Positions 1 to 64,000 of a DNA stretch of 64,000 nucleotides are shown here, one piece after another. The notes under the pieces are model-generated. The model worked only from the letters and a program-made list of their open reading frames with translations. It was not told the DNA's origin and did not search any database. Every line of letters starts with the position of its first letter. The stretch's first letter is position 1. The translations under genes and the position numbers were made by a program. This DNA comes from Raja brachyura (taxonomy: Eukaryota). The stretch spans positions 38,068,001-38,132,000 of the forward strand of contig OY740790.1 of NCBI GenBank assembly GCA_963514005.1, in the 5' to 3' direction.

Positions 1-34
1 ATAAAGTTACCCCTTTGGCTCCTATGAAATCTCT

Positions 35-71
<37 letters not shown>

Positions 72-495
72 ACCCTCATTTAAATCTGTCCTCTGGTTCT
101 CAATTCTCCTACTCTGGGCAAAAGAATGTTAATTTACCTGATCTATTCCTCTTGCGATCTTGTACCCCTCTATAAGATCACCCTGCATCCTCTGAGATGC
201 TCTAAGGAATAAACCATCTTCACTGTCTACAATACTACCCACTTTAGTATCATCTGCAAACTTGCTAATCAAACTTTGTGCATTCTCATCCAAATCGTTA
301 ATATAGATGGCAAACAGCAATGGGCCCAGCACTGAACCTTGAGGTACACGATTTGTCCCAGACCTCCAGTCTGAAAGACAACCTTCTACCATCACCCTTT
401 GCTTTCTTCCATGAAGCCAATTTCTATCCATGGATTTAGCTATCTCTCCACGGATCCCATGCGATCTAACCTTCCAGAGTAGCCTATCATGAGGA
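1..495 (-). mobile_element. CR1-clade (HER1-like) LINE fragment, RT domain with internal deletion
   Basis: ORF 129-431(-) has QRVMVEG..SDW..VPQGSVLGPLLFAIYINDL..SKFADDTK, typical of CR1 RT. It then jumps directly to the C-terminal RMxGDLIExYKI motif. Confidence 0.92.
36..71. repeat. poly-C homopolymer (36 nt) inside CR1 fragment
   Basis: Direct read of the sequence. Confidence 0.9.
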
Positions 496-518
496 TGAAA
501 GAGAATCCCAGCAGTGAT

Positions 519-550
519 GTCTGAAGAAGGGTCTCGACCCGAAACGTCGC
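519..550 (+). ncRNA. Minimal type I hammerhead ribozyme motif
   Basis: CUGAAGA (521-527), extra A, stem II GGGUC/GACCC, GAAA, C-GUC cleavage triplet (546-548), and palindromic ACGU in place of helix III. Activity untested. Confidence 0.65.
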
Positions 551-613
551 CTATCTCCTTCGCTCCTTAGATGCTGCTGCACCCGCTGAGTTTCTCCAGC
601 TTTTTGTGTAACC
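519..613 (+). mobile_element. Short Penelope-derived, hammerhead-bearing element (young copy)
   Basis: gtctgaagaagggtctcgacccgaaacgtcgcctatctcc...gctgagtttctccagctttttgtgtaac. It differs by one base from the reverse complement of 12894-12987. Confidence 0.85.
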
Positions 614-1141
614 CAGAGATGTCTAAACGTTTGTTTCATGTTGTTGGAAGACACTGTGCATGTCATGAAGGAAACCAGAACAATAAATTGAGGACTTTGT
701 AAACCATCCATAAATCCTCATGTTTACCTTCATGTTTTATCTAATATAGAAATTTAGTGGTATACCAGATGTAAAAAAGCATGGCACCAAGCAGTCTATT
801 TTTGTTGGCACTTACTTCTAGGTGTTCTCAGCATCATTACCACACTAGAATTGTGATGCCAATTGCGTGTTTGACCCTATTGGAGGGCCCGGCACTGCAG
901 TTGGTTGAGTATGAAGAAATGGCTGTGATAAGTAGACTAGGTCCTTATATGCATACTTTCGCCAACTAAAATTATTTGTATTTTCTTCAACCTGAATGGA
1001 TTAGTATACATAATGAATACGATTCACCACAGATTAAGTTCATATTTAGTTATGGAAGTTAAATATTTTTGCTGCAGTCCCAATAATAATAGGTATTGAT
1101 TTCATCTATCTTGGATGATCATATTCAAAATTTCTACTCAT

Positions 1142-1429
1142 GTTTAGTTTAGAGATACAACATGGAAACAAGCCATTCAGCCCACGGGTCCATGCTGACC
1201 AGCGATCCCCGTACACTAGCTCTATCCTACATGCTTGGGACAGTTTACAATTTTTAGCAAAGCCAAATAACCTAAAAACCTTTACGTCTTTGGAGAGTGG
1301 GAGGAAGTCAGAGCACCTGGGGAAACCACATGCAGCCGTGGGAAGAACGTACAAACTCTGTGCAGACAGCACCCATTGTTAGGATCGAACCTGCAAGGCA
1401 GCAACTACCGCTGCAACACTGTGCCGCCC
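1142..1429 (-). mobile_element. HE1-like tRNA-derived V-SINE
   Basis: Reverse complement starts gggcggcacagtg (tRNA-like head with deletion). It contains the V-domain-like ttcctcccac and ends in a (ctaaa)n tail. Similar to 24115, 38537 and 52931. Confidence 0.9.
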
Positions 1430-4164
1430 TTGTTCTGGAAACTGAGGACTAAAGGTGCTGCAGAATCTTTGATACACAAATTCATGTTTGGAAATATTTG
1501 CCAATTAATTTCTATTTTACTTGTCTTAAAAGGAAAAACACTGTTCAAAAACTCCAGATGGCTTTCAATAGACAACGGACAAAATCCCTCCAGATACCTG
1601 GCTTCTGAGACTAAATTATGAACATGTGCCACGTTGTACAGGTGAACAAGCAGTCTGGCTTGCAAAATAAATGTGGGGGTTGCCTAGTAAGAATTATAGT
1701 CCAAAGGAGTAAGGCTGCCAGTATTTTATTCCATCATCCTAGATTCTAACATGAAACTAACAAAAACTTGTCCCACTCACTGTATGCAGAGGGTTGGATC
1801 TGAATATTAATGATTGGTAGGAGTGATCCATGCAAAATGTTACATCCTACCACGTTATAGCATATCTGGCCACCAGCCTTTTGAATTAATGTACAGCATC
1901 ATGACTCCCTCATTAATAAAGCACAGGCAAGGCCAACAAACTCCAACCCCCACTCCTCTGCCCCAACCATCCCTTGTCACCAATAGAACACACCCAGTCC
2001 TTATTGTATGGCTTTCAAAGACATTAGTTTTGTTTTAATACATTGAATCATTAGGCGTGAAATCTTCATTCGGGAAAATAATGGATGTCGAGCAGAGAGC
2101 AGTTTTAAACACTAGAAGCACACACGGTGTTAAATGAAGTAAGGTAACATTTAGAAATAAATTAAGGACAAGAAGGCTTCGAACATAATTTATATCCAAA
2201 ATTTGAAAAGCTTTCCTGCAGTTTATTGCAGACCTCCTGCAATGGTATAAATAACACTGGGGGTCTGGTATTTCTTTTATAAATATACTTTTCATCTGCA
2301 GTTTTATACAAAACCTGAAACTACACAGAGACTGATGAAATCTATAATCCATTCAGTGGGAGGCAAGAAAGAATTTTCTCTTTCAATAAAAGTCTCTGGC
2401 TGTGGGAGAGCTGGGGGTGGGGAGGTGGGTTTGGGGGATGTGGGGGTAAGATTGTTTTAACCTGACGGCTCAGTTTTCAAAAAAAAGCAGGGGGGCCAGG
2501 TAGGATGTATGGTCTACATGCTGCGAGCCAGTTGTAAAAAGATATAGAATACAGCTTGAAGTTTTTTTTCTGTTATGCATGAACAAAGAATAAGACAATG
2601 GGATATTTATTAGAACTTTGATTTAGTGCTGAAAGCTGCTCTCTGACCTGAAATAAATTTGTGTTCACAGTCTAAAAGGCTTTGTGGGGAAAGACCAAAG
2701 TGATGCAAGCCATCTGCATTGGGCTCTATGCCAGTCGTTTGCCAGTATGCTTAGGCCACCTGGCTCAATACACAGCCAAGTATGCCAGTGACTAGCCAGC
2801 TTCACCCCTCGGGCCGCTGGCTTAAAGCTCTTTTGAAATGCAGGGAGCCAGAAACTATGTTCAAACTCTCCCTTGCCGACATCTTTGTCTGTTGGTAGAC
2901 AGACTGTGTAGTCATGAGCAGCAGACAGTAAGCTGGCCTCACTCTGAGTGAGCTCATTCTTTGTCTGTGGAAGAATTCAATATTGGTGCATTGTCACTAT
3001 GCTATCACCTGGACCATGAGACTGGCACAGAGTAATAGGCAGAAGACGGTACCATGTGCTGTGATAAAGAATACGTTAAATGATTACAGGCTGAATGCCA
3101 GCTGCTTTGAATCCCAGTTGACTTGTTAACTCTTTCGGACTTCAATACCCTGTAACATCTTGTTTCTTTACACACTGAAAAGAAAATGAAATATAGCCCT
3201 TATAAATAGACCTTTCGGCAGTTTATTTGGTTTCTATCTTCCATAAGCTTTCAGAGCAGAAGCATTTTTCTTTTGAAAAAGGAATTGCGCTTCAAGTGAG
3301 CTCAACATTTATTTGGTTTGTAGGTTTTTGTTTTGTTACTTGTAGGACACCCTGAGAGTATTCATTACAATTTACAATATGAATGCGGTTTGGAGGTAAT
3401 GTTATCATAATTATGTATTGATTGCTATGATTCTGTGCCTCTGTTATGTTAATAGCAATGGCATGTCCTTCATACTTATTGCACATTTTTGTCCTGAAAA
3501 ACAAATTACAGACTAATTTGCTCGCAGAATGGTAAATTTTGTAATTTCAGAATTAGGTTAGAAGTGGGAAGGAAGGGGAAGATAGCTGAATGACCAGCTG
3601 GTGTACAAGGAGGACTTTTCCCTTTTTCAATATTAAATTGCTGAAAAGCTTTTTAAACAATTGCTCAATCTAGGCAAGGATTGCATGTTTATACTGTCTA
3701 GCCCAAAATTCCGATCTACCGATCTAGAGCGGACTCTACACTTTCCTAAAGGGAGTACCACTTTCACCAGTTATATTTTAAAACCTTGATGTTTCAGTTC
3801 ATTGGTAATTCCTTCCCAAATCTTGAAAGGGGAATTCTTTACATAAAAGGGCCAAGCACCTGCTTCTTCTGGATACCTTTTTGACGGGGGGTGGTTGGAG
3901 GTTTCAGAACAAATGGATGGTGGGGTTTTACAAGCTGCCATAACTTCATTGAGCAAAGACATAATTTTGCATTGTGTTATGTTTTTGGTAAAGTTGTCAT
4001 TTTCCTAATCTGCTGCCTTAGGGAATTATAACATTGTGCAGAGCCATGATATTTGCATCCTTGGCTTTTCTGAGAGAAAACTGATGGATGCCAGGCAGAG
4101 ACCATCATTCAATCAATCCCGCCACTAACTATGACATGATAATGATCAGGGTAGAGGATATGCC

Positions 4165-4522
4165 TATCGACAATAGACAACTTCTTTGTCATATACACCA
4201 AAATGAAATTCCTTTGTCACATGAAGCTCATGGAATTAGAGTATGTGGTTATAATAAATACACCACTAAATACAAGTGCAAAACAGCAGAATGGTGCAAA
4301 GATTGTAATAGTGCAAAAAAGAGTAAGAATATGGGGCAGCATCTCTGGGAAGGGATGTGAAAGAGGTGTTTGGTTCAGGAATCTGCTAGCGGTGGAGTAG
4401 AAGTTGTTCTTAAGTCTGGACATCAAAGCTTTCAAGTTCCTGTACCTTCTCCAGAAGATAAGAGAGAAAAGGGAAAGGCCAAGATGTCAGGCACCCTGGA
4501 TGATACTTCCAGCCTTGCTGAT
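4165..4522 (-). mobile_element. Older Rex1/Babar LINE 3' end
   Basis: ORF 4217-4435(-) KALMSRLKNNFYSTASRFLN matches the Rex1 terminal motif. The 3' UTR resembles 27775-27860. Confidence 0.7.
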
Positions 4523-5191
4523 CAAAAGTCAAAGTCAAAGTCAAACAAGTCAAAGTCAAACAAACTTTATTGTCATTTAGAAATACATTGATATATGCAG
4601 TTCCAAAACGAAATTACGTTGCATTTGGCTCCCTGTGCAACACAATAAATTAACAGAAGGATAGGCATGGATGAAAAGGATAAATAGACAATGGTGGCAG
4701 CCCATTACATGGCATTCAGGAGTCTGATGGCTCATGGGAGGAAGCTTTTGCAGAACCTTGATGTTCTGCTCCTTATGCCGCGATATCTTTTTCCCGAGGG
4801 CAGCAGAGTGAACAGTCCGTGATGGAGATGTGTGGGGTCTTTTATAATACTGCTGGCCTTAGACACGCAACGTTTGGTCGCAATATCCCCGATTGAGGGG
4901 AGAGAGGTCCCGGTGATTTTTTCCGCTGTCCTCACCACTCCCTGCACAGACTTCCAGTCGGAGGCTCTACAGTCCCCAAACCAGACAGAGATACAGCTGG
5001 TCAGAATACTCTCTATGGTGCCCCTGTAGAAAGTAGTGAGGATGGGATGGGGGAGATGAGCTCTTCTCATCCGGCGCAGAAAGTGCAACCGCTGCTGCGC
5101 TCTCTTAACTGTTGATGAGATGTTATTCGACCAGGTCAGACTGTTAGTGATCTGCACCCCCAGGAACTTTGTGCTACTGACCACCTCCACA
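4523..5191 (-). mobile_element. Young 5'-truncated Rex1/Babar LINE
   Basis: Uninterrupted frame KFLGVQIT..LTWS..KRAQQRLHFLRR..FYRGTIESILTSCISVWFG..IIKDPTH..LFTLLPSGKRYR. (TTTGAC)n tail at 4523-4560. TSD-like ttgctgat/tcgctgat at 4515-4522 and 5192-5199. Confidence 0.92.
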
Positions 5192-5850
5192 TCGCTGATG
5201 CAATGCACCATGAAGATGGACTGGATGGGAGGAAGTAACAAGCCTGTGATGGGCTGGGTTGTGTTCTCCACATGCTGCAGGTTTGAATGGTCAAGAGAAG
5301 AGTCAAGAGTGTTTTATTGTCCTATGTCCGGATGGGACAATGAAATTCTTACTTGCCATACCAGGCGGAGATGCATTATGTTCGAATATTTAACATTATG
5401 CATCTCTAGAGGTTCAAAAGAATCCTCGTGGACATATCAAATCTAAAGTAAATATGCTGTTGCATTTCTTGTTCACTCCATCAGTGTGAAGGGACCAGGT
5501 TAGATTGATGTGGATGATGGATACGGTGATATGGATGGCAAGAAACCTGAAGCTGTCACCCATCTCTGCAACAGGACCATTGATGAGGACAGGGTTGTGT
5601 TCACCTCCCCATTGTTAGGTCAGCAACTTTTTATCTTGTTGTTACTAAAGGCTAGGTTGTTGCATTGACACCATGCCACAAGGTTCCCAATTTTTATTTT
5701 CTTGTATTCCATTGTCGACTGGCTGGCAACAGGGGCAAACTTTAAGATCAAACGGTACTTAGCCACACAGTGATGGCAGAGAGCAGGGCACTGAGAACAC
5801 AATTTTGAGGAGCACATGTCAGAGAGATGAAAATGTCATGACTGATTCTA
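5192..5850 (-). mobile_element. Older Rex1/Babar LINE RT region (continuation of 4165-4522), interrupted by a short Rex1-type tail at ~5290-5357
   Basis: Degenerate VENTTQPITG..LPPIQ and NLVAWCQCNNL motifs. Confidence 0.7.
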
Positions 5851-5860
5851 ACTGACTGCC

Positions 5861-5931
5861 AATAGACAATAGGTGCAGGAGTAGGCCATTCAGCCCTTCG
5901 AGATAGCACCGCCATTTAATGTGATCATGGC
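5861..5931 (-). mobile_element. HER1/CR1 LINE extreme 3' tail
   Basis: gacaataggtgcaggagtaggccattcagcccttcgag..gccatttaatgtgatcatgg, the same tail as 33600-33677 and 50716-50800. Confidence 0.85.
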
Positions 5932-6062
5932 ATGTGCCAGTGATGAAGTCCACAATTGGTGTACAATTTCAGAACCTGTCCAGAGACTCCATCTGAGTCA
6001 AATTCTCTTGGGTAGCTGATCGAGCTTCTCCCTCAGTCAAGAGAGTATAGACTCGGACCCAG

Positions 6063-6295
6063 AGCATTTGAGACCCAGGTTCAATCCTCACCTCTAGTGT
6101 TGTCCGTGTAGAGTGTGCACGCTCTCCCTGTGACCACGTGGGTTTCTTCTGGGTGCCCTGGTTTCCTCCCACATCACATAGACATCCTGGTTTGTAGGTA
6201 ATTGGCCCCTATAAATTGCCCTGAATGTGGAGAGAATGGATAGAAAGTACGATAGCATGGAACTGGTGTGAGCAGGTGATCAATGGGCGGCTTGG
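6063..6295 (+). mobile_element. HE1-like SINE, older copy lacking its 5' start
   Basis: B-box-like ggttcaatcc followed by ctccctgtgaccacgtgggtttc..ggtttcctcccacatc. Confidence 0.8.
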
Positions 6296-6984
6296 TGTAG
6301 TCTGAGAAAGAGTTTACCCTCATGAAAACAGATCTGATGTCTGCCACCTAAGATGTATGGGGCAGAGCCAGAGGGGGATTGGTGGGGGGGGGACGAGACA
6401 TACTTTAATGGAACTATGTTTCTCTGCACAAAACGGGCATTAAGCTCATCCCACAGAGACGTGCCATTGTCAGAGATAACCCCTGTTTTTTGGTTTATGG
6501 CCCATGATTATATTTATGCTTATTATGCAGTTGTCCAGTTTCCGCTTGACTGAATGAATCCTCTAACATTTTCTGGAATTCCCTCTTCGGACCCCTGATG
6601 GCATCCTGGAGATACCTGGCCTTCTTGTACGGGGTCATGGATCTTGAAAGCCTCACCTCTACATGTTAGCATAGAGTGAATATCCCTATTCATTCAAGGT
6701 TTCTGTTGAGGGTTGACGCTAATTGTCTCTGTCAGAATGCAGTCACATTTTCCAATGAAACCAGTGACAACAGTGGTAAACTAATTCAGGCTGGTGAAGG
6801 GTTCTTGAGCATGTTCCATCCACTGACTCACAGTAGTCTTGAAGTAGACTTTCTGCCTCCTTAGAACACTGATGCATTACTCTCTTCATCAGTATCTTGC
6901 ACTTCAATCTCTGTCCATCGGCCGACAGGAACAGCATTGTCTGATGATCAGGCTGGCCGAAATGGAAACGAGGGATGGAGTGAT

Positions 6985-7281
6985 GGTCATAAGGTCATGT
7001 GATAGGAGAAGAATTAGGCCATTCTGCACATCAAGTCTACTCTGCCATTCAATCATGGCTGATCTATCTCTCCCCATGCTCCTGCCTTCTCCCCATAACC
7101 TCTGACACTTGTACTAATCAAGAATCTATCTATCTCTGCCTTAAAAATATCCACTGACTTGACCTCAACAGCTTTCTATGGCAAAGAATTCCACAGATTC
7201 ACCACCCTCTTTCTAAATAAATCTCTCCTCATCTCCTTCCTAAAAGAACATACTTTAATTCTGAGACTATGACCTCTAGTC
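6985..7281 (-). mobile_element. HER1/CR1 LINE 3' end
   Basis: gccattcaatcatggctgatc..ccttctccccata..gaattccacagattcaccaccctct. Homologous to 41910-42110 and 47755-48250. Confidence 0.88.
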
Positions 7282-8229
7282 ATAGGTGTTTGATGGTGTA
7301 ACAAAAGTCTAGTGTTAACACCCTATGTGATGTTGGAGACATGCTGACAGTATTTGAGAAGCATCGCTCCCTAAATTGGATTTTTTTTTTTCTGTACGGG
7401 AGAGTTCTTGTTAGGAAGCCCTGATCCAAGTTACTTTCCTACCTGTAGATAATTAGCACATTCATACGGGAACATGGAAATAAGTGTAGACCATTTGGCC
7501 TCTTCAATTTGTTTTTCCATTAATTTATTTTAAGGCTGATTTCTACCATATATCCAGCTTAGCTCCATTTCTCTTAATTCCTTTGTTGACTCAAGTCTAA
7601 AAACTTAAAATTAAAATTAACACTTTACCGAAAAATTGATAAATGATATTTTTCGAAGAGAGTTCCAAAAATCTGTCATCTTGTGACAGTTTTTAAATTA
7701 CTTGCAAGAAGGAATAACTTTTCAAGGAACTCCCAAGGGCTTGCTGAGCACTTTATATACCCAATTTGAGATTGCACAGAATTTACAATCCATAAAATTT
7801 CAAAATTAATCGATGTGGGAATTTGCCAATCAGAAATTCTCACACATTTTTATTCTGGAGTCAGTTTGGGCCCAGACTTGGAAATGACACAACGCAAGTT
7901 CTCCAACTTTGGCAGGTCTCCATGTCTGCTGGAAGTGCTAATCATAACTTTAGGCAAACTCTGCACACTTTTAATGGAGGAGTCAGATATCTCCACCAAG
8001 GCTAGATCGTTTTAACAGTCTGAAATTGAAAATATTATTCCAGACAATTTCAGTAATAGATAATTAAGTGCTTTCTTCCTTCATTAATTGGATGTGGATG
8101 TCGCTTCAAGCCAGCACAATAACCAGTGGTATTGTGGTTAAGTTGCTGGAGTTTCATTCAAAGGAGCTGGAATTGGATATTTTGGTAAAGCATTTTAGGG
8201 ATAGTGAAAGACAAACATGTTGAAAGGCC

Positions 8230-8445
8230 ACAATGAGTAAATGTGAAATTCCTTCACTTAAGAGGGTGAGTGGATATTTGGGTTTTTAAGCCAATCGAGG
8301 TTTCATGGTTTATATTATACTACAATTATTTAATTATTTGAATTTAAATTCCCAGCAGTTGCCTTGTGATTACATTTCTCTGGATCGATACTCCAAATCT
8401 CAAGATGCTACCTGAGTAATTCAACAACTAGAGGCACTGCACCCT
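8230..8445 (-). mobile_element. Old tRNA-derived SINE remnant
   Basis: Degenerate gggtttttaag..ggtttcatggt..ttgaatttaaattccc..ctctggat pattern recalled from chondrichthyan SINEs. Confidence 0.4.
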
Positions 8446-9210
8446 TCCCTGTTTTAGCTGCATTTTATAATGCTCATGGGACACCCACTGATTGTGGGGG
8501 GAAAACTGCCGCTAGAAATGCATGAGCACCAGCTGCATCTTTAAAAAAAAGACGGAATGAAATTGTGATGGTACTGCATGGATTGGCTGTCCTGAATATT
8601 TAGCGACAGGCAGTTTGGGGCTTCTAGGCATACACTGGGAATGCTGAAAATCCTAAACATACTGACCAATTCGGAATGGCAAATCTGTCAGTTAATTCCA
8701 CTGCTGGACTCCTCAGTCTTGTAGAGATTAAATTGGGGAATTGCGTCTAATGGCCTTAGTTACGCTGGACCTGGTGTGGAAGCACAAACTCACTGATTTC
8801 AACGGAGATCGTTCACCCATGGACTAGGAGGCAACGAACCCCAGCACTTTTGTCTCACATCTTTCAATCGGACTATTTTGCTTAGGTCTAATGTTTTAAT
8901 CATTAATATTTCAGGTATTTCTATTTAATTATGTGTTTGAACTTATTTTAATTGTAAAACAACTTAAAATATTATTTTTTTAATTTCAGAGAACAAAAGG
9001 ACAAAATTAATTAACCTTCCAACCTGTACATCTGCTGTGGCTGGGGCTTGATCCACAGTCACACAGTACAGGGGGTGCTTTAGGGGGTGTGACTTCCTTA
9101 CGATGTATCAGAATTCCTGTCACCGTTCAGACCTTGTCACCGGAGCCCAGGATATTTTGTGATAGGCTGTTTGCAACCAGATGAGGGAAGTATCAGTGTA
9201 AGGGTTTGAA

Positions 9211-9306
9211 GTCTGAAGAAGTGTCTCGACCTGAAACGTCACCCATTCCTTCTCTTCGGAGAAGCTGCCTGTCCCGATGAGCTACTCCAGCATTTTGTGT
9301 GTATCT
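9211..9306 (+). mobile_element. Short Penelope-derived hammerhead-bearing element
   Basis: gtctgaagaagtgtctcgacctgaaacgtcacccattcc...actccagcattttgtgt. gtgtaagg is present on both flanks. Confidence 0.85.
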
Positions 9307-10789
9307 AACGGTGTAAGGAGATTAGGCTAAGAAATGGCGTGAGGAAAAGTACAGAAAATATGCAGGATATTCCCTTATTATTGAAAAAAAGAATAGCTGA
9401 AGAACAATTGAGATACAATTCAGTTAGTTAAAGTTCCGAGGGTTAGAAACACAGATTTCATTTGGGATGATGTGTTGCAATGTTTCCCTCCTGTCAATAT
9501 TTAAGAATGAAGTGGGGGGAAGGATTATTTAAAGTATAAACTGGAAGTAGTTTTTCTGTTATCATTGGCCTAACGGTTTGTAGAATTTGTTCTATCAGGC
9601 TGCCTTCCTTTTAAGAAGCTCCTGTCACAGATCAGACAGGTCAAGTTGCAAGGCAATGGCTAATCAGTTCACACAGCAGATTGTCTGACTTCAGCTTGAA
9701 TTATCTCAGTCAGACATCCTGGCTGGTTCCGTCAGAAATGTCTGATGGCTTAAGCCTAGCAGGACCCAAAGCTTGGCAACCACTAAGCCAGAGATGAAAA
9801 AAAGGAAATCCTATCTCGATTGGTACTTTTCCCATCTAGGTTCTCCCACTGTAGATCGATGGACTGATCAATAGCTGGTTTTGAGTTGTTCATCTTGCTG
9901 CAGACTGATTTTAATGGAAACCTTGTGGCTCAGCACAAGCTTTTATCGTGTGTCAGAGGGGTTTGATTTCTACTGCAGCTGGCAGAGGCTCGATTTGATT
10001 CCCAGTGACAGCTTGTGTAACTTGAGTAGGGAAGGGAATCAACATTAACAAGTACTGATCAATCTCAACACCATTATTTAGTTGAAGCAAATATTGCTGT
10101 TTTGGATAAAATACATGAATGTGGATTTATTATACTGCTTCTATACATTAATGGGTTGCAAAGGTTGTGATTAAACTGATTGTGTTAGAGCAACATATAT
10201 AATTGTTTACTGAGCCTCTGGATTGAATCTTGAAGTTATGAATTGTAATCTAGGACCCCTGCTTATGAATTAGAGCTTTTAAGGAATATATTTTAGCTAT
10301 TTGCAATTTCAAGCAATCTTTGTTGTTAATGATGTAATGCTAAAGGGAAATCACACCTCCATATATAAAATATAAAATTGAAAATACACATTTGTTAGTT
10401 TCCTGGCTCAAAGGGTTCCAACTCTTACCGGCAGTAAAAAAAAGGGATATATCCTGAAAGATTCAGTAAAGTTTGGTTAAGTTTTAAGCTGGCCACTCCG
10501 TTCTGCAAAAGCACGATCAGTTGCCATTTCTATGTAAAGCTCGATTTGCCATGATTAACTATTCAAGCTGTGTCTAGTCAGTTAGCAGTAAGTAATGGCC
10601 AATTAATCCAATAGTTTATCACAAGGAATATATGCCACTTTCTGTAATAGAAGAGTAATTTAGAATAGCTAGTATAGTAAGCCATGTATTTATAGGTCTA
10701 CTATTCTTTGTGTCAGGGAAAAAGAAACGTAGCAGTGAAGCATTCATTATTAAAATACAGAAATATATGCTAGTCACTAATAAATCCAA

Positions 10790-11030
10790 TAAGAATTCTG
10801 GAGAAACTTGCTTATCAGAAGTGATTCATATTTAGAATTTGCTAACCCGATGAAGTAGTGGAGCTCAATAGCATGGATATATTTCAGAGAAAGCTAGTTA
10901 AATATGAGACATAAAAGAATTAAAAGATATACATATGGGGTTAGATTAAGTAAGGTGGATGAAGGCTTCTGATGAGTATAAGAGCAGTATAAGTCTGTGG
11001 GTTGAAAGCCCCTCTGTTTCTGTGTACCAA
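10790..11030 (+). mobile_element. Old CR1 3' region
   Basis: Degenerate cagaagtga..tagaatttgcta..gtagtggag..atttcagagaaagctag. Confidence 0.5.
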
Positions 11031-11339
11031 TTCAATGCATTTCGACTTTGTGTGAGGATGCATATTACACTATAAGCACAATGGGTTCAAATATTTAGAG
11101 TGAGAGGAGTGTAGTATTTATTTGTAATTAAATGTTTTATGTTTCATATCAACAGTTCCTGAAGACATGACAAACTTGTCAAAATTTATTCCACATGCAT
11201 GTGTTAGTATCATGGGCTGCCATTGTAAGTCTGTTCTAATATGGCATAGAACAAAGCCTAGTGCCTGTTCTGATGGTTCCACTTTCAGTGCTGGGCTGAT
11301 CAAATTAAAGCTAATCAAAAATTGTAAGTAACAAATACA

Positions 11340-11590
11340 AACTATAAACTGCTGGAAATTCTCAGTAGATTGACGCCAAGTGTGGATAGAAAAGCAGATT
11401 ATATTTGAAGTTAAATACTGTGCTGGAGAAACTCAGCAGGTTAGGCAGCATAACTGGAGAACATGGATAGGCGATGTTTTGGGGTGGGACCCTTCTTCAG
11501 ACATATTTGAGGTCAATTACTTGTCGTAATTGTTGCTCTTGCAGTATTTCTGCTTGACTTGATGAATTTTTCCAGCATTTTCAATCTTTA
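11340..11590. mobile_element. Old inverted (palindromic) Penelope-derived element interrupted centrally
   Basis: tgctggaaattctcag (11350-11365) versus tgatgaatttttccagca (~11560-11577) as degenerate inverted arms. Confidence 0.55.
11415..11502 (-). mobile_element. Hammerhead-bearing short element (degenerate core) with 14-bp TSD
   Basis: Reverse complement gtctgaagaagggtcccaccccaaaacatcgcc. Flanks atatttgaagttaa (11401-11414) and atatttgaggtcaa (11503-11516). Confidence 0.85.
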
Positions 11591-12893
11591 TTTTATATAA
11601 TAAAAATGAAAAATATGAGTAATAATCTTCAAATGAATAATAGTTTAATGCCAATGTCGAATGTTTTTGCTCACAGTGGACAGTATGGCAGACAATGTTG
11701 AAAGTTATATACCCGAAGTGAATTGAGACTGCAGTGGCCCTCTGACATATTGCTTTTTGTGTAAATGTGGTCAACGTTCAGGCACAAAAATATAAAATGA
11801 AATATCATCTACGGTTAGAAAATTACAACAAAGCAACAGTGAAACATTTTGTTCATCTATGACATTTCCACTTTGTTCTAGGTTATGTTGATATCACAAG
11901 CGATCAATCACCAATTGCTGACGAGCTTCCAATCTTATTTAATTTGATGGAATCATAGAATTGTATGAAAAAGAGATCACCCAGCCCATTAAATCCATCC
12001 CAGTTTTTTAAAGAACAATCTCATCAGTCTCCTTTAAATGCTTTTCCCGTGAGGTCTGCCAAAATTATTTCCCCTCAAGTGCTTATCCCTCACAAGGGAA
12101 GGATTAAAAGTATGTATGTTTGATCTTGTACTCTGACCAGCTTAATGGGCATGATGTGCTTGGACATGCATTGGACATGTACCCAAGTCCATAGTTCTAA
12201 AGAAAGCAAACCTGGCTGATTGATTCTCTCCTCATAACTGCAACACTCCATCCCAGGCAACTATAAAGATCTATAGTTCTAAACCACACAACAGAAGGGT
12301 GTTTAACTTTTCCTTCAGTGACTCGATAACCTTTTGGGCATTGATCCAGTTTATTGATAATGCAGGTAAAATTTGTAAAATCTGTTGCAATAATGTTGAT
12401 TATCTTCAATAACATCGAACAGAGATAGTCTGAGGTTTTATGCATATTAACCTCATGGGGAAGCAATTTAAACAAATATTTTAACCCTTCATGCTTAGAG
12501 TGTAATATGCATCTTCACACAAAGTTGTCCAATTAGAGGGCAGTTGATAATTGCTGAACAGATAGATCCTAACTACTTCCCTTGAGAAGAGGAAGAAAAT
12601 GAAAGCTCAAAGAAATAGTTAGCTTTATTTGTTGAGCATATCTGTCCTTCTATTAAAGATTTCCCCATTATACATTGATGCTCTTTCAGGGGGTTAATCA
12701 AATAATCATTTGTAAGAAACTTTATAACTTGAAGGCAGCCAGTTTGTCACTTGGTCATAAAGTCATTTCAGCTCACCACGTAAATGGCGACCATCAAGCA
12801 CACATGCATATTAAACCCGTGTATTAGCACTTGGTCCACAGCCTCCTCTGCCTTGGCAATTCATGTGTTTGTCTAAATACTTAAAAATCATGA

Positions 12894-12988
12894 GTTACAC
12901 AAAAAGCTGGAGAAACTCAGCGGGTGCAGCAGCATCTAAGGAGTGAAGGAGATAGGCGACGTTTCGGGTCGAGACCCTTCTTCAGACC
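12894..12988 (-). mobile_element. Short Penelope-derived hammerhead-bearing element (young), 14-bp TSD
   Basis: Near-identical to 519-613. TSD cttaaaaatcatga (12880-12893) / cttagaaatcatga (12989-13002). Confidence 0.9.
12956..12987 (-). ncRNA. Minimal type I hammerhead ribozyme motif
   Basis: Reverse complement GU-CUGAAGA-A-GGGUCUCGACCC-GAAAC-GUC-GC with an intact core. Confidence 0.65.
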
Positions 12989-14589
12989 CTTAGAAATCAT
13001 GACTCTGGCTCCAACACCACCTCAGGCAGTTTGTTCCAATCGCCCTCTGAGTGAAGAACTTCTTCCTCAGTTCTCTAATCGCTTATTTAGATACCTATGA
13101 AATGGGGAAATAGTTGTGCAGTGTATCCTACGTATGCCATTCATCTCAGCCTCATCCATTCTAAAGGAAGCAAACCTGGCTGACCAATTCTCTCCTCAAA
13201 ACTGCAACACTCCATCCCAGGCAATGTACTGGTGAATTATACCCTTCCTGTGGCATAGTGACGAGCATGCACACAATATCCAGATGTAGCCTAATTAATA
13301 TTTTCTAAAGTTGTGCCATAACCTACTCTTGTTCTGTGCCATGGCAAGTTTAGTGTATATCTTTACCACTTTATCCACCTACAAGGATTGTAACATCAAG
13401 ATCCCTCTGTTCTTCAATATTAATGCCCTGCCATTCATTGTGTATGTCCTTGCAATAGTTCTTCTGAAATGTATCATCTCACACTTAAAATGATGAAAAA
13501 ATCCCATCTGCCCATCATTCCATCTGATCAATAAGGTCCTTTAGCCTGACATCATCCTTTTCACCAACAATTTTTGTATTTCATGGAGCTGTTGGTAGTT
13601 GTGCTCATTTTGTGTGTCCAAGGCTTAAAAGAACAAGATTGTATATTTTTTTTAAAAGCTTCAAAATTTGCCTTGAAAAAAAGGAAATTTAAAACACTGT
13701 CTTTATGCATCTTGTTACCTTGTGCTAATAGATTAGCTGTTAAAAGATTAGTTATGTTTTAAAAATAGAGAAGCAATTCCACAAGGGTTCCAAATGAACT
13801 CTGCATTCTCTGTTTTTTGACTGACATCTTGTAAACTAATAACCTGGTTTGTAATCTGTTTGGCTATTGCGTGATAACACCAGTCAGGGAGAAAGTAATC
13901 TGCTGGTCATTAATTCATTCGGAAAGAATGACAGCATTTTATGGATACTAATTGTTGATCATCAAGGGCTCATAGTTCGCTGCTTATCTTGTAAGTGAAA
14001 ACTATCAAAACTTGGCACGGTTTGTGTCTGTACTCAATTCTGTTTTACAAATTGTATGACAAATGGCAGCATGTGTGGATGGATATGCGAGTCAAAGAGA
14101 AAGTTGGCAATGTGGCACAGCTGATAGTGCGCACCTCTATGCTATTACTTGCATGTTATCCAGAACCAACTACTTTATTGTAATGGGATAGAAGGAGAAA
14201 ACCAAGTTGCTGGTGTTATGAGGTGAGATGCTATAGTAGGTTTTCCAACCCAATTTCTACTTTTGTTGTATGTTACTGGTGAAGCAAGGGAAACCAACTC
14301 TGGGCTTATGGATTATATATATCCAAAAAGCAGAGCCTTTGATGAGGGTCTGTATTACAATGTTGAAAGATGATTCAATATAAATTAGGACAAAGACTGC
14401 ATTAGATTATGCTTAATTATACATCTTAGAAAACATAATTTCTCCTAGATATCTCTATCTGAATATATGATATTTACAATATTTATTTCACTGTTGCAGT
14501 CTTTTTATGCACTATAACTTTGCCTGCATTACTAGGTCTGGCATTAATTAACGTCTTCTTTGACGCAATGTTTGCAGTCTCAAAATATT

Positions 14590-15000
14590 TGCCCAAAATA
14601 TTCAACACGTTTTTTTGCAAATTGCTTCATCATCTGCAATTTGCGAAATGCAGCTGTTATCTATACTTTGTAGAAGATATCCATGACAAGCAATATCTTC
14701 CAACTATTTTCTCTTTTGGACAAGATAAGGATCTGATATGCAGTTTGCTCCTTTGCCCAGCTTCTTCCCTGTTCATATCCCACTATACATCAGTATTCAA
14801 TGCATCAATTTTCTAGTTTTGTTTTTCCAGTGCATGCATGCAGATGCAGTGCTACTTTGACTGCGATGGCATTTAGTCTCCCCCATTTCTCACAAAGGAA
14901 TTGATATAAAGCTGCACACAACAGGAGGATCCAGGTTGACATAAATACTTGATGTGAATATCCTGCTCGTCTTCCTCTGGGGGAAAGTGAGTGGACCTCA
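14590..15000 (-). pseudogene. Possible highly degenerate PIF/Harbinger transposase N-terminal half
   Basis: Frames give RRAGYSHQVF..LLLCAAL..RLNAIAVKVALHLHACTG and GYLLQSIDNSCI..DDEAICKK. These loosely resemble Harbinger ..AVKV..AL.F.ATG and G.IDCTH..NRK motifs. Confidence 0.25.
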
Positions 15001-17011
15001 CGTGATAGGCTGGTGATTTCAGTGCCAGCTCTTGTCCAGGCTGATTCGGAGTAAGAATTGAGTGCAGTGGGATGGATACCATCAGAGTCGGTATATTGTG
15101 ACTGACATTGAATGGGATGCTTGATGCTGTTTGAGTTTTGTTCCACTTTCACTAAAAATGGGTCAGTAAAGGGGTTAAATACAATTAAGTTTGACACTCG
15201 ATCGGAATAGAATTTTTAATTCTAATATCCCAGAATACCACACTAACTACCAGCACTTATCCAAAGCAAAACACATCACTCATGCTATCCATTACTGTGC
15301 TATAATTATGTTAAGTGAAGCAGAACAGAATCGATACAGTAATTTATCAGTTTCCTGACTGAATATTCTAACATGTGATATAGATTTTAGGTACAGTTGA
15401 TTCCCTCTAAGTGATTAACCTTTTTGCCATAAATTTTTATTCACTGCTGGGACTTTTCTCTTAATAACACTCTTCCCTCTGTTCTGGCGTGGGGCATCAA
15501 ATCCTAATTTTATAAAGAATACTCTTACAATAAATTTAATTTGCAATATTCTGAAAAGAGTACGAAATGCAGCAGAAAACAACCCAGAATGTGGCAGAGA
15601 GTAAACACTGTACTTTGAACAAACTAAGAGTGTGTTTTATTTGTCATATGAGCTCACAAATAATATTCATTGCATATGAAATAAATGTATTTTATATCAA
15701 AATACTGGCTACCACGTTTTATGATGATGATTTATTTTGTACGTTTTTTTAATAAATTTTAGTATTTTGCATTCCGGGTTGCTTATCTTATGGTTTTGTA
15801 CTTTTAACTTTAGCAATTGGAAATTACTGCCATTATATTTAATTGATGTGAAGAACCCTCAGGAAATAGCGATATGCACTTCCACGTGTAGAAATTTGAA
15901 CAGGTTTGCCTGTTGCGTCTTATTCTAAAATGTGAGATCTAGAACAATATGTTTCTCTGCAACTGAAATATTTTATGTATGCATTTCTAGTACGATATGA
16001 GCTTCAGGAGGACGGAATGTGTGTGTGTAACACAAGTTCTTACATCAAAGTATGATCTGATTATTTTGCTGGAAAATAATTTTCTTTTGTAGAGGGCTTT
16101 TTGCTGCATTGAGTTGCTACCAATTTCCAGCAGAACCATCTTGTACGTTAGCACTTTATGAGAGAGGGAGGAGGACAGCTCTAAATATATACATATTGAT
16201 TTTCTGAAGGAATTCTCCTTTTCATATATCAGAGGTTCAATGTTTACCTGTATTACTCCACAGGACAGCATGGTGGAATAATCTTATGACATGGCCTCCA
16301 TAGATCTGAATGGTTGTATGGTCGGACAGAATGCCTTTTTGACGATAGCAGTTTGATTGAGGAATTACTCTACTTTTAAAAGAGCTAAAATTGGTGACTA
16401 AACAATACAGCAAACTTTTTTTTTGCAATGTGCTGGTTAACCATAAAATTGCATCTTACATCTCATCTCATAAAGGTTGATGTGCCAAATACAGATTTTC
16501 TGTTTCCTGGTTTGATGCATTTTTGTTACCATTGTGGTCTTTACTGAGAATGGAACCAAATATTTATTCGTAGTGGTGCCATTGCATATTAACCATTGCT
16601 TTGGTCTGTTTACAATCATCTTAGTTCAGCATTTCATGGTTTAAGGTTTTAACAAAAAAAAGTAGCAAGGCATGGAAAAGAAAAATATTTAACTATTTTG
16701 TTTGGCAACTAGAATTAGAACTCTGCTTTAGCTGCTGAGTTGGTTATGTGCTGATTTTGTTGGCCGATTATATTATGGAAATATCGATGAATGATTACTG
16801 AAATGGGAATTCTGTTCGCTCTTGTAATCTGAACGGTATAGTGCGTGGTTGGGCTTTCATGATCAAGTAAACTTGAATTTATGTGCAGCCGGAAAAAAAC
16901 AGTTCCTACCTATATTACCTACACTTGTTTAATTTGGACTAAGTTGGTTTCTTACCTGCTGTTCACTTTAGGTCTGATGGCGTGAACTGTGGCAGTGCCA
17001 GAGAAATTCTC

Positions 17012-17640
17012 AAAATGGTTGCCAAGCTGTAAAATGGCTGCCAAGGGCAAAGCTGAGCGCAGGTTCAATAATGTAATGTCTGCGTTTTCAGGCTTTCGTC
17101 TTTAGTTTTTAAAACAGAATGTGGCTGGATTTGGCAGCTGCTCCTTGGCACAGATAGCAATAATGTCATCCAGCAATTCAGGCAGTAAATACACAATTCA
17201 CTTGCTGTATTTGGCAGGCTTATGTACAGAGCACAATAGTGAGGGAAGCAAAACAGTTGTAACATGGCTGCCATATAAAGGCCTTTGTCTGCATAAATCA
17301 TTAAAAAATAAAATTTCTAATTTTACTTAAAAATTAGGATGTTGAGTGAAAGTTGGCTTTGATATCCATAATCCTCAAGCCCAAACACACACAAAAAAAT
17401 GAAAAGCCTTGTAGTTTGAGTCAGGCTTCATGAATACTTAAGATGGCGTCTGCTGCTACCTAAAATGGTTGATATGAAGCCACGTCAGGATAGCATGTGT
17501 TGTAGTGCAAAGTGTTTTGCGCAGCCGTAGTTTACTTCAAATTTAAAGTCTGTTTTATTTCATTGCTACGGTGTGGAAATACAGACTCCGACTTCAGCTG
17601 TTTTGTTTGTTGGCACGTCATTAGCAACTGGTAAATATTA
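17012..17640 (+). promoter_or_regulatory. Candidate cis-regulatory cluster (YY1-like, CRE-like, RFX/FOX-like motifs)
   Basis: aaaatggctg 17031, aacatggctg 17261, aagatggcg 17440, gccacgtca 17479, tggcacgtca-ttagcaac-gtaaata 17611-17637. Lies in a TE-poor region. Confidence 0.35.
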
Positions 17641-20029
17641 ACAGAAAAATAAATTGACAAGCTGCGATATCTGAGCCAACATCTATTTTTGTGTCAGAGG
17701 AAACTAATGAAATGTGAGTGAATTAAATCTGGATTAGGATTTTAGCATAGTGTAAATGCCAGAGATAGTGTCCAACTTCACAGTAAATTGGCGACGGCAT
17801 AGAGGGGATCCCCCTGTCTGTGTAGCACGCAACCTGAACTTGGACACTGTGTTCAGATCTTGGATGTGTGCAGCGAGGAGCTTCTGCTGGTCTGTCTGGC
17901 ACCTGCCCCAGAATAGAAAAAGGTGTTTGTATGTCAGTAAAACAGAAATTGGGAGGGCAGGGAGCAGCTTTTTATCTTGAATGAAAACTGGATCAAGTTC
18001 AGGTTGTGCAGTGCAAACACAGTATTTCCGTGACTGAGGAGTTGGCCGTGAAGATGGGTTTTTTGGATTATAGTGGCACTTGGCAAGGAGTTGATCTTTT
18101 CAAGATACTGGATGCGTATACACAAAGTTGCTTGCCAGAGGATGGCTTGTGTTGTATTGAACCTTGCCAAATGGAGCACAGCTTGGAAGAGAAATGAAAA
18201 ATAGGGCAGTTCATTAGAGGTTAGCTCGCTGATTCATCTTATCAGTTGATCAGTCAGGGTCATAATAAATAAAAGAGACACTTTCTGTTTCTTGGCTTGC
18301 TTATTTTTATATTTCAAAATCTCTGCAGTGCAGTCTGAGAATTATTCTGTGGACTAAGATGTTCCAAAATTACTACTGAGAAATGCGTTTAAAAAAGCAT
18401 GTAAATGGCGATACAGCAAAGGTATCTCCCAGTATAAAGTTGATAAATTGGACATAAGTTTGAACATACCAAAGGTCCTTTGACAATTTAAGTAAAATTT
18501 GACAAATACTGTTTTAAACAGATTAACACCAATTGCCTGTAGTTGAAATAATGAAAGCATAGAAATACAATAACAGGAAAAAAAAGCAGGGAAACTGCAG
18601 AAAGAAAAGTTATAAGAAAATATTAGATTGGCCCGAATTAAAGGCATATATTTCTATAAACACAAGAATGAAATGAATCTGTTCAAAAAATCTGGTAAGT
18701 GTAAAGGTCTTCCATTACAATGCAGAAACGATTGTTCATAAAATTTGGATTTAATTAACATAGGATATTCATATTTAAGATAGTGAATTTGCATAGTTAA
18801 CGCCCTTCAAATGTGGAACCTAACTATGACACATGAACATATTTGAGTTGCTTTTATGCCAGACCATGTGCATTTCTGTGCACATGCTCTTCAAAGCTAC
18901 CACATAAACACCTGACATCTATCACCAATGATGTAATGTCTTCTATATTTGTGCACAGATGAGTCAGCTTCTTCAATTTCTCTTGAGATAACTCTGTCAA
19001 TAATCGTTTTTAGAAGAACAAGAGCTTACTATTAACATTGCAGTCACGGCAAAATCAGCATCCAAAGGCATACTACTTTTAAAGCATGAGTTCATTTTAT
19101 TTCAGTGGATAATGGAGAGATTGATGGCTGAACAAGGTACTGTTTAAGAACATAAGCCCAGAGAGAGGCACTATCAGAAGGAGTTTGGTGTACCTGGTAC
19201 TCGATTTATGGAGAATTCAAATGAGTTAGAGATTGAAGATCAGCAGCAATTGATCCTTTGTGATGTGTTTAATGTATCTGCAACCTACAACAAATTGGGA
19301 AACCTGTCCAGAATGGAACAGTTGAAGCAGAAGAGAGAAAAGAGGAAACATATTATAGCAAATATACGGATTCAGTAATCAGTGGCCTCTTGACAGATCC
19401 CCTAATTACTTGAATTTGGGAAAATTGAGAGTCATATAAACTACTTTCCCTACCTGGTGGTGGGGTGTTCCAATTTACTTCAAATAATATTGGAGGTAAG
19501 GATCAACTTGCTGAATTTTATTTTGAACACTGTAGGTGAGGTTTAATGGTTTGGTAGGTGGAAGGAACTGAATTGAATAATTGATTCTCAAAGATTTTCA
19601 TTTCTGGATTATTACCTCTTCAAGATTGTGGAGGAAAACATGTGCCTGAAAGAGTGGTGAAAATGACAGATTGTTTTTCCAGGGATGCTTGCACAAGAGC
19701 TCGGAATTTAAAAGGGTTAACAGAGTAACTGCAATTGAGACTTGCCGCAGAGGAGTACAATATAGTAGTTTATCACACCAACTGGAAAGATAAGAGAAAT
19801 AGTAGAGAAAGAGTAATAGTCAGTAAATTGAGATGAAATGACATGAGAGATAATTAAAAAAGTGGTAAACAGGTAGGAAGCTTCTTGGGACATATTAAGA
19901 ATTATAATACTGAAGCTTACATTCGGGATTGTGTACACCCACCTCCCCCTCCCCCCGGTAGAAGCTGATAAATGGTTGGATATATCAATGCAAATATTAG
20001 ACAAGCAGGCACCAACAAAAATTCTCACT

Positions 20030-22500
20030 ATCAACACTATCTATGCCTCTTATAATTTAAAATTATAATTTATAACTCCATCAGGTCACCTCTTGGCTTC
20101 CTTCCTTCCAGGAAAACAAACCCAGTTTATTTCAATCCCTACACTATAGCTAAGGTCCTCCATTCCAGGCAATATCCTGGTGAATGTCCTTTGCCCTCTC
20201 TTCAATACGTCCACGTCCTTCCTCTAGGTTGGCAAACATATATGTGCATAATGCTCCGTTCAGTCTAATAAGTGTTTTGTAAAAATGCAACATAATGTCC
20301 CAACTTATATTCTATGTTCTGAGCTGTGAAGCCAAACAACCCATATGTCATTATCACTAATCTATCCAACAGTGTTGCCACTTTTTGGGAAGCATGGACT
20401 TGAATCCCAAGATCCTTCCGTCCATCAACATACCTTGGTGTCCCACCATTTAGTGTACTCAGATATGACTTCCCAAAATGCATCACCTTGCACTTGTTGG
20501 GATTAAATGTCATCTGCCAGTGTTCAGCCCAGTTTTCCATCTGTATCTTGCTGTAGCAGTGCACAACCTTCCTTTCTTTCTACAATATCACCAATTTATG
20601 AATTGTACTCCTGCATTCATCTCCAAGTTGTTGACGTATAACAAAAACATTAAAGATCTCGACAGAGATCCCCTGCGCGAAACCTCTGGTCGTAGCCTCC
20701 AATCCAAAAAGCTTCCTTCCACCATTACCCTCTAGCATCAAGCCAAACTTGGACCTAATGATCCTTAATATTCTGGATCAACCTACTATACTCCAGTCTT
20801 AGGCCCCCTTCGGTCAAGGCTGACCATGGGTGTCTCCAGGGTGCTATTCCCTATATGGAGGATGCTTGTGCATGACTGTTTAACATGGTAAGACTGGTGA
20901 ACAGACAGCCACAGACAAATCTGGGTCAAGATCCAGTGGCATAGAGTCCAAGACGACCAGAGACCCTTTTATGCTGCAGCCTTCATCCGCCTTCCCAGCC
21001 GTTGTTATGCTTCACTAAGGTTAGCCATCATCCTCCGCCTGTTTCACCGTTGAAGTCTTGGTAGGATTGCTCTTTGTCTGAGACCTCCCCCTCGACCGTA
21101 CTGCCATGGGTGGCCCTACCAGGAGCATAGCTCCAGACGGCCCCACTCAGGGTCTCAGCTCCACACAAGCTTCTCCACCACGACAAGGTGACAACCTACT
21201 AGACAATATCAAATGTTTACTAAATTCCATACAGAGTATGTCACCCTCTCTGGCTTCATAATCTTCTTGTTACCTCCTCAAAAAAAGATAATTAAATTTC
21301 TGAGGCTGGATTTCCCATACAGAATGTCATGCTGAATATCCATGAACTGCCCTTGCCTTTCCAAATGTACATATATCTTGTTCCTTATAATTTTATTGAA
21401 TAATGTTCCTACCATTGATGCAAGGCACATTGGCCTGTAGCTACCTATCTTATCTCTGCTGCTTTTCTGAAGTAAAGGGACAATATTAACTATCCTGCAG
21501 TCTTCTGGCACATTACTTGTGGCAAACAAAGGGGCAAACATATCTGTGAGGCCTATCCTATGGCATATTGGGATACATCTCATCCTTTCCTGTCGATTTG
21601 TCAACACTTAGGCATTTCCTACTGCCAAACACCTCCTCCTTAATACTGAGCTGTTCCAGGTTACCCAGATAACCCTCGCTGAACTCACTATCTCCCATGT
21701 CATTTTCCTTTGTGAATGCAGATGATAAGTATTCATTCAGGACTAGTCCACATTAACTGGTTCAACAAATAGATATCCCTTTGATGCTCATTATTTTTTC
21801 CCTGGCTACGTCTTATTCCAATATATTTGTAGAATATCTTGGGATTTTCCTTAATCTTAATTTCTTTCTTAACTTCTCTCTTGCACTATATTCCATGAGA
21901 CTCTTGATTCCTGTTGTCTACACCTGACATATGTTTCTATTTTTTTCCCTGATCAAACTTTCAATAGCCTTTATCATTCAAGGTTCCCTAATCTTGCCAA
22001 CTTTGCCTTTCAACCATACTGGAACATTCTGGCACAGAAATCTTTTTTACTCTCTTTTAAAAGACTATCACTTGTCAGCTGTCATTTTTGACTAAACATC
22101 TGTTCTCAATCTATTTTCACCAGGTCTCTCTTTTTTTATTTGAATGAGCCTTTCCCTGTTCAAGATTTTAACTTGAGGACCATCCTTTTCCTTTTCTATA
22201 ACTACCTTGAACTTTACAGAACTATATTCACTGTTCCTGATGCGTTCCCTCACCAAGACTCTCACCATTTGTTTGGTCTAATTTACTAAGGCTAGTACTG
22301 CTCTGTTTCCAGTAGGACTCTACACATTGTTTCATTAAACCTCCTTGAATACATTGAACAAGTTCTGCCCCATCTTGGCACTAAGGCAGTCCCTGTCACT
22401 AAAAACCCTTTTGGTCTTGCACCTTCATCTTTCTGTGATTTAATCTTGTTTCCTCTCATTCCCGCTGACTATTGGGAGGCTGAGATTGGTCACCACTCTC
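20030..22500 (-). mobile_element. Long degenerate CR1 LINE ORF2
   Basis: ORFs 20265-20564 (WAEHWQMTFNPNKCKVMHFG) and 21278-21607 (VPEDCRIVNIVPLLQKSSRDKIGSYRP..L.SMVG) are CR1 ORF2 motifs with frameshifts. Confidence 0.88.
20792..21191 (-). mobile_element. RTE-derived short internally deleted element with 13-bp TSD
   Basis: Reverse complement begins tcaccttgtcgtggtggagaagcttgtg..gagctatgctcctggtagggccacccatggc, resembling an RTE 5' UTR. No ORF. TSD caacctactatac (20779-20791) / caacctactagac (21192-21204). Confidence 0.75.
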
Positions 22501-22969
22501 TTATTCTTTTGACCTCATTGGATAATTGTAGCCCCCACTCCCTTCCCTCCCCAGAATATTCTTGCTTGAATTTGCTCTGAATATTTTTCCACAACAGTAT
22601 GTTCTGGAACCATGAGATGGGATGAGACTTGAAAAGGAAAGAGTCAGATTTAGTTAGCAACATAATGCTGAGCAAATATTTATCTAAGTAGGGTCAAGAA
22701 CAATGTGGACTCATTGGAAACGGAAAATGTGAATATTACAAGCGAAAATAATGAAATAAATGTTGAATAATTAATTTGTGTTGGTATTTAAACTGGATGA
22801 ACAATGATGAACACTGGATGAGGCGAACTTGGATTATGGATGAAATTTCATCAAATGAATGTGTCAAATAGTGAAGGAAATTGCAACATCAAAGCAACAT
22901 TTTTTAGCATACTCGTAGAGAGATACTGAAAAGTTATAGGTCCTTTGTCCCACTGTTCATGTTGTCCTT

Positions 22970-23110
22970 CAAGCACCAATTTTTACACTAATCATATCTT
23001 AGCCCATTTTATTTCTTTTATATTCCCATAAACTCCCTGCTCGATTCTACCACCTATCTACATATTAGGGCCAACTTAAAGTAGCTAATTAACCTACTGC
23101 ATATTTTGGA
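22970..23110 (-). mobile_element. Old HE1/V-SINE-related fragment
   Basis: ttctaccacctatctacatattagggccaactta..aattaacctac resembles the SINE 3' part. Confidence 0.45.
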
Positions 23111-23149
23111 GCAGTTAGCTTAACGATTATAGTTGATAAATTATGATTA

Positions 23150-24000
23150 TTAAGCATAGAGTGACTTAAAACTTTTGGGTGATCATAAAGAACCAGATGG
23201 ATATGTAAAATTAAGGTCTTGCTTGACAAGCCTACTTGAATATTTGGTACGCATGTAATAAAAGTAATGGATAGGGCAATGACTTGGACTTTCAGAATGT
23301 TCTAACATCTTAAAGGAAACCATTAGCTGCATTGGACGTTCACTATGTTTAATGCAAATTGTTGACATATCCAGGAAATTAGCTGTGCAGCAGAAAACGT
23401 GAGTGCAGAAATAATGGCAGTATGTGACTAGTGGTCTTTAGCAAGATGCTGGGGTCTCAATTATTTATTAGCAATTTTGATTGCAGTGTAGAATGGCAAA
23501 TATAGAATGATATAAAGATGGGTGATATTATTAATGAAGCATAACATTACAAATAGTCATTTCTAGATTGGATGATTGAACAGGACTGTGGCAAATAACG
23601 CCCTTGTGGGGAAACATGTGGCCATCATCCACATAAAATTGAACAGAGGACTTTGTTTAAGAATGTAAAGTTAAGATCAACGGAGGTTCAAAATAATTCA
23701 CTGGTCCATTAGTGTGGCTTACTAAAATGGCAGCAGCAGGAAAAGTAAACAGACTGTATCTTCTCTAACCGATGGCTGAGAATCCATGAAGTGAAATTAT
23801 GCATAAACCATTGCAAAGCCCTGGTATCTATGGAATAATGTGACTGGTTCCAACCTGCAACATAGGAGAAAGGATATATTAGCCTTTGTGGTAGTGTACA
23901 TGTATACATTTATCAGCATGATATCTTGACTGCTAAGAGTTATTACAAGAAATTGCATAAACCAGGATTGTGTTTTCTGGAATTTTAAACGTTGAGAAGC
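23150..24000 (+). mobile_element. Very old CR1 ORF2 remnant
   Basis: Degenerate cttggactttcagaatg (LDFQ), gatgatataaagatgggt (DDTK-like) and tgcaaagccctggt motifs in CR1 order. Confidence 0.5.
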
Positions 24001-24114
24001 AATTTGTTTTTAGCATTCAAAATGTTTGGTTTCTTGAATATTTAATAATTATAAATATTGACAATATTGGTTGCAATGTGAGAGTTGAATGTCATTTAAA
24101 AACTTGCAGCTTAC

Positions 24115-24434
24115 GGGCGGCACCGGGGTGCAGTGGTAGAGTTGCTGATTTACAGCGCTTGCAGCGCCGGAAACCCGGGTTTGATCCTGACTATGGGTGC
24201 TGTCTGTATGGAGTTTGTATAGTCTCCCTGTGACCGCCTATATTTTCTCCGAGATCTTCGGTTTCCTCCCACACTCCAACGACGTACAGGTTTGCAGATT
24301 AATTGGCATGGCATAAATGTAAATTGTCCCTCGTGTGTTTAGGATAGAGTTAATGTGCAGGGGTCGCTGGTTGGTGCAGATTCGGTGAGCCGAACGGCCT
24401 GTTTCCGCGCTGTATTTCTAAAACTAGAAACTAA
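24115..24434 (+). mobile_element. Full-length HE1-like tRNA-derived V-SINE
   Basis: gggcggcac..cagtggtagag (A box) and gggtttgatcc (B box), then ggtttcctcccacactcc, 3' gccgaacggcctgtttccgcgctgta and a ctaaa tail. Confidence 0.93.
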
Positions 24435-25170
24435 GACATAATCCCATGCAAAAGCCTAAAAAGGATGAAGCATTGCATTTAGATGAGAGTGGCAGTGAAC
24501 TGGAGATTTACTGTACTGCAGAAGTGAAAATAATTATGTGATGTCTGGTTCTTTCCAAGCTGGATGAAGGAAGTGCAGATTTCTGAGATGCTGTGAGTGG
24601 ATTTGACTGGACAAGTCTCCTCTTTGTCTCCTCTTACCCTGGTGTTAAAATACACAATTATTTTTAATTTTAACTTTTTTTATTTAATTTATTTCAACAA
24701 CCTATTTTTACGTGCAGGGCAGGATAGTTGTGAGAAAATTTGAAGCCACATTTTCATGGCTTTACAGTATCCTATGTTTGAGGCCTTATAAAGGGATTGT
24801 GTCTCTCGGAAGATACATTATCCTTCTATCCTTTGTGTGAACCTTTACAGCTCATTTCAAAACAAATCAGAGTTCTCTGAATTTATTCAGTGCCTCAAAA
24901 GTGTTCCTTTTAATTCTTGGTGGTAAAATTTTGACAGGAAAAATAAACAAAGAATCTAATTAAACAGAGAAAGATGTATTAATGTCACAGATACATAGAG
25001 AAGAATATTAAATCAGTGGTAAGCTGTCTAATGCACATAGGATTTGAAATGCTCTCATTATATCAGTTATTTTTAATAGCCGCAGTCATTTGTACTTTCT
25101 TATAGACTTTTAGAATGTAGTTTACTGTCTCAGTAATTTAGTTTGGAAAACAACTTAAATAGTTCATATG

Positions 25171-25252
25171 TGTTAGATAGAACTGCAGATGCTGGTTTAA
25201 ATCGAAGGTAGACACAAAATGCTGCAGCATCCCTGGAGAGAAGGAATGGGGT
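25171..25252 (-). mobile_element. Truncated Penelope-derived short element with exact 19-bp TSD
   Basis: aacttaaatagttcatatg at 25152-25170 and 25253-25271 flanks aactgcagatgctggttt..gacacaaaatgctgcagcatccctggagagaaggaatggg. Confidence 0.85.
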
Positions 25253-25404
25253 AACTTAAATAGTTCATATGCACTTTGACATTACAGAAAGGATAAAATG
25301 TACTGTGCAAATGCTCCTGTTCTTTAGATGTTCACAGGGCAGCAGAGATATCAGGTGCTACATTCGACCCACTATATATATTTTTAACTAATGGTCATGA
25401 CCAA

Positions 25405-25523
25405 ACATTGGATAGGACAGGTTTGGAGGGATATGGGCCAAACGCGGGCAGGTGGGACTAGTATAACTGGGACATGTGGGCCGAAGGACCGGTTTCCACA
25501 CTATCACTCTATGACTCCATGAC
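25405..25523 (+). mobile_element. CR1/HER1 3' tail
   Basis: ggagggatatgggccaaacgcgggcaggtgggactag..gggccgaaggaccggtttcc..ctctatgactc. Confidence 0.85.
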
Positions 25524-26694
25524 AGCCTCAATAATCTAATGCCTGTTTCGTCCCATTACCCACCCCATCAACCTCTGATTACAGAATGGGGCAAAGGCTG
25601 GGTGAACTCCACCCTGGATTCAAAACATTCTCTGACTAACCACCAGCAGTTGGCACATTTTTTGATGGTAAATTTATATCCAAAAAGAAAAGAATGCCAA
25701 GCAGGTCAGGAGTATTCTGGTAACTCCACGATATATTACATGTTATCAGCTGTCGCCACTCTCTCCCTAGGACTTCAACCTCTCCTCATGCTTCCTGGGA
25801 TTTTCCTGCAAATGGGCCAGCTGCCTGTAATGGCACAAGAGAAATGAACAGCTCGACCATTTATTACTAATGAGGCTCTTGGTTCACTTTGGACCATATT
25901 CAAGTCTTTTCCCAGTCGGTGAAATACTGACGAAATACTATCATAATGTGAGATGCCTAACTTGAGTTACAGTGTTACAGTTGGCTGCATGCTTGGTTTT
26001 GCCAAACTTTAAAGATTTCCTGATGCTGTTTGATCAAGGACATTAACTTGTCCTGGTGGCTTGGAGATTCTTGATTTGTTGAAATATGAACTCATACTAT
26101 CCTTTATTTTTTCTAGATTGGGTTTACATTGGTTTTACATTCATTTTCATCTTTTAAATCAAGTAGCAGAGGGCTCTGAGGTATGGTGGTGCACAAGATA
26201 CAGTAGTTCTGTGTTTGAAAATGATTGCGGGATGATGATGTGTAGTTAACCTACGTTTGTTAGTTGCAAATGCAACACATGGCAATTTTGCACTGCTACC
26301 TATTAGAAACATTTTATTGTCTAACCGATGCTAGCCACACTATTGATTAGCTGACTGAATCAGCAAAGACAAATATCACACGTTGCTAACATCAGTGGAA
26401 GCTTGCATGCTACATCTAAAAACTAGTTTGAATCTCACAAAGGGGAGGTACGTTGTGGTTGGAGTAGTTATGCAGTCTGATATATGAAACAGTGAAGAAT
26501 GACATATTATGAGATAATGAGGGATCCTCAGATTTTCAATACTGCATCAGAAGGCATGTATGGAGGGAGATGTGCTTTTAAATCTGCAGGAACAGGAAAA
26601 CCCAGATTCACGCAAAAAGACACTTTGAATGAGGGCAGTATGGCTCATCTCCCGATATCTTGGATGTAATGCTACAAAATATTCAATAGCACCG

Positions 26695-26962
26695 TGCGGT
26701 GTATGTAATAGAAATGGTATTACCTGCCTCCAAGTTAAAGGGGGAGGAGTGCGGTGTATGTAATAGAAATGGTGTTACCTGCCTCCAAGTTAAAGGAAGA
26801 GGAGTGTTAGGTATGTGATATAATTAGCATATGTGATGTCTTGTGCAAGGACGCATGCGCAGGGGAGACTCAAGGTGGCGTCCTGGAATAAAGAAGCTTG
26901 TTAGTGTACTCCCGTGTCCAAGTGTTATTTTAAGTCTGTTCCAAGCACCCAAATGCACAACA
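26695..26962 (+). mobile_element. Probable solo LTR with internal 55-bp tandem duplication
   Basis: TG...CA ends with imperfect inverted termini (tgcggtgta/tgcacaaca), AATAAA at 26887, and degenerate 5-bp flanks caccg/catca. Confidence 0.55.
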
Positions 26963-27484
26963 CATCACATGAGAGGTCAAAGTGATGAATGCATCTATGT
27001 CCACACTGCAGTTACATAGCAGATCCTGCTCGATGCACCACATTCCATTCATCAAGATTTGTATCTAATGCCAATGTACTCTACTGCTCCCTCACATATT
27101 TACCACTGTAAGCCTGAATGAGTAAGCTTCATATCCATATCTCGGAGTTTGCATATCCTATGCTTTAGTCAAGCATGACTACCAGTGATTGTCGATTACG
27201 CATTAACACATAGAACAAGCAAGAGCTTGTGCTTATTTCTATGGAGAAGATAGAGAGATGCCAGCAACACTGATTCTGTGGTCTGGTGTGGAACCAAATC
27301 ACTTGAAAATGGCAGTGTCTTCCGACTTAACCCTCCTCGTTACACTTCATTTCCTCTTTGCCCGATGAACTCTTCAGATTCTTGCAGATGGGGTAAACCT
27401 GTAGGTCTCCTAACAGAATAATTGGTACTGACACTAGGAAATAGCCAGTGACTAATGTGTGGTTTTCTTTAATCTTTAAATAAA

Positions 27485-27578
27485 AAAACATAAAATGCTG
27501 GAAATACTCAATAAGTCAGGCAGCTTCTATGAATGAGATACTCAGTTAACTTTACTAGTGATGACCTTTCATCACAGT
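27485..27578 (-). mobile_element. Older Penelope-derived short element (CUGAUGA-type core, degenerate)
   Basis: aaatgctggaaatactcaataagtcaggcagc..gatgacctttcatcac. Confidence 0.65.
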
Positions 27579-27774
27579 CTTTGGTTTTACCTCTGGTTTG
27601 TCTTGTTGACTCGAATGGAAGCTACACAGGAATCTGCAACATCATACTACCAACAGGGTAACAGGCCTCGGGATGCAGATTTATTTATAGATAAACAGGC
27701 AACATAGGAGTCAAATCATTTTCCATTCTAGTACAGTGCAGACTTGCCTGGTAGCATCCTCAGAATGACAGACA

Positions 27775-27960
27775 AATTACTTTGTTATTATATGGTGCAA
27801 TGAAATTCCTCGTTCACATGAAGCTTACAGAGTAAAGGGTATATATACAGTAATGTAAAGATCTGAGTATACTATTGCAATGCTACGCTGTGGAGATGTC
27901 TATTATCATTGAAAAGCCTGTATGCCTGCGACAAGGAAAGAGTTCTACTTAAGCAGAGGA
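27775..27960 (-). mobile_element. Old Rex1-type 3' fragment
   Basis: gcaatgaaattcctcgttcacatgaagct resembles 4200-4230. Confidence 0.5.
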
Positions 27961-28119
27961 TGATCTCCGACAAGCAACGATGAATAGGAAATTGTGAAGT
28001 CTTGCATGGAATTCCAGGATCATTGGCAGTATGGGCCTTGCCATTATGACTGCAAATGTCAATGATAGATTTCAATGAAATTATCCATTTTCAAGCAAGG
28101 ATTTCTTATCCGACGAAAC

Positions 28120-28250
28120 AATTTGCAGGAAGAACTGTGGATCGAGCAGCATCTATGGGGGATGCTCACCACAGATGTTCCTCAACCTGCTGAGTGTTTC
28201 CAACAGATTGCTGTTTGCTCTAGATTCCAGCATCTGCAGTCTCTTGTGGC
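28120..28250. mobile_element. Degenerate inverted Penelope-derived short element
   Basis: gcagcatctatgggg..ccacagatg..cctgctgagtgtttcca..gattccagcatctgcagt. Confidence 0.6.
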
Positions 28251-28439
28251 TTGAAGGATGCCTTGTGCAATTTCCCCCAGAAGACACTTAACTTGAAAAC
28301 ATATCAAAAGCATGGAAACCCCTTGTAGAATTCAAGCAACATCAGGGAACAATCTGTTAATAGTTGGTGATGCCTTTTTAGTACTGCAGCTAGGGACCCA
28401 TCCTGGTTTACATTTGTTTCATAGAGGTAAAGTTAAAAG

Positions 28440-29870
28440 TTAAAGTTACCAGAAATCTGAAGTAAAAATAGAAATCTGTGGAAAGACTCAACAGGTCATG
28501 TAGCTTCAACAGAGAGAAGCTAAGTTAATGTTTTGGGCAATGTTCTGTCATTGGAAATGGGGAAAAAATAGAAATAAACCATTCTTTCAGATGCAAAAAA
28601 AAAAGTTGAAATGGAGCAGACAAAGGGGATGTACTATTTACGATCAGGTAGAGACCAAGGAAACTGAAATACATAAGTTGGAGTAAATATTTGAGTTGGA
28701 TGGCGAAGGCTTGGAAATTGGAGGAGATTTCTAGGAATGAAGAAAGAGAAAAGACAGAGAAGAATACAAATTGCTGGCAGTTGCTGGAAACCTGAAATAT
28801 TGCTCAGGAAAATGCTAGAAATACCCAGCAGATCCCACAGCAATGGTGGAGAGTCAATTTTACTGGTTGAAGATCAATCATTGGAATTGGTCGGTTTTGA
28901 TTCAAACTGGAAAGGCTGGTTTTCTGAAATTTATGAATTCAATTGTGAACCCTGAGGATTGAAACAGGCCGTCAGAATATGAGATAACATTCTTCAGTCT
29001 TATTTTTAGCTTTGTTGGAACAGGGAAAGATGGCAAAGACAGAGATTTCAGTCTGCTAATAGGATAGACAAATCTGAAGAAATAAATTCTTGCTGGAATC
29101 TTTCCCATCTCATGGCACCTTCCCATGTAGCTGCAGGGGATCCATCAGCTGCCTGGTGCCAAGTGAGGTTGAGATTCACTAATGATTCTTTCACTTTATT
29201 TTATTGTGTTCCATCGCTAATCTCTGTTGTATTCGATTGACCATAGCTTTTAGTTGCTTATCATTTTAATTCTCCATTCCACTCCCATTCTGAATTCCCC
29301 GACTTTGGCCTCTCATACAATTCCTGTAAAGTTTAATATGTCCTATTTTCTGTCTGTGCATACCAAACCCTCAGAATTACATATTGAATTCAACAGGTTA
29401 TAATAACCAGTCTTCCCATATTGTGTCACAGCTGATGTAATTCTGATGTAATGTTATCAACGTGTGACATGAATTCAGTTTTTTTTCTTATTACAGATGC
29501 TGCTTGACCTTCTAGGTCATACTAGCATCCGCTTTATTCCAGATTTCCATCAACTGCCATGTTCTGTATCCCAATCATCACTCCCTCTGTCCTCATCCAT
29601 TTTCCTTTACTGAAAACTCTTTCGGGCAGATCAGTCTTGTTTCACAGCTTCACACTTTCTCTCAGAAAGCACCAACTAATTGTAGACATTGCCTTTAATC
29701 TTCACATCACACCCCCTATTTTGCAAATTTAAACATGAGGAGTTTCAAACTTTTCCAGGTTTGATGAATGGTCATCAGCCTGAAATCTAATGTGCAGGAA
29801 GGAACTGCAGATGCAGGTCAAACAGCATCTGTGGAGCAAAATTCACAGTTTAGATTTCAGGCAGACAAAT
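28440..29870. mobile_element. Cluster of old Penelope-like remnants in inverted arrangement
   Basis: Plus strand 29250-29395 resembles the C-terminal HFNSP.HSH..LIF..P....IEF stretch. A minus-strand counterpart lies at 28920-29000. Terminal-repeat-like units face outwards (28450-28550, 28780-28885, 29440-29560, 29760-29862). Confidence 0.55.
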
Positions 29871-30329
29871 GCTGTGCATAAATTAACATCCTCTCTAATT
29901 TGACATCCAGTTTGAACTATCCCACGTGTGTGACTACGTTGTGAGTACCATTTTGCAGCTCAAAAGGGCATTTTTGCGATCCAAGAAAGGATGCATCGCC
30001 TCGTTCTCACCTGACAATTTAAAAAAAAACTTGTATGCTGAAAATGAATTGTCCACTTTGTTTTTCTTGGCTATTTCCTTACACTGTCACCATCACTTTC
30101 TCCTGCATGTGCTGCTAATTATTTCAGAATTTGATAATTTGCAGACTGGTTTCTACTGTTCAGATGCTGCAGCATGCAGCCCACTGCAGTGGAGCAGAGA
30201 AGGAAGAATGCAGAACTTTTCTCCTTAAACTCTAACATGCTCAATTTAGCCTGCAGGTGTTTAAAGAGAACGCACACAATGTGTAGATATTAGATTCCCA
30301 TGGCACGTAGAGAGGAAACCCATCATGTT

Positions 30330-30515
30330 CTTCCCAGTATATTGCCTAGCATTAACCCCTGACCAGCATCGGGGAAAGAAAATATCTGGGCATTATCATA
30401 TGGTTTGTGAAACTTGCTGTGTACAAATTGTTGCTTACATTACAACAGTGCATGTGTTTCAAAAAGCACTAAAGCAATTTGGATCAGATTATGAAATTGT
30501 ATATTGCAATATGTT
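30330..30515 (+). mobile_element. Deu-domain SINE remnant (SacSINE1/AmnSINE1-like)
   Basis: ctgggcattatcat..gtttgtgaaacttgctgtgtacaaattg..cttacattacaacagtg..ttcaaaa..taaagcaatttgg matches the recalled Deu domain and its 3' tail. Confidence 0.65.
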
Positions 30516-30695
30516 GAAAATTTTACTATTTGTCTCACTTTACAGTGACATTAAGGCCAGTGTTATCAGAAATTCTAAAACAAATTTTGCTTTTAATTTG
30601 AAAAAGGAAGTCAAACAGGTGTGAAGAGTTATTGCCACTTGCTGTTGCCAGGTTTGAACTGTTGTGAGAAGCTAATCTAATTTCCATCCTTCGTA

Positions 30696-31034
30696 AGGGC
30701 CTGTCCCACTTTCCCGAGTTATTCACGAATTCTCCCGAGTTTTCAAACTCGCAGAATGTTCATAACAAATCCGTAGGAGGCCGTAGGAGTCCGTGGATAT
30801 ATCGTAGCGGCTCGTTATGCCAGCCGTAGGTACTCGGGGTTATTTTTTCACTCGTGGACATTTTTCATCATGTTGAAAAAACATCCCGACTTACCTGATG
30901 CCCCGAATACCTACGGCTGGCATAATGAGCCACTACGATATATCCATGGACTCCTATGGACTCGTTACGAACATTCTGCGCGTTTGAAAACTCAAGAGAA
31001 TTCATGAATAACTCGGGAAAGTGGGACAGGCCCT
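30696..31034. mobile_element. PIF/Harbinger-type foldback MITE
   Basis: ~135-145-bp TIRs beginning agggcctgtcccactttcccgag. 3-bp flanks gta/tta. Central palindrome tttttcatcatgttgaaaaa. Confidence 0.88.
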
Positions 31035-31057
31035 TTACTTTTCTGCAGTGTAAAATT

Positions 31058-31806
31058 GACAAAGGACAAAGGACATTTATTGTCACATACACCAATAGGT
31101 GCAGTGAAATTTGAGTTACCATGCTGCACACAAATAAGATAAACACAACACTTTAGAATTTGACATAAACCATAAAAACATCCCCCCACAGCAGAATCAA
31201 CGTTTCCCACTGTGAGGGAAGGCACCAAGTTCAGTCCTCCTGCTCTGTTCACCCGTGGTCGGGGCCTATTGAGGACTCTGCAGTCGCCGCAGCGACGGCC
31301 CAATGTTTCAGGCCCTCGAACGGAAGAACACTCTCAGCGGCCCAGAGCCCCCAAATTGGCCACATCCTACCGGAGAACGCAGCTTTCGAAGTCCACAGGC
31401 CGAGCTGGGCGGAGATTCAACACTGGCGACCTCGGTGAGAGATCCCAGGCCCCGCGATGCCAAAGTCAGCGGCGCCAGCGGCTGGAAGCTCCCACCACCC
31501 TTGGCTGGGAGCTCCATCGACCACAGCTCCACGGTGTTCAAAGTCGGCAGTCCCAGTACTCCGGAGCTCCAACACGGCGATTCCCAGTACGGTATCGCTC
31601 GCTCCACGGTGGAATCCAGTGCTGCGCCGCTGCTGAATCTGAAGCTCTGGCTGGTCTCTGGCAGGAAAGGACGCGGCAATCCAGATGGTAGGCCGCAAGG
31701 CGCGGGCGAAGATGCGGCTTGGATAATAGTCGCATCCTCGACCAGGAAATGACTATAAAAAACAGTTTCCCCCTCCCACCCCTCACCCCACATAAAAAAG
31801 ACTAAA
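31058..31806 (-). mobile_element. GC/CpG-rich non-autonomous retroelement with Rex1-type 3' tail
   Basis: Tail gacaaaggacaaaggacatttattgtcacatacacc..gtgcagtgaaatt resembles the Rex1 tails at 4560 and 5300. GC-rich body without recognisable protein. Confidence 0.6.
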
Positions 31807-33439
31807 TTAGCCTTTAGTCTTTTATTAGTTTTATTGCTTTATTTCTTTATTATTTGTTTTGCCAGTTCTACGGAAGAAATAAAATTGATGGTTTACCCTC
31901 CTGGTTACACTCAATTCAAGTTGACCCAATACTTTCTTCTGTTTATCCTTTGTTTCAATGGTGATATGAAGCAAGAGTAGTGAATAGTAGCCTATCGGTT
32001 TTGTCAGCCTGAAACATTGAGAGAGCAAAATGAAGAAGAAAATAATGCCCCTATAAAGCTCTCGTTGTCTCCCTTCATCTCTGTGGGATTACTTGGTTAC
32101 CAGTAAATTAACTGATTTAAAACCAACCATCAGGAGATGCAGAACAGTGGCATGTTTCAATCTGTACTACTCTCTTTTAAGGACAACTTGGCCTCAGACT
32201 CATGCTTGTCAGTGTCAAGCCTCTTTACTACTCTCCTGGTAGTGTAAAAGCAGTGAGGCTCCATAGTGCTTAAAAATAATTAACTTTATAATGTCGGGGG
32301 AAAGGAGAGGCATTAAATTATGCTTTAGAATCAATACTTGATTCCCCACTGATATCTACATCGACAGATGTATTGTATTTAACTTAAAATACTATCTAAA
32401 AAATATGTTGTTCACACAATGATTTCTGTTCATAGTTTAGTTTCATTGTCTATCCTGATGAAAATCATTCAGCTGCAAGATCAGAATATGTAAATGATTA
32501 ATATCCAACTCTTCCATATATGATATCAGAAACTGAACATTTATCCTGGTATACCAACATTCAGGATAGCAGATGTGTCAAAAGTTGTTACTAAAAAGAA
32601 CATTAAATCCAAATGATTTACCCCGGCATAAATTCCCAGATTAAAACTGTACTAATGTAGTGTTACCAATTTTAATGAAAGTATTAACCTTGCTATCAAA
32701 ATAACACTAATTGAAAAACCTTGCTTTTTCGATTAATCCCGATGATTCAGGAAGCGTTGCAATTTAGTCGACTCATAAAGCAAACAAATCATCCTTTAAA
32801 TCATAATATTAAAAAAAACAAAATATGTTCTGAATTACTGCATATAATACTGCAGATATAATTCCCATTCATGAGGGAGTATCTCTTTAACAATATTTTT
32901 TGGCAACTACAGAAATGTCAACAAAACAGCTTTAAAAAAAGGCCCTAGATGCTTTTGCAGATAATACTTGTGATGTTTCATGGCTTGGCAATAATCATGA
33001 GTCTCCTTTGAGGCTTTCTGCCATAAACTATGAAGGGTTTGAGGTAGACTGCCAGAATGAGTCATTGCTTGCTTGTTTTTTTTAATATAATGTCACTCTG
33101 CCAAGGGCATGGACCCTTTCTATTTTCATTCTTTGTGGGCTTTCCTTCCCACAACAGTGTGGTTTTTCTTTAGCCAGCTGAATGCTTATTTCATGCTCGG
33201 TGCTATTTCTCCCAAATGAGCCTTCCACAATCAGCCCACATTTATTGTTATTGCATTTATCAAATGAGAAATTGCTTTGGAAAGATTAAAAGCAGAACTC
33301 ATAGTGGTTTGTTCTGGTACAAAGGTCATTGGTACCATCTCTGGTTAGTTTTGGAGTTTCTCATGTTTCTAATATTGTTTGTTGTCCTTTCATGTGATAT
33401 TTACCAGGAAGTGGGGCACCCTGGATGGTAATGAAATGT

Positions 33440-33677
33440 ATTTTTCACACAGAGAGTTGTGAGTCTGTGGAATTCTCTGCCTCAGAGGGCGGTGGAGGTT
33501 CTCTGGATACTTTCAAGAGAGAGCTTAATAGGGCTTTTAAAGATAGCGGAGTCAAGGGATATGGGGAGAAAGCAGGAACGGGGTACAGATTGGGGATGAT
33601 CAGCCATGATCACATTGAATGGCGGTGCTGGCTCAAAGGGCCGAATGGTCTACTCCTGCACCTATTGTCTATTGTAT
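33440..33677 (+). mobile_element. HER1/CR1 LINE 3' end
   Basis: tttttcacacagagagttgtgagtctgtggaattctctgcc..gatcagccatgatcacattgaatggcgg..ctcctgcacctattgtctattg. Confidence 0.92.
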
Positions 33678-34315
33678 CTTCATGATGCAACAGTGAATTT
33701 CCACAAATAAGTTTCAGGTTCTACTAAAATACTTCAAATACATCTTCTTTGATGCCTGGAATAAATTCCCTAGCACTAAGCTATTACAAATTCCCTTTGT
33801 TTAATAGTCAATGCAATTTTTAACTAAAAAGGTCTTGCTCTGTGAAAACAAATAATCCTCGATTTCAAAGCCGGAATTCATAATTCTCACCACAGTTGTA
33901 AATAAACAAATATTATTAATTTTTGAGTGGAAAGAATATTATTTTTCCATTTTGTACAGTAAGCCAAGTTTCACAAATTTTATTTATTTGCTAAGACCAT
34001 AGACATTTTGCATCTGTCTTTTTAACCCTTACATCTATTAAGTTCATCCTAGTGGATAAATGATGTAGTGCATTTCATCAATTTTTGTACAAATTCTCAG
34101 GATATTCTGTTCTCTATAGTTCCCCTCCAACTTTTTTTCTTAAGATATAATAATGATTGTGATTTGTGTGTACAGGGGTTAGATTGGAAATATAGTAAAT
34201 TGTGAAGATGGAACATTTTAATTATCTGGATAGATAGACAAAGCGAGGATCGTTATCCTGAAACGGGCGATTAGGATATTTTATACAGATACTAATGGTT
34301 ATTAAGGTAGAAGTG

Positions 34316-35105
34316 AGCCACACCAACTACCTTGAGCACACCCAGCTTGTCTCTTGCAAGGATCCCATCCTTGCACTGTATTCCCCAATTGCTGCAACCA
34401 AGATGATGCTTTCCACTCAAGGACATACCAAATGTGCTCTTTCTTTAGTAAACATGGCTTTCCCTCTGCTGTTTTTGATGGGGACCTCACCCATGTCTCC
34501 TCTGTGTCTTGCTGTTCTGCTCCCACTACCCCTACCCATAGACGGGGGGAAAAAAAAGAGTTTGTCTGGTGTTCACATTTCACCATACCAGCCTTCACAT
34601 CCAAACCATCATTCTCCGACATTTCTGCCACTTTCAACATGATCCCAACACCAGTCACATCCTCTAATCTCCACCTCTTTCTGCTTTCCACAAGACCAAT
34701 CTCTCTGCAACATCTTGGTTTGTCATTCCTTCTTACTCAACCCACCTCCTCCCCAGGCACTTTCCCTACACCTCCTCTCCCATTTCCATCCAGCGATCTC
34801 ATCAGTCCTTCCAGATGGGACAGACCTACATGTGCACCTCTTCTAAACTCATCTAATTCTCTTGGTGCTCCCAATGTACTCGCCTTTACATCGGCAAGAC
34901 CAAACGTAGATTAGTCTGTTTTGTTGAAAACTCGCACTCTGCCCATCAAGGCCTGCTGGATTGCTAATGATTTTAATTCACCTTCCCATTCTCATACCAC
35001 CTGTCTGTTCTGGGCCTCCTCCACTGCAGAGTGAACTGGAAAATCAGACCTTGATGATCAACTTGGGTATCACAATGCTATGAACATTGAATTCTCCAAT
35101 TAAGT
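34316..35105 (+). mobile_element. Penelope-like element remnant (RT C-terminus plus GIY-YIG endonuclease)
   Basis: Frames read SHTNYLE..SCKDPI, DDAFHSRT.QMCSFFSKHGFPS, WCSQCTRLYIGKTKRRL (YIG motif, ~34860-34915) and ..MNIEFS. Followed by a pyrimidine-rich tail to ~35400. Confidence 0.8.
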
Positions 35106-35594
35106 AATAACTGCAACTCCCCATTCACTTTCCCCTGGCCCCACTCTAGCCCTGCAGTGCACACATTTGTCCTGCCATCTCCCATATGTTAGTTACCATG
35201 CTCCTTTCTCCTCCTTCGTATGCTCATCTACCAAACCCAAGTCCCATATTTCCCTTTTGTACCGCTTTTTCATTTTCACTCTATGAAATTCCACCCATAT
35301 CCCCCACCCCCCAGTTTTACCTTTCATACCACCTGTCCTATCTTTATCTGACACCCTGTGTGTTGCCTCCTTTTCACCTCGAGCATTTGTCACTGTCTCC
35401 ACCTAGACTGAAAGCATTGTCAAGGATGACTGCCACCCTGGCTGTTCCCTTTTCTGTCTTCTACCACCTTGGAGGAGATGCCACAGCTAGAAAGTTCAGA
35501 TGTCCACACCATCTTCTTCTTCTCTAATATCAGACTCCTAAACTAATCATCTCTTTCACATGCCTTTCAGAAAGGTGCTCGTGGATGTATCTTT

Positions 35595-36200
35595 TATCAA
35601 AGGGCAAAGGTTTAGGGAAGACTTGGAAGATGTGGTGGTGATGTGGAGGAATATTTTCAAAAAGGTGTTTGAAGCCTGAGGGTGAGGGGGTATGGTGTAG
35701 CAGAGGCAGCTACTCGCACCAACACTTATGAAGTAATTAGATTAGCGTCAGGGCATAGAAGGCCACACACTGAGTGGGAAATATAATTAATGTAAATAGA
35801 AACTTGATGGCCAGTATGGCCCTTCAACACCTTTCTACTATAAGAATATAGGGAAAAAAAAACACAGAAATATAGGAGTATGCCACTGGGATCCTCTAGC
35901 CTGCTCCATCATTCAATATGATCATGGCTGATCTGACCCAGGATTCATCTTCACTCCTCTGCCAATTCTCCAATTTATTTTTAAATAATCTACTCCCTCT
36001 TTATATACCCCCTTTGAACCAGGAGATTCATCTGGTGGAAGAAGTTCTCACACACTTCAGTTTTAAATGATCACCCCCTAACTTGTAACTGTGTTCCCTC
36101 ATTCAAGATCTCCCCATTATTGAAAACATCATGGCATCGATCACGCATTTTCCCTTAAGAAACTTAAATCTTTCATAAGATAACCCTTAATTCCATTTGC
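35595..36200. mobile_element. Two old CR1 3' ends, tail-to-tail (35595-35840 +, 35860-36200 -)
   Basis: Degenerate CR1 tail motifs, e.g. ccatcattcaatatgatcatggctgatctg. Confidence 0.6.
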
Positions 36201-36361
36201 AAGACACAATTCAGGAAGGTGATGATGAAATACAGGCACTCCATCCACATCCCTAAACATTCATTCCCAGTGTAGAGCAGTATCTATTATCTTACGAATG
36301 CACAGCAATTTCATTCCTCAGCAGCCGTACCTCCTAATTGTGTAGACTCTGCCACCAACCA

Positions 36362-36470
36362 GGTGTCAGGTGTTATGGGGAGAAGGCAGGAGAATGGGGA
36401 AAGATAAATCAGCCTTGATTGAATGGTGGAGTAGAATTGAATGGCATAATTTGACTTCTATCACTTATGA
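36362..36470 (+). mobile_element. HER1/CR1 3' tail fragment
   Basis: ttatggggagaaggcaggagaatgggg..atcagccttgattgaatggtggagtaga. Confidence 0.8.
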
Positions 36471-38536
36471 AAATGAACAAAGCCAGAAGGCACATGGAAA
36501 TACCAATGTTATTATTTGCCCTTTTCGTCTCACACTTCATCCCTTCTGGTAAAGATATCACTGCGACTTCATGTCATTGGACTCAACATCCTAGAACTCG
36601 CATCATGTTCGCACTTCAAGGACTTAAAGTTCAAGATGGCAGCTCACTGCAACTTCTCAAATCCAGCAGGGGGAATGAATGTTCACTTTGCTCGTGATGC
36701 TGACACATCCTATTTCATCCTGGACCTCTAACATATACCCTGTGTTTACTCAGATTTTCTATTTGTTACAATGTTTTTTATCTAGCTTTTAGCCTAGTTC
36801 CCACTTTAAAACTAAATATGTGTACTCCAAAAGAGAGTTCAATTATGTTAAATTGAGCTGATACATTCATGTGCATTAACCTTAACCACATTATTTTTAA
36901 TTGAGACATTTTGCCAGAGGTTAGCAAGCCTGAGATGATTTTGAGCATTGCAGGAGTAGTTACTGAATAGGTGGTGCTTTCAATTTGGAAGTTGTTTCTT
37001 TTCCCGAAACTACAGTGTTTCAAGTTTCTGTTTTTGCCCAGGGCTCTGACAATAGCAGGAAGCCAGCTTTCAAACAGCCCCAACATGCAACGATTGCTTA
37101 GGAACTCGTGTCTGGGCTGCTATTACCAACTAATTCAGAGCTATCCGGTCGGTACGAGGCAGTTAGTAATCTTCCTCACTCGGTACAGCACTCTGACAGC
37201 AGGCAGAATGTTTGTGCTGGAAAGAACTGGCTTTTCAAATATTCCATATAACTAAATTGAATGGAGCCCCACAAGCTATATATTTCATTAGATCCCAGGG
37301 GAAGTGTGGGACACGGCTTCCTTCTGCTTAGCTGGTATTTAGCCAAGAACGTTCTCCAGGCCTAGTTTCTACAATAAGCTTGCCCTAAAAAAAATATTCC
37401 ACCAATCACCCAAAGGGCTATAAATTTGACATTTCCCACAGATCCTTTAAGGCAGTTATGTTGCTGTGTCAGCAGTATGTAGAAGATCAAGTGTTCTCTA
37501 TTGTTTAACAGAGAACAGTTGAAACTTTAGCAAAACCAAGTGTTTCCTTTCACTGTCTTCAAAGTTTAACTGAAGATGTGAAAAGCAGCAGAGATATTTT
37601 ACTAGATTTGTACTTGTGTTGTGACAACAAATAAACAAATTGTAAATCTTTTTGTTGAAAAATGTAAGCAGCAATTAATGTGTCAAGAGATTTATGCTGA
37701 ATATTTTGCCTCTTTTAAAATAAATTAACCTCCACTCTTCCACAAAATTAACTTCCTTGAAGGTATGAATGAGTTGTGGGTTTGGCTGCAAAAACGTGGA
37801 GTTGTTCTGGAAGGAATTACATCCTACAGGGCCGGGGCTTGCTGGCCATAAAGCAATGGAATTCATCCTACAAACACAGTGTCAAGTGGTTTGGAATAGA
37901 TTTTGGCTTAGCCACATGTTTCAGGTTCCCAGTACAGTGATGTTTCATTGGTTGAATATATAGGTTTCCGGATTAATATTGATATTCCACCACTAGATGA
38001 TCCTAGTATATTTAATAAACACCAGACTATAACTTGTGAAAGGGACATAGGAGTAGTTGATGATAATTGCACCAGTTTATTCTTAATTATTGCACTTCAA
38101 AACCAATGTTGTTTTCTTCAGAAGATGAGCAGGAAAGTCTAAATGGACCAATTTCACATTCCACATCTTGCAACGGGTAGACTATCCAAATGTCTTTGTA
38201 TTGATATTGGCATTGGGCATTTCTCCCAGTACCACTGACTTGTTCAAGTATAAAAATCTCCAACGTTGGAACAAGAGATTTGGCAAGATAATATTTTAAG
38301 CTTTTAAATAATGTTTAACTGTAATCATGCTTCTTCTTTGGATGCTGTTGATAATTAGAGCGGAAATCAGACTTTCTTTTCCCAGAATGAAATTGCATTT
38401 ATGTTTGTGCTCCAACTCATTTCTATGAGCACAAATATTCAAATCTATCCCGAGCATGCATAATTGGTAACATTTCAGAATACAATTATTTAGTTTTCCT
38501 TCCAGTAAAAAAAAGATATTCCTTGCATTGCTGGTG

Positions 38537-38858
38537 TAGTTTAGTTTCAGTTTAATTTAGAGATACGGAACATAAACAGGCCTTTCGGCCCACCGAGTCC
38601 ACACGGACCAGCGATCCCCGCACATTAACATTATTCTGCACACACTAGGGACAATTTACACACACACCACGCCAATTAACCTACATACCTGTACTCTTTG
38701 GAGTGTGGGAGGAAACTGAAGATCTCGGCGAAAACCCACGCAGTCACAGGGAAAATGAACAAATTCGATACAGACAGCACCCATAGTCAGGATCAAACCC
38801 GGATCTGCAGCGCTTCAAGTGCTGTAAAGCAGCAACTCTACCACTGTGTAACCGTGGC
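38537..38858 (-). mobile_element. HE1-like tRNA-derived V-SINE
   Basis: Close reverse complement of 24115-24434. Confidence 0.93.
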
Positions 38859-39045
38859 TATAGTTAATTTAATATAACTAAAAAATACTTTGTGCACTAA
38901 AGTGAATATTTTTATTTAGCATGTGGTCCAGTTTATTGTTATATGTATGTTTTCAGAATCTGGACATCAATGGCAGATTATTTATTGCATATCTCTAAAT
39001 ATTCTTAATCAAGTGGTAAAATCTTCCATCACAATCCTTTTCATC

Positions 39046-40280
39046 TTATCCACAGATGGCATTACCTTTGTTACATGCCAATTTTAACTCCTGCTGCAAC
39101 TTGCACCCTATATCCAGGCTACTGTTTCGGGGCCTGTAGATAAATCCCATTAGTGTCTTCTTACCTTTACAATTCCTCAATTCTATCCACAGTGACTGTA
39201 CATCATCAGTCCCTATGTCACCCCCCTCAAGGGACTGAATTTCATCCCGCACCAACAGAGCTACCCCACCTCCTCTGCCCACCTGCCTGCCCTTTCTTCC
39301 GGCCGTATAACCCTGAATATTCAGTTCCCGGTCCCGATCTTCCTGCAGCCATGTCTCTGTAATCCCCACAATATCATATCTACCAATCTCCAAGTGAGCT
39401 TCAAGCTCATCAACTTTACTTCTTATACTTTGCGTGTTCTTATATAATACTTATGATCCATTGCTCACTTCACCTTTCACATCAATTCCTATTTTACTTG
39501 GCCATACTCTTCTATCCCTTCGTGAGCTTTCTGCCCCGTTAATTCTGGTGTCTTTCTTAATTTTTCCTATCCTCTCTTTCCCTTTAACTCCATCCTTGTA
39601 TTTCCAATTTGTCTCCTACCCCCCCACTATTTTGTTTAAACCCACCCGTATAGCAGTGGCAAACCTGCTTGCCAGAATGCTGGTCCCCTGCCTGATAAGG
39701 TGCAACCCGTCCATTTGTACAATTCACTCTTACCCCAAAACCGATCCCAGTGGTCTAAGAATCTAAATCCCTGCCCCCTTTACCAGCTCCTCAGCCACAC
39801 ATTCAGATCCCCTATCTCCCTGTTTCTGCCCTCACCAGCACGAGGAACTGGAAGCAAATGGGAGATAACCACCCTGGAGGACTTCTTTTCAGCCTTCTTC
39901 TGAACTCTATAAAGTCACGCTGCAGAATCCCTTTCCTCTTCTTCCCGACGTCATTTGTGCCGACATGCACTACCACTTCTGGATGCTCACCTTCACCCTT
40001 GAGGATGCTCTGCAATCGATCCATGACATCCTGAATCCTGGCACCAGGGAGGCAACACACCATCCTTGAATCCCGCCTGTTGCCACAGAAACCCTTGTCT
40101 GTACCTCTAATGATGGATTTCCCGACTACCACGGCTCTGCTGACATCTGTCCGTTCGGTTTTGCTTCGGCGCCACATTTTGACTCGCAGACGTGTCCGCT
40201 GCTCAGAATGGCAGTGTCTTCTGTCTCGACAGCTTCCAAGAGGGTGAACCTGTATTCAAGACGTATGAGGTTGTCACGAG
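39046..40280 (-). mobile_element. CR1 LINE 5' portion: ORF1 SGNH/GDSL esterase domain plus ORF2 APE endonuclease start
   Basis: 39812-40177: VVVGKSIIR..VCCLPGARIQDV..VVVHVGTNDV (esterase blocks). 39046-39393: DIVGITETWL..GRGGGVALLV..YRP.N (APE). Confidence 0.92.
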
Positions 40281-41039
40281 GACTTGCATGATTCCTGCCA
40301 GGACCTTGCCCAATGTTTTGCACTTCCTGAAACTATAGGAGCCAAATACAGGCAAATGGGATTAGTTTATGATGGTTCCTTGGTCAGCATGGAAGGGACT
40401 GTTTCTGTGCAATACAACTCTATGCCTGCATGATATTTCTGCTCGGTGTTCAGAGAGAATCAGTAGCTCTTAAAGGCACATTCCCTGTGACATGCCACAG
40501 GAGAATTCACTCAAGGGGATATTCAAGTTCTGGACACCAAGCCTCATGCCTTGAGGGGATGCCAGTGGGGAGAGGTGGGGTAGGGGGTGGGAAAGAGACA
40601 TTCAGAAGATCCACCAGGCATAAAATAAGTCTGGAAGGAGGTAATATGTCAAAGGGACTCAAGCACTGCTTTTTACATTTAGACAATGGAGATTGTCACA
40701 GAAAATGTACTTTGTGTGGAAGTCCTGTGTGTAGTTCTTTTGGCAACGTGCCCTTCATCATGAAATAGGCAACAGTTGTACCAAGCCAACAAAATAACAA
40801 ATGATTTATTCACTAATATGTTATTTTAACCATAGATGGTTCTTCACGTCAGGATTCAAGGGATTGCATAAATTACCTGAACTAACCTTAGTTGTACTGT
40901 CTTGGTGATAATAATTGAAATGTGGAAATGGCCACTTGATTTACATTGTGGAATTTTATTTCACAGGCTTCTTATACAAATCGCCTCTCGGTTCACGCGC
41001 CCCATATTTTTTAATTTAGTTTAGTTGTCCTGCTGGTCT

Positions 41040-41490
41040 CTGTCACCTCTGCTGAGTTGGGAGACAAGATTGGGAGTGATGACCAATATTAATCTGCAAC
41101 TGCCTTCCTCTTCCTCCATCTCCTGTTCCACATCATGGTCCTCAGGCTTTGTAGTTTCTTGTACTGCAGGCCGCTGTCTTCATTTGAAAATGTCTGCAGT
41201 ATGCAGCAGATTACAAAGTCGTTTTGGTCAAACGTTGCTGGTCACCTGTAAGCTGATGCAGGCAAAATAATTGCACCTTCAGACGAAGCAGGATGTGTTC
41301 AACTCGGATATGCCTACTTGCATTGCCTTTGTTGTATCTGTGCTCAACTGCTGCTGTTGGAGAGCAGACTGGCTCTTGCCGCTCAACACTCATCCCTCTG
41401 CGTGGCACTAAAAATGCCCAGCACTCTCCCAAGATGAGGTACTTTCTGGATGACATTCACTCTGAGTAAGTTCTTGCAGCGATTGTCCAT
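41040..41490 (-). pseudogene. Fossil PIF/Harbinger (HARBI1-like) DDE transposase C-terminal region
   Basis: YLILGEC..PTAAVEHRYNKGNASRHIRVEHILLRLKVQLFCLH..TG, then frameshifted VICCILQ and an acidic tail PEDHDVEQEMEEEEG. This parallels the LLGD..E.RYN..H..TR..VE..G.LK.RF.CL..ACC.LHN layout. Confidence 0.65.
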
Positions 41491-41495
41491 TCCCA

Positions 41496-41580
41496 CCACA
41501 GATACTGCCTGACCCACTGAGTGTCTCCAGCACTTTGTAGTTTGCTCAAGATTCCATTATCTGCATTTGCTTGTGTCTCT
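41496..41580 (+). mobile_element. Penelope-derived short element 3' part (no hammerhead core)
   Basis: cagatactgcctgacccactgagtgtctccagcactttg..gattcca..atctgca. Confidence 0.7.
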
Positions 41581-41909
41581 CTTTTTTGATCCATGATGGG
41601 GAAAGGTCTACCTGCAGCATATAACATATCTTAGTGAGAGGAGTTTTAGAAAAACTGAGCCTACAAATACATTATTTATTACAGAGGTCCAGATAGAAGC
41701 TCTAAAGCCTCTCTGGGAGTATGTTCTTAACTGATGGCATGTCGTTGTTCCTTGCCCAGAAGTAGTCACCTCAACCTGCATGGCCAGTCATCAACAAACA
41801 AGTCCTGGCAGAGGTGTGACCATTAATGCATTAATTAAATTAGTTTATTGGCAGTTAAATGCTGAAAGAAAATACACATATCTGTTGTAGCACTGTCTGT
41901 TATAGGAAT

Positions 41910-42110
41910 CTGCAGAATTCTTTGCCACAGAAGGCTGTGGAGGTCAAGTCAGTGGATATATTTAAGGCAGAGATAGATAGATTCTTGATTAGTATGGATG
42001 TCAGAGGTTATGGGGAGAAGGCAGGAGAATGGGGTTAGGAGGGAGAGATAGATCAGCCATGATTGAATGGTGGAGAAGCCTTGATGGGCCTAATGGCCTA
42101 ATTCTGCTCT
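41910..42110 (+). mobile_element. HER1/CR1 LINE 3' end
   Basis: gaattctttgccacagaaggctgtggagg..gatcagccatgattgaatgg. Confidence 0.9.
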
Positions 42111-42338
42111 GTAGACCTTGAAGATTTTTGCTGAGTGTTCTGTTGTGCTCAGTCAGGTCTCTGGATGTCAGCAGTTTGTAATTTTAAATTGCAGGATAGC
42201 AACAGAGTGACATGATGACATGCTCGTTCCACTAACAATGTTCCACATCAGGTTGGTGTGTGGGGCGTTCGCTTCAGTTTATTTGGGGACAGGCAGAAAT
42301 ACGTGTTGCACAAATAATGATATTATTTGACTGGTGCT

Positions 42339-42856
42339 TAGGGTTGCCAACTTTCTCACTCTCAAATAAAGGATAAATGGCCAAAATAAGGGACAAATTC
42401 CCAATGGTGATTCGTTGACCAACTCAGCCATGATTGGATGAATGATGAGTTGGCCCGGGTACTGGACTGCACACAAAGCCAAGCATGCAGGCCAGCTGAG
42501 GAATTTTGGCCTACGAGATGTCGCTCAAGTTCGGCACCCCATCCAACTCATCAACTGATGATCGGCCATGAGAAGGAGGGGTGGTGGTGTCGGCAGTAAG
42601 CGAAGGACCGAAGGTCGAACAGCTGGCCGGGTTGCCGACCAACGGGGCCATGGGCAAGGCGCAGCTGCTGCACTCCATGCGCTGCACTACGTCGGGACGG
42701 GTGAGGCGGGGCCGGACGCGACGCTCTGACCCGATAGTCCTCTTGATCCGAAGTAGTAGCAGTCAAATACGGGACAAGGGCGGTCCCATATGGGGCAAAC
42801 CAAGTTAGCCCAATATATGGGATGTCCCGGCTAATACGGGACAGTTGGCAATCCTA
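42339..42856. mobile_element. hAT-type (Blackjack-like) non-autonomous DNA transposon
   Basis: TIRs tagggttgccaac / gttggcaatccta. 8-bp flanks ctggtgct / gtggtgcc. Repeated subterminal gggaca motifs. Confidence 0.85.
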
Positions 42857-44416
42857 GTGGTGCCTTACACCAGGATAATGTCAGGCGCGCACATACAGAA
42901 AAGCACACAGAAGCACCGGTCCAACTTATTGATTGACACAATGTAACCTGGAAATGATCTTTCTCTCAGTTCACTTCAAATGAAGCTGAAATTAGATTGC
43001 TTTGCACTTAAAAAATGGTTGCCATGTGATCTATTTTCTCAGCTCATACACTATAGTATTTATATCTGTTGTTTTAATTAATATTGCTTGAAATAGCATT
43101 ATTTATTCCCTAATATCCCACTGGCAGTCAGGAGAGGTACAATGCAGCATTGTGTTAATGTTAACCTTAGTGCAGTAATGACAGTTTCACAGCTGTTTTA
43201 GAACATGTGTGTTTAGGTTGCAATGTGTTAAAGACACCAGTGGCACTTGTCATAATGAAGAATGAATCTTTCAACATGTTGTGGCTGAAAAGGCTGAGTA
43301 AAGTGGTTTATGGCAGGATTGTTTGTCCCACAGACCATGGGGTTAATTAGAGGTTACCATTGCCTCACCCCTTCCCTTGTCTCCTCCCCCAGCTTGGAGC
43401 GCAACAGGACTCCGAGCAGTCAGTCTGCAGTCATGACTTTGACCTACAGCTGACAGATGATACTACATAGAAAAATATAAGTTTAGTTTACCCTTAGTGC
43501 ATCTCCGTACATACTAAAAAATTTTCATCATTCAGGAATTGGATGCATATTATATGTTGTTTATTTAAACATGATTTTTGATTATACAAATGTGTGCACT
43601 TCGGCTAGCATACATAATGTGAAATCATGTGAGAAAACTTCTTTAAAGTTGTTTATTCTTTCTGTTTGAGGCATATTTGATTTCTTCTATAACGTTTCCT
43701 AATTCTGCGCATTGACTTTCATTGATGTATACAGATGTAGATTATTACAATCAGATGTTTATATGTTGGTGTCGCTTGAAATATGTGGACGTAGACGTTG
43801 ATATAAGTAAGTACAGTATTAGATGGCTGGTGGCGCCTCATTTGGGAGCCTCTTGACTGTTTAATTTTGCAGAATAACTTGCTTTGGAAACTCAACTCAG
43901 AGAACCACCAATAGCCACCAAGAAAATTCAAAGTTTTTCTGCATGTTCTTGCAATATTTAAATAGTTTTAGTTTCAGAAATGTTGAAATAAAGAGCAAAT
44001 ATTTCATAGAGTACCTTTGATGCATTTACTAACTTCAGTAAAATGTTTTGTGAAAACGCTGATTTGAGAGCATTGTCCTCTTTGAACCTGTTGAATTGCG
44101 GTTTTACTTGGTTAGGTTCTTGCGCCTCATGGAGACAATTCTCATGTGGTTCTGTTTGGGGAGATTTGACTGTTATCCGTCTTTAAGAATGTTACAGTGC
44201 AATAATGTTTGCACGTTAGTAATATTAATCACTTGTAGATATTAAATAAAATTAATCCTTATTTAGTGGCATTTGGAATTAACTATTTGATGACTGCAGG
44301 GATCCATTTATTTAGATCAAGGGTTATTTTGCTACAGTCTAAAACCCTGATGGTCATGGTAATACTCTTTCACTGTCTTCCGTGCAAAAGGAAAGTTGAG
44401 AAGTTCTTCAGCTTTA

Positions 44417-44671
44417 AGGGCCTGTCCCACTTGGGCATCATTTGCGTGTCACGCAGACGGCGCGCAAAGATTTTGTACATCCCAAAATCCTGGGGCGCTG
44501 CGTGCAACCGCGCGTCACCGCCTACGTCACCACGCACCATGCGCACATAATGCACACCATATGCTCGTAATGCACACCATGCGCGCGTCGTGCATCGTGA
44601 TGAGTAAATTATGTTGCGTAAATGATATGTAAATTATGTTGCGTAAATGACGCCCAAGTGGGACAGGCCCT
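44417..44671. mobile_element. PIF/Harbinger-type MITE
   Basis: ~30-bp TIRs agggcctgtcccacttggg. Perfect tta TSD (44414-44416, 44672-44674). Internal 22-bp duplication gtaaattatgttgcgtaaatga. Confidence 0.9.
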
Positions 44672-46879
44672 TTAAATTACTGAAGGGGAGATTTTGCACC
44701 TAGACTAGAATTTAAAGGCACAAAAATATCATGGTCATAATATGTTTCAAATTTACTTTTCATTATTTATACTATAAACTATAGTATAATGAACTATAAA
44801 AGGAAGCATTTTTAGTTACATCTTTATCTCCAATTCCTGAGTCTACTCATCTTCCCAAAGGGACTAAGCCTTCTAATGGTTCATGATGACAATTTCAATC
44901 ACTGCTCTTTGGAGCTTTAATTGAACTTAAGTTTTCTTTTAGGAAGGGAATTCATAGCCAAAAGAATAAGAAAGTTGACTCAGCTTCAGCACCATCTACA
45001 AATGCTGAATGTTCTCCGAAGCTTGCAATGGCAAGTTAAGTGCAGAGTACAGAGGATGGAGTCCCCAGAGACCTACAGACCGAACTTCCTTCCTTGTATA
45101 AAGCTAAAACTATAGAGCTAAAAAGCACACATACAAATCCACCACCATATAATGCTGCTCATAATTCCCATTTTTTGCTTTTTACAAGTGAAGGTTGTGA
45201 TAAATATATCTCTCTCCCACTTTAAGTCTCACCACTACTCCCCTTTATATTTGGAATTTTCAGCTTCTCGCTCAGAGTAGTCACCTGTATGCTAACCGAA
45301 AAGTCTACATCCTATTATGCCACTGAGGTAGCCAGTAGCCACATGGATGGAACTACTCCCAAGGCTGTGCAGCTTGTGTTTTCATTTTCACTGAAGATTA
45401 ATTGACCATGACCATAATGATCTATCTATCACCTGCTATTGCCCCTGTTCCTCCACTCTATCCTCTGAATCTCATTCTCCTCCTTTTCATTTATTCCCTC
45501 CTCAATGAAGAAGAAGATTCTCTGACCCTTCTACACCTGCCCAATCAATTTCTACTTCACACCTTGCCAGCACCTGCTTTGATCTTACTTGCTCTGCCCA
45601 TCTATTGGTGTTGGAACTTTTCTTGATCATTTCTGCAGTCCTACTGGAGCTGACTACTGGGCTTTATCGTTGCTGCACCCCAATAACTATTGTGTAAGAG
45701 TGATTGGTTAAGAATTAATCTTTATGAAAAGTGATGAAGATATCCAACAGCATAGTGTGCACAATGACAATGCTCAAGCACTGATTCAATTTAGTGTTTT
45801 TACTACATGTCTGGAGTACTGGAACCATTATTTATTGCAGGAGGTTATTTTATTGGTTTGGTAGAACCAACTCTCTCACTGGTAAATTTCCCGAAGCCTG
45901 TCTGTAGCCACAAACGCCATTGATAATTACAATAAATTTACTGTTTTAAATCCACTAGTTTATTAAAAGTTATTACAATCACCTTCAAGAAATGTGTTGG
46001 ATTCTTTATAACATTTAAGAAATGCCAAACTAACTTTAGTCCAAAAATCACAGATGCTCTCAACAGTTGGACATACAACAAACCTCAAAATGTTACACTT
46101 TTAATAGGAGTATTTTGCGTTATTTGAACAACTAGGTTTGAGAAATAAGATGTGAGTAAGTGAACCTAATGGGAGAGACATTTGCCTTTTTCTCAAAGCC
46201 ACGGACGGAATTGCTTGGTAGAATTTACTGAGATCTTGTTTGGTTTATGACAGATGTTAACGATTTTCCTCTCCCTCTCCCACCCCTCCTCACGTGCAAT
46301 AACTTTGGATATTGATGCGATTAGACCATAACAACTCTATAAAGCTATAACTCATTTCACATCAGACAGGCAGTATGTTTTTAGAAGATCAGAAGGGTGG
46401 GCAGTGTGTGAAATTCTTGATGTTTGAGTCGAGGCCCCTTATTGAAACTAATTTGCGGAAATTCATCTGTTGACACTACTGCATACTGATACTAAACTAA
46501 CAATATAGGAAGCCATTCCGCTCCCCAGCTCTGAAGTGTTCATTTTAGTGTGCACAAAGTTCAAACTCTGCTCCAAAACCTAAAAAAAAACATCTGGGAG
46601 TTTACAGCCCCACATTGACTAACATCATCAGCAGCTCCAATTCAGTACTTGGGAGATCATACATGTTACAATTTAAATTCTAAATTTCAGTATCTTGGTT
46701 CTGTAGCTTGAAATATTTTTTTTGGGGAAAAATAATCGCTGTTTGGAACAAGTGCCTCCCCTTGCCATTTTCTTCAACTTGCCAACTGTTTCCTTCAAAT
46801 GAAGAGATTTCTGTATGGACGTGGAAGAGATTTAAAATAAATGTGGAAATCATTGAGTAATTTTAGTTAAACAAGCAAA

Positions 46880-47067
46880 TGCAGATTCAGATTTACAAAA
46901 AAAGACACAAAGTGCTGGAGCACCTCAACAGGTCAGGCAGGATCTCTGGAGAATGTGGATAGGTGACGTTTCGGGCCGGGATCATCTAAAGAAGGGTCCC
47001 GACCCAAACGTCACTAATCCATGTTCACTAGAAATGCTGCCTGACCCGCTGAGTTACTCCAGCACTT
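46880..47067. mobile_element. Head-to-head palindromic dimer of the hammerhead-bearing element
   Basis: aagtgctggag..gtgacgtttcgggccggga | ctaaagaagggtcccgacccaaacgtcac..ctccagcactt. Confidence 0.85.
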
Positions 47068-47754
47068 GAGTAGTTTTGGTTATTGAGAAAAGATATGAGA
47101 AGAGGAAAATGCTACATAAGGTATGTGGAAAAATGACAGGTTATTTTTACTTCTGAAGCTATAGGTAATGGAATGTGATATGTTTGTAACCTTATTCTGT
47201 TGAAATAGGGATCCTCTGTGGGATCATTTTAGAATCGCTGTTGGACAGAACATTCTTGGCCCAGGCAGTGCTTGGACTGCACGTAACCTGCACGTCAAGA
47301 CCACAGTTACCATTTTCTGTCTTGGGGGATCTAATCACAATCAGGACGTTGCTTCAGGTGGTGGATCCGAAGCTACTGCTGAGTGCTACCCCAATAGTCT
47401 TCTGACAGCTTGTGCTAACTGTCTCTGTATATCTGATAGAAACAGTTTAACTACATTTAAATTATCTAAAAAAGGGAATCATTCTAGCGTTTAAAGGCAC
47501 ATCTTGCCTAAAGTTGATTTAAATTGAAATTAAGAAAAAAACAAACCACCTACTTTGTTATCCAGCTTGAATGGGATTGTGCTAATTATGACAGCCGTAG
47601 CTAGCAAGAAGATGTGGGATCAGATACAATGATGGCCAATGGGACTGAGCTCCACCCCTGGGCTAGCATCTAATATCTGTTGCATCTGTACTTCTGTCTT
47701 GTAATGCCAAAGACATGCCAGTTACCTAGAGCTGGATGGACTGCTGTTGCATAC

Positions 47755-48250
47755 AGAATGGTCCAGAGGAGGTTTACAAGAATGATTTCAGGAATTAGTT
47801 GGTTAACACATGATGTGCGCTTGACAAAACTGGGCCTCTACTCGCTGGAGTTTAGAAGATTGAGGGGGGACTTCATTGAAACTTAGAGAATAATAAAAGG
47901 CATAGATTGAGTGGATGTCGAAAGGATGTTTCCACTGGTGGGAGAGTCTAGGACCAGGGGTCATAGCGTCAGAATTAATGGACACTCTCTTAGAAAGGAG
48001 GCGAGGAGAAACTTCTTTAGTCAGAGGGTAGCTAATCTGTTGTACTCATTGCCACAGTGGGCTGTGGAGGCCAAGTCAGTGGATATTTTTTAAGGCAGAG
48101 ATAAACAATTCTTGATCAAAATGAGTGTCAAGGGTTTTGGGGAGATGGAAAGAAAATGGGATTTGGAGGCAGAGATCAGCCATGATTGAATGGTGGAGTA
48201 GACTCAATGGTCAGAATGACCTAATTCTACTATAACTTGTGAACTTGTGA
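47755..48250 (+). mobile_element. HER1/CR1 LINE 3' end
   Basis: VQRRFTRMI..LGLYSLEFRRLRGDFIET and RMFPLVGESRTRGHS..RRNFFSQRV. Confidence 0.92.
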
Positions 48251-49280
48251 CCCACAGTGCAGTATGATCTGACCTTGTGCCTCTTGCAAATGTACACATG
48301 ATGGTTTCAGAAAACTGCACACGCTTGTTTATGCTGGAATTGTGCTGCCAGTCAAATTTGTTTTGGCAGAGGTGCATAGAAGAATCTGGTGTAACCTTTT
48401 CCTCCCTTGTGGTTACTGGAAGCAATGTGGTGTTGCATGGTATGCTAAAATGTGAAGAGGAGAATATTTGGAAGCAGCAGATCTGCAGATGAATGCAGTT
48501 GGCATTTTGTTATGCACTGTATTTCATTAATTTTATATTTCCTTAAATCTTTGGACACAATCCTTTGCATTTGGACACAACTCTTTTGGTTGCTGCCGTT
48601 AAGTAGTTTATTGCAACCTGCATATTGAAGATTTCTGTATGCTCACCTGTATTTCTACTTAGACAGTCATACTCCCTTTCTTGTGCTTTTTTATGATTCA
48701 TCGGAGATAGTTCTGATGAATCTCATGCATGTGTTTTCTTCAAATCAAGGACATGCTGTCTGAGACCAGTATAGCCCTACTCCAAGAATTAGGCACAAGG
48801 GTTTTGGTGCTATTGGAAATGAGAAAAGCAGCTGTGGAACACATACCTGTCCCATTACATGATGAGTAACTGCTTCAGAAAGCTATTTAAGTGATTATTT
48901 CATTGAATCTAAAATGGTTTCAACTGAAAAACCTTATGGCTTACTGTGAAAGCACAAAGATTTTAACATCCTTTATTAATTTCAAAATACCTTCCAAATA
49001 ACACAGTTTTCTTGAAAACATCCCTTCCCATTTTCATTTAGTTTAATTGCTTAGATGTTTTTGTGAACTTTATAATTTTTTTAAATAAATGACCTTGGGC
49101 TCCTGCAGTAAAATTATGCTGGTACTTTATGCTCCTCATTTAATAATGCAAGGTTTAACTCACTGTTGTGAAGTCACACAGATAGGATAAGCTATGTGTT
49201 ATACCTGTAATTAAAAGAAGATTCTAAAATCCAATCTTCCCCACCCCCCACCTCTCAGAGGTGCAAATGCCACTTTTGTG

Positions 49281-49300
49281 CACTGCTCCATCTAGTGGGC
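49281..49300 (-). promoter_or_regulatory. Candidate CTCF site
   Basis: Reverse complement gcccactagatggagcagtg resembles CCACTAGRKGGC. Lies in non-repeat sequence. Confidence 0.35.
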
Positions 49301-50715
49301 TGACAAAGAACTGACAACTCGCCTATTTTTATCAGCGATCCACCTTGGCAGTTGAACTTGCTGTCATCTGGTTGGACAGTAAACAAAAAGATTCAAATTT
49401 TTCTTCATGCTGTTGCAAATGTGAACTGTCTCATATTTACCCATAAGTGGATCAGGAATGTGCAAAGTCTATCATTGCGACAGCTGTGAATTTGAAATGT
49501 ACAGTTTCTAAAGAACTTAATTTCATTTTTTTTTACTTTGCGTGATTGCCTCGATCTCATTCTCTGCTACTAAGCAGATTGTGCCTGTTTACGAAAACAA
49601 TGTTAACAGTGGTAATTTTAATTTTCTTTATATTTGTACTGTCTGTCAAGCTGATCTAATGCATTTTAAGCCTAACAAAAGGCAAGGAAGGAAACGCCTT
49701 TTGAAAATTAAACTATATTAAATGGAATTACACATCTATACTTGGAGACAATCTCATGTCATCTGTGCAGACCTTTGCACCCTACAGATGGTTCCTGCAT
49801 GCATAATGAATTATTTTAATGACACTGGGAGGCTTTCAATGTTCCCTAATTTCCCACATGGTCCATAAATGACCACTGTAATCAGTTGAAGTTAACATGG
49901 AGAACATGGAATGTGTGCTTGTTACACAGGATCCAGAGACTGGAAAAGGCCATTGTGGAATGATTTTTTTTCCCCCTCAGCATGTGTTCATTATTTATTC
50001 CCTGGCATATCCATTTGAATGACAGTGAATTATTGCAGACGTTTGTATGGATAATGCAAAAGATTATCATCTGTTGGAATGAGATACCATCTTGAAGCAA
50101 CCTTCTTATTCCAAACTGGATGAAAGTTTCTATTGTGTGGCTGTGGCACATTAAATGCATTCTTCAAGCACAGTCTCTGATAAATTAGTCAAGCTAATAC
50201 TGCAAGTGAATTTAGTGTTGACTTGAAGAGCTGAACTTTGCTGAAAGACAACCGCGAATGTTCTGCAAAGAAAATTACATGCAGCTGAAGGATGCTGCTT
50301 TGAAATAATTAGCAGGTATCTTTCACCACCTGAAAACTACCTCATTTGATTTGTTATCTCATTCTCCAGACATCTTCAAGACCATACAATGCTCCTCAAT
50401 TTAAACAAATAGGAAATATGTTTTCAGCCATTCTTGCCCTCGGTCAGAGAGATCCAAGTGGACTGATAAACCACTTTGGCTCTTTTCATCCTTACAAATA
50501 TTGCTGGTATTAATTGTCTATAATTTATTCATTTTGCTGGCATGGTCTGGGTTAATTGTTCATCCCTAATTACCTTTGAGAAAATGTGGAAACCTGACTT
50601 CTGAAACCACTGTGGTCCTTCTAGCGAAGGTGCCCTACAATGTTATAGAGGGAAAAATTCCAGGATTTAGAACCAGCGATACCTTTGAACCAACAGTGTA
50701 CATCAAAATCAACAT

Positions 50716-50826
50716 CAATAGACATAGACAATAGGTGCAAGAGTAGGTCATTCGGCCCTTCGAGCCAACACCGCCATTCAATGTGATCATGACTGATCAT
50801 CCCCAATCAGTACCCCGTTCCTGCCT
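50716..50826 (-). mobile_element. HER1/CR1 3' tail
   Basis: gacaataggtgcaagagtaggtcattcggcccttcgag..ccccaatcagtaccccgttcctgcc. Confidence 0.88.
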
Positions 50827-51171
50827 TTTTGGCAGGAACACGACTACCGGCAAACTTGCAGGTAGTAATACCCCCATGTGCCTACTGCCCTTATCCTTTT
50901 TGGGTTGTAAAGGTTGGATGTTCGAGTGGTGGTTTTGGAGTAGCCTTGGTACCACAAATGGATGGGATACTCTGCAGCCATGGTGCACCACTGGCAGAGG
51001 GAACACATATTTAGTATGGTAGATGGAGTGTCATTCAAGTGGACTGCTTTTCTGAGATCATATCACACATCTTAACAGTTGTCTGAGCAGGGCAGTGAAG
51101 AGCAATTTATCACAGATCTAACTTGAGCCTGTGAGGAGGTGAGTTGTTCACTGGCAGATATATCGCCTATG

Positions 51172-51605
51172 TCCTGGATAGACTGGATAGACTCGGCTTG
51201 TACTCGTTAGAATTTGGAAGATTGAGGGATGATCTTATAGAAATTTACAAAATTCTTAAGGGGTTGGACAGGCTAGATGCAGGAAGATTGTTCCCGATGT
51301 TGGGGAAGTCCAGAACAAGGGGTCACAGTTGAAGGATAAGGGGGAAGTCTTTTAGGACCGAGATGAGAAAAACATTTTTCACACAGAGAGTGGTGCATCT
51401 GTGAAATTCTCTGCCACAGAAGGTAGTTGAGGCCAGTTCATTGGCTTTGTTTAAGAGAGAGCTAGATGTGGCCCTTGTTGCTAAAGGGATCAGTGGGTAT
51501 GGGGAGAAGGCAGGTACAGGATACTGAGTTGGATGATCACCCATGATCATATTGAATGGCAGTGCAGGCTCGAAGTGCCGAATGGCCTACTCCTGCACCT
51601 ATTGC
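51172..51605 (+). mobile_element. Young HER1/CR1 LINE 3' end
   Basis: LDRLGLYSLEFGRLRDDLIEIYKILKGLDRLDAGRLFPMLGKSRTRGHS plus the 3' tail. Confidence 0.93.
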
Positions 51606-52930
51606 TCATCTGCTTAAGTGTCTGATCAGTGGTTATCCTAGGATATTGGGGCATCCCATGTTGGAAATGTCCAAGGTAGCTGATTAAACTTACCCTTATT
51701 GGAGAAGTTCTTCACTGAGCACAGAGTGGTGGCTATGTTTCTTTCCACATCAGCTCATGCCTGCAATGTTGGTTAGGCCTTGCTGCATGGATTGCTAAGG
51801 AGTTGCGAAATTTGTGCAATCATCAACAAACATCCCACATTTAACTGTAAAAGTCATTGATGACCTAGCTGAAGATGGTTGGTCCTAGGACATTGCCCTG
51901 AGGAACTCTTGTACTGATATTCTGGGGCTGGGATGATACCATACTTGGTCAAATGCCACCTTGGTGTCAAGGGCCGTCACTTTCAGCAAGCCTTTGAATT
52001 TAACTCTGGTTGCACTTAAACAGTCCTATGATCTGGAATTGGGTGTTCCTGTCGAAATCCAGACTGGCATTGATGCATCTCTTGCCCGCAAGTCAGGATG
52101 CAAGTAGGCATTGTGATGAGTTGTGAGTAAAATTATGTGGCATGGCTAGTATGTGGAATACCTCTCACTTTGCACAATTAATTAGGCCAGGTGCTGACTT
52201 GCTGAGCCCAAATTCAATGCATATGTCAGTGACAGCCACTCAATCCATTTTATTCTTTCTCACACTATCACAAGTTGATTATAAGGAGAGTATGCTGTCA
52301 CATATAAACCAGACCATGCAAGGATATGTAGATTTACATTTCTGTCGGGCATTAGTGAGGCATATCTGCTTTTATGATAATCCAGCCGCTTCTATAGCCA
52401 TGAGTACTAAGACTAGTGGCAGCAAATAGTGAAGGATATAAATAATGGGAGTCAAACCCTTAGGACCAGAATGCTCATGAGAGGTCAGAGGCGGGAGTTG
52501 CTATTTATTATTTTCCATAAGTGTCTTTTCCTGTCACCTCCACAAGTAACTTCAGACACTTATCTGTTTGATTCACCCAATATCACTAACATCATACAAT
52601 TGCAGTTACTTACAATCTCAAGGTCCCTGCATCCTACAAACATACTATTTTTGCAAGCTTCTGAACCTCACTTCATCTATTTGTGCACACAGCAAGCTAT
52701 TAATCTTTGATAGTCACATTATCCCCATAGGTCCCTTCTTTCCTTTCTCTTTTAGACAAAATGGAATGCAATCATGCACAGCAGAAGTAACTGGAGGAGG
52801 GGCAAGCACATCTGCAAGGTGTAACTTCTTTGGTTGCGAGGGTGCTGCCCATTATTGGGACAACTGTTGCTGAGGTCATGGTGATTGGCCATTGTGCTAT
52901 GATACCCTCATAGCTAACTTACAGGTTGGC

Positions 52931-53234
52931 AGTTTAGTTTAGTTTAGAGATACAGCACGGAAACAGGCCCTTCGGCCCACAGACTCCACACCGACCAGCA
53001 ATCCCTGCACATTAACATTCCCCTACACACACTTGGGACAATTTACTTATACCAAGCCAATTAACCTAAAAACATGTATGTCTTTAGAGTGTGGGAGGAA
53101 GCTGAATATCTCTGAGAAAACACATGTGGTCACGGGGAGAACGTACAAACTCTGTACAGACAGCACCCGTAGTCATGATCGAACCCGAGTGTCTGGTGCT
53201 GCAAGGCAGCAACTCTACTGCTGCACCACCGTGC
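52931..53234 (-). mobile_element. HE1-like tRNA-derived V-SINE
   Basis: (tttag)n tail, ggaaacaggcccttcggccc and gatcgaacccg B-box complement. Confidence 0.93.
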
Positions 53235-53544
53235 AGTCCACCATGCCGGCACTTCTTCTATCTCTCCTCCCCCACCACTGTCCTTCACCCTCTTCCAGCA
53301 AAGGGGAATATAACGTCATTAGCTTCTTTTGAACAGGGAAACTACATGAGCTCATTTCATTAACTGGAGAGAAATCTGTGAAAGATAGTGAATACCTTCA
53401 GATCCAGATTGAAAAGTGTAATAAAGATAATTGCCACAAGCATCCTGATAGCCATGGGCATCGACATTCGTCCCCTGCTCTCAAATGCATTGATGGCTGC
53501 AGCAGATCTCAAGTTGAGAAAGCATGCCGGTAAATATGACCTGC

Positions 53545-53840
53545 AACATAGAAACATAGAAAAATAGGTGCAGGAGTAGGCTATTCGGCCCTTCGAGCCT
53601 GCACCGCCATTCAATATGATCATGGCTGATCATCCAACTCAGTATCCCGTACCTGCCTTCTCTCCATAGCCACAAGAGCCACATCCAACTCCCTTTTCAA
53701 TATAGCCAATGAACTGGCCTCAACAACCTTCTGTGGCAGAGAATTCCAGAGACTCACCACTCTCTGTGTAAAAAATGTTTTCCTCATCTCGGTCCTAAAG
53801 GAATTCCCCCTTATCCTTAGACTGTGACCCCTTGTTCTTG
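53545..53840 (-). mobile_element. HER1/CR1 LINE 3' end
   Basis: RTRGHSLRIRGNSFRTEMRKTFFTQRVVSLWNSLPQKVVEA and a catagaaa tail. Confidence 0.93.
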
Positions 53841-55360
53841 TTCTGAACATGAGGCAATACTTGCTGTGATTCACCTGGGAGTTTTGCTCCCTGAACATTC
53901 TGAGCAGACGTGTTTTCCGGCTCTTCTTCCCTACCACTGGTTAGTGTCTCCACTACCATTTGTCATATTCTATGTATCTTCCGAATATTCTGCGTTAATT
54001 TTGTGTGCAAAAGGAAAAAGACAAAGAGAGAAGTTGAAAATACAGGTTTATCAAAAATGTAAAATATTAACCTATCATTTCTCTTTTCAATGCTCTTGAA
54101 GCCTCTATTATTGATAAGGCAGATTATTGTTTATGACCAGATAGGTTATTGCAAAACAATCGTAAATTTTTTGCAGAAGATATTTTTCGTTAGTCATCAT
54201 TATTTAGATGAAGAATCTATGGTTTGATTTTTCAGAAAAAATGATCTAAAACCAAAATTTGGAGAAAAGTTTGTTTCAAGATATGTGAATTTCCAAACCT
54301 TTGTAACATGGAAAAAAATGATGAAAGGCAAGGGGCACTGAAATCTGTTGACAAAACAATTGACTGTAAATTTGAAGGATTTATTTTCTTAGATCACTAT
54401 ATGAAGCAGAAATTTCACAAGTTTGGTCTTGATGCGATTCACAGAGAAATTCCATAATCATGTCAGCCAGCCAAAATTCTATTGTAATAAATCATGTACA
54501 GCAGGGATTATTTCATATGATAATTAAAAATAATCACATCTGCAGTTATGTAGGCTTTAAGCTATGGAACATGTGTTAAATGCAATTTGTTCGGAAAGGA
54601 ATAATCTATGCATAGTCACTAGTGTCTTTTTATGTACATCATAAGGAACTATTCAAAATAAAATCTGATAAGTTTTGAATACTCATATTTCTTTTTTCCT
54701 TGTACTATGCAACTAGTTGTCCTGTGGCCATTCCATTTTTAATTTATTAACAGAGAGTAATGCCCATCTAAAAGTCCATTTAAAGCACAGTGTGAGCATT
54801 TCTGTACACTGTTTTTAACTCGTTCACACAGCAACTTAGTTATTGAACTGCAAACCCAATTAAAACATTTAGCCCATCAGTATTAAAACCACCAGAGAGA
54901 AAAAGGTAAGCAATTAATACTCTCATTTAATTTTTTTGATTTTCACTCAAGTCCATGGTAATGTTTCTGTTTTTTTTTCCGAATATGCTGTAGTAATTAT
55001 AGGCAATGTTAATAATTTGAAAATTGATGGCATACTTAGCAATTATGTTGAAATATACGCAGCTATAATGCTAACCCTATTGCTATGTTGTTCTGCCTAC
55101 ATTGACTGTTCATCCACCACGCATCATACCAAATTTCATTCTTGATTATTGACGTATTTATGGATAAGATGTGCAGTCTGGAGGTATACATTTCTTTGCC
55201 TACACGATTACCTGTAAAAGTGTAAAGCATTTAAAATCTTTTGCAGAAGTGCTGCCCCCATCCTAATTAAGGTATATATTGCAAAATTCATATTCGCAAT
55301 GCACTTCTAAACTTGATTGTACTTTGTTTCTGTGTTTGTAACTAAGGCTGACAACCATTA

Positions 55361-56031
55361 AGCCCTGTCCCACTTACGTGTCCTTGGCACGCTAATTACA
55401 CGACCTCATGGTTGCGTTGAACTGCGACAGTCCCACGTGAATTCATTTGACCGCACAGCCGTTCGGACCCCGTGAAGTCATTTGAAGATGGACGCAAAAT
55501 GCCAGAGTAACTCAACGGGACTGGCAGTATCTCTGGAGAGAAGCAATGGGTGATGTTACGTGTCGAGACTCTTCTTCAGTCTGAAAGAAGGGTCTTGATC
55601 CGAAACATCCCCCATTGCTTCTCTCCAGAGATGCTGCCGGTCCCGCTGAGTTACTCCAGCATTTTGTCTCTATCTTTAATTTTCTTGGCCTCGCTCTGAG
55701 AGTAGGAGTGGGGGCAGATCCGGACCACAACGACCGTGAGCCCCAGGCCAAGTTCGGCGATCGTTTACATGCTTCTGCTGCTGTAGAAGGTGAGACGTTG
55801 CGTCACGCCAGGGTCTTGGGCCTGTCCCCCTTTGGTCGTCAGTTACGTGACAGGCCGTTGGCACGGGAAGATTTTGTTCGCTACAAATATTTCGGTGCCC
55901 CGCGCAATGTCGCGCACAACTACATACCCCTCCGCGCTTCTACGTGGGACCGGCCCCGTGCGGCCATACGATGCCCGTGCGCCTCAACGTGACCACGAGG
56001 TCGCGTAATTTGCGTGCCAAGGACAGGCCCT
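55361..56031. mobile_element. PIF/Harbinger-type MITE carrying a palindromic hammerhead-element cassette
   Basis: Left TIR agccctgtcccacttacgtgtccttggcacgctaattac. Right TIR gtaatttgcgtgccaaggacaggccct has a deletion. tta on both flanks. Confidence 0.85.
55480..55680. mobile_element. Head-to-head palindromic hammerhead-element dimer
   Basis: ~100-bp arms centred on cttcttcag-t-ctgaaagaag (centre 55580). Confidence 0.88.
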
Positions 56032-56221
56032 TTAGAATGCATTACACTGACGAAGGGATTATGACAAATGAGAACTGTCCTATATCCAAAATCACTGTGA
56101 TATTATGCGATTTTAGTCATTCTTCCTTTCTATCTGTGAAGGTTATTGCCAACTAAGCTACACCAATATGTGGCATTCCCTGATACTGCACCATGGCCAT
56201 TCTTCATCTGGGTGAGTGTAA

Positions 56222-56776
56222 AGGGGCTGTCCCATTGCGGCGACCTTATTGGCGAGTTTAGGAGAGTTTGAAAAAATGTCATATTGAAGACCTTCGACTT
56301 TGTAGAAGACCTCCTTTGACCTCCTTTGACTATGTTGAAGACTAGCTTCTACTAGCTCGACTAGGTTCGAGAAAATTGGACACCAAATCGTGGAGAGTGA
56401 AGACGACCTCCTTTGATCTCCTCCGACTATGTTGAAGACTATCTACGACCACCTTCGACTACCTTTGATTATCTTCGACTACCGTCGTTTACCTAAAAAT
56501 AATATGCAGACCTACTGCGACCTACTTCGACTAAACCTACGAGTAAAAAAAGTATCGATTTTATCCAAGGCAACCTTTTTTTACTCGCGGGCATTTTTCA
56601 ACATGTTGAAAAATACGCCGCAACCTAGCTGAGGTCTCGAGTACACGGGAACTACTCTCGAGCATGAAGGAGAGTTACAAAAACCTTCTAGGACCTCGTC
56701 GACCATGCTGCGAGTATGAGTCGAGGGCAAACTCGCCAGAACTCGCGGATTAGGTCGCCGCAGTGGGACAGCCCCT
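56222..56776. mobile_element. PIF/Harbinger-type MITE
   Basis: TIRs aggggctgtcccattgcggcgacc / ggtcgccgcagtgggacagcccct. Flanks taa/tca. Repeated ttcgac/tttgac motifs and internal palindrome atttttcaacatgttgaaaaat. Confidence 0.85.
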
Positions 56777-59700
56777 TCAGGCAATCTACTTGGTTTTTGA
56801 ACCATCACTAGTTATTTCTGGATGTCCACTGACTGATATTTTACCATCAGTAGTTGGGCCAGACTGAACTATTTTCTAATGATTAACCAAGGCACAATTA
56901 GGAGATATTTTTGTCTCCAATAAGGAGTCAGCAATTTAAGTACACTATTCCATCTATTTATCCACCCAGCTATTGTAGGGATAATAACATTTTAAAATAG
57001 TGCTTCCATTTTTTAAGAAAATCATTTTTCCACTGAATTTATTATAAATGAAAAACATCATTAAATTATTTAGGATGAGCAACTAACTACTCCTGTAAAA
57101 GTTACATTCAGCATGCTTAAAATAAAGTATATTAAGACTTAACAATGAGTCCAAATAAATATTTCACCTAAGAAAAAATATCATGTTAATGCAAAAGTTA
57201 GGTAGGCTAATGAACATGATCACGTTTAAGCAGAACAGTTTGTTGAATTTTTTGATGACTTCTCAGTTGTTTGAATGAGTAGAGGCAGAATTCTGTGTTC
57301 ATTTTGGTGAGATTAATTGACTCGGGTGCTTACCTGAGTTCTGAGTGACCTTCCGGCTGCACAGTTGACTGAGCCCTCCTATGTATTGCCAACTTGTCTA
57401 CTTCTTGGGGTGCACCAGAACGAGCTGGGTATTTTTAAGATGACCAGTCGACAAAGGATTTTATTTGCAGGCCAGTTTGTTTACCCTTCAGGATATGCTC
57501 ATCCTTCCACCATTTTGATCAAATATTTGCCAATACCAGTGCAAACTAATTGCTATGCTCTGACAATACAGCCCATACCTTTACCTTGGAGGATTTTCCT
57601 TCCATTTCTACTCCTATCACTCCAAAGACCCTAACTTCTGCTGCAGTGCAGTCCCATTGCAATCCACTAAGTTAACCAATTGGTCAAGCATCATGTGCAA
57701 ACTGGCCCAGCAAGAATCAGCCAGCTGTCTGACAGTGGGAGATATCACAGCTGAGTTTTGTTTTTCAAATTCTTTTCGACAGGGGTCACAGGATATCATT
57801 CAAGAGCTGGTATGCCCTTGCCCAGGGGCACTGACATTTAACAGTACCCTGAGCTGAAATCTAAGAGATTGTAACAAAAAAAAAATTAAGACAAAACCCA
57901 TTTTTCCAGCATAGTTACCTGGCCATAAGAACTTTATATAAACAAAACATGAAACATTTCTGAATATTACATGCCAAGCTTTAGTCCAAGGACGATATTA
58001 TTGATTTTAAATTGGGCTATGAAAATGTCAATTATACTACCAAAATCCACCTCACAGTCATTATGTTGCATGCTTAAGAATTCCAAACTCTTTTTTGAGG
58101 CTTTAGCTTGTGCGTTTCATTGTGCCTGAATTCCAGGTCTCTGTTTCTTTTCTGCCCTTGCTGCAGCAAGTAAATCTCTAAATATTTTAAAGTTTGTCTC
58201 CTGCAGAGGCCCTACTTCCTTTTTACAGTATCAGGGGTGGGGGGACGGGGGGAGGGGTTGGATGTAATCAGGAGCAAAACAAAATAAAAGAGCCCTTATG
58301 TTAAAAATGCAGGGGAATTTTACACAACATTTGTATTTGGTAATGCAGATACCATTATAGTTAACATTTCACTGTGTGGTTCTGGTGTTTTATGGTGACA
58401 TCATTCCAACCATATTTGCTGACAAATCAGAGTTCAAGCTGGGTATATTTAGATTCAGTTTATTACATTTAGGTTTGTACAGTTTACCCCTTTTATTTGT
58501 ATTAACCTTCCCCAAGGAAGACTTCATTATCCGGGGAGGCCTGTAAGGTTTCTGTTTTCTGTTGTATTTTACTTCCCTGTGAGACCTGCAGCATCAGCTT
58601 ACTGTAGGAACCAATGCCATTGTCTTGTCTTTGTCGAAAGGTCAAAACTGAATAAAAAGCACAATATCCACCATCAGAGTACAAAGAAAGTATTGACTTT
58701 CCTAATCCAGTTTTGCTGAAGGGTGAGAGAATTAAATTAGTTATCTGGGTGAAGAAATCGAGAGCCTATGAGAAAAGATAAGGAGGCAGTTGTGTTTTCT
58801 CTGGGAGCTTTCGGCCCAAGATGCGCAGGTGTGTCACCCGATCCATGACTTGCATCGATCGAGCTGTGCAAATGCATATTTAATTAGTGCAGGGACTTGG
58901 AATGCATTATGGACCTGAAGTTCGCATTGAACGGACTGTCAGGCTTTGTGAATGTTCTCCCCTGGTTCGTTGTTCAAGGCGCTTCTGTACTGTGTCTGAG
59001 CAGCTAAAAGTTTCTTTGTTTTTAGCTGCTGATGCGTAGCACGCTGCTGAGGGGAATACAAACAAGTAAAGTCTTAAAGTGTTTATTTTTGTCTGGAAAT
59101 ACGGCTGAGGCAACACGATGAGAGACGAGGGACGTGGGGCTGATGCCGAATAATGATGAGATTCTCATTTGAATTAATGTATTTTCACTATTGCACAAAA
59201 TGACATTCACAAGAAAAGCCTATAGCTTATCCTTATTCTATTTTCACTTTTACATTTCTAACATTTTAACCCTTAAATATCCCATGGATTTCTCCCAAGA
59301 TTAACAGTGTGATTCTCATATCTTCCACTTGTCTGGTGGTCTGGTTATAACTTTTGTCTGGAGAAACTGAAAGATAAATGCTCTAGAAAATAGTTTTTGT
59401 TGACCGATAAAATCAGAAGTTTGAAAAGGATCATGGCAGTGCATTGTGAGTACTCGAGGTTGGCAAACAGCATCATCTCTGTGTTATGCAAAAATAATGA
59501 CGTAGTTAGGGTCACAAAATATTCGTTTTGCAAACAGATTCTATTTCATGATAAATGCTGCATCATGTTTCTCGCAGTTTCTTGTGTGCTTACTGGTTGT
59601 ACAACTTCTGACAAAGAAAGCTGGTGGGACATTTCAATTCATGCATTTTTTTCACAATGATATGTTTGCATAGTATGTCTGGGATGTTTTTATGGAACGT

Positions 59701-60465
59701 TTTATACAACTGGGTGTTGAGTTGGATCTCATGCAAGTTAAAGTGGGGGGTTGAGACCAGAACAATTTTAATCAAACCTGTTTTAACATCTTTTTTATAT
59801 GGACAGCTCTATTAATCGAATTCTGTCAACTTGCAGGCAAACATTCTTTAAAGGTATTGTTTCCCAAACAGTTTCTGTGTCCTTGATATCCTAGTCGAAT
59901 CAGGCATAACCACGATGAAAATGAGCTAACCATGCACGCCAGCAAATATTCAGTTTTAATCTCAAGTCTTCGGGTTAATATTGCAAACTGTATGTGTATT
60001 AGCTGCTAAAAAAGTGAGAAAAAAAATCTATGAAGATATTGTTTTGGATATGATTTCAGATGGTTGGAAATAATTATTTGGATCATGTTAACAGAGCTGC
60101 TATTTCAGCACACTTTATCCATCATTGGTCATTCCACGACTTTTTTTTTAAACCACAAAGCTAATTGCAAGTGGTTTCAAATTCCCTCAAAGGTTAAGCT
60201 TAACCCAGTTACAACTACAAATTTTGATATGATCAGATGTTGAAATTCTAACCATAAATGATTCAATATTTGTCAGGTGCTAGTTTACAGTATAAGTGTT
60301 ATTGGAAAGTGTGCATTAGATCATGCATCTCATCCTAGATCATGTTTCATCATTTTATGATTTTTTTTGGGCAGAGTCTGAAGCTGAGGTGAAGCAAGGC
60401 TCAATCATTGAACTTGTAGTGCACCTTACGACCAAGAAATTCCCCGTTTGAGTAGTCAGAGTGAA

Positions 60466-60952
60466 CAACCATATAACCATATAACAATTACAGCCTTCTC
60501 GGCCCTTCCAGTCCGTGCCGACCATTTATTTTCCCCTAGTCCCATCTACCTGCACTCAGACCATACCCCTCCATTCCCTTCCCGTCCATATACCTATCCA
60601 CTTTACTTTTAAATGTTAAAATCGATCCTGCCTCCACCACTTCTGCAGGAAGATCATTCCACACAGCCACCACTCTCTGAGTAAAGAAGTTCCCCCTCAT
60701 GTTACCCCTAAACTTCTGTCCCTTAATTCTCATGTCATGCCCTCTTGTTTGAATCTTTCCTACCCTCAATGGGAAAAGCTTATCCACGTCAACTCTGTCT
60801 ATCCCTTTCATCATTTTAAAGACCTCAATCAAGTCCCCCACTTAACCTTCTGCGCTCCAAAGAATAAAGACCTAACTTGTTCAACCTTTCTCTGTAATTT
60901 AGTTGCTGGAACCCAGGCAACATTCTAGTAAATCTCCTCTGTATTCTCTCTA
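60466..60952 (-). mobile_element. CR1/HER1 LINE 3' end
   Basis: GDLIEVFKMMKGIDRVDVDKLFPL..TRGH..NFFTQRVVAVWNDLP and an (aaccatat)n tail. Confidence 0.93.
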
Positions 60953-61109
60953 GTTAGTCTTTGTGCCTCCACCCCAGAACCAAGATCACTTCAGCTTCAA
61001 TTGTTGAACTACAGCATACACTCACACATGTACACACTGTGAGGTTGAACCCCAAGTCTTAGTGATTCCTTCACTAAAGCATATAAGACGTTGGACCTTA
61101 CACTGGACA

Positions 61110-61590
61110 TCCAGGAGATTTGCCATCAAGTTCTCTGATGTTGCCAGAACTTGAGGACCTGAGCTATAGGGAGAGTATGATCAGGTTGGCACTCGCTTTC
61201 TTGGAGCACAGGAGAATGAGAGGTGATCTTATAGAGAACAAAATCATGGGAGGAATAGATTTGGTAAACATACAGAGTATTTTGCCCAGAGTAGGGGAAT
61301 TGAGAATCAGAGGACATAGGTTTAAGGTGAGAGAGGTTAAATTTTATAGGAACCTGCGGGGAAACTTTTTTACACAAAGGGTGGGGATGTATGGAACGAG
61401 CTGCCAGAGGAGGTAGTTGACGCAGGTACTATCACAATGTTTAAAAAACATTTAGACAGGTGCATGGATCGGACAGGTTTAGAGGGATATGGGCAAATAT
61501 AGGCAGGTGGGACTAGTGCAGATGGGACATGTTGGTCGGTGTGGGCAAGATGGGCCGAAGAACCTGTTTCCACGCTCTATGGTTCTAAAT
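61110..61590 (+). mobile_element. CR1/HER1 LINE 3' end
   Basis: MLPELEDLSYRE..LEHRRMRGDLIE..RGHRFKVR..GNFFTQRV. Confidence 0.92.
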
Positions 61591-61839
61591 TGCACCATAC
61601 CAACTTGTGACATTCAAAATTCACGACCTTAGGAAAGTGGGTTACATAGGTTATATTTTGGAAGTGAAAACAGGCGTCACTATATAGAAAATTACCATTG
61701 TCTCCCCAATGCACCCGGGTAGCCGAGTAGAAAAAATTCTGTGACGTTCAAGACCTCAAACATGACACATTTGTTCTTTCAAACAGCAGTAATCTGAATT
61801 GGCCTCTGAGGTTTGAAGAGATGAACAAATTATAGCTGA

Positions 61840-62350
61840 CCCATGAAAATACCAGAGAGGTCCTACTAACATTGCCTCTGTACGTAAACCAATCCAGGTT
61901 AAGCAAACTAACGTTAGAGCCTTCTGCCAGTTACATGCCTTTGCTTACACTAAACTAGTTCCAGTAGGGAGGCCATATTATCCACGTGCCAGACACCAGA
62001 CTCCTGAATGAACAGTTATCTCAATTCTGAAGACGATTAAAGGAAATGCTTCAAGGTCATTCTCAAAGTCTCTTTGGAAAAGTGTAACTTCTCCACTTCT
62101 TCACGAGAATATCCAACCCATGACCAATTAACATCAGGCGGAGCACCCTAAAACTCAGGCAAGACCATGTGGAAGCCATGGTAAAGGAATAGACGAAGTG
62201 CAGAAACTCGCAAAGAATGTGCCCGCACGCCCCAGTTAGCACCACCTGTGCAGTCTGCCGATACACATTGGACTTGCCAAATCAGAGCATGCACAACTGG
62301 CATGAGACCATTTCACCCATAACCTTGATGGACGGCCAAAGAAGAAGAAA
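61840..62350 (+). mobile_element. Old RTE (BovB-like) LINE 3' end
   Basis: GGHIIHVPDTRL and FKVILKVSLEKCN motifs. Ends gatggacggccaaagaagaagaa with a (gaa)n tail. Confidence 0.7.
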
Positions 62351-62839
62351 GGTAACCTTATAGAAACATTTGGACTGAAAGGAATAGCATAGATGTGGAT
62401 TTACAGTATGCAAAGTGTTATGATAGAAAGAGGAAGGGCATTTAGGTGAGGAGTACACATAACTAGACTGGGTTAGCTAGAATGCTGAGTCTTTCCATAC
62501 AGAGCAGATGTCAGCCAGGAAATTACTTAACATTTTTCCTGTTTAATTTGACGTGCTCTACAAAGCTGGTTTGTCGGAGTGCTACTCTTTTTGTTTATTT
62601 AACCTCCAACCAGGCGGAGTCAGCACAGCTAGTTCAGTCTTGTCCGATTCTGAAGAGTTGCTTGCTTGAGAGAAACCCCAGTTTCGAGTTAAGTCACTTC
62701 CAGGACCACCTCCCCCACTGGTGCACTATTTCTTTGCAGAATGACCAGATTTACAATCCAATCTGCACTGAATGTGTTTTTTTAAATGTTTAATTTTAAC
62801 TACATACAGCCCAACACTGATATTTTTAATTATGTTTCA

Positions 62840-63222
62840 AGATACATATGCTTCCCACGCACCACTCTTGCTTGCTACTCCACTAATTTCATCCCTCATT
62901 GGTCCTATCATTCCCCCACTGTTCTGTTCACATCCCCCACACTCGCTCCTCATTCCCCTCATTGCCACACTCCTTTCTTCCTCCTCAGCAACCCTCTCCT
63001 CACTCTCCCCTCACTGCTCCACTCACTCCCTCCTTGTAGCCCCACCACCTCGCACGTTTGTTCACGCACCTCTCACTACTCGCCTCATGCTATTCTCATC
63101 ATTCTCCTCTCTCCATTCACTTTAATTTTGTTCACTCCCCCCTCATTCTTCCAATCGCTGCTCATCGGTCCTCCACACACAGCCAAGTGCTGCTCCACTC
63201 ATTCCCTCCCTGCTACTCCCTC
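62840..63222. repeat. Pyrimidine-rich low-complexity tract (cactc/cctc-like)
   Basis: Strong C/T bias with recurring cactc motifs. Confidence 0.75.
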
Positions 63223-63237
63223 CTAAATGGTGATAAT

Positions 63238-63345
63238 GTTCAGCAGGTCAGACAGCATGTGTGGGCATAGATGCAGTGTTAACATTTCAGGTCATTGACC
63301 TTGCATCAGAAGTGAAAGGTCTTCAACCCAAAATGAACACTGTTT
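63238..63345. mobile_element. Old head-to-head Penelope-derived element
   Basis: cagcaggtcagacagcat..gttaacatttcaggtcattgaccttgcatcag, followed by tgaaaggtcttcaacccaaaatgaac. Confidence 0.55.
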
Positions 63346-64000
63346 TGAACTCCCAACTTGTGTACAATTGAGCATTTGAGATACCAGTCGGATGGATTTG
63401 GCATCTGTGGTGGAGCTGCAGGCATCTTCTGCCTAGTGGGGACTCGGTTTGCTGCAATATTGGAATGGCTGTGCTAAGTGGGCTGGTTTAACAATACGGT
63501 GCTCGTGATATTGGCTGACGTCTCTAATTAGATGTACTGCTGGGTGGCAGCATTTCTGACAAGGACTGTTTGGGATACGAAAGTTTCTCGGGAACGGATC
63601 ACTGTGGTAACCTGGAGGTGACCTAAACTTCTGTTTTAAAGCTAGCGGTTCACAGCTTGCTCTCAGGGCAGCTATTTCTCACTTCCTTAAGTCAGGAAGT
63701 CGGATGCCTTTCCTGCCTGTTCACCCTCTGTAACCACTGTGTTTCATACCATTGGCTTTATTTGGGGGTCTGTCAAGTTCATGTTTAGGTGCCGGTCTCC
63801 AAAAGGAATAAAGTCTAGGAGGAAGGCTGTGACAAGGGAGTCATTTAAAGAGTTTTACAACCCATTGTGTCTGTACCAACATTTTAAAGGAGCACTTTGA
63901 AATTGTAATTTTGCTGGTACAAGAGCCATACTCTCCACCAGTTTCCTACATGTTACACTATAACAAACTGGGTCCAACAGTATTGTGGTCCAATTAAACA

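Follow-up and report, generated by a model that had tools for sequence, protein, structure and literature searches.

A recently inserted 94-nt repeat with a minimal hammerhead motif in Raja brachyura, probably the truncated end of a Penelope-like retroelement

The window, a stretch of 64,000 nucleotides from Raja brachyura, contains a 94-nt repeat that is real and recently inserted. Its family is very abundant, with a rough estimate of 10^5 copies, which was derived from contig depth ratios and therefore gives an order of magnitude only and no copy number. With a probability of roughly 0.6, the unit is the 3'-terminal part of a pseudo-LTR from a Penelope-like retroelement of a cartilaginous fish, reaching from the start of a minimal hammerhead to the 3' end of the element, truncated where the reverse transcriptase stopped at a palindrome and carrying the hammerhead passively. 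This reading was drawn from an optional tail, inverted pairs, target-site duplications, an old insertion in the window with an ORF end followed by an older-type unit, and a complete relative whose layout matches. The class of element has been known since 2014, and the family of the window is a further example of it.

Four 94-nt copies, at 519(+), 9211(+), 11502(-) and 12987(-), share the start GTCTGAAGA. The earlier note, made from the sequence alone, had described these copies with a common first base, which was found at all four positions, and its single difference between the 519 and 12987 copies was confirmed (1 of 94 bases). The copies and related pieces were as follows.

519..612, + strand: young solo unit of 94 nt; hammerhead 519-550, C3 at 521, stem II 529-540; about 64 nt from the hammerhead to the 3' end
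9204..9310, + strand: older solo unit starting at 9211, stem II weakened; 8-bp duplications 9196-9203 and 9311-9318; the 7 nt directly upstream nearly repeat its start
11415..11502, - strand: older solo unit, core mutated; 14-bp duplication 11516-11503 and 11414-11401
12894..12988, - strand: young solo insert of 95 nt, the unit 12987-12894 plus an extra G at 12988; hammerhead intact, predicted cut after 12958
12989..13002, - strand: upstream copy of a 14-bp target-site duplication (13/14 match; controls 0/300)
12880..12893, - strand: downstream copy, pairing with 12989..13002
25171..25252, - strand: copy whose first base is unit position +31, immediately past the predicted cut; 3' tail present; internal deletion; perfect 19-bp duplications 25271-25253 and 25170-25152
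27482..27577, - strand: old and diverged unit from an older subfamily (20.9 bits)
28112..28250, no single strand: decayed inverted pair of 3' halves (14.8 and 11.0 bits), tail on the + arm
41466..41590, + strand: 3' half of the unit with tail (33.9 bits)
46862..47078, no single strand: head-to-head pair; left arm with a tail of about 35 bp and its first 11 or so bases gone, right arm tailless
55482..55679, no single strand: head-to-head pair; arms 83% identical over 199 nt, with 3 bases shared between them at a palindromic hub whose centre is 55580
63223..63311, - strand: old unit of an older subfamily, stem II altered but paired (12.5 bits)

In the nhmmer search of the window, 10 further non-seed matches scored above the best control, 7.7 bits. 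These matches, the two head-to-head pairs (46,899-47,078 and 55,486-55,675) and the target-site duplications had been missed by the earlier note. A coding role for the unit was considered unlikely because the subfamilies differ by a 1-nt indel.

The hammerhead core is intact at 519 and 12987 and has the type I minimal form, with the conserved CUGANGA, GAAA and NUH elements around stem II, the extra base before stem II, the G10.1-C11.1 pair and a palindromic 15.2-16.2 without a loop. A descriptor of the minimal hammerhead hit exactly two sites in the window, 521(+) and 12985(-), whereas 100 shuffled windows averaged 0.1 sites and never had more than one, and the 28-nt pattern with up to 3 mismatches gave three window sites versus none in 100 shuffles. 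The proposal of a Penelope-type minimal hammerhead was supported. A scan of the window with Rfam returned no hammerhead family match at E up to 5. In the 519 copy the predicted cut falls after base 548. One stem II pair is broken in the 9211 copy, and G12 and G16.2 are lost in the 11502 copy. Stem I, previously put at 2-4 bp and dependent on the flank, has two pairs in the 519 and 9211 copies and four in the 12987 copy, where it is partly flank-derived; the minimal hammerhead of D. virilis likewise has a stem I of 2 bp. The proposed 5-bp stem II had to be corrected to 4 bp with a 4-nt loop, as five pairs would require a loop of 2 nt. Judged by eye, stem II variants stay paired (GGGU/ACCC in the young units, AGGUC/GACCU at 63311, GAGGC/GCCUC in the complete relative L001). 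The core was better kept than the rest over all seven copies (mismatches 5/77 versus 78/497, p 0.036), but the difference was not significant once the two young copies were left out (5/55 versus 50/355, p 0.40), and only two of the eight near-full copies have an intact core.

Target-site duplications were found at three of the four named copies and, more broadly, at four of the seven copies tested (14, 8, 14 and 19 bp). The duplication at 9211 matched at 8/8 positions (controls 0/300), that at 11502 at 12/14 (controls 3/300), and the 19-bp duplication of the 25,252 copy was not equalled in 2000 controls. Among the seven, none was found at 519, 27577 and 63311; at 519 there was no significant ungapped duplication, as 54 of 300 controls were equally good. 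The orthologous site of the 12987 insert was empty in all three other organisms compared (runs X1, X10 and X16). Contigs of X16 lacked 111 bp there, and those of X1 and X10 lacked 109 bp; since 109 is 95 + 14, the repeat was inserted as one unit with its duplication. The 11502 copy was present in X1 and X16, and flank contigs of other organisms ran into the unit at 9211. The empty sites bear out the recent mobility that had been suggested for the family; its suggested non-coding nature was supported as well. Published solo pseudo-LTRs lack duplications and are ascribed to deletion (PMC3846280, PMC8557442), whereas the solo units here have duplications and an empty site and were therefore inserted as such.

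Further pseudo-LTR features were seen in the copies themselves. The optional tail is present at 25,171-25,200 and on one arm of the 46.9-kb pair and absent at 519 and 12987, and inverted 5'-truncated copies with a palindromic junction form the two pairs in the window. Inverted copies overlapping a direct pseudo-LTR at a palindromic junction, a tail of 30-40 bp on one end, duplications of about 8-10 bp or more and solo pseudo-LTRs are likewise described for Penelope-like elements that carry an endonuclease (Arkhipova et al., 2013, PMC3846280; Craig et al., 2021, PMC8557442). The inverted pairs, one-sided tail and duplications, being Penelope hallmarks, support mobilisation by a Penelope reverse transcriptase, as proposed before, as the most likely route.

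The position of the unit behind a Penelope-like ORF was evaluated at the following places in the window.

28740..29000, - strand: left arm of an inverted insertion, old and Penelope-like, with an ORF-end motif, a short spacer and a decayed older-type unit with tail
29230..29600, + strand: right arm of this insertion, with a remnant of the ORF C-terminus, a spacer of about 70 nt and a decayed older-type unit with tail
34280..35110, + strand: remnant of a Penelope-like RT thumb, linker and GIY-YIG domain, broken by frameshifts and stops (128.5 bits)

Both arms of the 28.7-29.6 kb insertion, which is old and weak-scoring, run from the ORF-end motif into the older-type unit. The arms aligned at a score of 130.5 (random mean 39.5; 1 of 300 controls was higher, probably the arm itself). 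The ORF remnant of the right arm gave a weak profile score of 7.5 bits versus 2.3 for the reversed control, and matched P0002 at E 0.009. In relatives, the same form of hammerhead lies about 150 nt behind the ORF at four of eight loci, and L001 is a whole pLTR-ORF-pLTR element with about 83 nt from the hammerhead to the repeat end; repeats of this type share the fold with the unit, while likeness in sequence was undetectable (best 3.8 bits). A pseudo-LTR position behind an ORF for RT and GIY-YIG was seen, with weak scores, in an old subfamily and at four of eight loci in relatives. It was not seen in the young subfamily, nor behind the better-kept 34.3-35.1 kb remnant, where nhmmer found no unit nearby. 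For this remnant, Pfam returned nothing, a word-index protein search gave no match, and an Atlas search with its other frame was uninformative (best 0.80). No read-through into the unit beyond chance-level matches was seen in 93 related proteins, no exact match to the hammerhead 28-mer in the scan of viral and metagenome contigs, and no related ORF among 101 candidates in viral contigs, so that these collections and proteins yielded no young full-length element of the subfamily joined to the unit. The nearest intact proteins have a Cys-rich linker, CxxxxCxxC, between RT and endonuclease, whereas the linker of the window's own remnant is decayed. Such a linker marks the Neptune clade (PMC8557442), and the partner element is likely of Neptune type, a name that rests on the linker motif and not on a tree.

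On the pseudo-LTR reading, the GIY-YIG nuclease of the element would likely nick the target, and the RT would likely begin copying the RNA at either of two points, so that the tail of about 30 nt is included or left out. Copying would probably halt most often at the short palindrome TCAG-T-CTGA at the 5' edge of the hammerhead. Joining at the palindrome would leave a solo unit with a duplication of 8-19 bp, and head-to-head pairs would arise where a cDNA folds back or two cDNAs pair at this point. We infer the Penelope enzyme, the stop mechanism and the inactivity of the hammerhead, which would be a passenger, inert in a lone copy and hence decaying.

Upstream of the unit, Logan contigs show many genomic copies going on into either a C-rich tract or a copy in inverted orientation, as pseudo-LTR ends of a longer element would. 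The commonest of the upstream loose ends listed, with 631-760 contigs per run at 9210, was a C-rich tract whose last bases are ..ATC(A), and this end supplies the palindrome at the unit start. Head-to-head joints occurred in all four runs, and no head-to-tail joint was among the 15 joints listed, out of 15 + 657. Among the rows listed, an unrelated flank directly before base +1 was seen in 261-308 contigs per run in three runs, and upstream continuation outnumbered this stop. The fixed 5' end may reflect a palindromic hot spot, or the unit may have a short RNA of its own. An origin from a splice acceptor (AG before +2) was rejected, as the solo copies share no upstream exon.

A short RNA of its own would make the unit a Penelope-dependent SINE, an active element of fixed length (94 nt) and some 10^5 copies without a pol III head, in which master copies make a capped RNA from +1 that the Penelope RT copies full length, so that the fixed 5' end is the end of the RNA itself. 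We consider this possible though unlikely. The same start base in four of four solo copies, the 261-308 contigs with an unrelated flank directly before +1 and the extra G at 12988, which could be a copied cap in this one case, fit it as well as they fit the pseudo-LTR reading; very high abundance is also in its favor, and mobilisation in trans needs no more than pLTR sequences (PMC3846280). On the other hand, continuation into the C-rich tract or an inverted copy is commoner than the stop at +1 among the rows listed, no promoter element was found in the unit, and one boundary is common to several subfamilies, as a stop dictated by the sequence would produce with no need for separate masters. 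The lack of a pol III head, claimed earlier, was borne out by the search of four copies, which gave no tRNA gene, no B box and no Rfam match. If this alternative were true, copies starting at the cut site, such as 25,252, would be a genomic record of germ-line cutting by the minimal hammerhead, a question left open in published work.

A non-LTR retrozyme, in which tandem copies cleave themselves and the monomers circularise and are reverse-transcribed, is very improbable, and the label 'retrozyme-like' from the earlier note was not upheld. The unit shares with metazoan retrozymes a short, non-coding sequence, a type I hammerhead and a relation to pLTRs, from which retrozymes derive; these also occur as monomers, including in the one cartilaginous fish sampled (bioRxiv 10.64898/2026.07.22.740005), and one copy (25,252) does start at the predicted cut site. 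However, retrozymes are defined by head-to-tail repeats, working and mostly canonical hammerheads and circular RNA (PMC7229834 and the same preprint), whereas the hammerhead here is minimal, no array of the unit was found among the 9 tandem repeats of the window, and none of the 15 joints listed is head-to-tail. With the exception of 25,252, units begin 30 nt before the cut and so are not cut-to-cut monomers; together with the lack of tandem arrays, this argues that the unit is not a retrozyme. None of the datasets listed for positions 100-3000 was an RNA run, which speaks neither for nor against circular RNA.

It is highly improbable that the intact copies are working ribozymes that cut host read-through transcripts, an outcome the earlier note had left undecided. 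The core is intact at 519 and 12987, and at 12987 stem I reaches 4 bp with the help of the flank. Folded in isolation, the 44-nt domain is predicted to form stems I and II, and its dimer lies only 1.7 kcal/mol higher than two monomers. Nevertheless, intact cores occur only in the youngest copies, the active dimer fold was predicted 14.5-32 kcal/mol above the free folds, and for the whole unit a rival fold is favored by 14.5-20.7 kcal/mol. Helix III is impossible within one copy and requires a second molecule, and published monomers of minimal hammerheads are inactive and dimers show little cleavage (PMC4209133); self-cleavage of host RNA is therefore unlikely. With most of stem I absent as well, the hammerhead in a lone copy is predicted to be inert. 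Moreover, the ribozyme of the anole depends on its protein (PMC11167929). A special fold of the whole unit was rejected (z-scores -0.33 to 0.42 in five sequences). Movement by the CR1/L2 LINEs of the window with an incidental hammerhead can hardly be right, for although LINE remnants are common there and variable-length duplications fit LINE insertion too, the units lack a shared LINE-like 3' end or simple-repeat tail, and the inverted pairs, one-sided tail and position behind the end of a GIY-YIG ORF belong to Penelope elements.

The pseudo-LTR reading places the unit beside several known systems. In the accessible part of the 2014 description, the minimal hammerheads of truncated metazoan Penelope elements, both solo and on opposite strands (Cervera and De la Pena, PMC4209133), have the same CUGANGA core, extra base between 9 and 10.1, G10.1-C11.1 pair and palindromic 15.2-16.2 without a helix III loop, and occur in thousands per genome, mostly as single motifs ascribed to truncated elements and also as opposite-strand pairs. 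In that part, stems are longer in Schistosoma (II 7-8 and I 4-5 bp, versus 4 and 2-4 bp here), cartilaginous fish are not named, and a fixed 5' end is not described; the abundance here appears some 10- to 100-fold above the 4,000-9,000 of coelacanth and Xenopus, a rough comparison by a different method. The Poseidon element PAc of the green anole (Frangieh et al., 2024, PMC11167929) similarly has a hammerhead about 100-120 nt before its 3' end (and about 110 nt ahead of its RT start sites), a tail between two RT start sites and insertion into AT-rich DNA, and its hammerhead is dispensable for insertion. But its clade differs from the Neptune-type partner suggested here by the Cys linker, and its ORF starts in stem II, where the young units have no start codon and subfamilies differ by the 1-nt indel. 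The schistosome Sm-alpha and Sj-alpha SINEs are also short interspersed non-coding repeats with a hammerhead, but according to a review (PMC6765202) they have a pol III promoter, a canonical ribozyme and tandem occurrence, whereas the unit has no tRNA gene or B box.

The practical value of the finding lies in a very abundant young family with exact footprints, namely duplications and empty sites in close relatives. With it, the origin of inverted ends and of fixed truncation points in Penelope-like elements can be addressed by counting in one assembly. A peak of copies starting at the cut site would bear on cutting by a minimal hammerhead in vivo, and species-specific insertions are usable as lineage markers.

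The earlier note had placed four copies of a ~95-bp repeat unit at 519(+), 9211(+), 11502(-) and 12987(-), and all four were found there, each starting with GTCTGAAGA. The 519 and 12987 copies differed at 1 of 94 bases, as claimed. With a minimal-hammerhead descriptor (the core with an optional extra base, a stem II no shorter than 4 bp, then GAAA and NUH), two sites were detected in 64 kb, at 521(+) and 12985(-), which agrees with the intact hammerhead described at 519 and 12987; 100 shuffled windows averaged 0.1 sites and never held more than 1. The Rfam search of the window did not recognise the minimal motif. Stem II comprised 4 bp and a 4-nt closing loop, stem I was 2 bp in the 519 and 9211 copies and 4 bp in the 12987 copy, and the predicted cleavage position of the 519 hammerhead was after 548. 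Since the palindrome ACGU directly follows GAA in the unit hammerhead, helix III would be possible only between two molecules.

The note's view of a recently mobile family was borne out at 12987, where the insert carries a target-site duplication and is absent in 3/3 other organisms compared. The duplication matched at 13/14 bp (0/300 controls as good), compared with 8/8 bp at 9211 (0/300), 12/14 bp at 11502 (3/300) and 19/19 bp at 25,252 (0/2000), while none was found at 519 (54/300 controls as good), 27,577 or 63,311. Logan contigs of 4 of the 23 listed sequencing runs were compared with window positions 8,900-13,400, to which 75,000-88,000 contigs per run were aligned. Run X5 showed zero differences from the window, may be its source and was not counted as independent. 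In both X1 and X10, 12884 was joined directly to 12994 within one contig, and the 109 bp skipped correspond to the insert (95 nt) together with a single duplication copy; 111 bp were missing at this site in X16. The absence of the 12987 copy is read from these skips of 109-111 bp. Contigs from the 9211 flank entered the unit in X1, X10 and X16, and those from the 11502 flank did so in X1 and X16; therefore, both insertions are older. Two other gaps, 92 bp (10,307-10,398) in X1 and 82 bp (12,204-12,285) in X16, had no match to the unit.

The depth of the unit was 1.3 to 7.4 x 10^5 times the flank depth in the 4 runs, which is a depth ratio and not a copy number; the presence of 8 near-full copies in the 64-kb window would indicate a similar order of magnitude. 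The Logan tables listed 15 of at least 672 joints and 24 of at least 2,375 loose ends, so the following counts are lower bounds. Loose ends before 9210 numbered 631-760 per run among those listed and shared a C-rich consensus ending in ATC, from which the natural context is taken to be TCAG-T-CTGA. Before 9211, 261-308 loose ends per run were listed in 3 runs, with unrelated AT-rich flanks. Among the joints listed, head-to-head joints between units occurred in 4/4 runs, and tail-to-tail joints (9,299-9,306 to 12,894-12,901) were common in 4/4 runs; the window holds no intact example of the tail-to-tail form.

A profile was built from the 8 near-full window copies, which it recovers by construction. 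Beyond these seeds, 10 matches in the window exceeded 7.7 bits, the highest score among 10 controls, and two head-to-head pairs were found by the profile search:

46,862-47,078: head-to-head pair, one arm with a ~35-bp tail (3' extension) and a shortened 5' end
55,482-55,679: head-to-head pair, arms with a 3-base overlap at a palindromic centre

Both arms of the 55,482-55,679 palindrome have several unusual bases that the other subfamily copy lacks, a hint of a single template (fold-back) or of later arm-to-arm copying. The intact core was kept in 2 of the 8 near-full copies, and in the older copies at 27,577 and 63,311 stem II, read by eye, was altered yet paired. The core was better conserved than the rest across all 7 copies (mismatches 5/77 versus 78/497, p 0.036), but not significantly so without the two young copies (5/55 versus 50/355, p 0.40). 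This pattern, drawn from few copies, fits a core maintained in source elements and plain decay once inserted.

Most likely, with a probability of about 0.6, the unit is the terminal segment of a Penelope-like element. The element's nuclease would nick the target, and the reverse transcriptase would start at either of two points near the RNA 3' end and stop, by a conjectured mechanism, mostly at the short palindrome at the 5' edge of the hammerhead. Joining at this stop would yield solo units, and inverted pairs would arise by fold-back or by pairing of two cDNAs; the available text of PMC3846280 interprets junction palindromes as self-priming. The fixed start of the unit and a single extra G at 12988 would also suit the main rival, a copy of its own short RNA starting at +1, the first base of the unit, which we regard as unlikely. 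The unit did not behave as a retrozyme, with no tandem array of it in the window and a start 30 nt ahead of the predicted cut, or as a pol III SINE, with no tRNA gene or B box in the four copies.

The origin from a Penelope-like element was further examined through related ORFs. A broken frame at 34.3-35.1 kb matched 81 proteins, with Hypanus, Mobula and Rhincodon as the closest named relatives, which makes a cartilaginous fish the likely host. A GIY-YIG match (E <=0.0024) was detected in 9/16 scanned relatives, 5 of them also with an RT match. The relatives have a Cys linker, a feature of the Neptune clade in the accessible part of PMC8557442. The profile search found no unit behind this remnant. 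Another structure was found in the window:

28.7-29.6 kb: two divergent arms, each with an ORF-end motif, ~70 nt and a decayed older-type unit plus tail

The arms aligned to each other with a score of 130.5 (random mean 39.5; 1/300 controls higher, probably the arm itself), and the right arm scored 7.5 bits against the protein profile (reversed control 2.3). These arms are weak, old evidence that would join the ORF end to an older-type unit. Related ORFs (40-51% identity) were present at 8 metagenome loci, 4 of which had the same hammerhead form ~150 nt behind the ORF. One, L001, is a whole element with the hammerhead in both terminal repeats, ~83 nt before the repeat end. Sequence similarity between the unit and the repeats of these loci, L001 included, was not detectable, and no young ORF joined to the unit was found in viral and metagenome contigs or among 93 related proteins.

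A 989-codon stop-free frame of L001 (902-3868) runs through the upstream hammerhead, with an ATG overlapping the predicted cut site, a layout close to that of the anole element. L004 (1747-1983), L007 (140-326 and 1940-2126) and L008 (2085-2245) hold palindromic inserts with no relation to the hammerhead repeat; the L004 insert splits the terminal repeat.

A copy on its own is predicted to be inert. Relative to two free folds, the whole-unit active dimer was less favourable by 14.5 kcal/mol at 519, 20.7 kcal/mol at 12987 and 32.1 kcal/mol at 9211, compared with 9.5 and 5.9 kcal/mol for the two L001 repeats and just 1.7 kcal/mol for the isolated 44-nt domain of 12987, in calculations that ignore tertiary contacts. 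The copy at 25,171-25,252 (-), with a tail and the perfect 19-bp duplication, begins immediately behind the predicted cut, at +31. This single case may be a copied cleavage product and thus a trace of in vivo cleavage; 2/3 target bases preceding it are identical to the element.

Other repeats were also present in the window. A MITE-like 340-bp inverted repeat (30,695-31,035; 80% arm identity, sharp terminal repeats) is unrelated to the unit, and part of it recurs near 56,576-56,644. Four stretches of ~300 bp (1,142-1,424; 24,120-24,434; 38,541-38,846; 52,931-53,234) form another dispersed family; they contain B-box-like matches and presumably resemble the shark/ray HE1 SINE. LINE fragments with RT, endonuclease and L2-type matches lie at 129-480, 4,735-5,313 and 39,049-39,450; the 519 copy adjoins one. 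Positions 36-75 are 40 consecutive C bases.

In most of the features compared, the unit behaves like a Penelope-like element end. In the available text of PMC4209133, the same minimal motif is described as mostly single, probably from truncated elements, with opposite-strand pairs noted, no cleavage of the monomer and low-level cleavage of dimers. The accessible sections of PMC11167929 place the hammerhead ~110 nt ahead of the RT start, explain the tail, and report that cleavage occurs only with protein and is dispensable for insertion, and that RNA ends were not found at the cut. Penelope-like elements are known from parts of PMC8557442 and PMC3846280 to have inverted ends, tails on one side, duplications and solo repeats. 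Retrozymes derive from Penelope-like terminal repeats according to the available portion of a preprint that sampled one cartilaginous fish (bioRxiv 10.64898/2026.07.22.740005), whose supplements may list this family. A search of mostly open-access literature yielded no paper on the unit family in sharks or rays. The initial observation is correct and sharp, and the kind of thing is already known; four features are new here: an insertion with a clean footprint, the scale of the family, its fixed 5' end and a copy starting at the cut site.
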